From Planctomycetota bacterium (GTDB taxonomy: Bacteria > Planctomycetota > UBA1135): DNA of 64,000 nt. Made by a program: the position numbers and the translations under genes. The notes beneath the pieces are model-generated. The model did not search any database and was not told where the DNA came from. It saw only the letters and a program-made list of their open reading frames with translations. The stretch covers positions 2,381-66,380 of the forward strand of contig JAPYTC010000001.1 of assembly GCA_029941685.1 (NCBI GenBank), in the 5' to 3' direction. Below, piece by piece: positions 1 to 64,000 of the stretch; positions within the stretch are counted from its first letter, which is position 1; every line of letters begins with the position of its first letter.

Positions 1-231
1 CCCGTGATATCGAGTAACACTTCTTCTTTGCCGCAAGTTTGTGGTGATGCCGTTTTATATTGCGACCCAGCCGACGACCAATCTATCGCCGACCAAATTA
101 CTAAACTTTGTGGCGACGCTGAGCTGCGTAATAAGTTGATGATTGATGGCATTGCACAGTCGCAAAAATTTACCTGGCGAAAAGTAGCGCTCAACGTTTG
201 GCGCTCAATAGAAAAAACCTGCCGCGAATAA
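1..231 (+). CDS. glycosyltransferase (GT1/GT4-like), C-terminal fragment; the 5' end lies outside the window
   Basis: The frame-1 ORF is open at the left edge and stops at 229-231. The tail SSLPQVCGDAVLYCDP..D..SIADQI..L..D..LR..L...G......FTW resembles the C-terminal end of GT4-type glycosyltransferases. Confidence 0.55.
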   Translation, partial: PVISSNTSSLPQVCGDAVLYCDPADDQSIADQITKLCGDAELRNKLMIDGIAQSQKFTWRKVALNVWRSIEKTCRE

Positions 232-263
232 ACGCAACAGGTTTTTATGATTAGGGCGTCGAA

Positions 264-1049
264 TTAAAATTCGAGATCGTCGTCGGCAGGCGCACCTGCA
301 CCAGGACCACCTGACATCATTTGTAGCATTGCGGTAATGTCTTGAGCTTCTTTGTCGTAAACGAAGGTGCCTTCAGCAAACTCTTCTACAACAGCCGTGT
401 CTTTAGTTGTAATGGTAAACATCTCGCCTGTTGGGCGTTTGGCTTCAGCAGAGGCAAGCAAGAATGTGCTCGCGTGGAAACAAACCGTCATTGAACCCTC
501 TTCTTCTGAAGATGCTGCGTAACGGCGAAGCTCGTCGGTAGAGCCTTCTTCTGCAAGAGGTACTGCACCAAGAAGGCCTGCAACCATTGGCGCAATCATT
601 TCTGCTGTAGGCAGCTCTTCAACGCCAGCCATTTTCAGAATCTCTGAAAGCTTAACTTTTATTGGGCCATTAATCATGCCTTGTGACAATTCCGCAACAC
701 CTTCGATGTCGGCATAAAGAAATTCGCCGTCACACATGATCTTGTGGTTTTGCACCGTTTCGCCTTCGAACGGATCTTCGGATGTCATTGTTGCGGCAAT
801 AGAGAAGTGTGTAATATCTTGCATACTAATGTCAAAAGATATCGTTACGTCCCCTTCTGGAGACTCCGTTACAACCTCTAAACTCGACTTCCATTGGGAG
901 CCAAGCAGTGCGTTCGTGAATTTTTCTGCCAACTCAGAAGACGGTGAAACAGTTTCAGTAACTGGCACTTCAACTTCTTGGGCGGCGAGTGGAGCAACGC
1001 AAAGTAGTGCTGCTGTAATTAGGAAAGAGATGTTCTTCATTTCAGTCAT
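264..1049 (-). CDS. hypothetical secreted acidic protein
   Basis: 261-aa ORF with a signal peptide (ISFLITAALLCVAPLAAQE). The mature part is strongly acidic and ends in DDDLEF. No motif recognised. Confidence 0.6.
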   Translation of the reverse strand: MTEMKNISFLITAALLCVAPLAAQEVEVPVTETVSPSSELAEKFTNALLGSQWKSSLEVVTESPEGDVTISFDISMQDITHFSIAATMTSEDPFEGETVQNHKIMCDGEFLYADIEGVAELSQGMINGPIKVKLSEILKMAGVEELPTAEMIAPMVAGLLGAVPLAEEGSTDELRRYAASSEEEGSMTVCFHASTFLLASAEAKRPTGEMFTITTKDTAVVEEFAEGTFVYDKEAQDITAMLQMMSGGPGAGAPADDDLEF

Positions 1050-1086
1050 ATCATACGCACGCAGTAAAAATGTGTTAGAACTATTT

Positions 1087-1605
1087 CTAAAAAGCTGTGT
1101 TAATAACGGTTATTGTCCAATAAATTGCCCCAGCTGCGCCGAAACTGACTTTCACAAGCCTTCCGAATAGAACGCCTAAAGCTGCGCTAAAACCTATATT
1201 TACCAAACTTTTAGAGGTCGAGTCTTTCTGTGCGAACGCCAATTCAAGGATAATCGCCCCCAGAAATGCTCCCAGACAGGCGCCAATGACCGTGCCGACA
1301 ATTGGCACCGGGACCAAAAATGTTAAGAGAAATCCACCAAATAAAGCGCCAAGAAACGAGCCTATCATTCCCGCTTTGCCGGCACCAGCGTTTAACGCCA
1401 TTTTGCTTCCTAGTAAAGCCTCAAAGACCTCAGCGACAGCAGCGGCGACCAGCAGAATAATCAATGGTGTGTATACACTGTTTTCGCCATACGTCAATAA
1501 TGGTGCGCTGGCGGCCATCATCCAATTTCCTGGCAGGCCAAATGGGATAATAAAGAAACAAATCCATGCCCACAAGATGCTCAAAATGGCGAGAGTAATG
1601 TCCAT
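1087..1605 (-). CDS. DUF456-family integral membrane protein
   Basis: 172 aa, almost entirely Gly/Ala-rich TM helices. The N-terminus FIIPFGLPGNWMM is typical of DUF456. Confidence 0.7.
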   Translation of the reverse strand: MDITLAILSILWAWICFFIIPFGLPGNWMMAASAPLLTYGENSVYTPLIILLVAAAVAEVFEALLGSKMALNAGAGKAGMIGSFLGALFGGFLLTFLVPVPIVGTVIGACLGAFLGAIILELAFAQKDSTSKSLVNIGFSAALGVLFGRLVKVSFGAAGAIYWTITVINTAF

Positions 1606-1728
1606 GCTATTAGTATATATTGGCCCATCTTGCCAATTTGACGCTACGGGGTTGACATAAAATACTCAACAAGTGGCTATTGATCACGCCAATTTGACAG
1701 TACGTTAATCTGATATACTATTTGCGCG

Positions 1729-3435
1729 ATGCGTAAAAGTTACTTCGTCATTTGTTCTCTAGCCATGGCCTCGGTTGTGGTCGGGGCCCTACGTGCCATT
1801 ACTTCAATGGTTGAGGGCAACTGGTATGCGAGCGCCGACAGCAATTTGTTGTGGCTGCAGTGGGCCAACGATCTCGGAGTTAAGCGCATGCTACTCAGTG
1901 TCCCGCTAGCGCTAATTGTTTATTGGCTTGCCGGAAATTTGACGATAATAAAAATTTTCCAAAACTGGAAGGCCGCTGTGGTCTGCTGCGCCATCGCTAG
2001 CTTACCCCATATTATGGTGGCTGCAGCGGTGCCGTCTAGTGCGCACCAACCGACTGTGGTATTAATCACCCTCGATTCAGTACGTCTCGATTATCTCGGT
2101 TGGGGCGGTAGCGATTTGCCCACCTCGCCAAAGCTAGATGCGCTCGCTGCAAAAGGCGTTCGATTTACACAAAACATTTCGCAATCATCCTGGACGAAAC
2201 CATCTACAGCGACATTGTTGACGGGCTTGATTCCGAGCAGGCACAACGCTAATTCGCGATATGGCCCACTAGATAATTCGCACCGTACTCTTGCAGAAGC
2301 ATTGCTGTTAGCAGGCTATCGCACTAATTGTCTGTCGTCCAACCCAAACATCACCCCGACCTTTGGTTTTAAACAAGGGTTTTCCGACATGCAACACGAT
2401 GTTTTTGCAACTGCCGAGCAATTAATTTCTGTTGGGGAGCAGTGGCTCACTGACGGTGAACAACAAGCGTCTTTTTTATACCTGCACTTAAACGATGCGC
2501 ACTACCCCTACAATCCAAGTAGAGAATATGCCGGAATGTTTAATCACACTGGTGTTGAGGTTAACCTTGATGGCCCCGCCGAAACTGAATTTCGACTAAG
2601 TGAAGGCGCAACCTTCGACAGTCAGCAAGTTGAAAGTTTGCGCCTGTCTTACGCCGAAGAAATTCGACACCTCGACGATTTAGTTGGCGACTTTGTAAAC
2701 AAACTTCTCGAAACGCGAGACGATGTTATCGTAATTATTACAGCTGACCACGGAGAAGAATTTCTCGAGCACGGCGACTTGGGTCACGGCCACACCATTT
2801 ACGACGAGTTGATTCGCATTCCACTACAGTTTTCCACTAGTGACGCCTTAATGCGAGCCCGCAAATGGAACATAGGATTGCACCAGCAACAAGTGCGCCA
2901 AATGGACGTTCTCCCTACCGTGTTAGATATGTGTGATGTGTCATGGCCAGAGACTGCGCCTAAACTTGATGGTGAGTCACTATTACCCTTCTTTATTAAC
3001 GCAGAAAACCTTAGTGACCGCACTGCCGTTTCTGAAACAGATAGCCAGGGCAGTGCTCTGTCTGGATTTGCCGGGCCCCTACGCGGATATCGTCTGCCAA
3101 AATCAAAATTGATTATCACCGATCCATGGACCCAACGTACCGCCAATCGGGTTTGGTTATTTGATTTACAGGCCGATCCTCGCGAGCTAGTTAATGTTGC
3201 TTCAACGAATACCGCACTAGTTGACCAGCTATTGGCCGACTATATAAATCTTGGCTGGTTGTCACCTAGATTTGCTAACTCTTCCACCCAAATAAATGTT
3301 TCCGAAGAAGAAAAAATTGCCTTAGCCGAGTTGGGCTATGGTGAAGAGTCCGAAGAAACAACTGGTGAGTTACAAGAACCTTATTTCGACCCACGCGCGG
3401 TGCCATGGATCGAAATGAAAATTTCTATTGACTAG
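1729..3435 (+). CDS. membrane-anchored sulfatase-fold (alkaline phosphatase superfamily) hydrolase/transferase
   Basis: 568 aa. A multi-TM N-terminal region of about 100 aa is followed by VVLITLDSVRLDY (metal Asp), SWTKPSTATLLTGL (nucleophile segment) and ITADHGEEFLEHGDLGHGH. Confidence 0.8.
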   Translation: MRKSYFVICSLAMASVVVGALRAITSMVEGNWYASADSNLLWLQWANDLGVKRMLLSVPLALIVYWLAGNLTIIKIFQNWKAAVVCCAIASLPHIMVAAAVPSSAHQPTVVLITLDSVRLDYLGWGGSDLPTSPKLDALAAKGVRFTQNISQSSWTKPSTATLLTGLIPSRHNANSRYGPLDNSHRTLAEALLLAGYRTNCLSSNPNITPTFGFKQGFSDMQHDVFATAEQLISVGEQWLTDGEQQASFLYLHLNDAHYPYNPSREYAGMFNHTGVEVNLDGPAETEFRLSEGATFDSQQVESLRLSYAEEIRHLDDLVGDFVNKLLETRDDVIVIITADHGEEFLEHGDLGHGHTIYDELIRIPLQFSTSDALMRARKWNIGLHQQQVRQMDVLPTVLDMCDVSWPETAPKLDGESLLPFFINAENLSDRTAVSETDSQGSALSGFAGPLRGYRLPKSKLIITDPWTQRTANRVWLFDLQADPRELVNVASTNTALVDQLLADYINLGWLSPRFANSSTQINVSEEEKIALAELGYGEESEETTGELQEPYFDPRAVPWIEMKISID

Positions 3436-4688
3436 ATAAGTTTCGTTTTACCCGGCTCTGGCACAGTCACATCTACGCCTGGCCCGCCAAGCCACTGCTG
3501 CGGTGTCAGGTCAAGTTGCGAATTAAGTGCTTGATCCCAGGTTACGACTTTGCCGGTGTAAGCCGACATGCGGGTCATAATCGCCGCCAACGTTGAGTGC
3601 GCCATATCGACGCCTTGGTTCATTGCACCACCATTGCGAATCGACTCAAACAAATCATCGTGTTCCGTTTGGTACATGTTGTTCTCCGGACCATCATACT
3701 CCCAATCGTTCTCGCCTTTAATCTCGAATTTGCCTGCCCAGCCATCGATATACGCGATGCCTGTTGAGCCAGTAACACGGTCAAGATTCTCCATGTGGCA
3801 ACCTTTCATTTGACGGCACTGCAAAGTTGCTTGCGTGCCATCCGCCCAATCATATACCGCCGAGAAGTGATCAAAGACATTACCGTATTTGGTGTCGGTG
3901 CGCGTTTGGCGGCCGCCGGTTGCCATTACGCTTGCTGGAGTTTCATCGCCCTTTGCCCACATGATTTTGTCAACAGAGTGGATAGCCTGCTCAACCACAT
4001 GATCGCCACTGAGTTGTGAATAGTAAACCCAGTTGCGTAGTTGGTAATCTAAATCCGACCAACTTTCTTGGCGCTCTTTGTACCAAAGTTGACCGGCCAT
4101 ATAGGTGGCGTGAACAGCAACAACTTTACCTATCGCGCCCTGGTTAATCCGTTGGTATAAAGCGCGATGGCCAAAGGCCGCGCGCCAACAAAAACCGCTT
4201 GCAAGTGACAAGCCCTTTCCCTTGGCCATATCTGCAGTTTCAAGAACTGAGCGCACACCCTTACCGTCTACAGCAACAGGTTTTTCGCAGAAAACATGAC
4301 GACCTGCTTCGACTGCTGCGCGTAGATGTTGCGGGCGAAATACCGGAGGCGTTGCGAGTAAAATTACGTCAACCTGTTCAATCACTTTTTCAAAAGCATC
4401 AAAGCCTACGAATTGGCGTGTTGCATCTGCTTGCACGCGTTCGCCAAAATTTTCGACTAGGCCACTATACGAGCTCGCTAAACGGTCGGCGGTTAAATCA
4501 CCCATCGCATACAGCACGACATCGGGGTCGGCGTTGAGCGCTTGAATCGCAGCGCCGGTGCCGCGCCCACCACAGCCGATAAGCCCTACGCGTAATTCTT
4601 TGGCGCTATTAGCGACTGCATTGGAGCCCAGCAATGATGTCGCCGCAATGCCCACTCCGGCACCTTTAAGGAAAGTTCTTCTGTTCAT
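3432..4688 (-). CDS. Gfo/Idh/MocA-family oxidoreductase with twin-arginine signal
   Basis: 418 aa with the TAT signal MNRRTFLKGAGVGIAATSLL, the Rossmann motif VGLIGCGGRGTGAA and the EKP motif FCEKPVA. Confidence 0.85.
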   Translation of the reverse strand: MNRRTFLKGAGVGIAATSLLGSNAVANSAKELRVGLIGCGGRGTGAAIQALNADPDVVLYAMGDLTADRLASSYSGLVENFGERVQADATRQFVGFDAFEKVIEQVDVILLATPPVFRPQHLRAAVEAGRHVFCEKPVAVDGKGVRSVLETADMAKGKGLSLASGFCWRAAFGHRALYQRINQGAIGKVVAVHATYMAGQLWYKERQESWSDLDYQLRNWVYYSQLSGDHVVEQAIHSVDKIMWAKGDETPASVMATGGRQTRTDTKYGNVFDHFSAVYDWADGTQATLQCRQMKGCHMENLDRVTGSTGIAYIDGWAGKFEIKGENDWEYDGPENNMYQTEHDDLFESIRNGGAMNQGVDMAHSTLAAIMTRMSAYTGKVVTWDQALNSQLDLTPQQWLGGPGVDVTVPEPGKTKLI

Positions 4689-4711
4689 ATTTTTAGATGT
4701 GGCATGTAAGT

Positions 4712-7700
4712 TTAGGGTTTACTGTCAGTTACGATACGAAATCCCACAAATCCTGCATCCGACATCCACCAAGAACTTTTGGGCCACTGCGGATCACGTG
4801 CCTGCCACGCAACATCGTAATGTCCGGACAAATCCTCCATTAATTCCGAGAGATCGTCTTCGAAACTACCGCCTAGTGTTGTGCCACGCGGATTTTCGCT
4901 ATCGAGCACCCACTCTTCGACATTACCAATCATGTCGTGAAAGCCGTTTTCGTTGGCCTCGAGCGCTCCAACTAAATGCGGAGCGGCAAGCGAATTCCCC
5001 TTCAACCATGCTTGATGCGCCGATATTTTTTGCTTACCAAGTGCTGCGCGCCATTCTTTAGCCGTAGCGAGGCGGTATGGATGTTGCTGCTGGTCACTAA
5101 ACCATTCACAAAATCTTTGTGCTGCGGCGTAAGTCATACCCAACGCCGGCATGCCATCGTGTCCGTAGCCGCGCGTGACCGGAAACACTGAGTGGCTTGG
5201 TCCCGTTACTCCATCGATTTCGATCTGCTCATCTTCGCGCAAGAAAAATAAATCGTAAACATCCCATGTTATTTCGGTTGAAGACATATAAACCGTCTCG
5301 TTCGACTCAGTAGTCACTGGAAGTAATTTGATAGTGTTGTCTTTAGGTAAATTTATGATTACCTCATCGCTTTTTTGCTCGAACAAAAAATCTACGAGAT
5401 CTTTTAATTCTGCCTCGTTTAATTTTTTATCAAAATCTCTAGGCATCGCCGATTCATCGGTCGGGCTAGTTATTAATTCTTCCAGCTGTTGTTTATCATA
5501 ACGAGAGCCCACGCCGCTCAAGTCGGGGCCGGCGGGATTAATAAAGCCGGCAGGAGTTACGCCTTCCATTGAGTGACAACGCGTGCATCCAATCAAAGCA
5601 TTTTCGGCGAACAGTTGGCGCCCACGCGCCTGTGGGCCGGCTGATTTTGCTGATGAAAAGTCTAACTTCATTCCCTTAGTAGCCCCGACAGCACGCTTGG
5701 GGAACTCTTGCCATTCGTTAAGCACCATGTCGAAACCGTTTGGCTCGTCCCACTTTTCTAAATACACTGCTACTTCACTAAGCAGCGCATCAGGATGCAT
5801 GGGGTCGCTAGCGTAATCAAATAATTGTTGAGCATACTTTTGGCTACCTATGAAATTTTTACAAGCCAAAATCCGGCGCACAGCTGCCTCGTTATATTTA
5901 TCGTGATCGGCATCAAGCACTGCAACATCTGCTTTACACTCGACAACGTTACGATCATAAATTGCGCAGACCGCTTCGTTAATAATTTCCGGAGATGGGT
6001 CATCTAATGTCTGGCGCAACAACTCGCTACGCGTTTTGCGCATAGTCAGCACCAATAGCATGCGTTGTGCTACATCGAGATTATTGTCCGTGACAGAGAC
6101 TATCCCGGTCGCATCTTGTGGTGCTAGTGCCTCAATTAATGCACTACGCACAAAAAAGTCAGGGGTGTCGGCTAACGCCAACAAATCTTCTGAGTGCCCT
6201 TGATAATGCGCCAGTCCAAGGGCCGCAAAATACTGGACGCGCGGCGATTTATCACCAAGACCTTTGACAAACCAATCCTCCATGTCATCAGTATGTATTT
6301 CGTTGGCGCAGCGTAAAAACTGTGCGCGAATTTCCAACTCGTCATCTGTCGAACAAATGAATGGTAAATTATTACGTTCTTGAATGCGCGACAATGATGT
6401 CAAGGCCCACATTGCGTGACAACGCGCGATGGTTGGCGTGTAGGTATTTATTGCAGCGGCGTGTAGTTGTGGAACCGCATGCCGTTTCACCAATTCAAAT
6501 TGTGCGCGCGAGCGAACGCGTTGGTCTTTGTTCGACAATAAATTTATAAGGACGTCAACCCGCAACTCGCTAATGTCATTGCTCAAAAACTCAACACTTT
6601 GTTGCTGCCCCTCAATGTCGGCACCTGCGAAATCGGCGCGAAAGATATTGCCTACGCCATCACCAACCCAGCCGCGCACCCAATCGCTAATGTACATTGC
6701 CCCGTCTGGCGCAAAGGTCACATCAGTAGCCAACACCTTCCACCAAAAGTCTTCTGCGGACTTAAACTTAAAACCAGCGCCATCCGTTTCTACTTCGAAG
6801 CGGACAATGCCAGAGTAGTCAGCGCCGCCCCTGAAGTCAGCAACGAAAAATGAGTTGTCATATTCAGGCCCCATGCCAACACCGGGATAATGTGCCAAGC
6901 CAGATGGTCCAGCAGTAATGTTAGCCAAGGGTTGATTTAAAAATTGCGGAGGAGCCTCGTTGTCTGCATCCCACCACGACTCACTCATCCATGGCCCTCG
7001 GTCTGGTAGATATTGAAAATTCATGCGCCAACCACTATCACTTCCTTGATGTAAGTAGACCAAGCGCGCGCGATCTCCGGCGTCGCAATTGTTGTCGACT
7101 GTAAATAAATTTCCGTAGTCGTCAAATGCTAACTCTTGCGGATTGCGTAACCCATAACTGAAAACTTCCATATCGCTGCCATCGGGCCAACAACGGAAAA
7201 CCGCACCGCGGCCTGGCTCGGCAAGATGCACTCCTTCTTTGGTTGTGATGTTATATCCGCGGTCACCGATGCTCCAATAGAGGCGGCCAAAGGAGCCACG
7301 CGTTAAGCCGTGCATGTCATGACCGCGAAGCGCTACTCGAACTCCGAATCCTGTTTGCATATTTTCGCGCACATCTGCGACATCATCGCCATCCCGGTCA
7401 CTCAATTTCCAAAGATCTGGGATACATGTGTAGTAAACATCACCGTCCAAATAAAGCAGGCCGGCACCGGTGCCCATCAATAGTTCGTTGAAGCCGTCGG
7501 CGTATACCGTTGTCTTGTCCACGACATAATCACCGTCAACATCTCGCAACAACATAATGCGGTCTTCATTTGCCGTCCAGTCTTTAATCAATTCTGGATG
7601 ATGTTTACGATACATTACGCCGCGGTCATCAATGGTTTGTAAACGCAAGTCATCTTCAAGCCACTCTGGGAAGGTGCGGTTGTCTGGCACGCCATGCGTT

Positions 7701-7867
7701 TCTTGGCGATAGGTCTCAGCGACAAAAATCTCAAAATTGGGGCCTATCTCGATGCACACCGGATTGGCAAGGAAGGGGGCCTCTGCGGCTAACAGAATGT
7801 CGGCATCGGCGTTGATTTGGTGTTGGGCCTGTGGCAGTATTGCAAAAATCGCTATTATTATGTTCAT
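4712..7867 (-). CDS. PVC-type heme-binding CxxCH / membrane-bound-dehydrogenase-domain protein with HEAT-like repeats and a C-terminal FGE/SUMF1-like domain
   Basis: 1051 aa with a hydrophobic N-terminus. It has a propeller-dehydrogenase-like segment (GLRNPQELAFDDYGNLFTVDNNCDAGD), a central helical-repeat region and the heme c motif GCTRCHSMEG. The C-terminus is SUMF1-like (RLATAKEWRAA...NGFHDMIGNVEEWVLD...LGGSF). Confidence 0.8.
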   Translation of the reverse strand: MNIIIAIFAILPQAQHQINADADILLAAEAPFLANPVCIEIGPNFEIFVAETYRQETHGVPDNRTFPEWLEDDLRLQTIDDRGVMYRKHHPELIKDWTANEDRIMLLRDVDGDYVVDKTTVYADGFNELLMGTGAGLLYLDGDVYYTCIPDLWKLSDRDGDDVADVRENMQTGFGVRVALRGHDMHGLTRGSFGRLYWSIGDRGYNITTKEGVHLAEPGRGAVFRCWPDGSDMEVFSYGLRNPQELAFDDYGNLFTVDNNCDAGDRARLVYLHQGSDSGWRMNFQYLPDRGPWMSESWWDADNEAPPQFLNQPLANITAGPSGLAHYPGVGMGPEYDNSFFVADFRGGADYSGIVRFEVETDGAGFKFKSAEDFWWKVLATDVTFAPDGAMYISDWVRGWVGDGVGNIFRADFAGADIEGQQQSVEFLSNDISELRVDVLINLLSNKDQRVRSRAQFELVKRHAVPQLHAAAINTYTPTIARCHAMWALTSLSRIQERNNLPFICSTDDELEIRAQFLRCANEIHTDDMEDWFVKGLGDKSPRVQYFAALGLAHYQGHSEDLLALADTPDFFVRSALIEALAPQDATGIVSVTDNNLDVAQRMLLVLTMRKTRSELLRQTLDDPSPEIINEAVCAIYDRNVVECKADVAVLDADHDKYNEAAVRRILACKNFIGSQKYAQQLFDYASDPMHPDALLSEVAVYLEKWDEPNGFDMVLNEWQEFPKRAVGATKGMKLDFSSAKSAGPQARGRQLFAENALIGCTRCHSMEGVTPAGFINPAGPDLSGVGSRYDKQQLEELITSPTDESAMPRDFDKKLNEAELKDLVDFLFEQKSDEVIINLPKDNTIKLLPVTTESNETVYMSSTEITWDVYDLFFLREDEQIEIDGVTGPSHSVFPVTRGYGHDGMPALGMTYAAAQRFCEWFSDQQQHPYRLATAKEWRAALGKQKISAHQAWLKGNSLAAPHLVGALEANENGFHDMIGNVEEWVLDSENPRGTTLGGSFEDDLSELMEDLSGHYDVAWQARDPQWPKSSWWMSDAGFVGFRIVTDSKP

Positions 7868-7991
7868 TTATTCGTTATTGTGGTTAATTCTGCATTAACG
7901 ACGCTCAATTAATGTATTTTTTACCAATTTAGCTTTGCATTGGTAGCGTTTGTAAGTAAAATTCGCTCTTCTTTAAACCCAAAACCTACCC

Positions 7992-9401
7992 ATGACTACA
8001 GCCATAATGGACAACTTCACCAACGCTCAAGAATCGTGCTCACAGCTTAACAAAGCGATGACCCGCGAAGAGATTCTCGAACACGCCTCTAAATATAACG
8101 TGTGCTTCATGCGAATGCAGTTCACCGATATTAACGGCACTAACAAAAACGTTGAAATCCCAGCAAGCCAATTTGCCAAAGCCCTTGATGGCGAAATCAT
8201 GTTTGATGGCTCATCCATTGAAGGCTTCGCCCGCATCGAAGAGTCTGACATGTTGCTTAGCCCAGACTTCGCAACCTATCGCGTCGACCCTTGGCCAAGC
8301 TCCGGTCAGTCACATACCGATCACGGTTTAATCGCGCACATAATTTGTGACGTAATGTTGCCAGGCGGCAAGCCTTTTCCGGGTTGCCCACGCGGAATCC
8401 TTAAGAAGGTGTGCGCTGAAGCAAAAGCAATGGGTTACGAAATGAATGCCGGGCCTGAAGCCGAATTCTTTTTGTTCATGCGCTCTGCTGACGGCGGCCC
8501 AACTACCAAAACTCACGACAACGCGGGCTATTTTGACTTAGCGCCAGCTGACCTCGGTGAAGAATGCCGTCGTGAAATTGTTATCGCACTCGAACAACTA
8601 GGTTTTGAAATTGAAGCTGCACACCATGAAGTTGCCGCTGGCCAACATGAGATTGATTTTAAATACGGAGATGCTTTAGACACTGCAGATAAACTGTCGA
8701 TGTTCCGTTTTGTGGTTCGCAAGGTTGCGCGCGACATGGGTCTACATGCGACATTTATGCCAAAACCTCTCTTCGGAGTGAACGGCTCTGGCATGCACGT
8801 GCACATGTCACTATTCGAAAACGGCCATAATGTTTTCTTCAAGGAAGGCGCTGACGACGAGGGCGTCTCCGATATCATGCGTTGGTACGTCGGTGGCTTG
8901 TTGACTCACGGACGCGCTTTCTCTGCTGTAACCAACCCAACCGTTAACTCTTACAAGCGCTTGGTGCCTGGCTATGAAGCTCCAACTCACTTGGCATGGT
9001 CAATGCGTAACCGCTCACCACTAATTCGTGTTCCAGCACGTCGTGGCATCGGCACTCGTTGTGAATTGCGTAGCCCAGATCCATCTTGTAATCCATACCT
9101 TGCTTTCGCTGTAATGTTAGCGGCTGGCTTAGATGGTATTCGCAACAAAATTGAGCCGCCAGCTCCCGTAACAGGTAACGTTTACACCATGAGTGCGCGC
9201 GAACGTTCGCGCTATAAGATCAAGAGTCTGCCTGCTAACCTTGGTGATGCTTTGAATCAGCTAGAGAAAAGCAAGATAATGAAAGAGGCTCTGGGCGAAC
9301 ACGTATTCCAACAATTCATCGCTGCAAAACGTGCTGAATGGGCCGAGTACATCGCTCAAGTTCACGATTGGGAAGTCGACCGCTACCTAGGTAGTATCTA
9401 A
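7992..9401 (+). CDS. glnA: glutamine synthetase, type I
   Basis: 469 aa with FDGSSIEGF, NAGPEAEFFLF, GSGMHVHMSLF, NPTVNSYKRLVPGYEAP and RSPDPSCNPYLAFA. Confidence 0.95.
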   Translation: MTTAIMDNFTNAQESCSQLNKAMTREEILEHASKYNVCFMRMQFTDINGTNKNVEIPASQFAKALDGEIMFDGSSIEGFARIEESDMLLSPDFATYRVDPWPSSGQSHTDHGLIAHIICDVMLPGGKPFPGCPRGILKKVCAEAKAMGYEMNAGPEAEFFLFMRSADGGPTTKTHDNAGYFDLAPADLGEECRREIVIALEQLGFEIEAAHHEVAAGQHEIDFKYGDALDTADKLSMFRFVVRKVARDMGLHATFMPKPLFGVNGSGMHVHMSLFENGHNVFFKEGADDEGVSDIMRWYVGGLLTHGRAFSAVTNPTVNSYKRLVPGYEAPTHLAWSMRNRSPLIRVPARRGIGTRCELRSPDPSCNPYLAFAVMLAAGLDGIRNKIEPPAPVTGNVYTMSARERSRYKIKSLPANLGDALNQLEKSKIMKEALGEHVFQQFIAAKRAEWAEYIAQVHDWEVDRYLGSI

Positions 9402-10424
9402 CTAAACCATCGTCGCTAAGCGACGTTGCTCAACAAGGCGCACGGCCTGCTGCAAACAATAAAGCAGTGGCCGTGCGTCTGCTTTTTGTTGACGCGCTAT
9501 ATCATAAGCCGAACCATGCATTGGGCTTATGCGCAAAACGTCCGCGCCGACAAACAAACTATTCGCCTTTTCGCGTGGCAACATTTTTAAAGGGATAAAT
9601 GCTTGGTCGTGGTACAAAGCAATAACAATGTCGTATTTCCCCTGCGCGCCCGCATCAAAAATCACATCGGGAACCAAGGGGCCAATCGTGGTTAAGCCAA
9701 ACTTCTCCTCGGCTTGATCGATGGCGGGCTGAATGATGGTCTGTTCTTCGATGCCAAAGGCACCATTCTCGCCGGCGTGTGGATTTAACGCAGCAATCGC
9801 AACTCGAGGATTTTCGATGCCTAACACTTCGCGTGCTGCAACATGTGCGATGCGAATTTGCTCAAGTAAATAGTCGACCGTTAGGGTGCTAATCGCATTG
9901 CTCAACGACATGTGTCGGGTAGCAATCCAAACTTTCAACTCGCCGGCGCAAGCCAACATGCCATAACTATCCGAATTACATGTCTCTCCAATTAGCTGGG
10001 TTTGCCCTTCGTAATCAAAGCCTGCTAAATGCATGCTTTCTTTGTTAACTGGTGGTGTAAGCATTGCCTCAGCAGCCCCGCTTAAACACAACTTAGTCGC
10101 GTGAGCCACCGCTTCAACGGCCGCCGCCCCAAATTGCGAATGCGCAACACCGATGCGTGCGGTCGGCTGTGGAGAGGTGAGCTCGAGTACCGGCAGCACC
10201 GTTGGACATTCTTCTGCGAGGGCAAATCCTGAGCTTGCTGAGTCAACAGCGCGTAATTCGATGTCGATAGCCTCGTGCTCGGCAACCTGCTGTAAATAGT
10301 TAATGTGCCCCAACACTAACGGCAAGCAGCTATCACGCGCCACTTGTTGGGCAAAGCAATGTAAAAGGACCTCAGGCGCAATGCCCCCGAGGTCTCCTTG
10401 TGTAACCACAATGCGCGGCTTCAT
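9402..10424 (-). CDS. pdxA: 4-hydroxythreonine-4-phosphate dehydrogenase
   Basis: 340 aa with LNPHAGENG, ALYHDQAFIPLK and SPMHGSAYDIA. Its stop codon abuts the glnA stop in a convergent arrangement. Confidence 0.9.
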   Translation of the reverse strand: MKPRIVVTQGDLGGIAPEVLLHCFAQQVARDSCLPLVLGHINYLQQVAEHEAIDIELRAVDSASSGFALAEECPTVLPVLELTSPQPTARIGVAHSQFGAAAVEAVAHATKLCLSGAAEAMLTPPVNKESMHLAGFDYEGQTQLIGETCNSDSYGMLACAGELKVWIATRHMSLSNAISTLTVDYLLEQIRIAHVAAREVLGIENPRVAIAALNPHAGENGAFGIEEQTIIQPAIDQAEEKFGLTTIGPLVPDVIFDAGAQGKYDIVIALYHDQAFIPLKMLPREKANSLFVGADVLRISPMHGSAYDIARQQKADARPLLYCLQQAVRLVEQRRLATMV

Positions 10425-10455
10425 TTGTTGGGTTTAGTTGTTGATGACTGCTGAG

Positions 10456-11124
10456 TTATTGTGCAGTGTAAACAATTGTAACTATTCTGCCCGCCGAAGA
10501 CAAAACTATATTGACTGGGCTTGCTTGACTGTTTTGATTAGGCAGTATTTCAATCTCAGCGTAAACAATAAACTGGCTTTGATTGATGATATTGCGCGCT
10601 GGCAAATCAACAACATTAGTGGTTATGGGTTGGCGGAACCTACCACTATTTGTTGTAATCACTACTTCGCCACCAATAAAGTCGTTGGTGACCCACTGAC
10701 TCAGATCTAGCTTTCCTTGTTCGAGGCGAGAGCGGTAAACGACAACCATGCCATTGTGCACTAAGCCTAAAATACTGTAGTCTTCTTCTGAATTTACGCC
10801 ACCGAATGGCACGCCGTCGGCGGTGATGATATCGTCAGTTAACTGACTGGTTGAGCGTAATGCAAATATTGGCAACGGCCCCATGTATGAAAAATCAACC
10901 GATGACTCCACGGCTGGGAAAAGGACGTCGAGCTCCGGGACAAATTTAATAGGCAGGCTACCGATTACTGGGTTGTCGCCATGGTCGCTATCGAAAGAAG
11001 TATCAGTACTATTACCACCTTGGGTATGCGCTTGTGGTGCGAATACCAAGGCTACCGCTGAGCAAGCTACGGCTAATAGCAGCAGCTTAGACGGGCCAGC
11101 GAGTTTGGGTTGAGGTGAATTCAT
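10456..11124 (-). CDS. hypothetical secreted protein (third gene of ECF module 1)
   Basis: 222 aa with the signal peptide LLLLAVACSAVALVFAPQAHTQ. Its start overlaps the upstream stop (TAATG at 11122-11126). Confidence 0.6.
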   Translation of the reverse strand: MNSPQPKLAGPSKLLLLAVACSAVALVFAPQAHTQGGNSTDTSFDSDHGDNPVIGSLPIKFVPELDVLFPAVESSVDFSYMGPLPIFALRSTSQLTDDIITADGVPFGGVNSEEDYSILGLVHNGMVVVYRSRLEQGKLDLSQWVTNDFIGGEVVITTNSGRFRQPITTNVVDLPARNIINQSQFIVYAEIEILPNQNSQASPVNIVLSSAGRIVTIVYTAQ

Positions 11125-12014
11125 TAGTTTTGTTCTAAGATTTCAAGTGAGCGTTCCCATCCGTCGAAATCATATTGACGATATAGGTCGAGAGCGTTTT
11201 GTGCATAACGCTCGTTGTTGAGTTTTTGATGCTGCACAGCAATGTTGTGAAAGACGAAGCCAAATGTTTTATCTAGCTGTAGTACTCCGCTTGCGACCAC
11301 CCAACGGTAGTAGCGCAATGCGGTTTTGTGGTTCTTGCGTAAGTTGAAAACCATTGCTATTTGCATTGCTGCATGCACGCGCATTATCAAACGGTCTGAA
11401 CCTTTAAACACTTTTTCAAAATGCGTGAATGCTTGTTCGAAATTTTCAAGGTGCACAAAGGTTTGCCCCAAGTAAAGATTGGCTTCGGAGTAATTCGGCT
11501 TGAGATCGAGACACTGTTCGAGCAAACTTTTGGCTTTGGCTAAAGCGTGCTTCTTGCCGGTAGGCAATTCGATTTGGTGACACTTGTCGGTGCCGGAAAG
11601 TTGTGCCTCGGACAGCGCGGCAGAGGCCTCTGCGTCAACGAATTCATCGATGTCTACTGGGGCATCTGAAACGGAGAGTAAATAGCTATCTTCAGTCGCT
11701 GCAATCAAAGTGTAGGCTTTACCCAATTGGTAAAGGGCGCGAGCTAAGCGACGCACTACTTCGGAATCATCGTAGTCGCTAAAAAACTCTTTGGCTGCAT
11801 CAGCGGAACATTTTGACACATTAAATTGATGTGCATCAAGCTCAGTGTGCGCTAAAGCCTGCAGGCGAATTGCTCCAAAAAACTCGGTGCAATCATGGCA
11901 GCCTTCGAGGTGCAACATTGCAGAGGTAGCCTCGTTGTCGTTGACTGCGGAATCAAGCATGGCACTAAGCAGTGACTGGAAATCGGAGCAGGTCAGAGTT
12001 AGGTGTTTAGACAC
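11124..12014 (-). CDS. putative soluble zinc-binding anti-sigma factor (HxxxCxxC) with TPR-like C-terminal domain
   Basis: The ORF extends to 12095, but a GTG at 12014 is preceded by AAAAAGGGGG (an RBS) and overlaps the sigma stop by 8 nt. It carries C-x(n)-HLEGCHDC, helical-repeat text (SEANLYLGQTFVHLENFEQAFTHFEKV) and no TM helix. Confidence 0.6.
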   Translation of the reverse strand: MSKHLTLTCSDFQSLLSAMLDSAVNDNEATSAMLHLEGCHDCTEFFGAIRLQALAHTELDAHQFNVSKCSADAAKEFFSDYDDSEVVRRLARALYQLGKAYTLIAATEDSYLLSVSDAPVDIDEFVDAEASAALSEAQLSGTDKCHQIELPTGKKHALAKAKSLLEQCLDLKPNYSEANLYLGQTFVHLENFEQAFTHFEKVFKGSDRLIMRVHAAMQIAMVFNLRKNHKTALRYYRWVVASGVLQLDKTFGFVFHNIAVQHQKLNNERYAQNALDLYRQYDFDGWERSLEILEQN

Positions 12015-12846
12015 GTGACCCCCTTTTTGCTTGACCGATAAACAAACCACGACTCGCCTTCGGTGATTTCTTGGACTGCCCCACGTCACCACCATTGAAG
12101 TTGTTCCTCATGATGTTGTAAATTTTACGACGAGCGCGGAAGATGCGCATTTTTAGATTCTCGACCCGCAACTCAAGCACTTCGGCGGCCTCGCGGTATG
12201 CCATACTGTCAACCTCGACCAAGTGCAAAACGCGCTTCTCTTGTGGCGAAAGTGTTTTGAATGCCTGCAAGTAAAAATGCAAGTACAGCATCCATGACTG
12301 GGAAAGGTTTTCGAAGTCTTCTTTCTCGGCTGAACAGTCGTGCGGGTTCACAACTGACAAATCTTCAAGCTCGAGCGGTGACTCAACACCGTCGCTTTGA
12401 CGATTAATTAAAGAGACCGCTTGATCACGTTGCGCACGCCGACTAATCTTCAGCGAAGTATTACGGGCAATAGAATGCACCCAGTTTTTGAACGCTGAGG
12501 CTTTAGTAGAATCGAAATTCTTTGGGTACTTGTAGATATTGACGAATACCTCTTGCGTCACGTCATAAGCATCTATCGGGAAAAAGCTTCGACTCAGATG
12601 AAAACGCACCAAATTAAGCACGGTTTCTTGAGCAAATTCGTAGAGTAAAGCAAAGGCTTCTTGCGACTGATCTGTGGCGTAAAGGCCCATTAAATCGGTG
12701 CATAAACGGTCTTTTTCTGGCCCCGATAAACCCTCTAAGTTTTGGCTAGCAAACAAGATGCGCTCGTGCCCGAATTCAGCACCTAAACCCTCAAGACGGC
12801 CTGCATTACAAGCTAATCGGTAAGCTATTGAGGAAGAAAAAGACAT
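12007..12846 (-). CDS. ECF-type RNA polymerase sigma factor with N-terminal extension
   Basis: 279 aa. Region 2 is DVTQEVFVNIYKY...FKNWVHSIARNTSLKISRR. Region 4 is LSPQEKRVLHLVEVDSMAYREAAEVLELRVENLKMRIFRARRKI. About 55 extra N-terminal residues precede region 2. Confidence 0.8.
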   Translation of the reverse strand: MSFSSSIAYRLACNAGRLEGLGAEFGHERILFASQNLEGLSGPEKDRLCTDLMGLYATDQSQEAFALLYEFAQETVLNLVRFHLSRSFFPIDAYDVTQEVFVNIYKYPKNFDSTKASAFKNWVHSIARNTSLKISRRAQRDQAVSLINRQSDGVESPLELEDLSVVNPHDCSAEKEDFENLSQSWMLYLHFYLQAFKTLSPQEKRVLHLVEVDSMAYREAAEVLELRVENLKMRIFRARRKIYNIMRNNFNGGDVGQSKKSPKASRGLFIGQAKRGSRV

Positions 12847-12907
12847 CTGGTGGTTTTGCTAGTTGTGTATATATCAAAGGTAACCAATTATTCGATTAAA
12901 TGTAGCC

Positions 12908-12948
12908 AAAAATAGTGAAATGTGGCCACCGCGTTCGTGGTGGCCACA
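12908..12948 (-). terminator. putative Rho-independent terminator after the 1020-aa gene
   Basis: The minus strand reads TGTGGCCACC-acgaacgc-GGTGGCCACA, a 10-bp stem with an 8-nt loop at 12921-12948. It starts 6 nt after the stop and is followed by TTTCACTATTTTT. Confidence 0.55.
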
Positions 12949-12954
12949 CCCCTT

Positions 12955-15900
12955 TTATGAGTCGATTGTAAGCCGTGTCTGCGATCCCCAGGGGATTAGC
13001 ACCTCTTTAGACCACACGACGGAACCATCTTCACGGTAGCCCTTGATTATTGCCGACCCTATCGGGACCGCCGCCAGTGACCATTGGTTATTACCGGCAG
13101 GACTGAGCATATGGCGCAAATCTCGAGCGAAGCGAAAGTCGGTTGTGGTCGGCTCGTAACTTACCATCGCAATGCCTTCGGCTGCCGCAATAATGGTGTC
13201 AACGTTTGAAGCCCGAGGCAATATCAAGCGACCGGTGTTTTTCGGAGTAGCGAGCAAAGCTATGTGCCCGGGTGCGCTAACTACAAATTCGCTCATCGCC
13301 AACGAGGACGGCATCGACACCTCACCGAAAGCATTGCTCCGTAATCCACCATATCCCTGTTGTGAACAAACCACCCCAGCTAATGGCTTGCCATCACTGC
13401 TTGAGATATTCCAGACGAAATTATCTTCTGCAGAAACTGTCGCCAGAGTGCCACTTGGTGTTTGCAGTACTGACCAACGTTGCGAAAATCCGCCTGGCAA
13501 CATTGCGATTAACTCTAGGTTTAAGCTGGGGCTATGCTCAACGATAATTTCTCCATTGGCGTCAGTGGTGGCGGTACCCGGCAAAAATGTGCCGCTTAAT
13601 TCAAATTTAACAACCATGCCGCCAAGCGATTTTTGTTGCGCGTCTAAAAAAGTGTAGCGCTTTGTTTCGCCATTACGCTGCAACTCCGCTTCTGTTTCTC
13701 CGGCCAACACTTGGGCGGCGTACCACCAAGCTTTCCCGGATGTCGCAGCACCGGCACCAACCCACGTATTGTGCCTCGGAGAAGAAACTTGAAAGTAACC
13801 TTCGGACGACACTTCGTTATAACTCACAATGCCATTGTCCAGGCAGAACCCGCGTGGGCGCGGCAATCCCCAAGGTGAGAATTTTACGATTAAATAATCG
13901 CCGCTCGCCATTTGCAACTCAATCGGGCCAACGTTGTCGCCCTCAACTAAGTTAAGATTTTGGATTATCGTCGAGCCGGCTCGTCCTAACGACAAACCTG
14001 GCACCACCATCAGCCGCGCATTACCAGCGGGCAATTCGGTTATCACAAAGCTGCCGTCATCATCTGTTGTTACTGAACCTAGTGGCGAGCCATACATGGT
14101 TGTAACGAGTACATCTACGCCACGCCATGGGGTGCCGTCTTCGTTTAACAGAATACCGTAAACGGTAGCAGTGTTTGCAAGCACTATTTCGCCAAGGTTT
14201 AGGTCAGCTTCACTAATTTGGATGTCGGGGAAAGTTGTTATCACCTCACCGGCCTTAACTGCCAAGTTGTAGACGCCCGGCATGAGATTAACCTCAACGC
14301 TGTCACTTGCCCCCTTTTGTGAGAACACCGTAAAGCCGCTAGAACTTGTGAGCTTTATCGAAGCGTTAACCCCTTTTGGCAATTCAAAGCGCAGCTTCGC
14401 CGAAGTGTAATCAAGCTGCAGTAAATTGTCACCGCGTTCTTCTAACACCACGTTGAAACTCTGTTTTACCTTCTTTGGCCATATGACTTCTAAAGTCCCG
14501 GCACCAGCTGGCAGCAATGGCATTTCATCTTTTTGTAACCAGCGTGCGGCGTAATTCGCGTTAGAGTTTCGGGAGACGAACATATAAGCGAGTGGCTGAA
14601 TATCTTGTGGCGCGTTACTCCATTTTATTTCGGCAATGCGTGCCAATTGGTCAACTATGATTTCTTGATCCCCTCCTGGTTTTAGCTCAATCCGTGGGCG
14701 TACCTGCAATCCTTCAAACATTAGATTCAAGAAGTATGTCAGGTTTGGGTCGAACGCCTTTTGGCAATCAATTGTTCCGTCTTCTTTTGTCTCATATTGG
14801 TAAGCAACCCAGTCATGTTCTTTTTTCAAAAACCCAACTCCAACCCATGACATTGGCTCACCCCAAGAGGTAATGAAGGTATACTTTCCGCCTACACCGT
14901 CGGGGACGCGAAAATCAACCTCGTAAGACTCGCCCATTTCCGGAAACGATAACGCGTACACCTGAGAGACTTTGTCAGCGGCATAAGTTAGAACCTCAAC
15001 ATTAGACGCCGTGGCTGTCAGCGAATGCATTGCGTAATAACCACTCGCGTCAGTTGCAACTGATTGAATATTGCGATCGGGTGCTCCAAATCCTAAGTAG
15101 GCGCCAACTCCTATATCTGCTAATGGATTACCTGCCATGTCGTAAACATGTCCGCTTACCGTGAATGTTTGAGTTAAAGTGAACTCTACGGTTTGTCCAG
15201 GCACTACAGCATATTTTTGTGCTGAGGAATATTCACCGTTCCCTTCAACAACAAGGTGATTTAATTGCTCGACACTCTTAAACACAATCTCTCCATTCGA
15301 GTCGGTTAGGCCATTATTGGCCAACGTCTTTGCCTTCACCTGGTCTTCGAAAGTGCCGTTACCACTAACGGTGGCGCCGCGCACTCCATAACGTGAAACA
15401 AACACGTCGGCAATCGGCGAGCCATCAGTAGCGCTAATTTTCACAGTTACTGGTGAAGCATCAAACAACTCTATTGAAATGGTTTTGCTATCAATATCAT
15501 TCAACTTAACGAACTTCGTTTCGGAAAGATAGCCTTCTGCCTCAACCAACAATATCATTCTTCCAATGCCGGGTGTTGCCCAGTTTTCAGAGAGGTTTAT
15601 TATTTTACTTTCACTGTAGTAGTCGAAGATCGCCCAGTTCCCCCACATCGCGTCGCCCGCAGTACCCGTTTCAAAGAAGTGTTTCTCTAACTCAGAGCTG
15701 TGTTCAATGGCTGTGATGTGTGCATCGATTAACTCGCCTTGCAAATTGGTTATTTTTATTTGTCGAGGCAGCTGATCAATTGTGCTGCGTAATAACAGGC
15801 CGCTGTTATTCTCTGTTGCGTTGTCTAATACGCTGTTTAGCGTTGCTTCGGCAACGGCTTCGTCGTCGACAGCATTAGCGTTGACGTCAGTGTGTTGTTT

Positions 15901-16017
15901 TATAGTTTGATTGTTCATTTCAAGGGGCGTTGTGCTAGAACCAAAATCGGTAAAGAGAAACCAGGCCACTACTAAAGCAATAAAGCCTGTGATTGCAAAA
16001 AAAGTTGTTTTGGGCAT
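12955..16017 (-). CDS. large membrane-anchored/secreted protein with multiple carboxypeptidase-regulatory-like beta-sandwich repeats
   Basis: 1020 aa with the N-terminal anchor FFAITGFIALVVAWFLF. Repeat signatures include VSGHVYDMAGNPLADIGVG..ATDASGYYAM, VYGILLNEDGTPWRGVDVLV..TTDDDGSFVITELPAGN, TTDANGEIIV and SSSDGKPLAGVVC. Confidence 0.75.
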   Translation of the reverse strand: MPKTTFFAITGFIALVVAWFLFTDFGSSTTPLEMNNQTIKQHTDVNANAVDDEAVAEATLNSVLDNATENNSGLLLRSTIDQLPRQIKITNLQGELIDAHITAIEHSSELEKHFFETGTAGDAMWGNWAIFDYYSESKIINLSENWATPGIGRMILLVEAEGYLSETKFVKLNDIDSKTISIELFDASPVTVKISATDGSPIADVFVSRYGVRGATVSGNGTFEDQVKAKTLANNGLTDSNGEIVFKSVEQLNHLVVEGNGEYSSAQKYAVVPGQTVEFTLTQTFTVSGHVYDMAGNPLADIGVGAYLGFGAPDRNIQSVATDASGYYAMHSLTATASNVEVLTYAADKVSQVYALSFPEMGESYEVDFRVPDGVGGKYTFITSWGEPMSWVGVGFLKKEHDWVAYQYETKEDGTIDCQKAFDPNLTYFLNLMFEGLQVRPRIELKPGGDQEIIVDQLARIAEIKWSNAPQDIQPLAYMFVSRNSNANYAARWLQKDEMPLLPAGAGTLEVIWPKKVKQSFNVVLEERGDNLLQLDYTSAKLRFELPKGVNASIKLTSSSGFTVFSQKGASDSVEVNLMPGVYNLAVKAGEVITTFPDIQISEADLNLGEIVLANTATVYGILLNEDGTPWRGVDVLVTTMYGSPLGSVTTDDDGSFVITELPAGNARLMVVPGLSLGRAGSTIIQNLNLVEGDNVGPIELQMASGDYLIVKFSPWGLPRPRGFCLDNGIVSYNEVSSEGYFQVSSPRHNTWVGAGAATSGKAWWYAAQVLAGETEAELQRNGETKRYTFLDAQQKSLGGMVVKFELSGTFLPGTATTDANGEIIVEHSPSLNLELIAMLPGGFSQRWSVLQTPSGTLATVSAEDNFVWNISSSDGKPLAGVVCSQQGYGGLRSNAFGEVSMPSSLAMSEFVVSAPGHIALLATPKNTGRLILPRASNVDTIIAAAEGIAMVSYEPTTTDFRFARDLRHMLSPAGNNQWSLAAVPIGSAIIKGYREDGSVVWSKEVLIPWGSQTRLTIDS

Positions 16018-16021
16018 TGTG

Positions 16022-16255
16022 TTATGGGTGTTGCAATATCGTTGTAGTAAACATATTTAACCTATTTCTTCTGCGTCCCAAGATTAGGTCACCGCCGCGC
16101 GACATACCAAAGGGAAATGGTGGGCGAATACCTCCGCCGTCGCCACCCTGAGCTGCAACCGCTTGCGGAGCAAAACTACTGTCGGAAATAATTGGTGGAG
16201 CAAAAAAAGCTACTGCCACAACTACAATAAGTAAAAGTTTCAGGTAATTATTCAT
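16022..16255 (-). CDS. small hypothetical secreted/anchored Gly-rich protein
   Basis: 77 aa with the signal anchor LKLLLIVVVAVAFFAPP, then AAQGGDGGGIRPPFPFGMSRGGD and a basic tail. It is packed 2 nt after the upstream stop and 4 nt before the 1020-aa gene. Confidence 0.5.
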   Translation of the reverse strand: MNNYLKLLLIVVVAVAFFAPPIISDSSFAPQAVAAQGGDGGGIRPPFPFGMSRGGDLILGRRRNRLNMFTTTILQHP

Positions 16256-16257
16256 GA

Positions 16258-16968
16258 TTAAATTGTGATTAGTGTGGAGGGTGATTGTTTGTTAGTTTTG
16301 TTCATCGCTTCTTCAATCTCATAGAAACGAGAATCTGTTTTCAAAATGTCTAAAGAAATCTCCGGCCATGCTTCGTGCATCAAAACCGACGACTCAAGTA
16401 GTCCCATTGCGTGAGAAATTTTTGGCCAGTGTTCGCAAAGCGTTAGCCCGGCTTTGACCTTGTCGCCGGCCGTCCACTGCGCCAAAGCAAGGTGACGAAT
16501 TAATCGCCAGTAGTGTTGTGAGGCCTGATGCCGCTTTATGATGCGCTCTAGGCGCTCGACCGCAAGATTTGGCCGACTGTTGATTAGGTCAGATGACGCG
16601 GACGTAATCGCTATCTGTGGATTGTCACCGATGAGCATGGTGGCTAAATCACATAGATGGTTGCCACTTAGTTGTTGGATATTCTCAGAATAATATGCGT
16701 CGTCTAATAATTTCGATGTGAGCTCATTTAGTATTACGCGGAGCTCTTCTATTTCACCCCATAGGTCTAGCGGGCTATGCGGCACCAACATGTGGTCTGG
16801 TCGATATAGGCCGCTGCTGTCTTCAAGCAATCCAACCCATACTGCAGCTTTGTGCAATTTTTGCGCTAGTTGGGCGACAAGCTCGTCCGCGTAAGTGCCG
16901 CACAATAAATTCAAATCGTGTTTGCTAAAGCTATCGATCATTTGCTCTTCTCCAGCCATAAGGGGCAA
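16258..16968 (-). CDS. hypothetical soluble helical protein (candidate partner/anti-sigma of the upstream sigma-like protein)
   Basis: 236-aa ORF overlapping the upstream gene by 38 nt. An alternative ATG lies at 16941. No TM helix and no recognised motif. Confidence 0.55.
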   Translation of the reverse strand: MPLMAGEEQMIDSFSKHDLNLLCGTYADELVAQLAQKLHKAAVWVGLLEDSSGLYRPDHMLVPHSPLDLWGEIEELRVILNELTSKLLDDAYYSENIQQLSGNHLCDLATMLIGDNPQIAITSASSDLINSRPNLAVERLERIIKRHQASQHYWRLIRHLALAQWTAGDKVKAGLTLCEHWPKISHAMGLLESSVLMHEAWPEISLDILKTDSRFYEIEEAMNKTNKQSPSTLITI

Positions 16969-17545
16969 TGCTATCGTTGGCTCCTACCGCATCCCACAGT
17001 TTGGGTATTTGACAATGAATCTCAGAAGGAGAAACTCCAACCGCCCGAGAAACTTCCTTGAGCTGTCCACTTTCCACGATGTATAAATAAAAGATTTCTC
17101 GCTGACGCTTGGTCAGCCCATTAAATCTCTGCTGTATCTCAAGCGGTGCTTCACCAGGACACCCCTGAAATTTTGCACCGTACTCTATTATTTTATTGGC
17201 TCTAGAAAGGGCGAGTGACTCGACCCACAGGTGGAACACACAATTTGCCGGCGGAAGCTGATGTCGATTTAGGAGTAATATAAATAAATACGAAACAATC
17301 GATTCGACAGAGATTAACAAATAATTATCTGTGCTTACATTGCCTATGCTGTGCTCGAGCCATGGCTGTAGGCGCTCGAATAGTTCTCCAAAATATTTCA
17401 AGCGCTCAGTTGGCTTTTGTTGCTGTGCAGATAAAAAGTGTGCGCATAACTCACTCCACTCGGTCGCCAACTGGCGGTCTAATTCGGTAATTACTTTTTC
17501 AGGAATATTGTTATGCATAGCTGAATATGTGGATGTACAACTCAT
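16931..17545 (-). CDS. divergent ECF-like sigma factor
   Basis: 204 aa. The region-4 HTH is LTKRQREIFYLYIVESGQLKEVSRAVGVSPSEI. A region 2.3/2.4-like segment reads FHLWVESLALSRANKIIEY. The rest is poorly conserved. Confidence 0.55.
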   Translation of the reverse strand: MSCTSTYSAMHNNIPEKVITELDRQLATEWSELCAHFLSAQQQKPTERLKYFGELFERLQPWLEHSIGNVSTDNYLLISVESIVSYLFILLLNRHQLPPANCVFHLWVESLALSRANKIIEYGAKFQGCPGEAPLEIQQRFNGLTKRQREIFYLYIVESGQLKEVSRAVGVSPSEIHCQIPKLWDAVGANDSIAPYGWRRANDR

Positions 17546-17575
17546 TGCTCACATCTACGATATAACTAAATTTGG

Positions 17576-17604
17576 ATTTAAGGTATCTCTTTCCCTATTG
17601 TCAA
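17576..17604 (-). promoter_or_regulatory. candidate sigma-70 promoter of the four-gene operon
   Basis: The minus strand reads TTGACA (17604-17599), a 17-nt spacer, then TTAAAT (17581-17576). A second TTGACA lies 11 bp further upstream. The promoter is about 30 nt upstream of the ATG at 17545. Confidence 0.35.
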
Positions 17605-17784
17605 GACCTTGTCAACTCATGTTCAATGTTGCGACTTTCTAAAAATCTCGGACGGCAACGGTGAGAGTGCATAATCGCGTCTACAAAACGAAAGTTATCC
17701 ACAGAGCGAGATTAAGCACTGTCTACATTCCGCGCCAATATTTTCAACGGGTTTGATGAAGCATCGCCCTAGGCAATGACTTAA

Positions 17785-18603
17785 CTAAGCAATAAACGAC
17801 ACGTCTGTGCCACGCTCAATGTCGTCAAATTGGTGCAACGGATCGAACTGCTCTGTCGCTAGTCGCTGCGCCTGCTCTGCCATTTGTTTGCGATCGGCAT
17901 GCGGCACAGTTTGCTCAAGAAATTTAACGCGCGCTAATTTGTTGTCAAAAGTTAGCATCTGATAAAAGTGTCGCACAAAACTCATCTCACCCCACCACGC
18001 CATATCATTTTCTGCGCTATTGTATTTTGAGTTAGTAGCATAATGCAATACTGCAAGATGCACAGGCAGCTCTGATTGGGCAGCCACCTGAAACATATTC
18101 GACTTATATTGACGAATCTCGCCCCCGGAAGAAGACGCGCCTTCTGGGAAAAACATCACGCCATTGCCCTCGTCCACCTTATCGGTAATGCCTTTAATGG
18201 CCTCAACCACACCATGGCGCTGCGTGCGATTAATAAACACGGTGCCAGCAGCACGGATCAATGGCCCCATTACTGGCCACTTAACCAACTCTGATTTTCC
18301 CAAAAAGAAGCCGTCGAGCTGAGACCATAGTATGATCACATCTAAATAACTAAGATGGTTACAAGCTAACAAGTATGGCGCTGACGGCTTAGGGCCTTCA
18401 CTCTCTACTTTAACCCCCATTATCGCTAGGGTAACACGCGCCCAAACGCCAAGTTGATGCAATAATAATTTGTCGGCCGCGCGCGAAGAAAAAATTCTTA
18501 CTAGCGGCGGCAGTATCCAACTCACAACAAGCATTGCCAATACGCAAAGCCCGATTACCAAACGAATAATCGCACGTGTATGAGCAAGAACCAAATGCAG
18601 CAT
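17785..18603 (-). CDS. lysophospholipid (1-acyl-sn-glycerol-3-phosphate) acyltransferase family protein
   Basis: 272 aa with the HX4D motif ACNHLSYLDV and FFPEGASSSGG. It has an N-terminal TM helix. Its start overlaps the purF stop (TAATG). Confidence 0.85.
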   Translation of the reverse strand: MLHLVLAHTRAIIRLVIGLCVLAMLVVSWILPPLVRIFSSRAADKLLLHQLGVWARVTLAIMGVKVESEGPKPSAPYLLACNHLSYLDVIILWSQLDGFFLGKSELVKWPVMGPLIRAAGTVFINRTQRHGVVEAIKGITDKVDEGNGVMFFPEGASSSGGEIRQYKSNMFQVAAQSELPVHLAVLHYATNSKYNSAENDMAWWGEMSFVRHFYQMLTFDNKLARVKFLEQTVPHADRKQMAEQAQRLATEQFDPLHQFDDIERGTDVSFIA

Positions 18604-20057
18604 TAAGTTCGAGAGGCTGCGCGTTCGGCGGACAGGGCCTCGAGATGCTCAGCGGCGTCTTCTGTTGGGTAACACCCTGTAAAACAGCCAGTGCAAAATT
18701 GCTCGATGTTTTTGTTGCCCTCACGGCCACCATCTATCATGCGCTGAATATCTAGGTAGCATAATTCGTCGGCACCGATTTCGTCGCGTACTTCATTTAA
18801 GCTGCGGTTAATCGCCACAAAGTCATCTTCTGTTGCCATATCAATCCCGTAGGGGCATGGTGCAATGAGTGGCGGCGAAGTTGACGCAAAGTAAACTGCC
18901 TTAGCTCCTGATGCCCGTGCAATTTCAATAATCTTACGCGAAGTATTACCGCGAACGATCGAGTCGTCTACAAGTAAAACCACTTTGTCTTTAAACTCGA
19001 GTTGTATCGGATTTAATTTACGGCGAATAGATTTTTGACGCTCTTCTTGGTTAGGCATGATGAAGGTACGCCCAATGTAACGGTTTTTGGTGAAGCCCTC
19101 GCGGTAAGGTAAGTCAAGCTCTTCGGCGCAAGCTAAAGCAGCGTCACGCGCACTATCAGGAATCGGAATAACTACGTCTGGTGTTGGGCGACCCTCTTCT
19201 TTCCATTGCTGGGCCAAAGCCACGCCAAATCGACGACGTGATTTGTAAACACTAATCTCATCTAAAAATGAATCGGGGCGTGCGAAATAAACCAGTTCGA
19301 AAATACAAGGTGTGTGTTTTCCCTCGACGACCTGAACGAATTGCGGCTCTTCGCCTGGAATAAGGACCACCGCTTCGCCGTTGCGCAAATCGCGAACGCG
19401 TTCGAACCCGATTACGTCAAATGCTACTGACTCTGAAGCGATTGCCCACTCAACACCCTCGGCTGATTCGCGACGGCCCAACACGCATGGCTTAATACCA
19501 CTTGGATCGCGGAAGCCGAACATGACGCCTTCGGATAAAATTCCGCCGACAGAGTAGGCTCCTTTTGCGCAATCAAATGCTGCTTTAACCGCGATCGAGA
19601 TACGGTCAGCAATAGCTTCTGAGCGTAGAGTACGTTGCATACCCTGTGCAAAGGCATAAAGAATTGCTTCGACATCACAAGATGATTCCATAACAATGTT
19701 GTCGTTCGGAAACTTACTTTTTCGCAAATCAACCCAGTTGGTTAAATTGCCATTATGTGCCATCGCAATTCCGAACGGGAAGTTTATATAAAATGGTTGA
19801 GCATCTTCTTCTGCGCCCGTCCCCACTGTTGGGTAGCGTACATGACCAATCGATAAATTGCCCTTAAGTCGTTGCATGTCGCTGGTGCGAAAAATATCGC
19901 GCACCATGCCGTTTTGTTTACGCAGGTGGAACATGCCGTCAAAAGACAAAATGCCTGCGGCGTCTTGTCCGCGGTGTTGAAGGGCAATTAAGCCTTCGTA
20001 AAGTTCAGGGGCAACATCGCGCCCAGGCAAGCCAGCAATTCCGAGAAAGCCACACAT
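18603..20057 (-). CDS. purF: amidophosphoribosyltransferase
   Basis: 484 aa with the N-terminal nucleophile MCGFLGI, the PRPP loop VVLLVDDSIVRGNTS and a C-terminal Cys cluster (CTGCFTGCYP). Confidence 0.95.
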   Translation of the reverse strand: MCGFLGIAGLPGRDVAPELYEGLIALQHRGQDAAGILSFDGMFHLRKQNGMVRDIFRTSDMQRLKGNLSIGHVRYPTVGTGAEEDAQPFYINFPFGIAMAHNGNLTNWVDLRKSKFPNDNIVMESSCDVEAILYAFAQGMQRTLRSEAIADRISIAVKAAFDCAKGAYSVGGILSEGVMFGFRDPSGIKPCVLGRRESAEGVEWAIASESVAFDVIGFERVRDLRNGEAVVLIPGEEPQFVQVVEGKHTPCIFELVYFARPDSFLDEISVYKSRRRFGVALAQQWKEEGRPTPDVVIPIPDSARDAALACAEELDLPYREGFTKNRYIGRTFIMPNQEERQKSIRRKLNPIQLEFKDKVVLLVDDSIVRGNTSRKIIEIARASGAKAVYFASTSPPLIAPCPYGIDMATEDDFVAINRSLNEVRDEIGADELCYLDIQRMIDGGREGNKNIEQFCTGCFTGCYPTEDAAEHLEALSAERAASRT

Positions 20058-20079
20058 TGAGAAAACAATTGGTTAGGTG

Positions 20080-21204
20080 TTATGCGGTAATTCGCGAGTA
20101 TATTGTAATTAAATTCTCTAAGATTTGCGCGCTATCCCGGTGTAATTCGTCGTCCCAATGATACTTTTTGTCTTCACGGTCGTACAGCGGGTCATAATAG
20201 TGGTCTAGCAATACATCAACCAAGGCGTCGTGGTTTTCATTGGCTAGAAGCGCCTGCAATTCCCCCACCCATTTCGCTCCGATACGCGCTTCAAGAAACG
20301 GTAGCGCCGCGGCAATTTGTTGATTTGCATCAGGCTTCGCTAGGTAATCTTCTTGCAAGGTTTGCCGCCGATAAGGACGACTCGCCGCAATTTTCACTTG
20401 CGTTCCGCTAGTCATCTTATCAAACAACCCTTGGGGGATGACCACATCACCCACCTTGCGGCTCTCGCCTTCAATAAATGCGGGGCCATCTTTGAGTTCG
20501 AACAATCGCTGTAACAACATTGACTCAAAGCGTTTTTGACTTACCGGACACCGTCCTACTGCGCCTAATGCTGACGAGCGGTGGTTAGCCAGTGATTCTA
20601 AGCAGATCGTTGAATTGGGCACTACAGCCTCAATATCGGCAAGAAGATTGGTTTTCCCGACTCCGGTTCTACCGCGTAGTACGATGGCCGCTGGGTATGG
20701 ATAAGCATGGAGTGAATCCATCACCCACTGCCGATAACTTTTATAACCCCCCTCCAGCAGCACAGCGCGGATGCCTAGGGCTATCAATAAACTAACAAAT
20801 GACCGCGAGCGCATGCCGCCACGCCAACAATAAACCACCAATTCGGTATCGTCGGTTAGAGCTTGATTAACATCTATTGGGGTGGACTCTACTCCACCAC
20901 GCAAATTATGCGCGAGGATATCGAAGTTGCTTTTGAGTAAATCATTATCGATAGATTGCCCAAGCACCTGATTAAGTAAGTCTGGCAGGCGTTGCTCGAT
21001 TATCTTTAGGCCTTCGAGGTAAGCTTCGCCGGGGGAATGCTGTTTATAAAGTGTGCCTACCACTGCACGCTGCTCATCATCGAACAACGGTACGTTTTGA
21101 GCCCATGGTACGTGGTCTACCGCGTACTCACTTGGGCTACGAAGGTCGATCCAGCGCAGGTTTTTACGCTTTTTCAAGCTTTGGAAAGAAAAGGCAGGCA
21201 GCAA
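20080..21204 (-). CDS. selU: tRNA 2-selenouridine synthase
   Basis: 374 aa (TTG start) with the rhodanese active-site loop VVYCWRGGMRSRS and the P-loop LRGRTGVGKTNLL. The N-terminus has DLRSPSEYAVDHVPWAQNVPL..EQRAVVGTLYKQ. Confidence 0.85.
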   Translation of the reverse strand: MLPAFSFQSLKKRKNLRWIDLRSPSEYAVDHVPWAQNVPLFDDEQRAVVGTLYKQHSPGEAYLEGLKIIEQRLPDLLNQVLGQSIDNDLLKSNFDILAHNLRGGVESTPIDVNQALTDDTELVVYCWRGGMRSRSFVSLLIALGIRAVLLEGGYKSYRQWVMDSLHAYPYPAAIVLRGRTGVGKTNLLADIEAVVPNSTICLESLANHRSSALGAVGRCPVSQKRFESMLLQRLFELKDGPAFIEGESRKVGDVVIPQGLFDKMTSGTQVKIAASRPYRRQTLQEDYLAKPDANQQIAAALPFLEARIGAKWVGELQALLANENHDALVDVLLDHYYDPLYDREDKKYHWDDELHRDSAQILENLITIYSRITA

Positions 21205-21231
21205 AGGTGCCGCTACTTTAAATTATCCGCC

Positions 21232-22917
21232 ATGCAAAAGCTCATCGAATGTGTCCCGAACTTCAGCGAAGGCCGAAATTTAGAGATAATCAAGCAAATC
21301 ACCGACGAAATAACTCGGGTTGATGGCGTAACTTTACTCGATGTTGATCCGGGAGGGGCAACCAATCGCACGGTGGTCACATTCGTAGGCGAACCAGAGG
21401 CGGTTATTGAAGCTGCGGTGTTGGCGGGCCACAAGTCAAAGCAGCTCATCGATATGTCGAATCATAGCGGCGAACATCCACGATTCGGCGCCATGGACGT
21501 CTGCCCTTTAGTTCCCATTTCCGGAGTGAGTATGGATGAGACGGTCGAGTATGCACGGAAACTCGCCAAACGTTTGGGTGACGAGGTTGGTTTGAGTATT
21601 TACTGTTATGAAAACGCGGCTCTAGTAGACGAACGGCGAAATCTGGCTGTGGTCCGCGCTGGTGAGTACGAAGCACTAGCCACTCGCCTTCAAGATGAGC
21701 GTTGGGCTCCAGATTTCGGGCCGACTGATTTTCAAGCATCAACCGGCGCGACAGCAGTAAGCGCTCGCGATTTTTTGGTCGCTTACAATGTTAATTTAAA
21801 CACGACGTCCACACGACGCGCCAATGCTATTGCCTTTGATATTCGGGAAAAAGGGCGAATATTACGTAAGCCACACCCGATTACCGGTGAAATTCAGCGT
21901 GACGAGGACGGCAAAGCCATATGGTCGCCTGGAAGCCTCAAGGCAGTAAAAGGAATTGGTTGGTTTATTGAAGAGTTTGGCGTTTGTCAGGTTTCGATGA
22001 ATTTGACCAACGTGTCTATCACCTCTACCCACGTCGCTTTTGACGAAGTGCTCAATAAGGCTCAAGCGCGCGGTATTCGGGTAACCGGCTCCGAGCTAGT
22101 TGGCCTCATCCCCTTACAAGCCATGCTCGATGCTGGTCGCTACTTTTTAAAGAAACAGTCGCGCTCAACAGGTATTGCCGATGCCGAGCTAATCAAGATC
22201 GCGGTTAAGTCTATGGGGCTCGACGAGCTCTACCCTTTTAAGCCCGAAGAAAAGATTATCGAATACGTCTTGGAGGCTCAAAACAAGTCTCAGCGCTTGA
22301 TTAATCTGACGCTTCGTCAATTCTCCGAGCTCACAGCTTCCGAATCTCCTGCTCCAGGGGGAGGCTCTGTTGCAGCAACCCTAGGAGCGCTAGGAGCGGC
22401 ACTTGGGACCATGGTGGCCAACTTGTCCTCACACAAAGCTGGGTGGGATGATCGATGGGAAGAATTCTCTGCTTGGGCAGAACGCGGGAAAAAATGTCAT
22501 GACGAGTTGTTGTCGCTAATTGATAAAGACACCGATGCTTTCAACCAAATCATGGCTACATGGAAGCTGCCGTCCAATACGGATAGCGAAAAGGCTGACA
22601 AAGAAACTGCAACGCAAGCTGCTGTTCTTAACGCGATTGAAGTGCCATTCAGAATTATGGAAGTCGCCGCTGAAAGCCTCGAAGTTGCAGAAGCTATGGT
22701 GAACGATGGCATCCCAGCATCACTATCTGACGCCGGAGTTGCTGCCCTTTGCGCCCGCTCTGCAGTAATGGGAGCATACCTAAATGTAAAAATAAACAGC
22801 GGTGACTTGACGGATACCTCACGCCGCAATAAATTCCTCGACGATGGCGAAGCACTCCAGCAACATAGCATTGACGTCGAACAAAAAATATTATCGTTAG
22901 TAAATGGCCTTATTTGA
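21232..22917 (+). CDS. bifunctional glutamate formimidoyltransferase / formimidoyltetrahydrofolate cyclodeaminase
   Basis: The start is set at ATG 21232 (MQKLIECVPNFSEGR, the canonical FT N-terminus). The longer ORF from 21037 would overlap selU. The C-terminal cyclodeaminase motif is SESPAPGGGSVAATLGALGAALGTMVANLS. Confidence 0.85.
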   Translation: MQKLIECVPNFSEGRNLEIIKQITDEITRVDGVTLLDVDPGGATNRTVVTFVGEPEAVIEAAVLAGHKSKQLIDMSNHSGEHPRFGAMDVCPLVPISGVSMDETVEYARKLAKRLGDEVGLSIYCYENAALVDERRNLAVVRAGEYEALATRLQDERWAPDFGPTDFQASTGATAVSARDFLVAYNVNLNTTSTRRANAIAFDIREKGRILRKPHPITGEIQRDEDGKAIWSPGSLKAVKGIGWFIEEFGVCQVSMNLTNVSITSTHVAFDEVLNKAQARGIRVTGSELVGLIPLQAMLDAGRYFLKKQSRSTGIADAELIKIAVKSMGLDELYPFKPEEKIIEYVLEAQNKSQRLINLTLRQFSELTASESPAPGGGSVAATLGALGAALGTMVANLSSHKAGWDDRWEEFSAWAERGKKCHDELLSLIDKDTDAFNQIMATWKLPSNTDSEKADKETATQAAVLNAIEVPFRIMEVAAESLEVAEAMVNDGIPASLSDAGVAALCARSAVMGAYLNVKINSGDLTDTSRRNKFLDDGEALQQHSIDVEQKILSLVNGLI

Positions 22918-23551
22918 TCAACCTAAGCAAACTCGGCTCGAAGAGTACCTCAACGGATTGACCCATGGGGCAGGGTTTTTCTTGTGCTTGATCGCCTCGC
23001 CCTATCTCATGTATCAAGCGTACTACGCTCAAACCGATTATGCTGTCATCGCATGTGCGGTTTTCTGCAGCTCAATGTTATTGATGTACGGTGCATCGAC
23101 CATCTATCATCTCACCAACTCCCCGCGGCGCAAAATGCAAATGCGTTCGCTTGACCATATTTGCATTTTCGTCCTTATCGCTGGCAGCTACACCCCTTTT
23201 GCGCTCCTTGCTTTGCCTGCAGATTGGGGAATAACTTTTTTTATCACGGCTTGGTCATTGGCGATCATCGGCATTGCTTTCAAAATCTGGTTCTTTGAGC
23301 GCTTCGAGAAAATTTCTTATCTCTTCTATTTAGCGATGGGGTGGTTGTCAATCTTCGGCTACACACCGTTAAAGCAGGCCCTTGGCGATGGTGGCATGTG
23401 GTTGCTCATTGGAGGTGGTGCCGCCTACACCATCGGAATTCTATTCTTCTTGTTAGACCAAAGAATCCGCTTCTTTCACACGTTATGGCACCTTTTCGTG
23501 GTCGCTGGCAGTGCCTTTCATTTTTTAGCCGTTTATAAATACGTTATTTAA
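22904..23551 (+). CDS. hemolysin III / PAQR-family membrane protein
   Basis: 215 aa with seven TM helices and the motifs EEYLNGLTHG, SSMLLMYGASTIYH, DHICIFVLIAGSYTP and FHTLWHLFV. Confidence 0.85.
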   Translation: MALFDQPKQTRLEEYLNGLTHGAGFFLCLIASPYLMYQAYYAQTDYAVIACAVFCSSMLLMYGASTIYHLTNSPRRKMQMRSLDHICIFVLIAGSYTPFALLALPADWGITFFITAWSLAIIGIAFKIWFFERFEKISYLFYLAMGWLSIFGYTPLKQALGDGGMWLLIGGGAAYTIGILFFLLDQRIRFFHTLWHLFVVAGSAFHFLAVYKYVI

Positions 23552-23910
23552 GTCAGTAGACGCTCTATCTCTGCCATGAGCTCACGTGGCGCAACAGGCT
23601 TCTTGAATATCGATGCGCCAAGTTTTTCGGCGAGCTCAAGATAAGACTCAGCGCGATTCGCACCACCACCCGACATTGCAATAATCGGCATCGACGGATA
23701 ATCGCGCCGCGCCACCATGATGTTTTCAATGCCTTCGCTGTTGGGCATGATTAAATCGGTAAGCATTAAGTCAAACTGCTGCTCAGCAAGGGCTGCTGCT
23801 GCTTGCGCACCATCACCAACAGCAACCACTACATGCCCGATATGCTCGAGTAAACGCTGTAAGGTATCGCGAATATCTGCATCGTCTTCGGCAAGTAAAA
23901 GGAGTGCCAT
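23548..23910 (-). CDS. stand-alone CheY-like response-regulator receiver
   Basis: The start is set at ATG 23910 (MALLLLAEDDADIRDTL), giving 120 aa. The phospho-acceptor context is DLMLTDLIMP, followed by MPIIAMSGGG and KKP. The longer ORF would overlap the divergent kinase gene. Confidence 0.85.
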   Translation of the reverse strand: MALLLLAEDDADIRDTLQRLLEHIGHVVVAVGDGAQAAAALAEQQFDLMLTDLIMPNSEGIENIMVARRDYPSMPIIAMSGGGANRAESYLELAEKLGASIFKKPVAPRELMAEIERLLT

Positions 23911-23942
23911 GTTTTTATTATAGTTAAGTCGCCTTTCCAACC

Positions 23943-26453
23943 ATGACGCCCACCACCAACAATGATTCTGTTGAGCCCAAGTTGCCCGACAATTTCTCAG
24001 AGCTTTTTCTAGACGCTGAGCTAGAGCTTCTTGGTCGCCAAATGCGTGCCGGACTACCGATTGGCATTGTCTTGTATTTATGTTTTTCTGCACTCGACTG
24101 GCTGGTCGCTCCAGAATTATTTAATACTTTTTTATCCTTACGCCTGGTAGCAATTGTTTTCCCGCTGGCGATGATACCGTTGTCCAAATCTGAATTCGGA
24201 CGGCTCAAAATTCGCGGTCTGGCGCTAATGACTTTATTGCTTGGTGCTTGTTCCATGGTATTGATGTGTTTTTTACTTGGAGGTTTCGCAAGCAACTACT
24301 TCGTGGGTTTGATTCTTATGATGTTTTTCGTTGGCCTGTTTCTACCATGGGGCATTCGCAACAACATTATTTTTTTGGGTTTGACTAACGCCGCGTACTT
24401 CGCAAGTAGTATTTACCGTAGCGACGGATTTGTCGGTGCTGAAATGCCCATAGCCTTCATGCTTGGCTCGACAGTGCTTACTCACCTGGCTGCCAATATG
24501 ATGGAGCGGTCTCGACATCGGGCATTCGCGATGCACTTGCAGCTCGAACAGGCGAATAATGACTTACAAGAGCTCGACCGCGCCAAGTCACGGTTCTTTT
24601 CGAACATCAATCACGAGTTGCGCACTCCATTGATGTTAATCATGGGGCCTCTCGAATCAATGATTCGTGGCGACAAGGTTAATCAACAACGCATGTTTAA
24701 ATCAATGAACGCCAATGCACGACGGTTGTTGCGCCAGGTAAACTCAATCCTGACTTTATCCAAGCTTGATGCCGACAAACTCGAGTGCCGTCGCGAACTT
24801 TTTTCCTTGCACACAATCATTGAGGAGCTAGTCCTCAGCGCACAGCCCTTTGCTGAACAGCGAGGCATCAACTTACACCACCAAGGTGTCGCCGATCTTC
24901 CGAGCTTACCTCTCGACCCTGAACAAATAGAAACCGTTTTTGCCAACCTCGTTTCCAATGCATTGAAGTTTTCCGAAGATGGTGGTGAAATAATAGTTGA
25001 GGGCTCATTAGAACGTAATCACTTGTGCATAACCGTTAAAGACCAGGGCCGCGGCATCGAAGCCGCGCAGCTGCCGTATATTTTCGATCGCTTTCACCAA
25101 GCACCTGAGAAACTGGGTGGTAAAACCCAAGGCACGGGCCTGGGCTTAGCTTTAGCAAAAGACCTAGTCGAAATGCATGGCGGCAGCATTAGTGCTATTA
25201 GTGAAATAAACATAGGGACTACTTTCACCATTCACTTGCCAACCCTTGAAGCGAGTGATTGGGATTCTCAACAAGAACCCGCGTCTACTTCTACCGCCGC
25301 GGGTTCGAACATGGGTTATATGGCTCTCCCTGAATTGCCAGACAATGCGCCACTCGAGCCTGCTCCGGAAAACGCGCCGCGAATTTTAATTGTTGAAGAC
25401 AACCCTGACATGCGTAACTTTTTGGCAACCGCACTCGCTTCGAAATACAACGTGCTCACCGCCGAAGATGGTAAATTGGGTTTATTGGCCGCGCGTCGCG
25501 AACACCCGGACGTTATTTTGTCCGACGTACAAATGCCGGTCATGGGCGGCTTCGCAATGTTGGCTGAATTAAGAAAAGACCATAGCTTCGACCGCACTCC
25601 CGTGTTGATGCTCACCGCTCACTCTGAATCATCGGCGATGGTTGAAAGCTTAGAGCTTGGCGCAGTCGATTATATTCATAAGCCATTTAAGTTGACCGAA
25701 ATTGAAGCGCGGATTGCTGCCCACTTACGCACCATTTCTATGCTTGAGGAGATAGACGAACGTGATTCTCGATTGGTTGCTGTTGGTCAAATAGCAAGCA
25801 CTCTAGCACATGATATGCGTGGTCCGTTAACGTCAATTATTAATCGTGCTGAACTGTTGCGCATCATGACAGAGGGTGGTGAGAAAGACGAATTGGTTGA
25901 TCAAGAAATCGCTGCGATCGAGCAGTCAGTACGCAGGGTAAATTCCATGATTCAAGAATTGCTTGAATTCGTTAGTGGGCGCGAGGTGGTACTTGAACAA
26001 TCCGTAACGGTCGTTGAAGACTTAATGGCGCCGGTGGCCGCCGAATCGCAAATGGCTCTGCAGCATTCAGGGATTGAGTGGTCGTTTTTAATGCAAGGCG
26101 GTGAAAATAAATTACTTGTTGACCGCCATCGTTTTTCCAGAATCATTGAGAACATTATTAATAATGCGCGGGACGCTCTACTTAGTTCAAACACCGCGTC
26201 GCCGAAGGTTAGTTTGCACGTGTCAACAGATGAATCACATTTGATTTTATCTATCAGTGACAACGGCCCCGGTATCCCACAAGATGTCGCAAATTCATTA
26301 TTTCAACCATACGCCACCGCCGGCAAAGCGCAAGGACACGGTCTCGGCTTAGCGATTGTGCGAAACCTAGTAACTGCAAACGGAGGCTCGGTCAGCCTCG
26401 ACTCAACGGTTGAGTGCGGCTCATCGTTTATTATAAAACTACCTTTGCTATAG
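23943..26453 (+). CDS. membrane hybrid sensor kinase with HK-REC-HK architecture
   Basis: 836 aa with about 6 N-terminal TM helices. The first kinase core has H-box FFSNINHELRTPL, N/G boxes NLVSNALKF, DQGRGI and GTGLGLALA. The receiver is ILIVEDNPDMR...VILSDVQMP...KPF. The second kinase core has H-box STLAHDMRGPLTSI, then NIINNARDAL, DNGPGIP and GHGLGLAIV. Confidence 0.9.
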   Translation: MTPTTNNDSVEPKLPDNFSELFLDAELELLGRQMRAGLPIGIVLYLCFSALDWLVAPELFNTFLSLRLVAIVFPLAMIPLSKSEFGRLKIRGLALMTLLLGACSMVLMCFLLGGFASNYFVGLILMMFFVGLFLPWGIRNNIIFLGLTNAAYFASSIYRSDGFVGAEMPIAFMLGSTVLTHLAANMMERSRHRAFAMHLQLEQANNDLQELDRAKSRFFSNINHELRTPLMLIMGPLESMIRGDKVNQQRMFKSMNANARRLLRQVNSILTLSKLDADKLECRRELFSLHTIIEELVLSAQPFAEQRGINLHHQGVADLPSLPLDPEQIETVFANLVSNALKFSEDGGEIIVEGSLERNHLCITVKDQGRGIEAAQLPYIFDRFHQAPEKLGGKTQGTGLGLALAKDLVEMHGGSISAISEINIGTTFTIHLPTLEASDWDSQQEPASTSTAAGSNMGYMALPELPDNAPLEPAPENAPRILIVEDNPDMRNFLATALASKYNVLTAEDGKLGLLAARREHPDVILSDVQMPVMGGFAMLAELRKDHSFDRTPVLMLTAHSESSAMVESLELGAVDYIHKPFKLTEIEARIAAHLRTISMLEEIDERDSRLVAVGQIASTLAHDMRGPLTSIINRAELLRIMTEGGEKDELVDQEIAAIEQSVRRVNSMIQELLEFVSGREVVLEQSVTVVEDLMAPVAAESQMALQHSGIEWSFLMQGGENKLLVDRHRFSRIIENIINNARDALLSSNTASPKVSLHVSTDESHLILSISDNGPGIPQDVANSLFQPYATAGKAQGHGLGLAIVRNLVTANGGSVSLDSTVECGSSFIIKLPLL

Positions 26454-26463
26454 CCCTAGCTAG

Positions 26464-27942
26464 CTATCCGTTCGTTGCTCGCAAGAACAAACAACGATTC
26501 GTTATGTCTGCTATAACCTCAGAGTTGACCGGCAAGACACTACCAAGGTCGTGCATTTGTTGCTCGGTGCGGTAAATTAAGTGCCAGGCCGATGCGTATT
26601 CAATTAGCCACGAACTATCCGTGGTACGCACTAGATTGCCTATCAGTAATTCGCCGCCTTCCCTTAGCATGCCAAACAATTCATTGACCGTGCGTTGGGC
26701 AAGAAATTGGGGCAAGTAGTCAAATAACCCCATTGAGTAGACGAGGTCTACATCTTTCAGCACCTGGCTTACCAGTTCGCGTTCGGCGCCTCTTTTGGGT
26801 GCCATAATTTGTCGCAACGAAAAATGTAAACAATGAAATTCAATGGGGGGGTTATCGCCACGTTCAGCACAAATTTTAGTCAATGCGTTCAGGCAATTAC
26901 GCAAGGCGTCTTCGTCTTGATCAATAAGAAAAATATCGATTTTATAATCGATATTTTTCGTTTCGCGGACAAACGTGCGTAGCTCCATGGCTGGGCCCGA
27001 TGCAAGTGAAACTATTTTCGTCGGACGGTTTAACGCCGCTACCTTACTAATTGCGTCAAGCGCAACCTTGCCGCGTGCACAAACTGTTTTACCTAAGGGC
27101 ATTTCTTGCGAGAAGTATTGCAAAAATCGTTGATACAAAGTGTCGCCCTCAAGATCCTCGGCTTGGGTCAACTCCATCATGCGAAAATCACCCGCATAGC
27201 CTTGTGGTTTTTCGTATGCCCTGCGCTGAATTTCTCCATGCGTTAATTCGCGCATTAACAATGTTTGTGAAAAGTTAAGAGCTAGGTCTTTAGTATCAGC
27301 GTCAAACTTGGACGAGGTTTGGTCGAGGCGCGATGCAATCTCCAAAAATTGTGGTGCCCATTTTTGGAATGTTGCCGCACACAATCGTCTCGACATATCT
27401 ACTTCACGCCATCGATTCTCGGTGTCGCTTTTTTGATAGGCATCAAGAGTGGTGTGTACCTCGCACAACATCGAATGTAATTGCGCAACGTCGGCCTGCC
27501 AATCTTGTGGTAAACCAGAGGCCTGCTCATCGCGGCGCAACAAGTACCTTTCGAGACGATATTCGAGGAATTCGTCTCTGAACTGAAGTTCTGCCAAACT
27601 AATGTGCCCGGTGATAACCCTAAACCCAGCTGATTTACTTTCGTCGCCGAGGCTGCTCACTTCAATTGAGCCAGACCAAAACAATTGCTTGTGATGGTAT
27701 ATTTCGACACCATCGATTAATTGCCCGACGCGTATCTCAAGTGGTTGCTCAGACTCAATCGCCATCCCTGTGGACGACACATTGGTAACTAGATATTCGC
27801 GGCCGCCAAATTGGCAGCGAGGAACATGATTTAATTCGTTTGAATTAAGCCTATCACTACGAAAACGGAATTTACTCGTTGCGCCCTGAAGGGCAGCGTG
27901 AACAGCGCCGTTTACGATTGATTGAGGTTCTGATTGGGTCAT
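26464..27942 (-). CDS. class I SAM-dependent methyltransferase with N-terminal PilZ-like domain
   Basis: 492 aa. The N-terminus has FRFRSDR...YLVTNVSSTGMAIES, a PilZ-like (D/N)xSxxG. The C-terminus has IVSLASGPAMEL (motif I-like), IFLIDQDEDAL and DLVYSMGLFDYL. Confidence 0.7.
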   Translation of the reverse strand: MTQSEPQSIVNGAVHAALQGATSKFRFRSDRLNSNELNHVPRCQFGGREYLVTNVSSTGMAIESEQPLEIRVGQLIDGVEIYHHKQLFWSGSIEVSSLGDESKSAGFRVITGHISLAELQFRDEFLEYRLERYLLRRDEQASGLPQDWQADVAQLHSMLCEVHTTLDAYQKSDTENRWREVDMSRRLCAATFQKWAPQFLEIASRLDQTSSKFDADTKDLALNFSQTLLMRELTHGEIQRRAYEKPQGYAGDFRMMELTQAEDLEGDTLYQRFLQYFSQEMPLGKTVCARGKVALDAISKVAALNRPTKIVSLASGPAMELRTFVRETKNIDYKIDIFLIDQDEDALRNCLNALTKICAERGDNPPIEFHCLHFSLRQIMAPKRGAERELVSQVLKDVDLVYSMGLFDYLPQFLAQRTVNELFGMLREGGELLIGNLVRTTDSSWLIEYASAWHLIYRTEQQMHDLGSVLPVNSEVIADITNRCLFLRATNG

Positions 27943-27999
27943 GGGGCAACAAATGACGTGAGCATTCGTAGCAATCGACCATTAATGGGCTGATTATCC

Positions 28000-28668
28000 C
28001 TATCTTTCCCTAGAAGATTTTAGGGGGGCCTGATTGCGCCGCGTATCGTGTTGACCACCCCACATCTTGTGTCTGCCGCTAACAATCCTTTGAATTTCTC
28101 GGAAAAAGTGTTCGGCTGGCATAGCGACTAACCTCTGTTTTTCCTTTAGATCGATGTTCTGCGCGAGCCAAAACCCTTCTCGGTTGGCTTTTTCAAGGAA
28201 CTGCCATTTACGAATCGACAACAGCACCTGCAGGGCCTCTTCCACCGAAGCTTGTTCAAGCCACGTTGCGGTTTTGTCGCCCAACCACCCATCGACATGG
28301 GCTTGGCGCAGGGCCTCTCGTATACGAGATTCGCGCTGGCGCAGATCATGGTGTGGAGGGCGTTGTGGCCGTGGTGGCCGCGTAACACTCTTGTCCATGC
28401 GAGAGCGAACTGCCGTTCGCATGTATCGTCGTTGCTCACGTTTGCCCATTACGCCGAACTTTTCGAGTTCTTCGGCGCTCATTTCGGCCAGTAATTGTTC
28501 GCGTTCGGCATCGAAAATCGCTTGGCGTTTTGAATACTCTTGCTGTTGCTCATCACTTAATTGGCTCCACCACTGTTTAGCACTAACTTGTGGTTGATGT
28601 GGTGGTGATGATTGGGGCGCAAGCTCTTGTTGAGCCAAGGCCACCAATGCGAAAGTTGCCAAAATCAT
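28000..28668 (-). CDS. hypothetical exported Arg/Gln-rich helical protein (third gene of ECF module 3)
   Basis: 222 aa with the signal-like N-terminus MILATFALVALAQQ and the segments WWSQLSDEQQQEY and RPPRPQRPP. Its start overlaps the upstream stop (TAATG at 28666-28670). Confidence 0.55.
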   Translation of the reverse strand: MILATFALVALAQQELAPQSSPPHQPQVSAKQWWSQLSDEQQQEYSKRQAIFDAEREQLLAEMSAEELEKFGVMGKREQRRYMRTAVRSRMDKSVTRPPRPQRPPHHDLRQRESRIREALRQAHVDGWLGDKTATWLEQASVEEALQVLLSIRKWQFLEKANREGFWLAQNIDLKEKQRLVAMPAEHFFREIQRIVSGRHKMWGGQHDTRRNQAPLKSSRER

Positions 28669-29051
28669 TACTTGGCCTCGCTATTAAGGATGTCGAGCGC
28701 AAAATCGACCACTTCAATGGCCACCCGTGAGTCTTGGGTAGCGTCTGTTTCTGACAGTTGGAGCCAATCAAGGATCTCGAGGTTGGCATAGATGGAATCA
28801 ATATCAACCGCCGCCATATCTGCATCGTGCTCGACGTCGACCGGAATGCTCATGGAGCGACTTCCTTGCCCTATCCAAATACCCAATGCCAACATAACAG
28901 ATGCTGCTACCGCAAAACCGCTTGCTCTCATGAATGATGTGCGCCTCTGGTGAGCATTAGGCTCAACCTCACGCATCACAGACTCGACAAAACCTGCCGG
29001 CACAGCTGCCGGGGTGTCGGAATCTAGCATATCGTTAAGCCAATCAGTCAT
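28668..29051 (-). CDS. putative single-pass membrane anti-sigma factor
   Basis: The start is set at ATG 29051 (MTDWLNDMLD), overlapping the sigma stop by 8 nt. It has one TM helix (GFAVAASVMLALGIWIG) and lies immediately downstream of the ECF sigma gene. Confidence 0.6.
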   Translation of the reverse strand: MTDWLNDMLDSDTPAAVPAGFVESVMREVEPNAHQRRTSFMRASGFAVAASVMLALGIWIGQGSRSMSIPVDVEHDADMAAVDIDSIYANLEILDWLQLSETDATQDSRVAIEVVDFALDILNSEAK

Positions 29052-29673
29052 TTTCGGAATCCTTATAGGGTTGTAGAACCTCGCGCAAATTGGTTCGCGC
29101 ACGATGTAACATTGATTTGACGGCCGAGCCGCTAAGACCTGTTACTAATGCAATTTCATCTAGATCTAGACCGTCGTAATGTTGAAACACTAAAACCGCG
29201 CGTTGGTTGTGCGGAAGTTGCTCTAATCCCCAAGAAACTAGGCCCGCCCAATCATCTGAACTAACTGCGGCTTCTGGGGGGGCAGACTTCGGGTCTTGTT
29301 GCGTAATTTCGGCGCCATCATCGCCCTTCGGCATCATATGCAAGGGTTTGCGCTTTTCGTCACGAATGCGGTTAAGCGCTAAATTGTAAGTAACCCGGTA
29401 TAAAAAAGTCGAGAATTTGCCTTGAGCGCGATAGTTTTCGCGGCTTCTCCATATTCGCACAAAGACCTCTTGTGACACATCTTCGATGGCGCCTCGTGGC
29501 CCAAGTATGCGCCGTAACAAGGCAAAAACCATGGATTGATAACTTTCGACCAACAACGCGAATGCTTGATGGTCGCCCTTGGCTACACCAACCATGAGTT
29601 CGACGCCAACATCTGGTGCGAAATCATTAGGGCTTGGGTTATTACTCAAAAGGCCATCCGTTATTATCTGCAT
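29044..29673 (-). CDS. ECF-type RNA polymerase sigma factor (sigma-24/RpoE-like)
   Basis: Region 2 is GDHQAFALLVESYQSMVFALL..AIEDVSQEVFVRIWRS...FSTFLYRVTYNLALNRIRD. Region 4 is LPHNQRAVLVFQHYDGLDLDEIALVTGLSGSAVKSMLHRARTNL. The start is uncertain; an alternative ATG lies at 29595. Confidence 0.85.
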   Translation of the reverse strand: MQIITDGLLSNNPSPNDFAPDVGVELMVGVAKGDHQAFALLVESYQSMVFALLRRILGPRGAIEDVSQEVFVRIWRSRENYRAQGKFSTFLYRVTYNLALNRIRDEKRKPLHMMPKGDDGAEITQQDPKSAPPEAAVSSDDWAGLVSWGLEQLPHNQRAVLVFQHYDGLDLDEIALVTGLSGSAVKSMLHRARTNLREVLQPYKDSEND

Positions 29674-30667
29674 TGCGTGGCCACAACTTTGTTGCTACGC
29701 CTATTACTTGAGCTGCCGAAACCGGACCGTAGTGGCGCGAGTCGCGGCTGTATTTAGAATTGTCTCCGAGAAAGAAAAACTCGTCGCCCGATATTTTTAA
29801 CACCTGGGCTACACCGAAGTTTCCTGAAATATCATAGTTTATTTCACACCCTATCTTTACATTTTTGAAAGAGCATTGCCCGTGCATCTCAAAAAATAAT
29901 TGTTCGTGCGGCGAATCGCCTCCCGCCGTCCAATCTTTTGTCGCTTCAACCGTAACACTTTCTCCAACATGAACGCCGTCGACAAATGCTGATAGCTGGT
30001 TGTGTGCAACCGAAATTAGTAAGTCGTGCTCTTGCCCGGGTTCACCAACAAGCATGCCGTGAGCCAATTTCGTATTCACCTGCTTCTCATCATCAAAGCT
30101 ATATATTGACCACTCACTAGTCATCGAGTTTATTGAAAGTCGATATTGGTTACTGCCACGAGCAATGACGAGCGTAAAAGATGTTGACGGTTGTAACTTA
30201 CATGTAACCTCGAAGGCATGCCCGAAGTGGTCATTTGGTTTTTGTAATCCAACTTGTGTGGCCTTGGCCGATGATGTCCACCACCCGTTTTGGTAGGCCA
30301 AGTTCTTGTTCTTCAACATAAACTTATTCTCAAGTTCTGAATCGATGCCGGGCCATTCGGCCAACAAGTCTTTAATGCCACTTATCGGCGCAGTGTTTGT
30401 TTCGCCATTAATGTAAAGTTTGCCCCCAACAATCTGCACGGTATCTCCCTGAATTGCCACACATCGCTTAACAACTTTTTCGCCACTATCCGGCTCGATT
30501 ATTACCGCGAGTTCGCCGCGTGTTGGGGCACGGCTTTCTTGCCATAGCCATTGCCCCGATTCTAGGCCTGGTGTCATCGAGGCACCAACAACGTGGGCGG
30601 TTTTCTGCAAGACAATAGCCATTAATATTATTGCAACGGCAATGATATAAATGTGGGGTTTTCGCAA
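29642..30667 (-). CDS. lepB: signal peptidase I with a long insertion between boxes D and E
   Basis: 341 aa with a TM anchor. The S26 boxes are GASMTPGL (Ser), VKRCVAIQGDTV (Lys) and GDNSKYSRDSRHYGPV. Confidence 0.8.
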   Translation of the reverse strand: MRKPHIYIIAVAIILMAIVLQKTAHVVGASMTPGLESGQWLWQESRAPTRGELAVIIEPDSGEKVVKRCVAIQGDTVQIVGGKLYINGETNTAPISGIKDLLAEWPGIDSELENKFMLKNKNLAYQNGWWTSSAKATQVGLQKPNDHFGHAFEVTCKLQPSTSFTLVIARGSNQYRLSINSMTSEWSIYSFDDEKQVNTKLAHGMLVGEPGQEHDLLISVAHNQLSAFVDGVHVGESVTVEATKDWTAGGDSPHEQLFFEMHGQCSFKNVKIGCEINYDISGNFGVAQVLKISGDEFFFLGDNSKYSRDSRHYGPVSAAQVIGVATKLWPRNADNNGWPFE

Positions 30668-30668
30668 A

Positions 30669-31973
30669 CTAGATTAAGACGGAAGCCACGCCTAAGAATA
30701 ATGCTACTGCCGACAAGTCAGAAACAGCGATCATTACGGGGCCGGCAACTAGGGCCGGGTCTAGTCCAGCAGCCTCACTTCCGACTACAATAGACGCCGC
30801 GGCGGTGTTCGTCCAAATGACAGACAACCATAATGCTAAGCCAAGCATTAATCCAGTTTGATAGTCGTTTAGAAGTAGTCCCATCGCTGGCCCCGCCACT
30901 AAAGCTGATAAAAACCCCAGCACTACTCCGAGGCGCATTTCGCTCAAAAACACCGAAAGTCGGCGCCCTGAGACGATTTGGCCAACTGCGAAACCTCGCA
31001 CTAATACCGCGGATGTTTGCATGCCGACCGTGCCTGACAATGCCAAGACCATTGGCACAAAAGCAACCACCATGCTGTATTTATCGGGCAAACTAGTAAC
31101 GTCTCGAGAAAAGTGTTCCATTACTTTTGACATTATCAAACCAGCAACTACCGGGATTGCCAAGTATGGCGCACGGTGGCTGACCATCTCAAGCAACGGT
31201 TCGCCCGCATCCGAGTCGCCACTTGCACCAGCAAGAAGCAGTGCATCTTCTGAGCCCTCTTCTTCAACCACCTCAAGAGCATCGTCTGCCGAAACAACAC
31301 CGATAATACTATTGCGTGCATCAACAATCGGCAACAACGATAAGTTGTAACGCAAAATTCGGCGCGCTACTTCTTCACGGTCTTCGTCAACTCGCGCTGA
31401 AATAACGTCTGGATTCATGAATTCTGAAACACATTCACTGCCCTCCAGTTCAAGTAGCTCGCGAGTTGTGATTACGCCTTGTAATATGTTGTTACTATCG
31501 GCGACAAAAAGAACATATACTGATTCTGCTTCGCCCTCGTCGCCTTTAATTAACTTAATGGCATCAACAACTTTTTCGTTTTCGGAAATCGAAAGGAACT
31601 CTGTGGTCATCATTCCGCCCGCACTCTCTTCTGGATATGAGGTGAGATGGCGTAGTTCGGTCGCAGTTTCTGAATCAACAAAGCACAGCACCTCGAGACG
31701 CAACATGTCGGGCAACCCGTTCAAAACATCTACGCCGTCGTCAACCGAAAGCAAGCTAAGGTAGCCGCCGATCGATTGAGGGTCTCGCTCTTCGAGCAGC
31801 GTGCTTTGCAGTTTTTCATCGGCCTCGGCGAGAACCAGCGCGCCTCGCTCGATATCCATACTTTCGAATATCTCTCGCGCTCGTTCGATGTCGACATCTT
31901 GCCATAAAGCATCTGCAATGTCTGCAGGATGCATGCCGTCGTTGAGGACGAAGTCGCTGTGGTCGGAGGCCAT
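30669..31973 (-). CDS. mgtE: magnesium transporter MgtE
   Basis: 434 aa with an acidic N-domain, a CBS pair (LLPIVDARNSIIGVVSADD) and a C-terminal 5-TM domain ending in AGPVMIAVSDLSAVALF. Confidence 0.9.
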   Translation of the reverse strand: MASDHSDFVLNDGMHPADIADALWQDVDIERAREIFESMDIERGALVLAEADEKLQSTLLEERDPQSIGGYLSLLSVDDGVDVLNGLPDMLRLEVLCFVDSETATELRHLTSYPEESAGGMMTTEFLSISENEKVVDAIKLIKGDEGEAESVYVLFVADSNNILQGVITTRELLELEGSECVSEFMNPDVISARVDEDREEVARRILRYNLSLLPIVDARNSIIGVVSADDALEVVEEEGSEDALLLAGASGDSDAGEPLLEMVSHRAPYLAIPVVAGLIMSKVMEHFSRDVTSLPDKYSMVVAFVPMVLALSGTVGMQTSAVLVRGFAVGQIVSGRRLSVFLSEMRLGVVLGFLSALVAGPAMGLLLNDYQTGLMLGLALWLSVIWTNTAAASIVVGSEAAGLDPALVAGPVMIAVSDLSAVALFLGVASVLI

Positions 31974-32066
31974 GACAATATCCTACAGCCGCGACCCTTA
32001 ATTTCGAAGCATTCTGTGTCCAACGAAAAGCTAAACATGCGATAATCTAGGCGAACAATTACTGCC

Positions 32067-33290
32067 GTGGACAAAAACAAACTAATCTTCGATTGGGCTA
32101 ATAATGGCCCTCATCCCGCCGACGCCAAACCATCTTCCATTCAACTGGTTGATGAAACTTTGCGTGACGGCTTGCAGTGTCCTAGTGTTAGCGAGCCATC
32201 ACTCGACGAAAAAATTAAACTCGTGCATTTAATGAATGATTTGGGCATTGATTGCGCCGACATTGGCTTACCGGGGGCTGGAGATGTTGCACGAGAGCAC
32301 ATCATGGCTCTAGCACAAGAAATGACCTCACTAAATATCACGCCAAACGTCGCATGCCGCACCATGATTAGCGACATCGAGCCTGTTGTTGAAATGTCTC
32401 AAAAGCTTGGTCAGCCCATTGAGGTTTGTGCTTTTATTGGTTCGTCGCCTATTCGTGCTTACGCCGAAAATTGGGACCTCGAACGCATGGAAAAAATGGT
32501 GCGTGATGCGGTGCGCTTTGCCAATAGCCACGACTTGCCGGTGATGTTTGTAACCGAAGACACGGTGCGCTCAACTCCAGAAATACTTCGACGCTTAAAT
32601 GGGGCGGCCATCGAAGAAGGCGCAAACCGTTTATGCATCTGTGACACCGTCGGCGGCGTCGACCCTACAGCGGTGCGTAATATTTTCTCTTGGCTAAATG
32701 ATTTTTTGGCCGAAAAGGGCGCTTCTCATATTGGACTAGATTGGCACGGTCACCGCGACCGTGGCCTTGGTTTAATTAACACCCTTACCGCTATTGCTTC
32801 TGGCGCAGACCGCGCACATGCCTGTGCTCAGGGGATTGGCGAGCGTGCTGGGAACACCGAAATGGATTTGCTACTAGTTAACCTTAAGTTGCTTGGATGG
32901 ATTGATCGAGATTTACGCAAACTTGGCGACTACGTAAACTTTGCCGCCCAAGCAACCGGACGCCCTGTTCGTGGCGAATACCCTGTATTCGGTAAAGACG
33001 CTTTCGAAACTGCAACAGGAGTACACGCCGCTGCGGTTATTAAAGCTTTAAAAACTGGCGACAAATGGTTGTCCGATTTGGTCTACTCGGGTGTACCTGC
33101 TAGCGATTTCGGATTAGAGCAGATTATTTCTGTTGGCCCAATGAGCGGCAAGTCGAATGTAATTTGGTTCTTAGAACAACGTGGGCACGAAGCTACCGAT
33201 CAGCGCGTAGCTGATGTCCTGGAATGTGCTAAAAAATCGAAGTCGATTTTGAGCGAAAAGCAGGTCTTCACTGCTGCAAAAATAAATTAA
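32067..33290 (+). CDS. 2-isopropylmalate/homocitrate/citramalate synthase-family (HMGL-like) protein
   Basis: 407 aa (GTG start) with LVDETLRDGLQ, a DRE-TIM barrel pattern and CDTVGG. The substrate cannot be assigned from the sequence alone. Confidence 0.75.
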   Translation: MDKNKLIFDWANNGPHPADAKPSSIQLVDETLRDGLQCPSVSEPSLDEKIKLVHLMNDLGIDCADIGLPGAGDVAREHIMALAQEMTSLNITPNVACRTMISDIEPVVEMSQKLGQPIEVCAFIGSSPIRAYAENWDLERMEKMVRDAVRFANSHDLPVMFVTEDTVRSTPEILRRLNGAAIEEGANRLCICDTVGGVDPTAVRNIFSWLNDFLAEKGASHIGLDWHGHRDRGLGLINTLTAIASGADRAHACAQGIGERAGNTEMDLLLVNLKLLGWIDRDLRKLGDYVNFAAQATGRPVRGEYPVFGKDAFETATGVHAAAVIKALKTGDKWLSDLVYSGVPASDFGLEQIISVGPMSGKSNVIWFLEQRGHEATDQRVADVLECAKKSKSILSEKQVFTAAKIN

Positions 33291-34108
33291 CGCAAGCCGT
33301 TATAGAGTTCACTGCAGCTTTTAACTAATTGGTGAAATCGGTGGCTGTCGCGCGATAGCTCGAAGCAAGCTGTGATATTCGGGCTTAGGTGCTGCTCACA
33401 TGCTGTGACCAATGATGGCCAATCAACATCCCCTTCGCCGGGGGCACAATGGGTATGTTCGCCGCGTCGCATGTCATCTAACTGAATAGCTACTATTTCG
33501 TTTTTATACAACTCAATTGCCTCGGCGGGAGAATACTTGTCATTGACCAATAGGTGCCCAACGTCTAAACATAGGCCGGTATTGCTTGGCAGTTCCTCTC
33601 GGATGTTTAACCAGTCGCTGATGTTCGCAATCCAATGCCCCGGCTCTGGCTCAATGGCAATTTTTATTTTGTCGCCTGCGCTGTTGCTTAGACTGTGCAT
33701 CGCCTCAAGAAAATTATGTTGGGCTTGTGATGGCGCTTGTGCTGCCGGCAATACGCCCGACCACAAAGATATGGTTTTCGCCTCGAAAATCTCACACCAC
33801 TCGAGCATCTGTTGTAAAAATCTAAGACGACTCATTCTGCTTTCGTCGGGCTCTAGTAAGTTTGGGCGATGCTTACGTTGAGCATCAAGAATATACCGCG
33901 CACCCGTTTCGAGTACTACTTCGAGGCCCAATTTTTGGCACAATCTAGCCGTTGCCGCCACGTCTTCTAGAGAAGAATTGCGCGGATCTAAGTGGCAAAC
34001 ATCAGGAGTTATGGCGACTGCTTGATAGCCGCAGTCGGCAAGCATTCGCAACCCTTCATCTAATCGATGCGAGCAAAATCCGTTTGAGTTGTAACCTAAC
34101 TTTACCAT
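33287..34108 (-). CDS. sugar phosphate isomerase/epimerase (xylose isomerase-like TIM barrel)
   Basis: 273 aa with KLGYNSNGF, IAIEPEPGHW and LCLDVGHL. Its stop overlaps the convergent upstream gene's stop (TTAA). Confidence 0.8.
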   Translation of the reverse strand: MVKLGYNSNGFCSHRLDEGLRMLADCGYQAVAITPDVCHLDPRNSSLEDVAATARLCQKLGLEVVLETGARYILDAQRKHRPNLLEPDESRMSRLRFLQQMLEWCEIFEAKTISLWSGVLPAAQAPSQAQHNFLEAMHSLSNSAGDKIKIAIEPEPGHWIANISDWLNIREELPSNTGLCLDVGHLLVNDKYSPAEAIELYKNEIVAIQLDDMRRGEHTHCAPGEGDVDWPSLVTACEQHLSPNITACFELSRDSHRFHQLVKSCSELYNGLR

Positions 34109-34111
34109 TTG

Positions 34112-34552
34112 TTAGTGCCGTAAATCTAATTTTATTTCTGTAGCGAGTCTGTCGGCACGCATTAATTGTTGACGTATTGCCAGCGACGACGATTTAGAAT
34201 TGCCACAAGTGACGAGCATTTCGTTTAATATCACTAGCGAAGATTCTAAGTCTTTTAATATATCTTCGCGCGCACGACGGAATTGTAAAAAGTCACCCTC
34301 TTCTCTACCGTAGTGTTGACGAAGGGCCTCGGCAAATTTTTGTTCGACACTTTCTACAAGATCAATAACCTCATACCAACGATTGTCTTGTAAATGAAGG
34401 GGGCGTAAATCCATCTCTAAGGGCTCGGTTATCTCGCCGTCATATTGACGTGGCTGGGTATATTCCAGCATCTGGTTTTCTGTACGGAATAACCTCCAGC
34501 TTGCGGCTCCGGCCACTGCCAATAACATCACGAGAAACAAAAACGCTTTCAT
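34112..34552 (-). CDS. hypothetical membrane-anchored/exported protein
   Basis: 146 aa with the N-terminal hydrophobic segment FLFLVMLLAVAGAASW. It is packed between rsmB and the isomerase gene, with 3-nt gaps on each side. Confidence 0.5.
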   Translation of the reverse strand: MKAFLFLVMLLAVAGAASWRLFRTENQMLEYTQPRQYDGEITEPLEMDLRPLHLQDNRWYEVIDLVESVEQKFAEALRQHYGREEGDFLQFRRAREDILKDLESSLVILNEMLVTCGNSKSSSLAIRQQLMRADRLATEIKLDLRH

Positions 34553-34555
34553 GAA

Positions 34556-35833
34556 TTAGCCAATAAGCGCCGCATAACCACCGGCATTCTCTGCAGTAGG
34601 CTCAAAAGTCTTTTCTTCAAGTACAGTTTTAGAAAAGTCTTTTGCAATTCTAGCTGCCATCATCTCATTTTCTTCTGGCTCTAATGAGCAGGTGCTGTAA
34701 AGAACCCGCGTATTTTCACCGACAACTTTACTTAATATTTTTTTACGAAATACATTTTGTAGTGTTTCTAATTCGTGCAGATACTTCTTGGAAAAGCGGT
34801 GGCGGGCTTCAGCGCGCTTATTGAACACACCGCTGTTTGAGCACGGCACATCGCATAAGACCAAATCAAAATCTCCGGGGGGCAAACCTTCGCCATCCTT
34901 ACTTATATGGTGGTAGGTCAGCTGGTGCTGCAAGCGCGCGCCCTCTAATTTCATGGTGTCCAACCGTGAAGAGCTTACATCACACGCATGCAAATCTATT
35001 TTGCCTAGCGTTGACTCGTACACCGCGAAAGACTTCCCGCCTGGTGCCGCACATAAATCTAACACTTTTTCGTCTGGCCTAGCTTTCCCTGCCATCGCTG
35101 TTTGCCACGATGTGATGTCTTGAATAGACCATTCTCCGTCCGCGAATCCCTCGGCGCTAGCAACTGACTCACCCGCTTTTAGTTTTAGTTTTTCACAGAC
35201 TTCCTCTGCATTTGACTTGAGCGCATTCATGCGTCGCCACAATTGCGCCGGCTGATTCAAAGCGTGCATCCGCATTGCGCATTGCTCTGCACCAACTTGC
35301 TCCGTCCAACGTTTAACTAAAAACACCGGAAATGAATGTTGTTGCGCAGCGGCCAAAACCGGATCTTTTTTAGGATCGGCGAAAACTGACTTTGTGAAGC
35401 CTACATCAAATGCCTGAAACACGTTGGTTGGTGGCATTTTCGCAATAGACTTTGTCATGCCTCGCGATACTGCGCGCAACACCGCATTAACAAATTTTAT
35501 TTCATTGCCGAGTTCGGGCTTAGCGGCGTCAATGGTTTCATTGATAGCCGCATAGTCGGCGACAGAGTTCATGCATAACAACTGGTAAAGCCCGAGGCGG
35601 ATAGCGTGTTGCGCCACCTCATTGCGGATGCGTCCCTTGGTGTGCCCGTTCGCAATACAGTCTAGGGTCAGCTGCCAGCGTAGGCTACCGCTTACTAATT
35701 CTCTGGCAAAGGCTTGGTCTTGCGCTGAAAAGTTTTGTTGTGCTAGCTCACTGCCAAGCACGCGGGTTGGCATTTGCTTGTGCAACATTATTTTCCATAA
35801 CGCGCGCCTTAAACTAGTTTGATGTTCTTCCAT
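34556..35833 (-). CDS. rsmB: 16S rRNA (cytosine-C5)-methyltransferase RsmB/Sun
   Basis: 425 aa with a NusB-like N-terminus. Motifs are LDLCAAPGGKS, DVPCSNSGVFNKR and YSTCSLEPEENE. Confidence 0.85.
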   Translation of the reverse strand: MEEHQTSLRRALWKIMLHKQMPTRVLGSELAQQNFSAQDQAFARELVSGSLRWQLTLDCIANGHTKGRIRNEVAQHAIRLGLYQLLCMNSVADYAAINETIDAAKPELGNEIKFVNAVLRAVSRGMTKSIAKMPPTNVFQAFDVGFTKSVFADPKKDPVLAAAQQHSFPVFLVKRWTEQVGAEQCAMRMHALNQPAQLWRRMNALKSNAEEVCEKLKLKAGESVASAEGFADGEWSIQDITSWQTAMAGKARPDEKVLDLCAAPGGKSFAVYESTLGKIDLHACDVSSSRLDTMKLEGARLQHQLTYHHISKDGEGLPPGDFDLVLCDVPCSNSGVFNKRAEARHRFSKKYLHELETLQNVFRKKILSKVVGENTRVLYSTCSLEPEENEMMAARIAKDFSKTVLEEKTFEPTAENAGGYAALIG

Positions 35834-36792
35834 TATTTTGCGCCGAGTATTTGGCCGGCACCAATGTTGTTGCCATGAATAAACTCTTTGGCGCTAATTT
35901 TTGATCTACCGGCGCGCTGCACTTGAATTAATTCAATCGCTCCGTGTTCGCAACAGACATACAGTTTTAGAGACTCGCCAATTACAACTTCTCCAGCATT
36001 GCCGGAAACGTTCTCGTCACTGCAAAGTTTGGCGGCATGAACCTTGAGGCCATCTCCGTTGGGTAAAAAGCTAAACGCTCCCGGCCATCCGAGGTTGGTG
36101 CGAATTTGTCGATAGACATCTATGGCGGAAAGAGTCCAATCAATTTCGCCATCTGACTTTTTAACTTTACCACAGTGCGTTACAAGCGCATCGTCTTGCG
36201 GTGTGCCCTCAGGCAAGGATTGAGACTTTTTTGCAGATTCAACGAATTCACAAAGTAGTTCGGCGCCTGCACTGGCGCATTGATCAAACAACCATGGACT
36301 AGTGCTTTCGCTGTCGAGAGTGATTTCGCTACTCGCTAATACGTCGCCAGCATCAAGCTTCAACACCATCTTTTGAATGCACACGCCACCAACGTCGTCA
36401 CCTTCTTTTATCGCCGACTGAATCGGGGACGCGCCACGCCAGCGCGGCAACAATGATGCGTGAACATTGACGCAACCCAATTTGGGCAACGACAAAAATT
36501 CTGAATCTAAAATTTGTCCGTAACTTACCACGATAGCTAAATCACAGCCCCATTCACTGAACTGTGCTTTAAAGTCGGCACTCTTAGCGCTTTGTGGTTG
36601 TAGTACCTGAATATTATTCTCTTGCGCCATCCGCACAATAGAATTGCTTGAAAGTTGACGCCCACGGCCGTGACGACTTGGTGGCGCGCTTACAACGCCA
36701 ACGATATTGTGGCCTGCACCAACAAGCGCCGCCAACGCTTTATCAGCGAATGGCGGGGAGCCCATGAACGCGATGCGCAGATCATTGCACAA
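35833..36792 (-). CDS. fmt: methionyl-tRNA formyltransferase
   Basis: 319 aa with a TTG start preceded by AAAGGT. Motifs are RIAFMGSPPFA, NVHASLLPRWRGASPIQ and KLDAGD. Confidence 0.9.
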   Translation of the reverse strand: MCNDLRIAFMGSPPFADKALAALVGAGHNIVGVVSAPPSRHGRGRQLSSNSIVRMAQENNIQVLQPQSAKSADFKAQFSEWGCDLAIVVSYGQILDSEFLSLPKLGCVNVHASLLPRWRGASPIQSAIKEGDDVGGVCIQKMVLKLDAGDVLASSEITLDSESTSPWLFDQCASAGAELLCEFVESAKKSQSLPEGTPQDDALVTHCGKVKKSDGEIDWTLSAIDVYRQIRTNLGWPGAFSFLPNGDGLKVHAAKLCSDENVSGNAGEVVIGESLKLYVCCEHGAIELIQVQRAGRSKISAKEFIHGNNIGAGQILGAK

Positions 36793-36803
36793 AGCGCTTA
36801 CCT

Positions 36804-37127
36804 TTATAGATGTGGTTCAACGAAAGCTTTGAACTCGTCGTAGGCGCGGCCACCAGTTAGGCGTGCTACTTCTTCACCACCTTTGAATACTACGAAACAT
36901 GGGATTGACATGATTCCGAGTTCGGCAGCTTTAGATGGGTGCTCTTGGGTGTTTAGTTTCATCACCTTCAATTTGCCGTCAAAATCGCTGGCAAGCTGAT
37001 CGACTGCTGGGCCCATTGCTTTACAAGGACCACACCATGGCGCCCAAAAATCTACAATTACTGGGATGGGTGATTCGCACACTTCGCTTTGGAAGTCTGC
37101 TTCGGTTAAATCTGTTGCGTTTGACAT
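36804..37127 (-). CDS. trxA: thioredoxin
   Basis: 107 aa with the active site WAPWCGPCK. Confidence 0.95.
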   Translation of the reverse strand: MSNATDLTEADFQSEVCESPIPVIVDFWAPWCGPCKAMGPAVDQLASDFDGKLKVMKLNTQEHPSKAAELGIMSIPCFVVFKGGEEVARLTGGRAYDEFKAFVEPHL

Positions 37128-37133
37128 ACTTGT

Positions 37134-38069
37134 TTAGGGTGTTTTCCCGTCGAGAAGTTCCCCGACTTCTAGATTAAAGTTATCATGCTGACGATCAAAG
37201 TCGTCATCGATGTCTTCGAGTTGCAATACTTTGCTGTCACCACAACGCTTAATCACAATGTCGGTGAAAGCAGAATCCTGCTTGATGTTAATTTGCTGCT
37301 GCTTTGCTAATTCAAGTAAAGCCACAAGATAATATGCCGCGTCGGACTTTGGCGTATTACCTTGCTCAATTAGGGTTCGCAAAGTGGTCTCTTCAATTTT
37401 GTGTAGTTTATGCCACAATTCTTCAACATATGCGCGCAGCGGCTTGCCACTTGGGCGAATTTGATGCGGGCGCATAAAACCCGTTTCTTCTTCGAGGCGT
37501 GTGACCGCGGTTAATAAATCCCAAATTGACACGTCTGATAAGTCTATGTGATGTTCTTCATCGCCATCTTCACTGGACTCTTGGCCTATCCATTTGCCAC
37601 CCGCGCCAAAACACCCTTGGCGGGCGTCCCATTTGTCACGCAATAAGTCGCAAACTTTACGCAGTTCTTTATATGCAAGTAGCTGTTGAACAAGTTCTTC
37701 ACCTGGGTCGAATGGGTCTTCTTCTAAATCGACCTCATCTTGTGGCAATAACGATCGCGACTTGATGCCAAGTAATGTTGCTGCTATTACGAGATAGTCG
37801 GCAGCTTCGTCGATATCGATATCTTTCAGTTGACGCACAAATTTGCAATACGCGTCACAAACCTCGGTCAAAGAAACAACGTGAATCTCTAGCTCTTTGT
37901 CGCGCACCAATTGCAGCAACAAATCAAGTGGCCCAAAAAACACCTTGTCGAGGTGAATGTTGAATGCGGCGTCGTCTATTTCTTGTTGTGACGCAGTGTT
38001 TGGGAATGTATCTCCTTGCATAGCAACTAGTTTGTCGCTTATCTGTTCTGGATTGGCAGGCTCTATCAT
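37134..38069 (-). CDS. scpA: segregation and condensation protein A
   Basis: The start is set at ATG 38069 (MIEPANPEQ) to avoid overlapping the upstream M50 gene. The motif is FGPLDLLLQLVRDKELEIHVVSLTEVCDAY. Confidence 0.85.
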   Translation of the reverse strand: MIEPANPEQISDKLVAMQGDTFPNTASQQEIDDAAFNIHLDKVFFGPLDLLLQLVRDKELEIHVVSLTEVCDAYCKFVRQLKDIDIDEAADYLVIAATLLGIKSRSLLPQDEVDLEEDPFDPGEELVQQLLAYKELRKVCDLLRDKWDARQGCFGAGGKWIGQESSEDGDEEHHIDLSDVSIWDLLTAVTRLEEETGFMRPHQIRPSGKPLRAYVEELWHKLHKIEETTLRTLIEQGNTPKSDAAYYLVALLELAKQQQINIKQDSAFTDIVIKRCGDSKVLQLEDIDDDFDRQHDNFNLEVGELLDGKTP

Positions 38070-38073
38070 GCTG

Positions 38074-38778
38074 TTAGATGTACTCTGGAATCCAAGACAC
38101 AGGGAGGCCAACAATACTTGATATTAGATTACCAAAAAAGTTTATGCAAGTACGAACAATGATGAAAAATTGGGGGACAAACCATAGGCAACCCAGTAAA
38201 ATCATTATCCCGTATCGCTCAAGTGAAATATATGAGCGGCGCGCCTTGCCCCTTAAGAAAAAAGACATGATGCGCGAGCCATCAAGTGGTGGAATCGGAA
38301 TCATATTAAAGGCACACAGCAACACGTTAATGAATATTCCGAGTTGAAGGACTAAAACGCCTTGCGAACTCTTTTCCCAAATTCCGAAGTCAATGAAGCC
38401 TTTGAGCACCGATGCCCATAAAATAGCCTGAATTATGTTACTGAGTGGCCCAGCGATTGCCACCAAGGCCATGTCACGAAATGGTTTACGGAAGTTTCGT
38501 ACATCTACAGGCACCGGTTTCGCACCCCCGAAAATGAAGGGCATCCCTGACAACAACATTACACCTGGCAAAACGATCGTCATCATTAAGTCTATGTGTG
38601 GAATAGGGTTAAGTGTCACTCGTCCCATTCGATAGGCGTGGTCATCGCCTAATTTAAAAGCAACCCAAGCGTGGGCGGCTTCGTGGGTGGTAATTGCCAA
38701 GACAACGACCAGTATCGACAACAACAAGATGGGCGCGGAGATCTCCATTAGTGGGTCCATTTTCGCAGACATCTGCAC
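38074..38778 (-). CDS. site-2 protease (peptidase M50) family membrane protein
   Basis: 234 aa, polytopic. It has the HExxH motif HEAAHAW inside a TM helix, and NMIPIPPLDGS. Confidence 0.8.
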   Translation of the reverse strand: MQMSAKMDPLMEISAPILLLSILVVVLAITTHEAAHAWVAFKLGDDHAYRMGRVTLNPIPHIDLMMTIVLPGVMLLSGMPFIFGGAKPVPVDVRNFRKPFRDMALVAIAGPLSNIIQAILWASVLKGFIDFGIWEKSSQGVLVLQLGIFINVLLCAFNMIPIPPLDGSRIMSFFLRGKARRSYISLERYGIMILLGCLWFVPQFFIIVRTCINFFGNLISSIVGLPVSWIPEYI

Positions 38779-38832
38779 TTCCTACAATACACAAAACCCC
38801 CTATCTTAACTTAGGGTAAAATAGCCGCCGTC

Positions 38833-39807
38833 ATGACCGCCTCCGACCCCAACTCCCGAGGCCAACAAGTTTTGCGCCTCGAAGCAGAAGCACTGTTGGC
38901 ACTCAGCGAAAATCTGCCGGCCAACTTTGCTGTCGCTTGCGAATTGCTAGCCGCCTGTAATGGCCGCGTTATCGTTAGTGGAATGGGCAAAGCTGGCATT
39001 GTTGGCCAAAAAATATCTGCGACCTTAGCGAGCACAGGCACCCCAAGTCTGTTTTTGCACCCTAGTGAGGCTTTGCACGGCGATCTCGGACGTCTACGGC
39101 AATCTGATGTGGTATTGGTTTTATCTAACAGTGGTAAGACCCAAGATGTTTTACGGTTGTTGCCAGCCATTAAATCTATTGGCGCAAAATCAATCGCGAT
39201 CTGCGGCGATTCGAGCTCACAGTTGTCGCAAAATTGTGATTTGGTTTTAGACATCGGCCTTCGCCCTGAAGCTTGTCCTTTGGGCTTGGCGCCAACTGTA
39301 AGTACAACTACGATGTTGGGCATGGGTGATGCTCTAGCAATGGCGGTACTTGAATTACGTAACTTCACCCGCGAAGAGTTCGCGCGCTTTCACCCCGCTG
39401 GAGCTTTGGGCCGCGAATTTATGGTGGTTAGCGAGATAATGCGCGAGAACGAGCATTTACCGCTTATTAAAAGCGGGACCGAATTACGCCACGCGCTTAC
39501 GGTCATGACCACAACCCCCGGGCGCCCCGGTGCCGCGCTGATTGTCGACGAAAACCAGCAACTGCTCGGAATTTTTACCGATGGTGATTTGCGCCGCCTT
39601 GCCGATAGCGGCCAACTTCCTTTATGTGAGTCGACTGATTTGCACATGGCGAAAACTCCAAGTGTGTTACGCGAAGATGTGTTGGTAAGCGAAGCGTTGC
39701 GTATGTTCAAAGATTTACACGTCGACCAAATGCCTGTAATCGGCGCTGATGGCAATAAGGTTGTTGGCTTGGTTGATATTCAAGATCTTCTCGAGGTACG
39801 CGTTTAA
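38833..39807 (+). CDS. kdsD: arabinose-5-phosphate isomerase (KdsD/KpsF)
   Basis: 324 aa with a SIS domain (VSGMGKAGIVGQKISATLASTGTPSLFLHPSEALHGDLG) and a CBS pair. Confidence 0.9.
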   Translation: MTASDPNSRGQQVLRLEAEALLALSENLPANFAVACELLAACNGRVIVSGMGKAGIVGQKISATLASTGTPSLFLHPSEALHGDLGRLRQSDVVLVLSNSGKTQDVLRLLPAIKSIGAKSIAICGDSSSQLSQNCDLVLDIGLRPEACPLGLAPTVSTTTMLGMGDALAMAVLELRNFTREEFARFHPAGALGREFMVVSEIMRENEHLPLIKSGTELRHALTVMTTTPGRPGAALIVDENQQLLGIFTDGDLRRLADSGQLPLCESTDLHMAKTPSVLREDVLVSEALRMFKDLHVDQMPVIGADGNKVVGLVDIQDLLEVRV

Positions 39808-40307
39808 TGTCCAACGAACTTGGCCAACGCGCTAGTCAAATAAAGTTGTTCGTCAGCGATATTGATGGCGTATGGACTGACGGCACCGTAATCATGAATG
39901 CCGATGGTGGCGAGTCTGTTGTCTTTTCCATCCTTGATGGCTTCGGTTTAATCTCACTGATGCGCAATGGCATTGAAGTCGCGGTTATTTCTGGACGTAA
40001 CAACCCCGCTGTAGCTGCACGCGCCGACAAGCTAGGCATCAAAGAAGTTCATCTGGGGTTTTTGAATAAGGGCGAGTTAATTCAAAAAATTATTGCCGAA
40101 CGAAATTTACTCCCGTCGCAAGTTGCCTCAATTGGCGACGACCTACCTGATCTTGAAATGTTCGAGCACAGTGGTTTATCTTTTGCGCCACCAAATGCTG
40201 TTGCTGAAGTTAAAGTAGCGGCCGATTATGTATGTACAGCCGCCGCCGGGCGTGGCGCCGTACGCGAAGTTTGTGACCTACTTCTAGCCGCACAGTCTGC
40301 CGGGTAA
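39807..40307 (+). CDS. kdsC: 3-deoxy-D-manno-octulosonate 8-phosphate phosphatase
   Basis: 166 aa with the HAD motifs FVSDIDGVWTDG and IGDDLPDLE. A TAATG overlap links it to kdsD. Confidence 0.9.
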   Translation: MSNELGQRASQIKLFVSDIDGVWTDGTVIMNADGGESVVFSILDGFGLISLMRNGIEVAVISGRNNPAVAARADKLGIKEVHLGFLNKGELIQKIIAERNLLPSQVASIGDDLPDLEMFEHSGLSFAPPNAVAEVKVAADYVCTAAAGRGAVREVCDLLLAAQSAG

Positions 40308-42670
40308 TGCGCCGTAATCTCCGCCTACTTGGGTTCGCAATTGTTGTGACCACTATCCTGCTACTTATCTCCGACCTGCTCAAGCACTCGGTGGGTGCGG
40401 ATGATGTGCAGTTCAAGTCAAAGCCAAGTCCGGCCGGATTTAGTCACGACTTAACAGGCACCGGAAAAATCACCACCGCCTTTGCTGGGCGCGTAACGAT
40501 AATTGCTGAAGAAAGCAAAGTAGATGATGGCGGCGGTAGCACTTTTGCCCCGCGCTACCGAGTTGAAGGTGACGACCCCACCCCCAGTGCTGGTGGCATG
40601 ACCTTGTCCACATCCGTTATTGTCTCAAGCGAAAACGCTTCTGATGCCTCAAAAGGCTTTCGCGTTGATGCTCCCGAATGCTGGCTGCCTATAGACAAGA
40701 AGTCTTCGACCTTGCGCTTCGACTTTAACGAGCTTTGGCAATTAACCAAGCCTATATTTTCTATAAACGATTTTGGCAAGGGCGGCACCTTAACCATTAA
40801 GTCAACTTTGGCGCAGTTAGACCCACAAACCAACCTTGTGGTCACTGAAGGCTTCTTTACCCTTGATGTTGGTGACCTACACCTTGAGGGGGAAAGCCTT
40901 ACCTTAAACCCAGAAACTTCGAGCATTGAGTTTACTCCATACCATGGTGCTTTGCGCTGGTCTATTCGCAACGCAGATGGTCAGGTTATCACCGGAGACA
41001 GTGACGGCCCTGGCTCTTTCGTCGCTTTAGAAAATGGTGATTATTTACTAACCATCAATTCTAAAACCTCGGTACGTACCCAATTCCCCAAGGGCGCAAG
41101 CATTGTTGGCGACATCGAAACCCCACTATTAAAGTTACGGCTCGCGCCAAGCGACAGCGGCAATTGGCGTCCACGAATAGCAACGCTTGCGCAACCAACT
41201 TTATGGCACGGCGAAACACTGCAGTTGCGCGGAGCGGACTCCACAATAAGTTGGTTAGGTAATGGCACGCTTAACGACTTTATTATTAATGGCCCGATTA
41301 ACGTGGTGCCGAACAACGGCGCGTTTATTAAAACCTCCGCAAGTAAATATGCACAATTATTCGCAAATGAAAATGTTGTGCATTTAGCCGGCGACGTCAC
41401 CATTCATCGCGTTGACGGTTCCGTGAAGGGCAACTTGGCCGTGCTTGGCAACAATACTCTGGCCATGCAGGGCGCTGTCTCCGTTATTGGCGATCGTGGA
41501 ACCGCCACCGCTGATAAGTTTTCAACTGACGCCGATAATAACTGGCAACTAGATGGCTCGGCTTACGTCAATCCCGCCGATGATCAAATTGGGTGGCTGT
41601 CTGCCGACCACTTAAGCTTTTCCGCCGACGGTGTTATTAATGGCGCAGGTAATTTTTTAGCCGAATTAGAAATAAGTGGGCGTCCTGCTAAACTCGCTTG
41701 TGATAAATTCGTTTCGATTCCCGGAATGCGCTATAAAGCCAACAGGGTTATGCGTGACAACAGCGCAAGCGGCAATGTGATCGTTGAGTCAAGCGATGGT
41801 GTGGTTTTCGGCGACCTGTTAGACCAACTCGATGACCAGCGTTATTTAATTCGCGCCAACGATGGCAATACGGCTTACGGAACAATTCGCGCCGAACAAC
41901 AGGAAGTCTCTTTTCGCGCCAACAGTATTCTTTATTCCAAAGAGCAGGTGGTTTTCTCTGAAAGCCCCTTAGTTAAGGTCCCTGTTGGCGAACTGGGCCT
42001 AGCTAAAAAATCTGTAACTTTGGTGGCCAACAAAATCGTTCTTAATCTCGGCCAACAATTGTGGACGGCGACGAAAGACGTGTTGCTTTCTGGGGCTATT
42101 GTTGGAAACTGCCAATATTTAAGCTTCAGCTCAAATAAGGTTGTTTTACGAGGAGGATCCGCCAAAGACAATTCATTATGTGGCGCCTCGACAACTTTTG
42201 CTGATCATTCTCGCATAGACCTCGAGGGGGATTTAATTGAATATGTTGTTGGTAGGTCTTTGATTGTTAATGACAACGTTTATGTAAAAAGAGTTTCTGA
42301 AACCACCGACTGGTTGCGCTGCGAACAATTGAATGCGACTAACGAGGGTGGGCATGCAAGCGGGGATGTTGAGGCCTTGTTTGCTCAGAGCAGCATGACC
42401 TGTCGTTCTGTTGATTGGACGCGTGACGATGGTGGCGAGAATCTTGTTTTAAGTGGCAATCCTCGCCTAGACCACCCCCAAGCAACTGTTGATGGGCACC
42501 GAATCGAGCTCTCCCCCAAACAATCCACCATCACCGCACACGGTGACGCGCAAAACCCAGCAACTATTAAACGCGTTAGTGGCCAAAGCGCTAGTGGCTC
42601 ATGGATAAAATACAATTATGATACTCAAAGTTTAAATGCACAACGCGCCACCTTTGAAGACAAACCATGA
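40307..42670 (+). CDS. large membrane-anchored periplasmic beta-rich protein in the lptC/lptA position (function unproven)
   Basis: 787 aa with a single N-terminal TM helix (LLGFAIVVTTILLLISDLL) and no further hydrophobic helices. A TAATG overlap links it to kdsC and an ATGA overlap links it to the LptD-like gene. Confidence 0.75.
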   Translation: MRRNLRLLGFAIVVTTILLLISDLLKHSVGADDVQFKSKPSPAGFSHDLTGTGKITTAFAGRVTIIAEESKVDDGGGSTFAPRYRVEGDDPTPSAGGMTLSTSVIVSSENASDASKGFRVDAPECWLPIDKKSSTLRFDFNELWQLTKPIFSINDFGKGGTLTIKSTLAQLDPQTNLVVTEGFFTLDVGDLHLEGESLTLNPETSSIEFTPYHGALRWSIRNADGQVITGDSDGPGSFVALENGDYLLTINSKTSVRTQFPKGASIVGDIETPLLKLRLAPSDSGNWRPRIATLAQPTLWHGETLQLRGADSTISWLGNGTLNDFIINGPINVVPNNGAFIKTSASKYAQLFANENVVHLAGDVTIHRVDGSVKGNLAVLGNNTLAMQGAVSVIGDRGTATADKFSTDADNNWQLDGSAYVNPADDQIGWLSADHLSFSADGVINGAGNFLAELEISGRPAKLACDKFVSIPGMRYKANRVMRDNSASGNVIVESSDGVVFGDLLDQLDDQRYLIRANDGNTAYGTIRAEQQEVSFRANSILYSKEQVVFSESPLVKVPVGELGLAKKSVTLVANKIVLNLGQQLWTATKDVLLSGAIVGNCQYLSFSSNKVVLRGGSAKDNSLCGASTTFADHSRIDLEGDLIEYVVGRSLIVNDNVYVKRVSETTDWLRCEQLNATNEGGHASGDVEALFAQSSMTCRSVDWTRDDGGENLVLSGNPRLDHPQATVDGHRIELSPKQSTITAHGDAQNPATIKRVSGQSASGSWIKYNYDTQSLNAQRATFEDKP

Positions 42671-44982
42671 TTTTAGAATTAAGCACCCTATGCTTGTTGC
42701 TCTTGCAAATACAGCAGCCGGATCCCAACATTGAAGTTGAGGAGAGCGGCTTAAGCTTAGGTGCTGATTCAATAAGTAGCACCGATATCGAGAATGGCAT
42801 TCGTTACGAGCTTGAAAACTTTCAATTGTCGACAGAGAACTTACAACTCAGTGCACAAAGTGCGGTTGTCGAGATCTGTAGTGCTGCAGATGGTGCCGCT
42901 GACTGCGACGTTGCCTGGGGAGCAGCGCTGCTACGCGGCTTAGGTTTTGACAGCGATAATAATAGCTTACAGTTGGTAGAGATTTCGAACGAGGTAATGT
43001 TTAAAGACCCCCGTTTCCAAATCAGCGCCGATAAATTAATTTTGCGTCCTAATGAATCGATTAGTGAGTTTATTGAAGTACGCGCAACCTTCGCCGATAA
43101 TACTATTGGGCCGAATGGGTGGCCGATATTAATTACCGCCGACAAGTTGCTTGAAATGCCGGGTGGTGTTCTCGAGTTTCACCACTGTACTTTTTCTACT
43201 TGTCTTAATGAGCCACAGCACTACAGCACTTCCTTTAAGTTGTTGCGTGCTACAAAATTGGGTGATGGCCGAATGTCTTGGCAGTCCCAAGGGGCTTGGT
43301 TAAATATTTATGGCTTGCCACTACTGCCGCTTCCCTCGCCAGACTTTGTTGACGGCGAAGACTTTCTCGGGCTTAAAAGTATAAATTTTGGCTCGTCAAG
43401 AATCACGGGCAATGTCATCACTCCAAAATTCGGTGGCAAGACCGAGTTTAATGAACAACGCAATCTCGACTGGAGCATTAGCCCGGGTTTTTCTGACTTA
43501 CGTGGACTGCCTCTTACTTTCGATACAACCTATATTGATAAAGATTACTTCAGCTCACTGAAAGGGTTTTTCTTGAGCGACCGTTCAAGCGACTTTCATA
43601 GGTTGGGTGACTCGATTGCCCGCGAAAATGATCAACGCTACCTCGTAAACTGGCACAATCATTGGCAACTTGATAAACGCTGGGCGCTTAATGCTGATTT
43701 GGCGTTAATGTCAGATCACTTGGTATACCCTGAATTTTTCTACAAAGATTGGATCAATAATGATGATGCCGAAAGTTCTATAGAACTCTTTAATCGCGCA
43801 GACAACCATTTTTTTTCCGCAGCCTTCACCTTTCCTAATCTGGGCGCGGGATATACCCCACTCGCTGGCTTCGCCGCAGCTCCGGGCGCTCAAGGACAGT
43901 ATTTATCGTACCAACCGCGCGCAAAATACACCTCTCACGCCATATTGGGTGAGGGATGGCGCCCAAGTTGGTTGAACACTTCTTGGGGTATGGAAGCTGG
44001 GCGCATGACCCTGCAAGATTATGGGATAGATAGCGCAAGCTCCATCGGCTATTTGTCGAACCCCAGTGCTTCAAGATCACGCTTTTCGTCTTGGGCAGAT
44101 GCCCGGGCAAACTTCAGTATTGGTGGCATTAATTTGGCACCAGCGGTAACGATACGTGCTAGTACGTGGCGTGATTCGAGTCCTGTAGTGTTAAACGACC
44201 AACAGCTTTTCGTTGAGTCTAGTTTAAGTAGCAACGCAATTCTCATTCAACGCTACGACGATGGCTGGACCCACAAAGTAATTCCGAGCATCAGTTTGCG
44301 GTCCCAACATGCCTTTGTGGCGGCCGATAATACTCCTCGGGATTTTGACGGCAACGATGTCTTACAGGAAGGCCGCCTCGTCGAATTATCAATGCGCCAG
44401 TTCTTTTATGCGCCCAACGCTGACAGCCCGTGGCTCGACATGCAATTGCTGCAACCCTATTATCTAACTCCTTCGACCGCACTGGGTTCATCGTTGATGC
44501 CGTTTCGCACCACAAATGTCGATAGCGGATTGGGGCCTAGCGAAATGCGCATGAAGTGGACGCCATCCGCGTATGGGGGCGCGCTTAAAGGGATGTCGGT
44601 GCTAATGAATATGCGCTATGACTTCGAGGCGGATCGCGTCGACGAGGTTGTTGGTCAAATAAGTATGCGACCCGATTCTAATTACTTTTACGGCGTAAAT
44701 TATTTGGAGACAAACGGCACGGCACTAGATTTCGCGCTCGGCTCAGCTTATGCCGGACTACGAATCTCTGAAGAGTGGGCGTCGTCCATCCGTAAGAGCC
44801 GAAACTTCTCTGGTGACGCGGGGTTTTTCTCAACCTGGGAAGTCACGCATTATGGCCACGACTTTAGTTTCGAGGTGGGTTATACTCGCGTAGAATCTAC
44901 CGGCGCCGACGGCTTCTACTTTTCAATTTCGCCGCGCTTCGTTCACGACAAGTTTAACAGTTTTGATTACAACCCCCGCTAA
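42667..44982 (+). CDS. lptD: LptD-like outer-membrane LPS-assembly protein
   Basis: 771 aa with a signal-like N-terminus. The core segment HHCTFSTCLNEPQHY...GAWLNIYGLPLLPLPSPDF resembles the conserved LptD core. The C-terminal half is rich in aromatic/Gly beta-barrel-type strands (GFYFSISPRF). Confidence 0.6.
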   Translation: MILELSTLCLLLLQIQQPDPNIEVEESGLSLGADSISSTDIENGIRYELENFQLSTENLQLSAQSAVVEICSAADGAADCDVAWGAALLRGLGFDSDNNSLQLVEISNEVMFKDPRFQISADKLILRPNESISEFIEVRATFADNTIGPNGWPILITADKLLEMPGGVLEFHHCTFSTCLNEPQHYSTSFKLLRATKLGDGRMSWQSQGAWLNIYGLPLLPLPSPDFVDGEDFLGLKSINFGSSRITGNVITPKFGGKTEFNEQRNLDWSISPGFSDLRGLPLTFDTTYIDKDYFSSLKGFFLSDRSSDFHRLGDSIARENDQRYLVNWHNHWQLDKRWALNADLALMSDHLVYPEFFYKDWINNDDAESSIELFNRADNHFFSAAFTFPNLGAGYTPLAGFAAAPGAQGQYLSYQPRAKYTSHAILGEGWRPSWLNTSWGMEAGRMTLQDYGIDSASSIGYLSNPSASRSRFSSWADARANFSIGGINLAPAVTIRASTWRDSSPVVLNDQQLFVESSLSSNAILIQRYDDGWTHKVIPSISLRSQHAFVAADNTPRDFDGNDVLQEGRLVELSMRQFFYAPNADSPWLDMQLLQPYYLTPSTALGSSLMPFRTTNVDSGLGPSEMRMKWTPSAYGGALKGMSVLMNMRYDFEADRVDEVVGQISMRPDSNYFYGVNYLETNGTALDFALGSAYAGLRISEEWASSIRKSRNFSGDAGFFSTWEVTHYGHDFSFEVGYTRVESTGADGFYFSISPRFVHDKFNSFDYNPR

Positions 44983-45325
44983 ACTCTACGCCTTCATTGG
45001 CGGCGCTGAACTGCTTATCGTGGTTATTGTTGGCATCATGGTATTCGGATCAAAGTTTCCAGAAGTTATTCGGCAAATAAGCAAGCTCTGGTTTCGCTTA
45101 CGGCGAACCATGAACGACATTAAGCGCGAGACCGGGCTCGAACAAACCCTTGATGAATTGCGCCGTGACGTCGACCCCTTTTCGCCTTCTACATCTCACC
45201 CAGATTCGGTTGATGGCCAAGACGACGAAAGTGGTTCTGTCGAAGAAACCGAGGAAGCTGAGGAAGCCGAAGAGGCTGCGGTTGAGTTTATTCGTGACGA
45301 CGAACCGCCGTTAAAGTCCGAGTAG
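44963..45325 (+). CDS. tatA: twin-arginine translocase TatA/TatB-family protein
   Basis: GGAELLIVVIVGIMVFGSKFPEVIRQISK forms a TM helix with a hinge Gly, followed by an amphipathic helix and an acidic tail (EETEEAEEAEEAA). The TTG start at 44963 is uncertain. Confidence 0.75.
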   Translation: MITTPAKLYAFIGGAELLIVVIVGIMVFGSKFPEVIRQISKLWFRLRRTMNDIKRETGLEQTLDELRRDVDPFSPSTSHPDSVDGQDDESGSVEETEEAEEAEEAAVEFIRDDEPPLKSE

Positions 45326-45826
45326 CCCACTAAACGAACACGGTTTAGTTCGTGCATCAAGTTGTGGCAAAATAATGTCGTCCATAGCTAAACGACAGGC
45401 CTGTGTGGACCCCGGCAAAGAAAAAACAACGGCGCCGTTAATAATCCCGGCGGTAGCGCGTGACTGAATCGTTGCGGCACCAATTTCGGCAAACGACAAG
45501 TGCCGGAAGAGCTCGCCAAAGCCCGGAAGTTGCTTATCGAACAGTGGCTCTATCGCCTCTATGGTTTGGTCACGTGGCGTAACGCCGGTTCCGCCATTGA
45601 GAACAACCACTTGTGCCCCCTCGCTGTTGATTGATCTGTTTAGCGCCTGCCTAATATCGTCGATAGTGTCAACGACGACCTCACGCTGCGGTTGGTGGTG
45701 CCCCGCTGCAATCAATTTTTCGGCAATGAGTTGCCCCGACTTGTCGCAATCTAAATCGCGGCTATCCGAAACGGTAATTATTTTTACATGTAGCGCTGAA
45801 AATTCTTTTTGCTGACGATGGTTCAT
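45311..45826 (-). CDS. moaB: molybdenum cofactor biosynthesis protein B
   Basis: 171 aa with IITVSDSR, VLNGGTGVTPRDQT, GFGELFR and FSLPGST. Confidence 0.85.
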   Translation of the reverse strand: MNHRQQKEFSALHVKIITVSDSRDLDCDKSGQLIAEKLIAAGHHQPQREVVVDTIDDIRQALNRSINSEGAQVVVLNGGTGVTPRDQTIEAIEPLFDKQLPGFGELFRHLSFAEIGAATIQSRATAGIINGAVVFSLPGSTQACRLAMDDIILPQLDARTKPCSFSGLLGL

Positions 45827-46728
45827 TAGAAAATAAATTTTTGGATGTTTTTAAAATGCATTTTAACCGCTTGTTGCCATTTACCATTACCGTGAATGTC
45901 GCGATAACGATGCAATGCTGGTGGCACGGGACGTCCGGACCCTAATGGCACGTCTAGGCCTAGTTGCTCACTCAGGGTTTCAATCTGCTCGAGGAATCCT
46001 GCGCGAGCCAACACTGAAGCGCAGGCTACGGCTAAAAACTCTTCGGCCCGCGGTTTTTCAGTTACTGCGATGTCTGGCAAACTAGTTGCTAGATTTTTGC
46101 TGACTGGGAGCCGCGGTGAAAATCTGTCTACAACAATGTTTTTATATTGCCCTTGCTCTGCAACACCCTTAATGCAATCAACGTGCATGTCTGTTAATAG
46201 GTTGTTAACGTTGTCGCCGTGGCTGGCCCACTGGGCATTGTAGTCAGCGGGAAACAGATTGACTGTTTTATAGCTTACGTGCTCTTTAAGCCATGGCGCG
46301 AGTTGTAAAATCAATGAATCGTTCATTTGTTTTGAATCACAAATAGTTGTTTGCTTTACCAGGTCGAGGGTTTCGCTGGTCAGGCCGACTGCGCTAACAA
46401 CCAAGCCGCCAAAGCTGTCACCCTTGCCAGCTTCGTCCGAACCAATGGCGTCTACACTGGGTGGCCAATTGCCGGGGGTGATTTCTATAGGAACCGGTTT
46501 GGTTTCGCTTGCAGGTTTATCCCCAACATATTGCACGCACCAAGCCTCGGCGTTTTTGCCTTGTACCACCAACTTGCCACTGTTGTACATCGATGCTGTT
46601 AAACCATCGGCGCGTACTTGAAATTGCGCGTGATTTAGTTTTCGAAATTCGAAATTGCCCTGGTTTAACTTTTCACGAAGATCCGCAGCCTCCCCTGTGC
46701 TCAATTTATAAACCCACGTTTTACTCAT
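45826..46728 (-). CDS. rnhC: ribonuclease HIII
   Basis: 300 aa. The N-terminal TBP-like domain reads QVRADGLTASMYNSGKLVVQG. The catalytic motif is GSDEAGKGDSFGGLVVSAV. Confidence 0.8.
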   Translation of the reverse strand: MSKTWVYKLSTGEAADLREKLNQGNFEFRKLNHAQFQVRADGLTASMYNSGKLVVQGKNAEAWCVQYVGDKPASETKPVPIEITPGNWPPSVDAIGSDEAGKGDSFGGLVVSAVGLTSETLDLVKQTTICDSKQMNDSLILQLAPWLKEHVSYKTVNLFPADYNAQWASHGDNVNNLLTDMHVDCIKGVAEQGQYKNIVVDRFSPRLPVSKNLATSLPDIAVTEKPRAEEFLAVACASVLARAGFLEQIETLSEQLGLDVPLGSGRPVPPALHRYRDIHGNGKWQQAVKMHFKNIQKFIF

Positions 46729-47410
46729 TACACCACTCGCTTAATGTTTTCTTGGCCGCCGATTCGCACTCATTCATTACTTCTTGAAGCCTGTTGGTTT
46801 GCTGATCGCGATAATTCTTGTCAGACATTTGTGTGCGGTCGACAACACCCATACCTGCATCGTAATTAATTACAATTTTAGAAAACGGTTTTGCTAAAAA
46901 CATTTTATCCCACGAATTTGCACTCCAATACTTTTCTGCCGCAACGCCCATCGAATAAATAGTGCGCCCAGTAATAGCGCTGGCCCAGAGTACTCCGTGG
47001 GCAACGCTATGCATTGGGCCGCGAGGGCCATCGGGGGTAAATGCTATCGGAATCTCGTCCGCTACCGTAGTTGTTATTTCTTCAAAAGCTTCTCGACCCC
47101 GTGACGAGCTTGAACCACGAACTGTTGAATAGCCCATGCGTGTTGCAACCCGGGATATCATTTCGCCATCACGATTTAGACTTACCATAACACAAATGTT
47201 TTTATCGCGGTGGCTACCAATCGCCGTTGGTATCGTTTGGTGCCAGAAAGAAATAATGACGTCTTTATGTTCGCCACAATAAATATCTTCGCCCTGCCAA
47301 CGAATGCGCCAGGTCTTAGCAATAATTCGAATGAACAGTGGGGTTAACCACTGGGCAATCTTGGCAGAGATTACTCGTTTAATGTGGCCGCGGCGCTTTG
47401 GCTTATTCAT
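46721..47410 (-). CDS. DUF374 lysophospholipid-acyltransferase-like protein
   Basis: 229 aa with FWHQ, SLNRDGEMISRVATRMGYSTVRGSSSSRG and FTPDGPRGP. Confidence 0.8.
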   Translation of the reverse strand: MNKPKRRGHIKRVISAKIAQWLTPLFIRIIAKTWRIRWQGEDIYCGEHKDVIISFWHQTIPTAIGSHRDKNICVMVSLNRDGEMISRVATRMGYSTVRGSSSSRGREAFEEITTTVADEIPIAFTPDGPRGPMHSVAHGVLWASAITGRTIYSMGVAAEKYWSANSWDKMFLAKPFSKIVINYDAGMGVVDRTQMSDKNYRDQQTNRLQEVMNECESAAKKTLSEWCNE

Positions 47411-48422
47411 TGCCGATATTGTCGCCGTGCCCCGTCATCAAGTCGACCTCATCTTCTTCCCTTTGCCAAACATCGTGTAAGGCTTGTTTGTGGCGGCGGC
47501 GACGGGCAGCAACAAAGGGAACTAGTCCGAGAATAATTATCACCACCAAAAAGAAAAAGTGTGGATACATTTCTTGAATCACCCGCCACCAAGAATTTAA
47601 ATTGGCACGAACTATTTTTTCATGTGACACCACGCTAAATCCGGTGTGGTCGACAAGTGCTTGGTCAAAACTACGGCCGGCCGCCATGCTCTTAAACACC
47701 TGCTTAAATAATTCGTCGCCGTATTTGTTATTCAAAAACAACACAAACTCTTTTGCTAGAGCGTATCCCACCGCCGCGCGATAGGGTTCGTTACCAAAAG
47801 CTGTGTTGTAAGAGTTCAGTCGGGGTAAATTATTATGCTTTGCCTCCCACGCCAAAGAAACGTTGTAGGTTTCAGCGAGCCCACGATCCGACCACATTTC
47901 TGCCAGGCCTTCATGAAGCCACAAAGGTATTTTCTCCCGAGCCTGAGGGGGTAATTCAAACAAAGCCCAGTGAACTAATTCGTGATTAAGCAGCTTGGCA
48001 ATTTGGGCCGGTGACTGCTCCGGCTTTACCCAAACAACGATTTGGTTTAAATCTTGTTGGGCTACAGCGTTGTACCAAACCGGAGGCTCAAACTGCAACT
48101 TACTAGAAAAGGTCTCAATGTCACGGCAAAAGTAGATGTCGCCGCTTTTTTTATTGTCGATAGCGAAGAATGCGCGGATTTCATCAAGCCTGTCGTGAGC
48201 GGCATTGGCCACCAAAGACAGTTCGGTGGCTAAGTTTTCATCCTGATAAGAAAAGGTAAAGGTGTCACCACTTTGCTGCTGTAAGGCTAGAGGTTGAGGC
48301 TGGCCCATGCATGGCATAAAAGCCAAGATGGTAGAGATGATGTGGGTTGCAATCAAAGTAATTAATAGATAGGTGTTAAATAGTAGCGCCCATCCGCAAA
48401 TAAATGGTAGGATTTCACCCAA
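47403..48422 (-). CDS. putative zinc metalloprotease (peptidase MA-like, HExxH ... EG)
   Basis: 339 aa (TTG start) with HELVHWAL followed by PLWLHEGLAEMW. It has a C-terminal TM helix (FFFLVVIIILGLVPFV) and a basic/acidic tail. Confidence 0.6.
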   Translation of the reverse strand: MGEILPFICGWALLFNTYLLITLIATHIISTILAFMPCMGQPQPLALQQQSGDTFTFSYQDENLATELSLVANAAHDRLDEIRAFFAIDNKKSGDIYFCRDIETFSSKLQFEPPVWYNAVAQQDLNQIVVWVKPEQSPAQIAKLLNHELVHWALFELPPQAREKIPLWLHEGLAEMWSDRGLAETYNVSLAWEAKHNNLPRLNSYNTAFGNEPYRAAVGYALAKEFVLFLNNKYGDELFKQVFKSMAAGRSFDQALVDHTGFSVVSHEKIVRANLNSWWRVIQEMYPHFFFLVVIIILGLVPFVAARRRRHKQALHDVWQREEDEVDLMTGHGDNIGNE

Positions 48423-48491
48423 TTGGGGCTACACCTACGCTGTTGCCCAATCATCATACCTTAGACGGCCAAATAGGTCGCAATTAAGCAA

Positions 48492-49391
48492 ATGGTTCTC
48501 TCATACGAAGAAACTCCACTTTCAGATTGGTTTAAGAAAAACCGAATCACCATCACCCTAACAGTGCTTGTCATATTCGGCGGCAACGCATACCTCGAGT
48601 ACTGGCCGCGGATGCAAGCTCAAAACAACGCCGAATCTTGGTCTTTATACCAGACGATTAGCAGCGAAGTTGATGTGACTACCAATCTCAGTGAAAAGTT
48701 GGCACAAGCCGAGCGGGACCCGCTGACCTATCAATGGTTTGTCTACACCACGACCCGTTTAGCGCTGCAATCTAAAAACGCTGAAGCCCAAAGTATTCTC
48801 AAAACACGCCTCGAGAAACTAGCTAACTCTGATGACGCGCAAAATTGGGTGGCGAGCAGCAATGGGGAAACCCGTCCGATCGCCAATATCTTGCTGGATG
48901 CAATTAACGGAACCGGCATCGACACACCCAGATTCGACAACCCTACTCCAACCGGCCCAACCTATGTTGTCTCCCTAATGCTTGATGATACAACAAGTTA
49001 CGATATAACGATATCTACGTTCAGCGAGTCCATGGCTACGGTGAATCATTTTGTGGCCAATATTGACGGCCTTGTTGGCTCAGAAATTACCAACTTCAAC
49101 AATATCTCTCTTACGATAGAGAATGGCCTAGAAGAAGACGCCGCTGCCATCGAGATTGAGCGCACGCGACTGTTCCACGCTGAGGGTGTTTTATGCACGG
49201 TAGCCACCTCCGAAAGCGACGGTAGCCAGAAGGCCAACACCCTGCAAATTATGCTAAAAGACAACTTCTTCGCGGATGGGCAATCAACGGTATTCGGCGT
49301 CGTCACTAGTGGCCTCGATGAGTTAAAAGAGGCTCTTGCTGGCTTAGGCAACGACCAAACGCTAACCGTATCAGCTGTTACTGAAGCTTAA
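48492..49391 (+). CDS. membrane-anchored protein with degenerate cyclophilin-like C-terminal domain
   Basis: 299 aa with the TM helix ITITLTVLVIFGGNAYL. The C-terminal segment TVNHFVANIDG...GVL...SDGSQ...DNFFADGQSTVFGVVTSGLDELKEAL resembles cyclophilin PPIases only loosely. Confidence 0.5.
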   Translation: MVLSYEETPLSDWFKKNRITITLTVLVIFGGNAYLEYWPRMQAQNNAESWSLYQTISSEVDVTTNLSEKLAQAERDPLTYQWFVYTTTRLALQSKNAEAQSILKTRLEKLANSDDAQNWVASSNGETRPIANILLDAINGTGIDTPRFDNPTPTGPTYVVSLMLDDTTSYDITISTFSESMATVNHFVANIDGLVGSEITNFNNISLTIENGLEEDAAAIEIERTRLFHAEGVLCTVATSESDGSQKANTLQIMLKDNFFADGQSTVFGVVTSGLDELKEALAGLGNDQTLTVSAVTEA

Positions 49392-50293
49392 GAATTCAAT
49401 AGCTCGTCGGCCTCATTGCCGAGGCCAAGCCCCTGCACCATAGTATCCAGCGAGTCCAGGTCGCTAAAGTGGAGCACCACTTTACCCCCACCACGCACAT
49501 GGATCTTCAACTCGGACCTACAGCCGAGCTTGCGAGATAGTTTCTCTTGGAGCTCTGCCGCCCAAGCCGGCTTAGATGGGCGTGAGCGATGCGATGGAGT
49601 GAGTGTTCCCGCAACTATCTTTTTACACAGAACTTCTGTAGCCCTAACGGATAGGTCTTTGTCGATAATCTCTTTCTTTGCACGCGCCAATTCGGCCTCC
49701 CCGCCGAGCTGTAACATTGCGCGGGCATGACCGGCGGTTAATGTTCCACGTGAAACATCTTCCTGTAGTTCAAGCGGAAGCTCTAACAAACGAACGAGAT
49801 TCGCGACAGTTGGTCTTTTGTAGCCCAAACGATCCGCCACCTGTTGTTGCGTGAGGCCATAATCTTCGAGAAGGCGTTTACATGCTGTTGCGCGCTCTAT
49901 TGGGTCGAGATCCTCGCGTTGAATGTTTTCTATAAGCGCTAGCTCGAGGCGCTCCTCACCACTGATGCTGCCCTCGCGGACAATTACCGGAACTTTGCTG
50001 AGCTTGGCCAGAGCAGCTGCTCGCCAACGACGCTCGCCCGCAAGAATCTCATAGTTGCCATCAGGGTCTTGAGTGACTACGATGGGCTGCATCATTCCAT
50101 GCCGCCGTAGGGATTCGGCTAGTTTGTCTATCCCTCGCTCGGTGTGTGTTCGCGGTTGCTCACTACTAGGGCGCAAGGCGCTATGGTTTACCCATAATTT
50201 GCCGTCACTGGCGACCGTGTCGGTGGCATGGCGATTTGAAAGTAATGATCCGATGCCTTTTCCGAGGCGTTGTGGTGGTTTAGGTGGAGTCAT
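49388..50293 (-). CDS. parB: chromosome partitioning protein ParB
   Basis: 301 aa with GMMQPIVV, ILAGERRWRAA, LIENIQREDLDPIE and an HTH (LTQQQVADRLGYKRPTVANLVRL). Confidence 0.9.
   Translation of the reverse strand: MTPPKPPQRLGKGIGSLLSNRHATDTVASDGKLWVNHSALRPSSEQPRTHTERGIDKLAESLRRHGMMQPIVVTQDPDGNYEILAGERRWRAAALAKLSKVPVIVREGSISGEERLELALIENIQREDLDPIERATACKRLLEDYGLTQQQVADRLGYKRPTVANLVRLLELPLELQEDVSRGTLTAGHARAMLQLGGEAELARAKKEIIDKDLSVRATEVLCKKIVAGTLTPSHRSRPSKPAWAAELQEKLSRKLGCRSELKIHVRGGGKVVLHFSDLDSLDTMVQGLGLGNEADELLNS
49742..49757. promoter_or_regulatory. parS centromere site inside parB
   Basis: TGTTCCACGTGAAACA is a 16-bp near-palindrome. It differs at one position from the TGTTTCACGTGAAACA consensus and matches the classic variant found inside B. 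subtilis spo0J. Confidence 0.75.
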
Positions 50294-50329
50294 GCCAAAA
50301 GAATACGCTCTTTTGATATGAAATACTAT

Positions 50330-51736
50330 CTATTTAAGAAACGGGAATGCCTTGGTGACGGCATCAAGGTCTGTGTCCCCTAATCCTAGAGCGAATAACT
50401 GCTTAATATCAGCTATGGCGACGCTGTCGCCATGGAAAGTATATGTTGTCACCTCGGGGTGGCTTCCTATAAGCACCAGCATTGCCATGAAGCTAGCTGC
50501 ATTTGCTCGTTGCCCAGCACACTCTATCTCAATATCTAGCCCATGGTGTTTGACCATATTCGCTATCATAGACAGTGGGCGGGCATGCATTTCAACACCA
50601 TCAATAAGCTCGACAACCACACTGTCGCTAATAGTTAGATCATTCAGGAGTTGCTGGGCAAGCGGGATACATGATTCTAAACTCTTATAAGCGGGTAGTA
50701 TAAGATGGTTTGCTATGAGGGCAACAAGTGCATCCCATGGAACCGCTGTAGATATCCGAGTGCGGTGGTGGTGTCTCTCATATAGATGGGTCAGTGCGGT
50801 AACTGCCTCTAATAGGTGTAGACATTCGCTAACCGACCCACGCACTTTACGCAGCTGTGGGCTTGCTAGCTCAAGCGATGTGTTGCGTAGATGGGAATCA
50901 TAATCGCTTTGTAAATTATGCACCCTCGACTGAAAGGATCTCGCTGTCGCTTCTGTGCAATAGGTCTTCATAAATAAATCGGTGTCGCTACCAGGCACCA
51001 ACCCCTGGGTCGTGGCTACGTCCCAGTTATTAAACAATCTTATAAAGCGACTTAAATATCTAGGAGCTATGGCTTTACTGTCTTCGTTGGCGTCGCGATC
51101 ATCATCACTGACTAGGTCGGGTGGCAAGATAGGCATGGGGGGGTGGATAGCCACCTCAACTTCCTTGGGCGTGATAAGAGACAGGTCGGCCCCGACCCAG
51201 CTTGAGCAAAGCTGCGTAAATAACTTCTCTAGGTATTCGTGAAGGCTGGCTGTAGAGGCCTCAACGTGATTGTCGAGCCCACCTTGGCTCCAATCAGCGC
51301 TCGCCGCGGGGTATGGGATTGGCCCACTCTTTAATAGCGACAAACATGATAGCGCTTGTGAGATCCATTTGAGGCCCGAGACTTCCTCGCGAATTAAGTG
51401 AAAGCGCTTATTGTCAGCCGCGCCGTGACTATCTAAATAATCTTCGAGGAGTTTTGCTTCGTGATAGACAGCATACAGCGACCTTTCTGCGTAACTAGTG
51501 TGCATATAGGACCTTACAACTGCAACCGCATCAAACAACGCGCGCGCCTTCTGTTCAAGAGCGGGGGCGAAAATGTCTTCTGATAGCTTGCTAGAGCGTG
51601 CAGGTGGTTTTATTGGTGCATTCATAACCGAATTGGCGTCATAGTTTGTCGTCTTTTCCCCACTATAACCTAAAAATATCAATATTTCTCTAATGCTACG
51701 CCGTTTCGCGCCGCAAAGGGGGTCGGAGCTTGCCAC
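50330..51736 (-). CDS. protein of unknown function with C-terminal HPr (PTS phosphocarrier) domain
   Basis: The C-terminal ~90 aa read DGVEMHARPLSMIANMV...GQRANAASFMAMLVLIG, with HPr His15- and Ser46-type motifs. The N-terminal ~340-380 aa are helical and unrecognised. The maximal ORF starts at GTG 51736; an ATG at 51625 (MNAPIKPP) is an equally plausible start. Confidence 0.7.
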   Translation of the reverse strand: MASSDPLCGAKRRSIREILIFLGYSGEKTTNYDANSVMNAPIKPPARSSKLSEDIFAPALEQKARALFDAVAVVRSYMHTSYAERSLYAVYHEAKLLEDYLDSHGAADNKRFHLIREEVSGLKWISQALSCLSLLKSGPIPYPAASADWSQGGLDNHVEASTASLHEYLEKLFTQLCSSWVGADLSLITPKEVEVAIHPPMPILPPDLVSDDDRDANEDSKAIAPRYLSRFIRLFNNWDVATTQGLVPGSDTDLFMKTYCTEATARSFQSRVHNLQSDYDSHLRNTSLELASPQLRKVRGSVSECLHLLEAVTALTHLYERHHHRTRISTAVPWDALVALIANHLILPAYKSLESCIPLAQQLLNDLTISDSVVVELIDGVEMHARPLSMIANMVKHHGLDIEIECAGQRANAASFMAMLVLIGSHPEVTTYTFHGDSVAIADIKQLFALGLGDTDLDAVTKAFPFLK

Positions 51737-51778
51737 AGCAGGCTGCCGCTTTACTTAATTACTCAATAAAGAACACCC

Positions 51779-52633
51779 ATGAACGATCGCTGCCTCGAAA
51801 CGTACCTACAAGAAATTGATGAGGTCAAATTACTCAATGCCGAACAAGAAGTGGAGCTTGGTAGAAAAGTCAAAGCTGGGGACAATGAAGCGCGCGAGCA
51901 CATGATTCGCGCTAATCTCCGACTAGTTGTTTCTGTCGCTAAACGATTTAAGGGGCGTGGCTTAACTCTTTCTGACCTAATCGCCGAGGGCAATATTGGT
52001 CTACTCAAAGGAGTGGAAAAATTTGACCCCGAATCTGGATTTAGATTCTCGACCTACGCTACGTGGTGGATCAAACAAACAATTCGTCGCGCATTAATTA
52101 ATTCCGTTAAAACGATTCGCATCCCCTCATATATGGTTGAAATGTTGAGTAAATGGCGTCGGACAACGACTGAGCTAGAGGCTCAGCTGGGCCACATGCC
52201 GTTACCAGAAGAGATCGCGGCTCACATGGAAATCTCAAAAAAGAATATTAAGGTAGTGCAGCAAACCATTCACGACCAGGAAATCGCGCCTCAGTTGGGC
52301 AGCGATGGAATTTCTGGAGTCTGTCCGGTTAATCGTGGTGACAATCGAGATTCACGCACGCCTGATGACTTGGTAATGGAAAAGGATGCGATCGAGACCA
52401 TTCGTGAAATTTTAGATTTCATCGACCCCCTCGAGGCTGGAGTATTACGCCACCGATATGGTTTGAGTGGTGAAGAGCCCGCTACTCTAGAATATGCTTC
52501 GAAGCAACTTGGCATCTCGCGCGAACGTGTGCGTCAGCTTGAGCAACGAGCTTTGAAAAAATTGCATCGCTATGTTGTAGATGGTAAAAAACCGCAAAGC
52601 CTCGACCAGTTTAGAAGCCGCAAGCTCGCCTGA
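51779..52633 (+). CDS. RNA polymerase sigma factor, sigma-70 family (regions 2-4, RpoD/RpoS-like)
   Basis: 284 aa with YLQEI...[53 protein letters not shown] and [19 protein letters not shown]. Confidence 0.9.
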
Positions 52634-53819
52634 ACAAGAACACCTATTGGGGGAAGGGGGCGGCGCGCTATATGTCCACCTTCCTTACTGTGTTAAGAAG
52701 TGTCGATATTGTGATTTTAATTCTTATGCCTACACAGATCAAAACATTGATGCTTACTTGAGTAGTGTGTTGCGCGAAGCGGAATTGCGCGCACCTGGCT
52801 TAAGGCCGCAAACTCTATTTGTAGGTGGTGGCACACCATCGTTTATAGACGCCGACCGGCTAAAGAGTTTTTTTGATAACTTAAATGACATTACTGGATT
52901 CGCCGATTCGGTGATAGAGGCGACGATGGAGGCTAATCCCGAATCGTTTGATGATGAAACCGCACAGGCCGTATTTGGGGCTGGGATTAACCGACTTTCC
53001 TTGGGATTTCAGTCACTACGCAATGACGTTCTGTTGGCATACGATCGCGTGCATGACGTTGACCGATCATTTAAGGCCTTTGAAAGCGCTAGAAATGCTG
53101 GTTTTGATAACATTAATATTGATTTAATATATTCTTTTCCCGGACAAGACCTGAACGATTGGCTCAGTGACCTAGAGTCTATTCATGAATTGTCCCCCGA
53201 GCATTTATCCTGTTACGAATTAAGTTATGAGCCGGGAACAAGTTTGACCAAGCTCCGCGATGCCGGCAGGCATCAACAAAATTCAAATGATTTTGCAAAA
53301 CAAATGTTTGACTTAACTCGCGCCGCAAACTCTAGTGCTGGATACCTTCCTTATGAAGTAAGTGCTTTTTCGAAACAGGGGCGACAGTGCCAACATAATT
53401 TAACATACTGGAATTCTTTACCATACATTGGCCTTGGTGCTGGTGCGGCAAGTTGGCAAACCCCATATCGTGTCATGAACATTGCTTCTCCTGAAGCATA
53501 TGTCGGTGCGCTTGCGGCGAGTGAAAGCCCTCACCAAGAAAAAACTGCGTGCTCGCCTACAACCATTTTATTCGATGCCTTGATGATGGGGTTGCGATTA
53601 GAGAATAAAGGAGTCTCGTTTGAGCACTTGTTTAACTTATCTGGGCTAGATGCGCGCCAACACTACGCCACACAATGGTCGAAATTTATCGACCAGAGCA
53701 TGGTCGTTTTTGTCGAAGAAAACGAGGGCACTTATGTACGCGCAACAGCTCTCGGTTACCTTCACCTCGATACCATCCTCGGTGAGCTATTGCCCGATGA
53801 TGTGGTGCTTACGGTATGA
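52581..53819 (+). CDS. hemW: radical SAM heme chaperone HemW (coproporphyrinogen III oxidase-like)
   Basis: [18 protein letters not shown] (CxxxCxxC), FVGGGTPS and RLSLGFQS. The ATG at 52581 overlaps the sigma gene by 53 nt; a TTG at 52647 is an alternative start. Confidence 0.85.
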
Positions 53820-53828
53820 TACGGTGTA

Positions 53829-54719
53829 ATGAAATACATTGACCGCCTGCATTCAGCAATTGACCGTTGCCAAAGTTCGGCGATGGTCGGGCTAGATCCG
53901 CGTCTTGATCATTTGCCACAGCCTTTCCGTGATCGCGCGGCGGGTTCGGCCAACGACGCCGCGTTAGCAATTACCGAATACCATCGTGCCCTGATTGACA
54001 TTTTGGCCACCGAGATTGCTGTCATTAAACCACAATCGGCATTTTTTGAAAGACTGGGGCCCGCCGGCTTTGCTGCCCTCGCCGACGCTTGCGAATATGC
54101 CAAAGAAAGGGGGATGTTGGTTTTGATGGATGCCAAACGGGGTGATATTGGCTCGACCTCCAATGCTTACGCCGAGACATTCTTGGGGGGTGGATACAAA
54201 AACGCTTTTCCACAGTGTGACGCCCTAACGGTTAATCCATTTCTAGGCATTGACGCGTGCGAACCGTTTCTTGAATACGCAAAAAGAAACAATGCGGGCC
54301 TCTACTTTTTGGTGAAAACCTCAAACCCTGGCGCAGTAAGTTTCCAAAACCACGGAAGTCCGACTCTCTCTGAAGTAATCGCGGCACAGGTAGATAAATG
54401 GTCACGTCAGGACATGGGTGACCGCTGGTGGTCGAATATTGGTGCGGTCGTTGGCGCCACCCGCGCAGACGAACTCGGTGGTTTCCGCAAATTGATGCCA
54501 CACACGCCACTACTTTTGCCAGGCTTTGGATTTCAGGGCGGCACCGCCGAGGGCTTAGATGGTGCTTTTGACCAAAATGGGCACGGTGCGGTTGTTAATT
54601 CTAGTCGTGGTATTTTATGGGCACATGAACGCAAGGATCTTGATCACATGAGCTGCTGGGAAGATAGAACCGCATTTGCGGTCATTGAAATGAAGCAATT
54701 GTTGGCAGGGGCGAAATAA
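53829..54719 (+). CDS. pyrF: orotidine 5'-phosphate decarboxylase (long, type 2)
   Basis: 296 aa with VGLDPR, IKPQSAFFE, MDAKRGDIGST and LLPGFGFQGG. Confidence 0.9.
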   Translation: MKYIDRLHSAIDRCQSSAMVGLDPRLDHLPQPFRDRAAGSANDAALAITEYHRALIDILATEIAVIKPQSAFFERLGPAGFAALADACEYAKERGMLVLMDAKRGDIGSTSNAYAETFLGGGYKNAFPQCDALTVNPFLGIDACEPFLEYAKRNNAGLYFLVKTSNPGAVSFQNHGSPTLSEVIAAQVDKWSRQDMGDRWWSNIGAVVGATRADELGGFRKLMPHTPLLLPGFGFQGGTAEGLDGAFDQNGHGAVVNSSRGILWAHERKDLDHMSCWEDRTAFAVIEMKQLLAGAK

Positions 54720-54791
54720 TGTGTTTTTAAACAAGCGCATAATGTTGTTTATATAAAATTATCCGCACTTACGCGCTAGAAACGCTATTCT

Positions 54792-55610
54792 GTGGCCGTG
54801 CACATTGTTTCGATAATCAATCAAAAGGGTGGGGTGGGTAAAACCACTTCTGTCGCCAATATTGGTGCGGCTTTGGCCATAGCTGGGCATAAGGTTTTGC
54901 TCGTCGACCTCGACCCGCAAGCCCATCTCTCGATCAGCTTCGACCGTATGCCCGAGCCGGGCGATCCTTCGGTTTACACCATGCTAATGAATCAAAACAC
55001 TTTTGTTGATTTGATGCAACCAACCCAAACGGATGGGTTGTTTATTGCCCCAACAAATCTTGATCTCACCGGCGCCGAATCAGAACTTGCTGCCGAAATT
55101 GGTCGCGAGGGTATCCTTCATTTGGCACTACATAAGCTATCAAAAAGTGATGTCGCCCCAGATGTTGTGCTATTAGATTGTCCGCCTTCGCTCGGCACCT
55201 TATCGCTAAACGCGCTGGTGGCATCCGACTCGGTCATCGTTCCTTTGCAGGCAGAGTTTTTCGCACTTCAAGGAATGGCACAGCTGTTAGATGTTCTCGA
55301 GCGAGTTAAACAACGATTAAACCCCAAGCTCGAACTGATTGGCATTTTAATCGGCATGTTTTCCAAACAGCGTAATTTATCACGCGAGGTCTTGCAGGAG
55401 TTAGAAAATCATTTTGGCGAATTAGTCTTTCCAACGCAAATACGTGTAAACGTAAGGCTGGCCGAAGCCCCCTCTCACGGACAAACTATTTTCGAATATG
55501 CTCCCGAGTCGACCGCCGCCAAGCAGTTTGCTGAGATTGCTATTGAGTTGGCAAAACGTATCCGCCTAGACACCAATGAGCCAGCCCTGCCGTCCGCGAA
55601 TATCGTTTGA
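54792..55610 (+). CDS. parA: chromosome partitioning ATPase ParA/Soj
   Basis: 272 aa (GTG start) with the deviant Walker A NQKGGVGKTT. Other motifs are LVDLDPQ, LLDCPPSLG and ARLAEAPSHGQ-type RLAEAPSHG. Confidence 0.9.
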   Translation: MAVHIVSIINQKGGVGKTTSVANIGAALAIAGHKVLLVDLDPQAHLSISFDRMPEPGDPSVYTMLMNQNTFVDLMQPTQTDGLFIAPTNLDLTGAESELAAEIGREGILHLALHKLSKSDVAPDVVLLDCPPSLGTLSLNALVASDSVIVPLQAEFFALQGMAQLLDVLERVKQRLNPKLELIGILIGMFSKQRNLSREVLQELENHFGELVFPTQIRVNVRLAEAPSHGQTIFEYAPESTAAKQFAEIAIELAKRIRLDTNEPALPSANIV

Positions 55611-56745
55611 CGCTAATGCCGGAGTTCCGGTAACTTCGCGCGCGCTAGATAAGTTTGTAGAAATTGCTACTAACGTTTCAGCCAACCCCGCATCTAATAA
55701 TCAAGAGGGGCGGGCGGCGCAGGCGGTCATCGAAAAAAGTAAGTTACAAATTGCCGAAGCGCTTTCTTGCAGACCAGGCGAATTATTTTTTACAAGCGGT
55801 GCTACTGAGGCGAATAACCTTGCGATTCACGGCTTAATTGGTGATTTGGAGCAACAGTTTGGGCAGAGGCCAATATTGGTAAGTAGTAAGGCCGAACACC
55901 CGTCTTGCTTGGCCTACTTAAGGGTGTGGCAACAACGTGGATATAAATTGGAGTTGCTAAACCTCGATCGTCACGCAAGATTTGATTTAAGCGAGTATTC
56001 TTTTGACGACAGTCTTTGTTATTTAATTGTTGCCCAGTGGGCCAACAACGAAACGGGGGCGGTACAAAATATTGTGAAGTGTGCTGCTGCGGTGAATAGC
56101 AATGTTCGTTGGCATTGCGATGCCGTGCAAGGTATTGGTAAAATTGCCTTTGACGACACCCTGTTGTCTAGTGATAGTTTCTCTCTTTCTGGACATAAGT
56201 TTGGTGCGCCCAAGGGTTGCGGTTTACTACGGCTCAAAAACCCCGGCGCTTGCGGTCCGATGTTTTTTGGGGGTGGCCAACAAAACTCTGTGCGGCCCGG
56301 AACAGAGTCTCCCGCCCTGGCTGCAAGCTTAACGGTTGCGCTATTAGACGCATTGGATCTTCAGGCTAGTGCTGAAAATATTTGCCTGCAATGGAAGCGG
56401 TCCTTAGTGCGCGCACTAACCGAAGGTGACATTTCATTTATAACTAATAGCCCAAAAGATAATTGTTTGAGCAACACTCTAAATATTAGTTTCCCAAATC
56501 TAGATGGACGAATGATTTTGCCCGCTTTAGATATTGAAAAAATTTCTTTATCGGCGGGCTCTGCTTGTGCGTCTGGAGCGGCCCTCGCGTCAAGCGTATT
56601 ATTGGCGTCTGGGATAGGTGAAAAATTAGCGCAAGCCTCTTTACGAATTAGCTTTAGGAATACATACCCGAATCATGACGTCGACAAAGAGGTGCAACGA
56701 CTCGCATCGGCCATCAACAGGCTATACAAAGTTGCAAATCCTTAG
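55576..56745 (+). CDS. cysteine desulfurase (NifS/IscS-like, class V aminotransferase)
   Basis: 389 aa with FTSGATEANNLAI, the PLP lysine SLSGHKFGAPKGCGLL and the active-site Cys SAGSACASG. It overlaps the parA end by 35 nt. Confidence 0.85.
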   Translation: MSQPCRPRISFDANAGVPVTSRALDKFVEIATNVSANPASNNQEGRAAQAVIEKSKLQIAEALSCRPGELFFTSGATEANNLAIHGLIGDLEQQFGQRPILVSSKAEHPSCLAYLRVWQQRGYKLELLNLDRHARFDLSEYSFDDSLCYLIVAQWANNETGAVQNIVKCAAAVNSNVRWHCDAVQGIGKIAFDDTLLSSDSFSLSGHKFGAPKGCGLLRLKNPGACGPMFFGGGQQNSVRPGTESPALAASLTVALLDALDLQASAENICLQWKRSLVRALTEGDISFITNSPKDNCLSNTLNISFPNLDGRMILPALDIEKISLSAGSACASGAALASSVLLASGIGEKLAQASLRISFRNTYPNHDVDKEVQRLASAINRLYKVANP

Positions 56746-56880
56746 TTGTTATTATTTATAGCCTTACAGGGTCATAATAATTAATTATTTTGATGGTTCC
56801 GCGGTGTTGATAAAGTATTGATCAAGTAAGTGACATACCCACTAAACTCTTGAAAACAAAAGGCTTACGACCGCCCCCTA

Positions 56881-58245
56881 ATGAACAAAGAATTAAAAAT
56901 AACCTGGAAAAAGGCTCTTTATGAGCTGGAACGCCTGATGGGGGTTGATAATGTTGATGCTTGGGCGCGGAACACAGAATTGGTGGCATATGCCCCTCCG
57001 GCTCGCGCCACGATTGAGGTGCCCACTCGAATGCACTTCGAGCGCTTGCGTGATTTGTTTCATGACGATATCGAGCAAGTCCTCGGTGTTAAACACATCG
57101 AATTTGAAATTGTTGAAAAGTTGGCCGAAGATCTTCTAGAACATATCTCGCAAGAAGGCAATGCTGCCCTGGTTGAAGAGCGAAACGGTAAAGTCTCTAA
57201 GATTGTTAAAAGCGCCAACAATGTTTTGCGCCTTAATAAATCATATATCTTCAACAACTATGTGGTGGGGGGATTTAATCGTTTCGCCCAAATGGCTGGC
57301 CGCGGCATCGTCCAAGAGCCAGGCAAAGACTTCAATCCCTTTTTCATTCACGGCGAATCCGGACTCGGTAAAACGCACCTAATGCAAGCAATTGCGCATG
57401 CAATAAACGAGGTTAGGCCCGAGTTAAAGATTGTTTATCTAACCTGCGAAGAGTTTCAAAACCATTTTGTAAGTGCAATTCGCGAAGGCAATGTCCAGGC
57501 CTTCCGTGATCGTTATCGTGATGTTGATGTTTTCGTTATCGACGACATTCACCACCTAGTGGGTAAAGAAAAAACCCAGCAAGAGTTTTTCCATACCTTC
57601 AATGCTCTTTACCAAGAAAACAAACAAATTATTTTATCGTGTGACTGCAAACCTTCAGAAATTGAAGGCCTCCACAGTCGTTTAATTTCACGCTTTAACT
57701 GGGGCTTGTCAGCAGAAATAAAAGCTCCCGATTTCGACGATAGTGTGTCTATTTTGTTAAATAAAGCCCATTTGCGCGGTATTCAGCTCGATACTGGTAT
57801 TGCGCAATTCATTGCAAAACGAGCTGGCAGTAACATCCGAGAATTGGAAGGCTGTTTAACTAGCCTACACGCTCGTTCACGACTTGAAATGCGCCCCATT
57901 TCGCTTGAGATGGCTGCAGAAAACATGCCTGGTTTCACGCCAATCAAAAAGATGTGTACCATTGGTGCGATCTCACAAGTTATTTGTGAGTATCACGACA
58001 TAGAGCTTGATGCACTCAAAACAAAGTCGCGACAATCGACTCGGGTTGAGGTGCGCAATATCATCATTTACTTGGCCAGAAAGTTAACAAACATGTCGCT
58101 TAAAGAAATTGGTGGTTTCTTCGGTGGGCGCGACCACAGCACAATCAAGCACTCTCTATCTAAGTTAGATCGGCGCATCATGGTAGATGATCAATACGCT
58201 GACTTCATCCAAACTTTAGAGCAAAAGGTCTTAAAATCGATTTAG
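56881..58245 (+). CDS. dnaA: chromosomal replication initiator protein DnaA
   Basis: 454 aa with the Walker A GESGLGKTHLMQAI, VFVIDDIHHLVGKEKTQQEFFHTFNAL, SNIRELEG and a C-terminal DNA-binding domain (GGRDHSTIKHS). Confidence 0.95.
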   Translation: MNKELKITWKKALYELERLMGVDNVDAWARNTELVAYAPPARATIEVPTRMHFERLRDLFHDDIEQVLGVKHIEFEIVEKLAEDLLEHISQEGNAALVEERNGKVSKIVKSANNVLRLNKSYIFNNYVVGGFNRFAQMAGRGIVQEPGKDFNPFFIHGESGLGKTHLMQAIAHAINEVRPELKIVYLTCEEFQNHFVSAIREGNVQAFRDRYRDVDVFVIDDIHHLVGKEKTQQEFFHTFNALYQENKQIILSCDCKPSEIEGLHSRLISRFNWGLSAEIKAPDFDDSVSILLNKAHLRGIQLDTGIAQFIAKRAGSNIRELEGCLTSLHARSRLEMRPISLEMAAENMPGFTPIKKMCTIGAISQVICEYHDIELDALKTKSRQSTRVEVRNIIIYLARKLTNMSLKEIGGFFGGRDHSTIKHSLSKLDRRIMVDDQYADFIQTLEQKVLKSI

Positions 58246-58314
58246 AAATGACCCGTACCGCACTTAAACCCAAGTCCATTCACTGGCTTGGGTTTTCTCT
58301 ATTACAGGATAAGT

Positions 58315-58323
58315 TGTGGACAA
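58315..58323 (-). promoter_or_regulatory. DnaA box (1 mismatch)
   Basis: The plus strand reads TGTGGACAA, which is TTGTCCACA on the minus strand. Confidence 0.5.
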
Positions 58324-58446
58324 ATAGTGGACTAAAGGGGACAAATATCGCCTTTTCCCACAAGCCTTACACGCCAAAGCCCACAAAGGAAATTGTTATA
58401 AACAATCGAATTAGTTATAGTTTTTTTCCCGACATTAACCTACATC

Positions 58447-58455
58447 TTTTCCACA
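58447..58455 (+). promoter_or_regulatory. DnaA box (1 mismatch)
   Basis: TTTTCCACA compared with the consensus TTATCCACA. Confidence 0.5.
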
Positions 58456-58522
58456 CAGACAAAACACAAACACAATTTTGTAAACCTTGTAAAACACGGA
58501 CCTTAGGAGCACAGTTAAGGCT

Positions 58523-58531
58523 TTATCCACA
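58523..58531 (+). promoter_or_regulatory. DnaA box (perfect consensus)
   Basis: TTATCCACA read directly from the sequence. Confidence 0.7.
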
Positions 58532-58596
58532 GCTTTGGCTCTACTATACTACTACTTCTAATTTCTTTAACATCTAATAAAGAATAACAATAAAAA

Positions 58597-59733
58597 ATGC
58601 ACTTCCTCGTTGATCGATTAGCTTTCCGTAATGCTCTGCAAAGGGTTGAAATGGGTATTGACCGAAAACCCACAAATCCGATGTACGGAGGCGTCCTTAT
58701 CGAAGCTCAAAACGATAGCTTAGTTTTAATGACAAACGATCTCGACATGTCCGTTCGTTATCGTTTAGATTTTGTACAGGTAACGCAGCCCGGCTGGGCT
58801 GTCATTCCTGGTCGCGAGTTGGTCGATATCATTAAAGATTTAGAATCCGATACGGTAACAATTACTCTGACAAAGAACAATCAGGTTGAGTTACGAGCCG
58901 GTGACGACCTATGCACATTGGTTACATTAGATTCAAGTAATTCAAGCACTGCCGAAAAATCGGAAAGCTTTCCAGTAGCTCCTTCGTGCGACGTTGAGCC
59001 TGACGTGGTTATGGAGAAAAACGATTTCTTAACCATGGTCAACTCAACACGATTCGCCACGTCGAAGGTACAGAATTCTCGTTTTGCAACTGAAGGAATT
59101 CTTATGGAGGCTAAAGAAGATCGCATGACCATGGTTGGCACCGACGGTCGCCGACTCGCTTGCATTTTACGTAATCTTTCATCTGAATCATCAGGCTCGC
59201 ACCGCGCTGTGTTGCTGCCAAAAGTTTTAGATCAGATTTATCGCTTTGGCCAAGATGAAGACGGCGAAGAAATTAGCATTTGGTATCTTGGTAATCAAGT
59301 CGGATTCAAAATTGGCAACCTAGAATCATTCGGGCGTGTGTTAACCGGAGAGTTTCCAGATTACTCACAAGTGCTAAATATTTCCGGTTCTAGTTCAATT
59401 AATGCTCACCGAGAATCGTTTACTAAAAAGTTACGCCTAGCAAGTCACCTTACCAATGATTCTGCTGCGGTTGTGCGTTTAAAACTAAGTAATAACAATA
59501 TGGAAATCTGTTCCGAAACAGATGGGCGTGGTCGTGCTTCAGCTAACTTTGAAGTTGATTACTCTGGTGATGAAATAAATACCGCATTCAATCCTGTGTT
59601 CCTCATGGAGGGTTTGAAAGCCGCACATAGCGAAGCAATCGAGATCCAACTCGAAGATGCTGCGCATCCAGCAAAGTTTATTCTTGGTAATGATTTCTTT
59701 TACATCGTCATGCCATTAAGCTCGTTGGTTTAA
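58597..59733 (+). CDS. dnaN: DNA polymerase III beta sliding clamp
   Basis: 378 aa. The N-terminus reads FRNALQRVEMGIDRKPTNPMYGGVLIEAQNDSLVLMTNDLDMSV, with a three-domain clamp pattern. Position after dnaA supports the call. Confidence 0.95.
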   Translation: MHFLVDRLAFRNALQRVEMGIDRKPTNPMYGGVLIEAQNDSLVLMTNDLDMSVRYRLDFVQVTQPGWAVIPGRELVDIIKDLESDTVTITLTKNNQVELRAGDDLCTLVTLDSSNSSTAEKSESFPVAPSCDVEPDVVMEKNDFLTMVNSTRFATSKVQNSRFATEGILMEAKEDRMTMVGTDGRRLACILRNLSSESSGSHRAVLLPKVLDQIYRFGQDEDGEEISIWYLGNQVGFKIGNLESFGRVLTGEFPDYSQVLNISGSSSINAHRESFTKKLRLASHLTNDSAAVVRLKLSNNNMEICSETDGRGRASANFEVDYSGDEINTAFNPVFLMEGLKAAHSEAIEIQLEDAAHPAKFILGNDFFYIVMPLSSLV

Positions 59734-59734
59734 A

Positions 59735-60067
59735 ATGGCTGATAAAAAAAGATACTGTAAAGAAGCTGTACCCATTAATACTATTGTAAGTGATGTGTTT
59801 AGTAAAATGGGTGTCTCGCGCGGCACCGAACACCGTATCGTTTTTGATGCCTGGAATTCCATAGTTCCACCGAAATTTAAAAACAAATGTCGCGCATTGT
59901 CATATAGAAATGGACGATTCATTGTCGAAGTTCAATCTGCACCGTTAATGCAAGAATTAAGATGTTTTCGCCAGTCAGAATTTGTTTTGCTACTCAATCA
60001 AGAAATTCGATTCAACACTAACAATCAAAGTCTATTTGTTAAGAAAATCGAATTCAAATCAAACTAA
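59735..60067 (+). CDS. DUF721 (DciA-like) protein
   Basis: 110 aa. VFDAWNSIVPPKFKNKCRALSYRNGRFIVEVQSAPLMQELRCFRQSEFVLLLNQEI fits the DUF721 pattern (W..IV...., dG.L.V.v.s..w..eL). It lies between dnaN and gyrB. Confidence 0.8.
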   Translation: MADKKRYCKEAVPINTIVSDVFSKMGVSRGTEHRIVFDAWNSIVPPKFKNKCRALSYRNGRFIVEVQSAPLMQELRCFRQSEFVLLLNQEIRFNTNNQSLFVKKIEFKSN

Positions 60068-60072
60068 TAAAC

Positions 60073-62499
60073 ATGTCCGAAGATAATAAAGAATACAGCT
60101 CCAGTTCAATCAAGTTTTTGAAAGATCTAGAGGGAGTACGCATGCGCCCCGCCATGTACATTGGCGATACTGCCGAACGCGGTTACCACCATCTATTGTG
60201 GGAGGTTGTCGACAACTCTATCGATGAGGCCTTAGCGGGGCACTGTGACATTGTTACGGTGACCTTAAACAGTAATGGCTCTGCGACAGTACGAGATAAT
60301 GGTCGTGGCATTCCTGTTGAGATGCACGAAGAAGAGGGTGTGCCGGCGGTTGAATTGGTAATGTCAAAGTTGCACGCTGGAGGAAAGTTCGACAACGACG
60401 CATATGCAGTTTCTGGTGGATTGCACGGTGTTGGTATTTCCGTAGTAAATGCTTTATCAGAGTCTACTGTGGTAAATATTTACAAAGATGGCGTCGAGCA
60501 CCACATCACATTTTCTCGTGGTGTAAAGGAAACGGATCTTAAAACAATTGGCGATACCACCGAACAAGGAACACAAGTAACCTTTACGCCAGATACCAAG
60601 ATATTCTCACATAGCGGCTTCGATTGGGAATTAATTTGCAATCGTTTACGTGAGATGTCCTACCTTATGGGCACAACGGGTTTAAGGATTATTATTGACG
60701 AAGAGTCGACGGGACGCCACGAAGAGTTTCATCATCCAGAGGGGTTGGTGGCTTACATTAATGATATTTCTGCAGGTAAAGAAGCTATTACTGAAGTCAT
60801 CCACTTCAATAAAGAAGTGCAGCACGAGAAGGGAAAGTATGGTGTTGAGATTGCGATGCGTTACACCAACGATTGGCACGAAGGAATCTATTCTTTTGCC
60901 AATAACATTCGAACAGGCGAGGGCGGAACCCACCTTACGGGGTTTAGAACCGCTTTAACCCGCACATTTAATACCTTTGTTAAGAGCAATAATTTAGTTA
61001 AAAAGGGCGAGTCGCCAAGCGGGGATGACTATCGTTCTGGATTATATGCAGTCATATCAATCAAAATTCCTGATCCACAATTTGAAGGACAGACCAAAAG
61101 TAAATTAGGTTCGCGCGAGGCAACCGCCATTGTTGACGGCGTTGTTACAGAATGCCTAGGTATGTACCTAGAAGAAAATCCAGAACCAGGGCGTTTGATA
61201 ATCCGTAAAGCTATGTTGGCACGCGATGCACGTGATGCAGCGCGCAAGCAACGCGACTTAGTTCGCCGTAAAGGGGTGTTATCTTCAGGATCCCTGCCAG
61301 GGAAATTAGCTGATTGTCAATCTAAAGATACAACACTTACCGAATTGTACATCGTTGAGGGTGATTCGGCGGGTGGCTCAGCAAAGACCGGTCGTGATCG
61401 TCGTTACCAAGCTATTTTGCCTCTTAAGGGTAAAATTCTTAATGTCGAAAAGAATAATGCTAATCGCATTTTAGCCAACCAAGAATTACAAACGATGATT
61501 CAGGCTATTGGTGCCGGAGTAGGTGAAGATTTTGATCATAAGAAATGTCGATACGGAAAAATTATCATCATGACAGACGCCGATGTTGATGGCTCACATA
61601 TTCGCACATTGATTTTGACCTTCTTCTTCCGTCAGATGAAGCCAATGATTGAAGCTGGACAGGTTTATGTTGCCTGCCCACCACTTTATAGAATCAACAA
61701 GAAGGGCTCAAAGGCATATCAGTACATTCATGATGACGACCATCTCCGTGAAATGCTAAAAGAACAGTCGGTAGCGGATACTACACTAACTTTTGCAAAT
61801 GGGGCCAAGTTCAAAAATAATGACTTAGAGCCAATTCTAGATGCTCTACAACGCCTCGCCCAATGTACACACTCCCTTAAGGGTGGTAGCCGCGGCGTTG
61901 TTGCGGAAGAGTATTTGGCACAAGTTAATGAAAACGGTGAATTACCGATGTCGATGATTCAGCATGTTGACAGCGGAAAGAAGGTTTTCTACTACAACGT
62001 AACCGATTTTCACACTGCACAAGATGAGTATCAAAACATCTGGAGTTTAACCAGTACTGAGGTAACTCGCGATCAAGCAGATTATCTTGCATTCCAATTT
62101 AACGAAAAACAGGCCGCTCAGCGCCACCTAGCTATTTTAATAGAGGGTGGTGTTAGTTTTACCACAGTGCTTGACGACTCAAACACAAGCGCCTTGTTTA
62201 CCCTAGAACGCGATGGTGAGGCGGTAAGCTATCATAAGCTAATTGAATTAGTCGCGGCTTTCCGCGACTTCGGGATGAAGGGCGTAGAAGTGCAGCGCTA
62301 CAAGGGTTTGGGCGAGATGAACCCGGATCAGCTGTGGGAATCTACCATGGACCCAGAGTTGCGTTTTATGAAACGCGTCATTCTGGACGATGTTTTAGAG
62401 GCCGACAAAACATTTACGATGTTGATGGGAGACGAAACTGCCCCGCGCCGTGAATACATTGCCGCTCATGCACACGAAGTAGGCGATTTGGACGTTTAG
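60073..62499 (+). CDS. gyrB: DNA gyrase subunit B
   Basis: 808 aa with GLEGVRMRPAMYIGD, HHLLWEVVDNSIDEA, GGLHGVG, the Toprim motifs ELYIVEGDSAGGSAK and IMTDADVDGSHI, and a C-terminal YKGLGEMNPDQLWETM-type motif. Confidence 0.97.
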   Translation: MSEDNKEYSSSSIKFLKDLEGVRMRPAMYIGDTAERGYHHLLWEVVDNSIDEALAGHCDIVTVTLNSNGSATVRDNGRGIPVEMHEEEGVPAVELVMSKLHAGGKFDNDAYAVSGGLHGVGISVVNALSESTVVNIYKDGVEHHITFSRGVKETDLKTIGDTTEQGTQVTFTPDTKIFSHSGFDWELICNRLREMSYLMGTTGLRIIIDEESTGRHEEFHHPEGLVAYINDISAGKEAITEVIHFNKEVQHEKGKYGVEIAMRYTNDWHEGIYSFANNIRTGEGGTHLTGFRTALTRTFNTFVKSNNLVKKGESPSGDDYRSGLYAVISIKIPDPQFEGQTKSKLGSREATAIVDGVVTECLGMYLEENPEPGRLIIRKAMLARDARDAARKQRDLVRRKGVLSSGSLPGKLADCQSKDTTLTELYIVEGDSAGGSAKTGRDRRYQAILPLKGKILNVEKNNANRILANQELQTMIQAIGAGVGEDFDHKKCRYGKIIIMTDADVDGSHIRTLILTFFFRQMKPMIEAGQVYVACPPLYRINKKGSKAYQYIHDDDHLREMLKEQSVADTTLTFANGAKFKNNDLEPILDALQRLAQCTHSLKGGSRGVVAEEYLAQVNENGELPMSMIQHVDSGKKVFYYNVTDFHTAQDEYQNIWSLTSTEVTRDQADYLAFQFNEKQAAQRHLAILIEGGVSFTTVLDDSNTSALFTLERDGEAVSYHKLIELVAAFRDFGMKGVEVQRYKGLGEMNPDQLWESTMDPELRFMKRVILDDVLEADKTFTMLMGDETAPRREYIAAHAHEVGDLDV

Positions 62500-62503
62500 T
62501 CAA

Positions 62504-63628
62504 ATGCGGCTTAATAAAATATTTAGGGTAGCAATATTTATTGTTGCCCTAATTGCGGTTTTTCAAAGCTATAAACCGAATTATAGAATTCGTTCACCGC
62601 GACTCGGCAACCCGCAATTTTTAACCGGAACGGAGGCCTTTAGTGTCGTCATAGATGGCCTGCCCCCCTTTGTTTCAGCAGACGACATTAAGTTTAATTT
62701 ACGCAGTAACGAAATTCTGTACACTTTAGAAATCAAAGGGGTTAAGAATGATGTATTTACGGTAACCCCCGAGAGTAAATTATTTCCCGGGGCATACGAG
62801 CTAAGTGCATCTATAAATGGAAAATGGTTTAGAAACCCCAAGGCGGTATTCGCTTACGAGAGCTTTCCAACAGATTTTAAAATTGCTCACGCCGCAGACT
62901 TACCAGACCTGGATCATTCGGACGGAGAAAAATTATTTAATGCGTTATTGAACGATGTAATAAATGAAGGCGCAGATATTTTATTATTAACCGGCGACAT
63001 TGTTTATCATGGCGGTGCAGACAGGTATTTGCGTTTCTACCAAGCGATATCTAAGTTAGACATTCCTATTATTATTTGCCCCGGGAATCACGAACGAGAA
63101 GACTGGTCGTTATATATTGCTGATTATCCCGACCCCATACACAGTAATTTATTCGGAGACTGGAACATTATCAGCTTGGATTCGGCCCACGGTCGCGATC
63201 AACTAAGCAATGCACAATTAGCATGGTTTGAAAAACAACTTATTGAAAACCCAGACAAAAAAACCTTAGTTCAGATTCACCACCCAATAGTCGGCACACG
63301 CTCCATCATGCGCAATCAACAACAGTTTTTACAGCTACTGGTTGATTACGAGGTTGTCGCAACCCTATCAGGTCACACACACGTGGACGCCTTTCACACC
63401 ATTAGCGGCGCCGAATGGATTGCCGATGAATTACCACCACAACCCTGGCTATTAACGACCACCACTTACGATTTTGACGTGGCGCCCGCGCCTAATGGCG
63501 GCCTGGTTTTCCCAGGATACAGAATGTTAGAATTTGAAAACAACGCATTGGTTTCAGTGGGCGAGCTCCACCAGGGGGGGCGAAGTTTTATGTCGCGACG
63601 CGTTGATCTAAAATCAAAATTACAATAA
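62504..63628 (+). CDS. membrane-anchored calcineurin-like metallophosphoesterase
   Basis: 374 aa with the TM anchor IFRVAIFIVALIAVF and a beta-sandwich-like N-domain of about 100 aa. The phosphoesterase motifs are HAADLPD, LTGDIVYHGG, GNHE and GHTH. Confidence 0.8.
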   Translation: MRLNKIFRVAIFIVALIAVFQSYKPNYRIRSPRLGNPQFLTGTEAFSVVIDGLPPFVSADDIKFNLRSNEILYTLEIKGVKNDVFTVTPESKLFPGAYELSASINGKWFRNPKAVFAYESFPTDFKIAHAADLPDLDHSDGEKLFNALLNDVINEGADILLLTGDIVYHGGADRYLRFYQAISKLDIPIIICPGNHEREDWSLYIADYPDPIHSNLFGDWNIISLDSAHGRDQLSNAQLAWFEKQLIENPDKKTLVQIHHPIVGTRSIMRNQQQFLQLLVDYEVVATLSGHTHVDAFHTISGAEWIADELPPQPWLLTTTTYDFDVAPAPNGGLVFPGYRMLEFENNALVSVGELHQGGRSFMSRRVDLKSKLQ

Positions 63629-64000
63629 TGTTAGATTTTATTAAACGCATTGAGCTTTGGTTTTTATTCGGGCTAACAACCGTATTTAACTTAACCATTA
63701 ATGGCTCCGATTTTGAACACCTATCAGGAAGACTAGCTGCGGCCGGCCTATTAATACTGCTTTTTTGCCCCAAGATAAAGAAAGACGGGTTGTTAAATAT
63801 AGCCATCTTGGGTGGCGCTGCATTGCGCATTATCTTATTTATACAGTTTCAACAACACGGCTGGCTCGAACACAGCACCACCCAGGGGGCGCTAATTGCC
63901 AGCATTGCTTTGTTGTCGGTATTTGACGGAGCCGCTAAACACATTGGAGTTGCATCATTATCACAACTGGTTATTTTAATATCACTGATGATAATCATGT
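63628..64000 (+). CDS. hypothetical integral membrane protein, N-terminal fragment (continues beyond the window)
   Basis: My own translation from ATG 63628 (a TAATG overlap with the upstream stop) runs stop-free to the window end. It reads MLDFIKRIELWFLFGLTTVFNL...AAAGLLILLFCP...LGGAALRIILFIQ...LIASIALLSVF, several hydrophobic helices. It is absent from the ORF track because it is open-ended. Confidence 0.45.
   Translation, partial: MLDFIKRIELWFLFGLTTVFNLTINGSDFEHLSGRLAAAGLLILLFCPKIKKDGLLNIAILGGAALRIILFIQFQQHGWLEHSTTQGALIASIALLSVFDGAAKHIGVASLSQLVILISLMIIM

Follow-up and report, generated by a model that had tools for sequence, protein, structure and literature searches.

Does a planctomycete encode a counterpart of the Phc system of Ralstonia, in which PhcB makes 3-OH MAME/PAME and PhcS senses it (PMC8578825, PMC11960443)? 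An earlier note on a stretch of planctomycete DNA of 64,000 nucleotides (the whole of it termed the window below) drew this parallel from domain architecture, for three neighbouring genes encoding a methyltransferase, a hybrid membrane kinase and a stand-alone receiver. We consider it probable, with appreciable room for doubt, that the locus is a remote homologue, in altered arrangement, of the Phc module for making and receiving the signal, inclusive of the signalling mechanism inferred for it.

The three open reading frames (ORFs) lie where the earlier note placed them, and Pfam, family and structure evidence agrees with the architectures given there. The methyltransferase ORF (26464-27942, minus strand) encodes 492 aa, a PhcB-family SAM-dependent enzyme and putative signal synthase. 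The kinase ORF (23943-26453, plus strand) encodes 836 aa, a collinear fusion of PhcS-like and PhcR-like parts. The receiver ORF (23548-23910, minus strand) encodes 120 aa from its ATG, with D52 as putative terminal phospho-acceptor; it can be extended to a GTG at 24093, and homologues align only from residue 13 of the 120 aa form. Receiver and kinase genes are divergent with a 32 bp gap, and kinase and methyltransferase genes are convergent with a 10 bp gap, so that the three genes form no single operon, as had been observed. Directly upstream of the methyltransferase gene, on the same (minus) strand, are genes for an ECF-type sigma factor (29044-29673; Pfam Sigma70_r2 and r4), a putative anti-sigma (28668-29102) and a 222 aa protein (28000-28668), a trio also found upstream of the methyltransferase in locus L002. 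Co-transcription of these ORFs with the methyltransferase gene is possible; no promoter or terminator signal above chance was found in this 28000-29673 context.

Searched by its own sequence, the 492 aa protein matches nothing in Pfam, NCBIfam or PDB at E ≤ 0.1. BLASTP against PhcB of Ralstonia pseudosolanacearum (P0263) gives E 1e-22, with 26% identity over 366 residues, covering residues 146-489 of the methyltransferase. Comparison by hhalign with an alignment of Burkholderiales PhcB gives a probability of 100%, E 1.3e-46 and 453 collinear columns, pairing residues 40-492 with PhcB 8-466. In the reverse search, a PhcB profile run over the window matches the 492 aa ORF (E 7.5e-34) and nothing else. 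The methyltransferase thus groups with PhcB, as the parallel drawn earlier supposed, and not with the rRNA or ubiquinone methyltransferases. Two family motifs, KPxGYAGD[YF] and [VI]Y[SC]xGL[FY]DY, are invariant in our A1 alignment and in Burkholderiales PhcB; here they read K245-PQGYAGD-F and Y402-SMGLFDY, the former having K220-PLGYAGD227 as its PhcB counterpart. The closest homologues are from Planctomycetota MAGs, in keeping with planctomycete DNA, and homologues with 72% identity already carry the JGI phcB description, 'extracellular factor (EF) 3-hydroxypalmitic acid methyl ester biosynthesis protein', wording that we take to be the name of KEGG KO K19620. KPxGYAGD, used as a scan pattern, recovered at least 586 GTDB loci/species, and the family comprises about 1,400 clusters (50% identity) at E ≤ 1e-30.

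An AF2 model (pLDDT 89.9) divides the protein into a beta-barrel (31-109), a helical domain (116-302) and a Rossmann methyltransferase (308-490). The helical domain (residues ~116-302; 27037-27597, minus strand) holds the family-defining motif K245-P-Q-G-Y-A-G-D252. The C-terminal class I SAM methyltransferase domain (residues ~308-490; 26473-27021, minus strand), which the earlier note had recognized, is verified by its Rossmann topology, by Methyltransf_12 matches in 25 of 36 homologues, and by Foldseek, whose top matches are natural-product and small-molecule SAM methyltransferases (SgvM, CurJ C-MT, NovO and O-methyltransferases; E 1e-9 to 1e-7). Its motifs are motif I L313-ASGPAME320, D341-Q-D343, Y402-SMGLFDY409 and G435-N436, with GCGPAxE, D319 and YCAGLFDYL as PhcB equivalents by alignment. 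G316, P317, E320 and D341 are among the invariant A1 columns; motif I is of an ASGPA variant, against GCGPA in PhcB.

The N-terminal barrel (residues ~25-112; 27607-27870, minus strand) has a PilZ fold according to domain model, Foldseek and profile matches. For the barrel modelled alone (pLDDT 89.8), the top ~40 Foldseek PDB matches are all PilZ domains (TM 0.5-0.62), and its structural matches include Alg44, MapZ (5xly, 5y4r), YcgR and BcsA. PilZ is found by Pfam in 17 of 36 homologues, and family profiles match the YcgR PilZ domain (E 0.004-0.009; E 0.0036). The (D/N)xSxxG motif is present as N54-V-S56-S-T-G59, aligning with 'DLSLGG' of YcgR; all 36 sequences have D or N at position 54, at least 90% keep S56, and G59 is invariant. 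An arginine-rich stretch, F25-R-F-R-S-D-R31, contains invariant R28 and R31, in the spacing RxRxxR and not the canonical RxxxR (i, i+4). AF2 models the N-terminal loop with low confidence (pLDDT below 50 for residues 1-24). This barrel had been described as a PilZ-like input added to the synthase: the PilZ likeness stands, but the barrel is no addition, because PhcB residues 8-~110 align with it in hhalign. By sequence, the difference is one of retention, the PilZ N/DxSxxG motif and invariant arginines being kept here and lost in Burkholderiales PhcB. By comparison, the whole protein is a member of the PhcB family, built from a PilZ-fold barrel, a helical domain and a class I SAM methyltransferase.

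That the kinase equals PhcS plus PhcR in one chain is upheld by Pfam and by BLASTP of both halves: the first (residues 35-436) pairs with PhcS 22-442 at E 8e-23, and the second (residues 471-834) with PhcR 1-374 at E 2e-19 to 4e-21, collinear and end to end. Pfam annotates HisKA and HATPase_c at 214-434, Response_reg at 481-591 and a second HisKA/HATPase_c at ~606-835. The N-terminus is a MASE8-type multi-pass membrane sensor (residues ~35-202; 24045-24548, plus strand) and putative ligand-binding site; a crude hydropathy scan finds ~5 hydrophobic segments in it, and hydrophobic character through most of residues 34-180. By hhalign it matches the PhcS sensor group (probability 99.8%, E 3.5e-30, 186 columns) and Pfam-confirmed MASE8 domains of cyclase/GGDEF-EAL proteins (probability 97.6%, E 3.4e-12). 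The direct match to Pfam MASE8 (PF20968) covers the whole profile and is weak (E 0.02; 15.5 bits, below the gathering cutoff of 26.2). A precomputed Pfam listing assigns MASE8 to Ralstonia PhcS, and we found no ligand for MASE8 in the two papers seen to mention the domain.

The first kinase core (residues 214-434; 24582-25244, plus strand) has G boxes at 367 and 397 and phospho-acceptor H224, equivalent in position to H230, the phosphorylated histidine of PhcS (PMC11960443), which we also checked in the PhcS sequence. The internal receiver (residues 481-591; 25383-25715, plus strand; Response_reg E 1e-27) has phospho-acceptor D528 and aligns with that of PhcR ('LSDVQMP' versus 'LTDFRMP'). The second kinase core (residues ~606-835; 25758-26447, plus strand), found by PhcR alignment and by Pfam HATPase_c and GHKL, has an H-box A622-H623-DMRGPL, G1 D773-NGPGI and G2 G798-HGLGL, with histidine and G boxes conserved in PhcR. 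Internal receiver and second core are predicted to form a Rec-controlled kinase module (REC-DHp-CA) like PhcR and LvrB; in such kinases the phosphorylated receiver activates the second kinase, which acts on a downstream receiver (PMC13269768). A separate PhcS-type polypeptide of ~440 aa is absent, being fused here in the 836 aa chain. Most kinase homologues outside the Burkholderiales are also fused (~850-950 aa), and Hydrogenophaga (L077) has S and R as neighbouring genes that share a frame and are parted by a single stop codon. By these alignments the 836 aa protein is a MASE8 membrane kinase like PhcS, joined in frame to a Rec-controlled kinase like PhcR.

The parallel breaks down at the third gene. 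The 120 aa protein is a lone Response_reg (Pfam E 5e-19) whose gene is divergent from the kinase gene in planctomycete loci L002, L003, L006, L007, L014 and L017 as well. The earlier note took PhcQ for a stand-alone CheY-like receiver, which is wrong: it is a 336 aa protein in which a lengthy C-terminal extension follows the receiver, and its gene lies downstream of phcR. Nor does the 120 aa receiver resemble it, BLASTP showing no similarity between the two at E < 0.01; within the window, the receiver of PhcQ finds its match in the internal receiver of the kinase alone, and no PhcQ-like protein was found at the locus. In Cupriavidus metallidurans phcA, the gene for the system's LysR output regulator, lies apart from the phcBSRQ operon (Rmet_2977 versus Rmet_2949-52; PMC2864759).

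Conservation of the three-gene neighbourhood in relatives, on which the parallel also depended, is seen in 8 planctomycete genomes, down to 33-38% methyltransferase identity. The convergent arrangement of the window is found at 8 planctomycete loci; in L011 (Candidatus Multivoradales) the kinase gene is divergent. More broadly, a PhcS-like kinase gene lies within ~150 bp of the methyltransferase gene in 39 of 80 GTDB loci, mostly co-directional with overlapping or 4 bp junctions, and these 39 span Planctomycetota, Myxococcota, Verrucomicrobiota, Nitrospirota, Methylomirabilota, Gamma- and Betaproteobacteria; by the criteria used, an adjacent PhcS-like kinase is missing from the other 41. The methyltransferase and the kinase are therefore a pair conserved as neighbours across many phyla. 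At other loci the methyltransferase neighbour is a MASE8-cyclase, a MASE8-GGDEF-EAL protein, a membrane cyclase or a membrane PP2C. Such a pattern, a single family of synthases accompanied by membrane sensors of differing output, fits a ligand-receptor pair.

These data bear unequally on three other explanations. That a generic class I methyltransferase lies by chance beside an unrelated hybrid kinase is scarcely credible. In its favour are the lack of a common operon for the three genes, the abundance of histidine kinases and the absence of a direct Pfam match for the 492 aa protein; yet all modules are specifically homologous to PhcB, PhcS and PhcR, the pairing recurs in 39 of 80 loci across many phyla, and the methyltransferase is paired also with MASE8 sensors of other outputs. 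Synteny and homology already contradict chance adjacency. It is quite improbable, if less extremely so, that the enzyme is a CheR-like protein methyltransferase modifying the kinase or another signalling protein, with the PilZ domain providing c-di-GMP control as MapZ does for CheR1. Weak Pfam matches to CheR occur in 22 of 36 homologues (best E 1.2e-5), the family profile matches Bacillus CheR (5ftw; E 0.0095), the PilZ domain has the MapZ-CheR1 complexes 5xly and 5y4r among its structural matches, and the annotation of one PhcB homologue, from Paraburkholderia, reads CheR-type MCP methyltransferase. This CheR signal is far below the PhcB signal (E ~1e-2 versus 1e-46), is confined to the common SAM-binding core and is given by PhcB itself as well; the 492 aa protein has no Pfam match to CheR (PF01739), the top Foldseek matches are small-molecule enzymes and not CheR, and no MCP or Che genes adjoin.

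The third explanation accepts the homology with Phc and denies the cell-to-cell signal: the methyl ester, or some other methylated lipid, would be a private cue, of envelope, fatty-acid or c-di-GMP state, to the cell's own MASE8 kinase. MASE8 is, from its Pfam family name, an integral membrane domain, a PilZ domain on the synthase suits an intracellular input, the methyltransferase gene sits behind the ECF sigma and putative anti-sigma pair, and many of the marine MAG lineages that carry the family are free-living and of low density. However, PhcB, the sole characterized member of the family, makes a diffusible quorum signal, and small methyl esters cross membranes, so that strict privacy would be hard to keep; we regard a private cue as unlikely, but as deserving serious thought. 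The Phc reading has its own points against it, namely PhcB identity of only 26%, the ASGPA form of motif I, the missing PhcQ-like protein, the convergent genes, the 41 of 80 loci with no PhcS-like kinase alongside and the RxRxxR form of the first PilZ motif. With identity that low, substrate and product cannot be transferred from PhcB with confidence. Even C. metallidurans has been reported without extractable 3-OH PAME, and it may make a structural variant (PMC2864759).

Under the Phc reading, which we prefer, signalling would run as follows. With SAM, the methyltransferase would methylate a small hydrophobic carboxylic acid; the PhcB analogy would make the substrate a 3-hydroxy fatty acid and the product a membrane-permeant methyl ester. 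The ester would build up, enter the membrane and be detected by the multi-pass MASE8 domain, altering autophosphorylation at H224. The phosphoryl group would pass from H224 to D528 of the internal receiver and, in the manner of LvrB-type Rec-controlled kinases, so turn on the second kinase core (H623). This core would then phosphorylate a downstream receiver, for which the conserved divergent 120 aa protein (D52) is the obvious candidate. Methyl-ester chemistry at the planctomycete locus is what we infer by this analogy, and export of the signal or a role in reporting density is putative. Through the PilZ domain, synthesis of the signal is probably tied to c-di-GMP or some nucleotide related to it, the most speculative step of the scheme.

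Set beside phcBSRQ in the species complex around Ralstonia solanacearum, the locus has in common the three-domain methyltransferase layout with its family motifs, the MASE8-type sensor with an equivalent phospho-histidine (H224 here, H230 there), the PhcR-like REC-DHp-CA unit with its Asp, His and G boxes, and the proximity of synthase and sensor genes. It differs in host phylum (Planctomycetota), in sequence (~23-26% identity), in having one 836 aa chain for separate PhcS and PhcR, convergent synthase and kinase genes for one operon, and a 120 aa receiver for the 336 aa PhcQ, in carrying RxRxxR and NxSxxG, which PhcB does not, and in its ASGPA motif I (GCGPA in PhcB).

Two further systems share parts of this design. 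Among NCBIfam families, the kinase is closest to hybrid_HK_LvrA (NF047465), from the Leptospira Lvr relay (LvrA to LvrB to LvrC), with residues 201-835 aligned to 188-818 of the 819-position profile. At 315 bits against a cutoff of 1200 the kinase is not an LvrA member; the alignment suggests that the domains downstream of the sensor region come in the same order, and REC-DHp-CA logic is common to both, whereas the similarity, starting at residue 201, leaves out the sensor domain. We found no PhcB-type synthase associated with Lvr in the literature that we read, and in L. alstonii (L033) the PhcB-family gene adjoins a PP2C membrane protein instead. In Pseudomonas aeruginosa MapZ-CheR1, as here, PilZ is linked to a class I SAM methyltransferase. 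There, a c-di-GMP-bound PilZ protein acts in trans on a chemotaxis protein methyltransferase; here the domain lies in cis on a PhcB-type enzyme, the first PilZ motif is non-canonical, and c-di-GMP binding is putative.

We found no description of Phc outside the Burkholderiaceae in the literature, where Paraburkholderia homologues are mentioned as well. Our results suggest that many bacteria possess signalling of the Phc type, which has been described for Ralstonia and its near relations alone. A broader proposal, possible but to our minds doubtful, is that PhcB-family methyltransferases and MASE8 sensors form a pan-bacterial signal/receptor cassette serving lipid methyl esters, or a small lipid akin to them, with outputs diversified into phosphorelays, cAMP/cGMP cyclases, c-di-GMP enzymes and PP2C phosphatases, and with autoinducer synthesis gated by c-di-GMP through PilZ in the Planctomycetota/Myxococcota branch, to which this locus belongs. 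If true, Planctomycetota would have their first assigned system of a quorum-sensing-like kind, and MASE8 its first ligand class. As it stands, a marine planctomycete has recognizable homologues of the synthase and of both sensor modules. If the chemistry is conserved, the locus offers a testable candidate for chemical communication in Planctomycetota and a candidate ligand class for MASE8, and would suggest a direct link between c-di-GMP and autoinducer production.

We classify the locus as a distant, fused, PilZ-motif-bearing module of the Phc type in Planctomycetota. The three open reading frames described in the earlier note are all present: a 120-aa receiver (23548–23910, minus strand), an 836-aa membrane hybrid kinase (23943–26453, plus strand) and a 492-aa methyltransferase (26464–27942, minus strand). 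Pfam matched the claimed architectures, finding HisKA/HATPase_c, Response_reg and a second HisKA/HATPase_c in the kinase (HK-REC-HK) and a lone receiver in the small protein. The claimed gaps were also found, 32 bp between the divergent receiver and kinase genes and 10 bp between the convergent kinase and methyltransferase genes, and the three genes do differ, as proposed, from phc in not forming one operon.

No match to the 492-aa protein alone was found at E ≤ 0.1 in Pfam, NCBIfam or PDB sequences (phmmer), and its domains were resolved only through family profiles and structure prediction. A first homology search collected 283 relatives. Many of these bear the JGI name ‘extracellular factor (EF) 3-hydroxypalmitic acid methyl ester biosynthesis protein’, which we take to be the KEGG name of K19620 (phcB). 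The window protein's own 90% cluster is annotated ‘hypothetical protein’ only and a 72%-identical cluster bears the phcB name; the phcB label is already on some homologues through automated annotation. Ralstonia does not appear among the best 80 of at least 586 loci in our scan of GTDB genomes, and authentic PhcB was reached stepwise, from Hydrogenophaga (locus L077) through a Paraburkholderia graminis plasmid (L081) and Cupriavidus to Ralstonia. As reference we used P0263, ‘class I SAM-dependent methyltransferase PhcB [Ralstonia pseudosolanacearum]’, from locus L082, which encodes PhcB (467 aa), PhcS (442 aa), PhcR (374 aa) and PhcQ (336 aa).

Three kinds of search agree that the methyltransferase is PhcB-like. 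BLASTP aligned its residues 146–489 with PhcB 121–461 (E 1e-22, 26% identity), the invariant motifs KPxGYAGD and GLFDYL being common to both, with motif I reading ASGPA in the window protein and GCGPA in PhcB. Profile–profile comparison of an alignment of 36 window homologues with one of Burkholderiales PhcB gave a probability of 100% (E 1.3e-46, 453 columns), spanning window residues 40–492 and PhcB 8–466. In the reverse direction, with every stop-to-stop ORF in the window searched, the PhcB profile matched this protein alone (E 7.5e-34). The enzyme therefore does not group with unrelated methyltransferases, the outcome that would have spoken against the earlier proposal.

Among the 36 homologues, weak Pfam matches were to Methyltransf_12 (25), CheR (22) and PilZ (17), and the family profile matched the PilZ domain of YcgR (E 0.0036) as well as a CheR core (E 0.0095). 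The CheR matches would be in keeping with a CheR-like protein methyltransferase, a reading that we rank low; Foldseek placed the whole AlphaFold2 model (pLDDT 89.9; beta-barrel 31–109, helical domain 116–302, Rossmann domain 308–490) among small-molecule SAM methyltransferases (3ocj, SgvM, CurJ C-MT, NovO and O-methyltransferases), and the PhcB relationship extends over nearly the whole chain. In an exhaustive profile search, with clustering at 50% identity, the family numbered ∼1,397 clusters at E ≤ 1e-30; relaxing the cutoff to E ≤ 1e-10 gave 4,035. In longer family members (∼600–985 aa; P0325, P0326, P0335, P0343, P0383 and P0425) the profile match begins 110–520 residues in, some having two matched stretches, which points to additional domains at the N-terminus of the synthase in certain lineages.

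The kinase had been described as PhcS plus PhcR in one chain, and at the sequence level this is literally true, the alignments being collinear from end to end. Residues 35–436 align with PhcS 22–442 (E 8e-23) and, following in the same order, residues 471–834 with PhcR 1–374 (E 2e-19; 4e-21 in a pairwise run). The PhcR receiver aspartate, H-box histidine and G boxes are kept (D528, H623, DNGPGI and GHGLGL). The first phospho-acceptor of the kinase is H224; that of PhcS is H230 (PMC11960443), in agreement with our sequence check. Hydrogenophaga has its phcS-like and phcR-like genes side by side and in the same frame with a single stop codon between them, and one tblastn alignment of the window kinase covers both. 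Profile–profile comparison matched the sensor domain of the window kinase family to the PhcS sensor group (probability 99.8%, E 3.5e-30, 186 columns) and also to Pfam-confirmed MASE8 membrane sensor domains (97.6%, E 3.4e-12). Ralstonia PhcS (L082:9418–10746) has a MASE8 entry in the precomputed Pfam table, with no mark of weakness, yet direct hmmscan did not report it there at E ≤ 0.01, and the MASE8 link therefore rests on the profile–profile comparison. Membership of the window kinase in LvrA was rejected on score.

The counterpart proposed for PhcQ did not hold up. PhcQ has 336 aa, and the 120-aa receiver has no similarity at E < 0.01 either to it or to the PhcR receiver; we therefore do not call it PhcQ. 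The receiver ORF is extendable upstream to a GTG at 24093 (181 aa; added stretch 23911–24093), overlapping the kinase start. Homologues favour the 120-aa form, in which 32 bp separate the divergent start codons, so that the promoters must fall within coding sequence.

Nor is the PilZ-like barrel an addition to the synthase, as had been supposed, since it aligns with the PhcB N-terminus in the profile–profile comparison. Modelled separately (pLDDT 89.8), the barrel has exclusively PilZ domains as its top ∼40 Foldseek matches (TM ∼0.5–0.62), including Alg44, MapZ, YcgR, BcsA, PlzA and MrkH. The window subfamily keeps the PilZ signature N54-x-S56-x-x-G59, with D or N at position 54 in 36 of 36 sequences and G59 invariant, and an Arg-rich loop R26-F-R28-S-D-R31 with R28 and R31 invariant; Burkholderiales PhcB, in contrast, has ‘IINLQRKSL’ where the signature aligns and wholly lacks the loop. 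Both motifs occur in 23 of the best 80 of at least 586 loci, mainly in Planctomycetota and Myxococcota. Binding of c-di-GMP by this domain is plausible but unproven, because the arginine spacing is RxRxxR rather than the canonical RxxxR. MapZ–CheR1 (5xly, 5y4r) offers a precedent, a SAM methyltransferase with a PilZ protein bound to it. MapZ is an inhibitor of CheR1. In Ralstonia PhcB, quorum responsiveness is changed by an adaptive R22C substitution that lies N-terminally, outside the methyltransferase part (PMC6989110), consistent with this region mattering for the enzyme.

The neighbourhood is conserved in relatives. The scan covered one genome per GTDB species, and at least 586 loci encode a relative, of which the best 80 were analysed. 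Eight planctomycete loci (L001, L002, L003, L005, L006, L007, L014 and L017) keep the convergent methyltransferase–kinase pair, six of them with the divergent small receiver. A PhcS-like kinase, counted only if its alignment took in the membrane sensor and reached E < 1e-10, lies directly beside the methyltransferase in 39 of these best 80 loci, in Myxococcota, Verrucomicrobiota, Nitrospirota, Methylomirabilota, Chromatiaceae, Hydrogenophaga and others. These kinases are mostly fused PhcS-like and PhcR-like proteins of ∼850–950 aa, and the pairs are mostly co-directional, the two genes meeting at junctions that measure −3 to +18 bp. Many of the co-directional operons (L012, L013, L015, L019, L022, L024, L046, L053, L059, L060, L071 and L076) have an extra PhcR-like REC-kinase gene downstream of the fused kinase and therefore hold two PhcR-type modules.

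Where a PhcS-like kinase is missing, the methyltransferase still lies beside a membrane sensor with another output: a MASE8-adenylate/guanylate cyclase and a MASE8-GGDEF-EAL protein flank it in Sideroxydans (L070:4982–9383), and it adjoins a MASE8-cyclase in a betaproteobacterial MAG (L064:601–2992), a membrane cyclase in Bdellovibrio bacteriovorus (L047:7563–10488) and a membrane SpoIIE/PP2C phosphatase in Leptospira alstonii (L033:7455–10258). One enzyme family with one membrane-sensor type and variable outputs is what a ligand synthase/receptor cassette would look like. In Ralstonia pseudosolanacearum CP051171.1 (L083:9404–11846) no phcS is called between phcB and phcR and an HTH/DDE_3 transposase gene is found there, which suggests that an insertion sequence has naturally disrupted phcS.

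A TrhA/hemolysin-III family membrane protein gene (22904–23551, plus strand) adjoins the receiver gene, their convergent stops overlapping by 4 bp, with a formiminotransferase-cyclodeaminase gene (21037–22917, plus strand) nearby; both are also kept in L002 and L003. Directly upstream of the methyltransferase gene, 57 bp away on the same strand, are genes for an ECF-type sigma factor and a putative anti-sigma factor, together with an ORF of 222 aa that has no family match (28000–29673, minus strand). L002 keeps all three upstream of its methyltransferase gene, and their co-transcription with the synthase is possible. LvrB, a Rec-kinase of Leptospira, signals to an anti-sigma factor, LvrC. A promoter and terminator scan of 23300–29900 gave counts equal to shuffle expectation and was uninformative. 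It found a palindrome with a 14-bp stem, GAAAAATATCGATTATAAAATCGATATTTTTC, at 26928–26959 within the methyltransferase coding sequence, encoding part of KNIDYKIDIFL.

The PhcB product, methyl 3-hydroxymyristate or methyl 3-hydroxypalmitate, is sensed by PhcS (PMC8578825, PMC11960443). By homology, the most likely product of the window methyltransferase is a hydrophobic methyl ester, which the MASE8 domain would sense, although at 26% identity to PhcB the identity of the product is not transferable; Cupriavidus metallidurans was reported without extractable 3-OH PAME, and a structural variant is possible (PMC2864759). Sensing would send a phosphoryl signal from H224 to D528. In LvrB, a Rec-controlled kinase, receiver phosphorylation frees the second catalytic core, which can then autophosphorylate (PMC13269768); phosphorylation of D528 would likewise release the second core to autophosphorylate at H623. 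From there the signal would pass to a downstream receiver, the obvious candidate being the conserved neighbouring 120-aa protein (D52), and the PilZ domain may gate ester synthesis in response to c-di-GMP.

The searchable literature places Phc within the species complex of Ralstonia solanacearum, reports orthologues from Cupriavidus and R. pickettii, and mentions Paraburkholderia homologues. It offered nothing relevant on PhcB combined with PilZ, its top-ranked items made no mention of PhcB in other phyla, and the papers mentioning MASE8 give no ligand for it. In this literature, the large family to which the window locus belongs has been characterised only within Burkholderiaceae.

Follow-up and report, generated by a model that had tools for sequence, protein, structure and literature searches.

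An overlapping gene cluster in a planctomycete raises the question of how LPS would cross the periplasm when the place held in Proteobacteria by separate genes for LptC and LptA is taken by one gene for a much longer protein. The source organism, an uncultured member of the Planctomycetota (UBA1135), is represented by assembly GCA_029941685.1, from which positions 2,381-66,380 of the forward strand of contig JAPYTC010000001.1 were analysed; this 64-kb stretch is called the window throughout. Here, we describe the cluster, then the predicted structure and family of the long protein, a 787-aa product that we call X, before weighing the roles that it might have.

The locus and its junctions

Four overlapping ORFs on the forward strand, at 38833-44982, encode KdsD, KdsC, X and a 771-aa LptD, with a TatA/B-type gene next:

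38833..39807, + strand: kdsD-type arabinose-5-phosphate isomerase (SIS and CBS), 324 aa, first in the cluster
39807..40307, + strand: kdsC-type Kdo-8-phosphate phosphatase (HAD, YrbI family), 166 aa, its start overlapping the kdsD stop (TAATG)
40307..42670, + strand: X, membrane-anchored multi-jellyroll protein, proposed fused LptC+LptA(n) bridge, 787 aa
42667..44982, + strand: lptD, outer-membrane LPS translocon, 771 aa, with an ATGA overlap with X
44963..45325, + strand: TatA/B-family gene, last in the co-directional cluster, with a 20-nt overlap with the end of lptD as called

The kdsD/kdsC, kdsC/X and X/lptD junctions are GTTTAATGTCC, GGGTAATGCGC and ACCATGATTT (TAATG, TAATG and ATGA), and all coordinates and stop/start overlaps agree with those given in the original prediction, as does the position of X directly after kdsD-kdsC, in the lptC/lptA slot. 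The first product scores above cut-off against TIGR00393 KpsF/GutQ (287.7 bits; cut-off 203.7) and matches Pfam SIS (85.1 bits) and CBS (54.2 bits, in two stretches), while falling below the cut-off of the equivalog-level KdsD model (285.7; cut-off 505); the second exceeds that of TIGR01670 (140.7 bits; cut-off 106.95). The window copy of the Tat gene stays below cut-off for TIGR01410 TatB (41.9 bits; cut-off 56.5) and gives 15 bits with Pfam TatA_B_E, its orthologues in L002, L010, L011 and L012 having PF02416 on record. No lptB, lptF or lptG was found in the 64-kb window, where no ORF of at least 150 aa carries the ABC signature motif, and it had rightly been noted that tatA rather than lptB comes next. 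The scan of the window's exported proteins turned up nothing resembling LptE.

The downstream gene encodes LptD

That the 771-aa protein is LptD, as first recognised from a short core motif, is borne out by both family and fold: Pfam PF04453 LptD matches at 26.9 bits, above its cut-off of 22.4, and the top 36 Foldseek matches in the PDB are all LptD. Against PRK03761, the enterobacterial equivalog of NCBIfam, the protein scores 16.5, a long way under the cut-off of 683, as expected for a distant phylum. The AlphaFold model is of moderate quality (pLDDT 60.6, with the last ~85 residues below 50), and the protein aligns full-length to LptD structures, N-domains included, the best match being 9kn3_A (E 3.1e-21, 737/752 residues). 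C174 and C179 are invariant in the LptD alignment. The barrel also matches LptD barrel-only ‘core complex’ structures (e.g. 5iv8: E 5e-9, TMt 0.42), and in the model the protein has the N-terminal jellyroll and large C-terminal barrel of LptD, with the following predicted limits:

42730..43329, + strand: LptD N-terminal periplasmic jellyroll, residues 22-221, beta strands at pLDDT ~80
43429..44979, + strand: LptD C-terminal beta-barrel, residues ~255-771, long antiparallel strands at 255-756

Predicted fold of X

Sequence searches of the PDB with X returned no Lpt chain, and the window copy reaches the curated cut-off of no Lpt family model. The AlphaFold model (pLDDT 78.8, pTM 0.62, residues ~150-787 mostly 85-95) consists of a helix at residues 2-27 followed by beta strands only, and Foldseek matches it to E. 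coli LptA (2r19/2r1a: TMt 0.70-0.76, rmsd 1.9-2.6 Å, 121-133 columns, probability 1.00), to P. aeruginosa LptH (4uu4: TMt 0.72, probability 1.00), to LptC (4b54_A, TMt 0.66, and 6mit_C, TMt 0.51, both at probability 1.00, the aligned module of X being unspecified) and to full-length LptD (probability 0.99). Identity to LptA and LptC in these structural alignments is ~12-17%. Thus modelled, X appears to contain the 16-strand beta-jellyroll of LptA and the jellyroll of LptC. The strand-turn-strand peptides cited in the original prediction are present in the X translation, and the OstA-type jellyroll proposed there is the fold recovered; a beta-helix adhesin is ruled out by the LptA, LptH and LptC jellyroll matches at probability 1.00, the modelled strands forming long antiparallel hairpins where a beta-helix would have short coils of three strands.

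The N-terminus is the only markedly hydrophobic part of the protein, with a segment at residues 7-25 that reaches 2.47 on the Kyte-Doolittle scale when no other part of X reaches 1.6. This segment is conserved in 41/41 full-length relatives, among which P0019 alone has a second one of at least 1.6, and barely so (1.64). Together, hydropathy and the AlphaFold helix point to a single N-terminal TM helix ahead of a periplasmic jellyroll, which is the arrangement of LptC. The N-terminal 25 residues of E. coli LptC align, weakly, to X 1-25, and LptC 78-190 aligns to X 100-226 with E 0.012. Residues 41-140 are conserved (column conservation 0.5-0.58, nearly gap-free, with P42, G44, F45, G53, G61, G88 and P91 invariant) and have a pLDDT of 31-55; this poorly modelled region is probably the first half of an LptC-type module. 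Model confidence is low over the first ~140 residues, where an LptC-like interface with LptF/G would be expected.

A module map of X

The modules of X were mapped by projecting onto it the Pfam and NCBIfam matches found in divergent relatives. These matches cluster at four separate sites, of which the first is LptC-type and the last LptA-type. With the anchor and the juxtamembrane region added, the map reads:

40310..40387, + strand: N-terminal TM anchor, residues 2-27, preceded by the positive patch MRRNLR
40427..40726, + strand: conserved juxtamembrane region, residues 41-140 (conservation and LptC alignment)
40742..40933, + strand: C-terminal part of module 1, LptC-type, residues 146-209 (TIGR04409, Pfam LptC)
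41285..41830, + strand: middle module(s), LptC/LptD_N-type, residues 327-508 (Pfam LptC, LptD_N)
41693..42094, + strand: LptD_N/LptA-type module, residues 463-596 (Pfam LptD_N in relatives)
42311..42628, + strand: C-terminal LptA-type module, residues 669-774, proposed LptD docking end (TIGR03002, LptD_N)

For the first module, positions 123-172 of TIGR04409 LptC match X 160-209 (24.6 bits; cut-off 38) and Pfam LptC positions 103-166 match P0014, P0024 and P0035, all projecting to X 146-209; P0024 passes PF06835 (24.9 bits; cut-off 21) at X-equivalent 158-209. In the middle region, PF06835 positions 70-117 match X 327-374 just short of that cut-off (19.8 bits against 21) and also match P0018, and LptD_N (PF03968) positions 22-108 in P0022 project to X 364-508 (24.8 bits, above the cut-off of 20.4). 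Further on, LptD_N matches above cut-off in P0018 (30.9 bits) and P0014 (24.3 bits) project to X 463-572 and 481-596, the family-consensus segment for this module scoring 19.5 bits. At the C-terminus, positions 88-135 of TIGR03002 LptA match X 707-757 (27.5 bits; cut-off 71.7), E. coli LptA 94-137 (VVLTGNAYL...) aligns to X 713-756 (LVLSGNPRL...), and P0021, P0024 and P0028 score above cut-off for LptD_N; with PF03968 the X segment itself gives 12.7 bits against a cut-off of 20.4. Overall, PF03968 is passed by six divergent relatives (P0014, P0018, P0021, P0022, P0024 and P0028; 21.7-30.9 bits) at three positions, and a consensus segment scores 20.7 bits with it. Internal repeats within X are detected with an hhalign probability of up to 89%, and profile comparison with the neighbouring LptD N-domain is weak (best probability 19%).

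On this map, X comprises an LptC-type module followed by at least three of LptA/OstA-type, giving ~4-5 jellyroll equivalents altogether, a count that is approximate because module boundaries differ between methods. Its length was originally put at roughly four LptC lengths, which is right given this LptC-type first module and at least three LptA/LptD_N-type modules after it, and may be slightly low. X, whose 787 residues hold four or more Lpt-type modules, does not have the single-domain ~190-aa architecture of LptC; nor is it soluble with a cleaved signal peptide like LptA, its LptA-type modules being internal or C-terminal in a TM-anchored chain.

A conserved family coupled to lptD

Homologues of X form 13 close clusters and ~43 representative clusters, fragments counted, with every named member annotated as ‘hypothetical’. 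Pfam misses most of the family: a precomputed Lpt domain is on record for only 2 of the 13 close clusters. Full-length relatives (n=41) measure 736-885 aa, with a median of 788 aa and an SD of 23, at identities from 66% down to ~19%. Five independent lineages share the order kdsD-kdsC-X-lptD-tat, which is kept where the X proteins are 54%, 26%, 22% and 19% identical to that of the window; in all five lineages examined, X and lptD also overlap by 4 nt (NTGA). The distant full-length homologues, the five-lineage gene order and this overlap make the observation more than chance.

A proposed single-chain bridge

On this evidence, X is probably a covalently fused LptC+LptA(n) periplasmic bridge that delivers LPS to LptD, a reading that the original prediction had offered as a candidate and that the Lpt fold, the module order, the anchor and the LptD partner all favour. 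X would then be the organism’s periplasmic LPS bridge in one polypeptide, in which the N-terminal TM helix anchors an LptC-type module in the inner membrane and three to four LptA/OstA-type jellyrolls are covalently attached to it. On the E. coli model, the LptB2FG extractor would be the docking site for the helix and first module, and head-to-tail stacking of the modules would give one continuous hydrophobic groove. At the far end, beta-strand augmentation would join the last module to the N-terminal jellyroll of LptD, the product of the next gene, and LPS would be pushed through this groove from the inner membrane to the outer one. Translational coupling of X to lptD, and co-transcription with kdsD and kdsC, would match the supply of bridge and translocon to the synthesis of the LPS core. 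We infer the docking partners, the continuity of the groove, the LPS cargo and the dispensability of free LptA and LptC.

The main alternative, which we consider unlikely, is that X is an elongated LptC extending the inner-membrane side, with a separate soluble LptA encoded elsewhere completing the link to LptD. The clearest N-terminal similarity of X is indeed to LptC, the search for a separate LptA covers the 64-kb window, and outside Proteobacteria Lpt genes are often dispersed (PMC8871954). The C-terminal module of X, however, resembles LptA/LptD_N rather than LptC, the 4-5 modules of X alone match or surpass the four OstA domains that have been suggested as the E. coli span (PMC3944529), translational coupling of X to lptD recurs in each lineage examined, and no other OstA-like protein is found among the remaining exported proteins of the window.

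A still less probable reading keeps the Lpt groove and changes its cargo, to phospholipids in the manner of AsmA/TamB/YhdP or to surface lipoproteins. It draws on the N-terminal anchor and long all-beta region that X shares with TamB and YhdP, on long, low-TM Foldseek alignments of the X model to the ApoB100 amphipathic beta-sheet, and on the non-LPS role, in handling surface lipoproteins, proposed for a Borrelia LptD homologue (bioRxiv 10.1101/2022.12.21.521298). Against it, the family-level signals of X are LptC, LptA and LptD_N only, and its gene invariably sits between Kdo-synthesis genes and lptD. Membership of the AsmA-like/TamB families is rejected, with no Pfam match at E<=1 to AsmA, AsmA_2, DUF748 or TamB (DUF490) in X or 20 relatives and no TamB structure among the 50 listed PDB fold matches. 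Most remote is a periplasmic spacer, tether or adhesin-like protein that handles no lipid and shares only a beta-sandwich with Lpt proteins, which would suit sequence matches of the window X that are mostly near or below threshold, and against which stand Lpt-specific fold matches (probability 1.00, rmsd ~2 Å), hairpins in place of beta-helix coils and an operon link to lptD and Kdo genes that persists to 19% identity.

The single-chain LPS bridge also has a stronger form, to which we give slightly less than an even chance. Here the lineage would have no free LptA or LptC, and X would be the whole bridge, covalent, of fixed stoichiometry and with ~5 jellyrolls, made in step with LptD via translational coupling; its length, conserved within ~3%, would set the distance between inner and outer membranes at LPS export sites at ~1.3-1.5x that of E. 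coli. The tight length conservation is the one observation that suggests such a ruler for an enlarged periplasm. If true, X would be a natural single-chain bridge that gives, for one lineage, the number of jellyrolls required in a functional bridge.

Comparison with known systems

In the established system, the bridge is an unbroken run of antiparallel strands contributed by LptC, LptA and the N-domain of LptD, with four OstA domains suggested as the span of the E. coli periplasm (PMC3944529). X resembles this assembly in its position after kdsD-kdsC, a TM anchor on the first jellyroll, OstA-type jellyrolls and a polarity that runs from LptC-type through LptA-type to LptD. Whereas E. coli has a separate 191-aa LptC and 185-aa LptA, joined non-covalently in an assembly without a defined number of LptA subunits, X is one 787-aa chain with ~4-5 modules in fixed stoichiometry; and whereas the E. 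coli locus runs kdsD-kdsC-lptC-lptA-lptB and then rpoN, here lptD and a tat gene follow X.

TamB and YhdP are single chains of fixed length, each with an N-terminal anchor and a long helix-free beta groove thought to span the periplasm. X shares the anchor, the long helix-free beta structure and the single fixed-length polypeptide, and differs in matching Lpt jellyrolls, in being coupled to lptD rather than to an Omp85-type partner, and in giving no family match and no listed structural match to these proteins.

Lpt/OstA fusion as such is already known. A 2014 review remarked, from Pfam architectures, that many Gram-negatives have genes for fused proteins with as many as four OstA domains (PMC3944529), which like X carry several OstA-superfamily jellyrolls per polypeptide and were read as support for a bridge of stacked domains; that remark named no protein, lineage, anchor or gene context, all of which are defined for the X family. 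Thermotoga maritima G4FGC1 was proposed to be a fused ‘pABC permease’ with LptF/G-, LptA- and LptD-like domains (PMC10160955), and it too would join Lpt bridge modules covalently along a lipid route from the inner membrane to the outer layer. That fused chain, however, takes in the permease and an LptD-like part as well, and its organism has no LPS, whereas in the planctomycete permease and LptD are separate, the LptC and LptA equivalents alone are fused, and the kdsD, kdsC and lptD context points to LPS. What is new here is a defined, TM-anchored family with an LptC-type first module, coupled to lptD.

The gene cluster encoding X

The 787-aa protein that was proposed to be a fused LptC-LptA bridge, hereafter X, is encoded within a run of co-directional ORFs, the first four of which are joined, in order, by TAATG, TAATG and ATGA overlaps; their coordinates and junction sequences agree exactly with the original prediction.

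Genes of the X cluster
38833-39807, + strand: ORF 1, kdsD-type, 324 aa
39807-40307, + strand: ORF 2, kdsC-type, 166 aa
40307-42670, + strand: ORF 3, X, 787 aa
42667-44982, + strand: ORF 4, lptD, 771 aa
44963-45325, + strand: ORF 5, co-directional TatA/B-family gene

KdsD and KdsC act in the synthesis of Kdo, the sugar that joins lipid A to the LPS core. The kdsD-type ORF, which contains SIS and CBS domains, scores 287.7 bits against TIGR00393 (KpsF/GutQ/KdsD subfamily; cut-off 203.7), and the kdsC-type ORF 140.7 bits against TIGR01670 (YrbI/KdsC phosphatase; cut-off 106.95). A 185-aa ORF with a GTG start and an Arg/Ser/Pro-rich, low-complexity translation lies antisense inside kdsD (38811-39368, -) and is most probably spurious, a shadow ORF. 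The base composition of the cluster region is unremarkable, a promoter and terminator scan of the cluster returned nothing above shuffled expectation, and opposite-strand genes lie on both sides, M50 peptidase-like upstream and MoCF-biosynthesis-like downstream.

The claim that tatA, and not lptB, follows lptD also stands, the 64-kb window containing no ABC-ATPase gene, and none of its ten other exported or unannotated proteins matches LptA, LptC or LptE. The TatA/B-family gene is always the fifth in the cluster (with orthologs in the related loci L002, L010, L011 and L012), and lies -47 to +10 nt from the stop of lptD, overlapping or abutting it. A DUF374 (PF04028) gene (46721-47410, -) is a conserved opposite-strand neighbour in all related loci. 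Genes of this family often occur alongside Kdo transferase/LPS genes, and its presence would broaden the LPS character of the gene neighbourhood.

The 771-aa protein is LptD, as had been proposed from its sequence. It scores 26.9 bits against Pfam LptD (gathering cut-off 22.4), and its AlphaFold model, built with 11 homologs and only moderately confident (pLDDT 60.6), places long barrel strands after a beta domain at the N-terminus (residues 22-221, pLDDT ~80). In fold comparison with the PDB the best 36 matches are all LptD, the foremost being 9kn3_A (E 3.1e-21, 737/752 residues aligned), and barrel-only ‘core complex’ LptD entries are also matched (E ~5e-9). E. coli LptD carries disulfides that join the N-domain to the barrel end. 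Here, two cysteines five residues apart, C174 and C179 (HHCTFSTC, window 43186-43203), are invariant in the family, which has no cysteines near the C-terminus; given this difference in cysteine pattern, the redox-controlled step of LptD assembly may differ from that in E. coli.

Distribution of the X family

An exhaustive profile search of 1.84 billion proteins returned 43 representative clusters at E<=0.001, ranging from 736 to 885 aa save for a dozen shorter sequences (70-691 aa), with a median of 788 aa and an SD of 23 aa for the 41 full-length members. The close family comprises 13 clusters of 784-790 aa (50-100% identity) from uncultured marine and other metagenomes, and its named members are all ‘hypothetical protein’ from Planctomycetota/Planctomycetes MAGs; a homolog search with the deeper alignment A3 recovered these 13 again. 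Scanning genomes with the alignment A1 gave only four MAG loci, of which two were truncated. The order kdsD-kdsC-X-lptD-tat is unchanged where X shares 54% (L002-L004), 26% (L010), 22% (L011) or 19% (L012) identity with the window protein, and L005, with an X of 66% identity, retains kdsD-kdsC-X up to the end of the locus at the start of lptD. In all five lineages lptD begins within the last 4 nt of X (ATGA, GTGA or TTGA); the other junctions vary from -4 to +44 nt.

The taxonomy labels of the MAGs conflict (locus L007, JBLINB010000042.1; homolog P0067), being mostly Planctomycetota with one genome record labelled Myxococcota, and one partial LptD homolog is labelled Rhodospirillales, against the mostly Planctomycetota MAGs that bear the cluster. 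Mis-binning or a loose classification probably explains these discordant labels, and the lineage is therefore assigned from the submitters' names alone.

Fold and membrane anchor of X

X was predicted to have one N-terminal TM helix and to be otherwise beta-rich, which is borne out by both hydropathy and modelling. Its one hydrophobic segment, residues 7-25, is preceded by MRRNLR; X has no second TM-like segment, and P0019, alone of the 41 full-length relatives, has one that just meets the threshold. The AlphaFold model (12 sequences; mean pLDDT 78.8, pTM 0.62) has a helix at residues 2-27, low confidence to ~140, and then about 58 beta strands spanning 144-784, mostly at pLDDT 85-95 and with no helix save one short turn. 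The strands form long antiparallel hairpins joined via two-residue turns, unlike those of a parallel beta-helix.

Foldseek comparison with the PDB gave Lpt matches all at probability 0.99-1.00, namely E. coli LptA (chains of 2r19/2r1a, aligned across 121-133 columns with TMt 0.70-0.76 and rmsd 1.9-2.6 A), P. aeruginosa LptH (4uu4; TMt 0.72), LptC (4b54_A, TMt 0.66; 6mit_C, 0.51) and full-length LptD. Rhs/teneurin structures ranked above these, at probability 0.10-0.38 and TM < 0.1, and were set aside as spurious long beta alignments. A beta-helix adhesin was rejected, as both the strand pattern and the fold matches speak against it. An AsmA-like protein was likewise rejected, there being no family match and no TamB/AsmA-type structure among the Foldseek PDB matches listed.

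Few parts of the family are better conserved than the segment just after the TM helix, residues 41-140 (window 40427-40726), in which P42-x-G44-F45, G53, G61, G88 and P91 are invariant; His27, where the helix ends, is nearly so. The segment probably makes up the LptC-type module's first half. It is modelled at low confidence (pLDDT 31-55) despite this conservation, and may be an interface whose folding requires a partner, for example LptF/G.

Lpt-type modules within X

Individually, the sequence signals in X fall short of threshold: 19.8 bits for Pfam LptC (residues 329-370, just below), 24.6 for TIGR04409 LptC (160-209) and 27.5 for TIGR03002 LptA (707-757). Scanning 20 divergent relatives with Pfam placed LptD_N (the LptA/OstA domain; cut-off 20.4) above its cut-off in P0014 (24.3), P0018 (30.9), P0021 (21.7), P0022 (24.8), P0024 (24.6) and P0028 (24.0), and LptC (cut-off 21) in P0024 (24.9). 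When Pfam and NCBIfam matches were mapped onto X through a 41-sequence alignment, they occupied four separate places.

Lpt matches projected onto X
X residues 146-209: LptC model 103-172
X residues 327-374: LptC model 70-117
X residues 364-508: LptD_N model 22-108
X residues 463-596: LptD_N model 2-107
X residues 669-774: LptD_N model 16-112 and LptA model 88-135

Segments of the family profile also match one another at hhalign probabilities of up to 89%, as expected of tandem related modules. E. coli LptA and LptC, in sequences that match PDB chains 2r19 and 6s8n_C at 100% identity, were also aligned with X: the TM helix of LptC aligns with X 1-25 and its residues 78-190 with X 100-226, and LptA 94-137 (VVLTGNAYL...) with X 713-756 (LVLSGNPRL...); these alignments are weak but fall where expected. 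Comparing profiles of X and the LptD N-domain also gave a weak match (probability 19%), and no Lpt chain emerged when the PDB was searched by sequence, either from the X family profile or from the 771-aa protein; only fold comparison succeeded in either case.

The number of modules is at least four from sequence, about five from length (~720-750 periplasmic residues at ~130-145 per LptA/LptC jellyroll) and four from DSSP strands (~64, against 16 in LptA); counting an ‘h-x-h-G-x-h’ motif as a proxy was rejected as too heuristic. As the jellyroll is itself internally repetitive, module boundaries vary between methods, and we therefore give the count as about 4-5. The suggestion of a multi-jellyroll chain is supported, with at least four Lpt-type modules, LptC-type first and LptA-type last.

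Other features of the window

A replication-origin neighbourhood lies at 54792-62499 (+), and GC at 56-64 kb falls from ~0.49 to 0.41-0.45. A DciA-family gene is found just upstream of gyrB in the related locus L013. Following the proteins at the window's edges into other sequences led only to contigs of 3-5 kb. Two very large exported proteins and a sulfatase are unrelated to the X finding. No tRNA, tmRNA or Rfam family reached the gathering threshold across window 1-64000.

Additional genes in the window
1729-3435: sulfatase
4712-7867, - strand: 1051-aa exported protein with DUF7133/GSDH, HEAT, cytochrome c and FGE-sulfatase domains
12955-16017, - strand: 1020-aa exported protein, N-terminally anchored, with CarboxypepD_reg and Big_1 domains
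49388-50293, - strand: ParB gene (synteny with L002)
54792-55610, + strand: ParA-like gene (KGGVGKTT)
56881-58245, + strand: DnaA-like gene (Walker A at residue 158)
58597-59733, + strand: DnaN-like gene
60073-62499, + strand: gyrB (the identical L013 gene carries Pfam GyrB domains)

A proposed covalent bridge and its relation to known systems

In the arrangement we propose, the TM anchor and LptC-type module of X would form the inner-membrane end of a single-chain bridge, and the LptA-type modules would follow, leading to LptD, the product of the next and translationally coupled gene. Such a bridge would dock on LptF/G at one end and on LptD at the other, would carry LPS along a continuous groove, and may make free LptA and LptC dispensable. 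It is less likely that X is just an elongated LptC to which a separately encoded LptA must be added, a reading that fits poorly with the LptA-like module at the C-terminus of X and with the coupling to lptD. A bridge for a lipid other than LPS is disfavoured by the Kdo/LptD gene context and the lack of any AsmA/TamB signal, and a non-transport beta-rich protein by fold matches that are specific to Lpt proteins.

In an HMM-detection survey, Planctomycetes came out with a ‘largely reduced’ Lpt system (PMC8871954), which a divergent, fused X-like protein could account for; LptC and LptA functions may exist in this group, concealed in a ‘hypothetical’ protein. Our literature searches on LptA/LptC in Planctomycetes found nothing specific, and no description of a TM-anchored LptC-LptA(n) fusion or of the X family. 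For annotation, we offer a simple rule: a TM-anchored, all-beta protein of ~790 aa between kdsC and lptD.

The fusion of OstA domains is not new as an idea. A 2014 review noted from Pfam architectures that fusions of up to four OstA domains are encoded by many Gram-negatives (PMC3944529), and Sexton and colleagues proposed for Thermotoga maritima a single polypeptide with LptF/G-, LptA- and LptD-like parts in one chain (PMC10160955). The E. coli bridge is built from related OstA-type jellyrolls, those of LptC (which is TM-anchored), of LptA and of the N-domain of LptD, joined edge to edge so that their antiparallel strands run on without a break; in E. coli, four OstA domains have been suggested to span the periplasm, and the number of LptA units per bridge was given as unknown in 2014 (PMC3944529); this number, and what sets the length, is still unsettled. 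A natural bridge with a fixed, encoded number of modules would be a defined object for determining the structure of a complete inner-to-outer-membrane conduit, and its length could be compared with periplasm width from cryo-tomography. X and the LptD N-domain together would provide five to six OstA domains, against the four suggested for E. coli, and hence a somewhat longer bridge. The polarity, from anchor through LptC-type and LptA-type modules to LptD, is that of E. coli, where LptC and LptA are separate proteins; with this polarity held in one chain and a coupled lptD next, a covalently fused LptC+LptA(n) bridge is the most economical reading of X.
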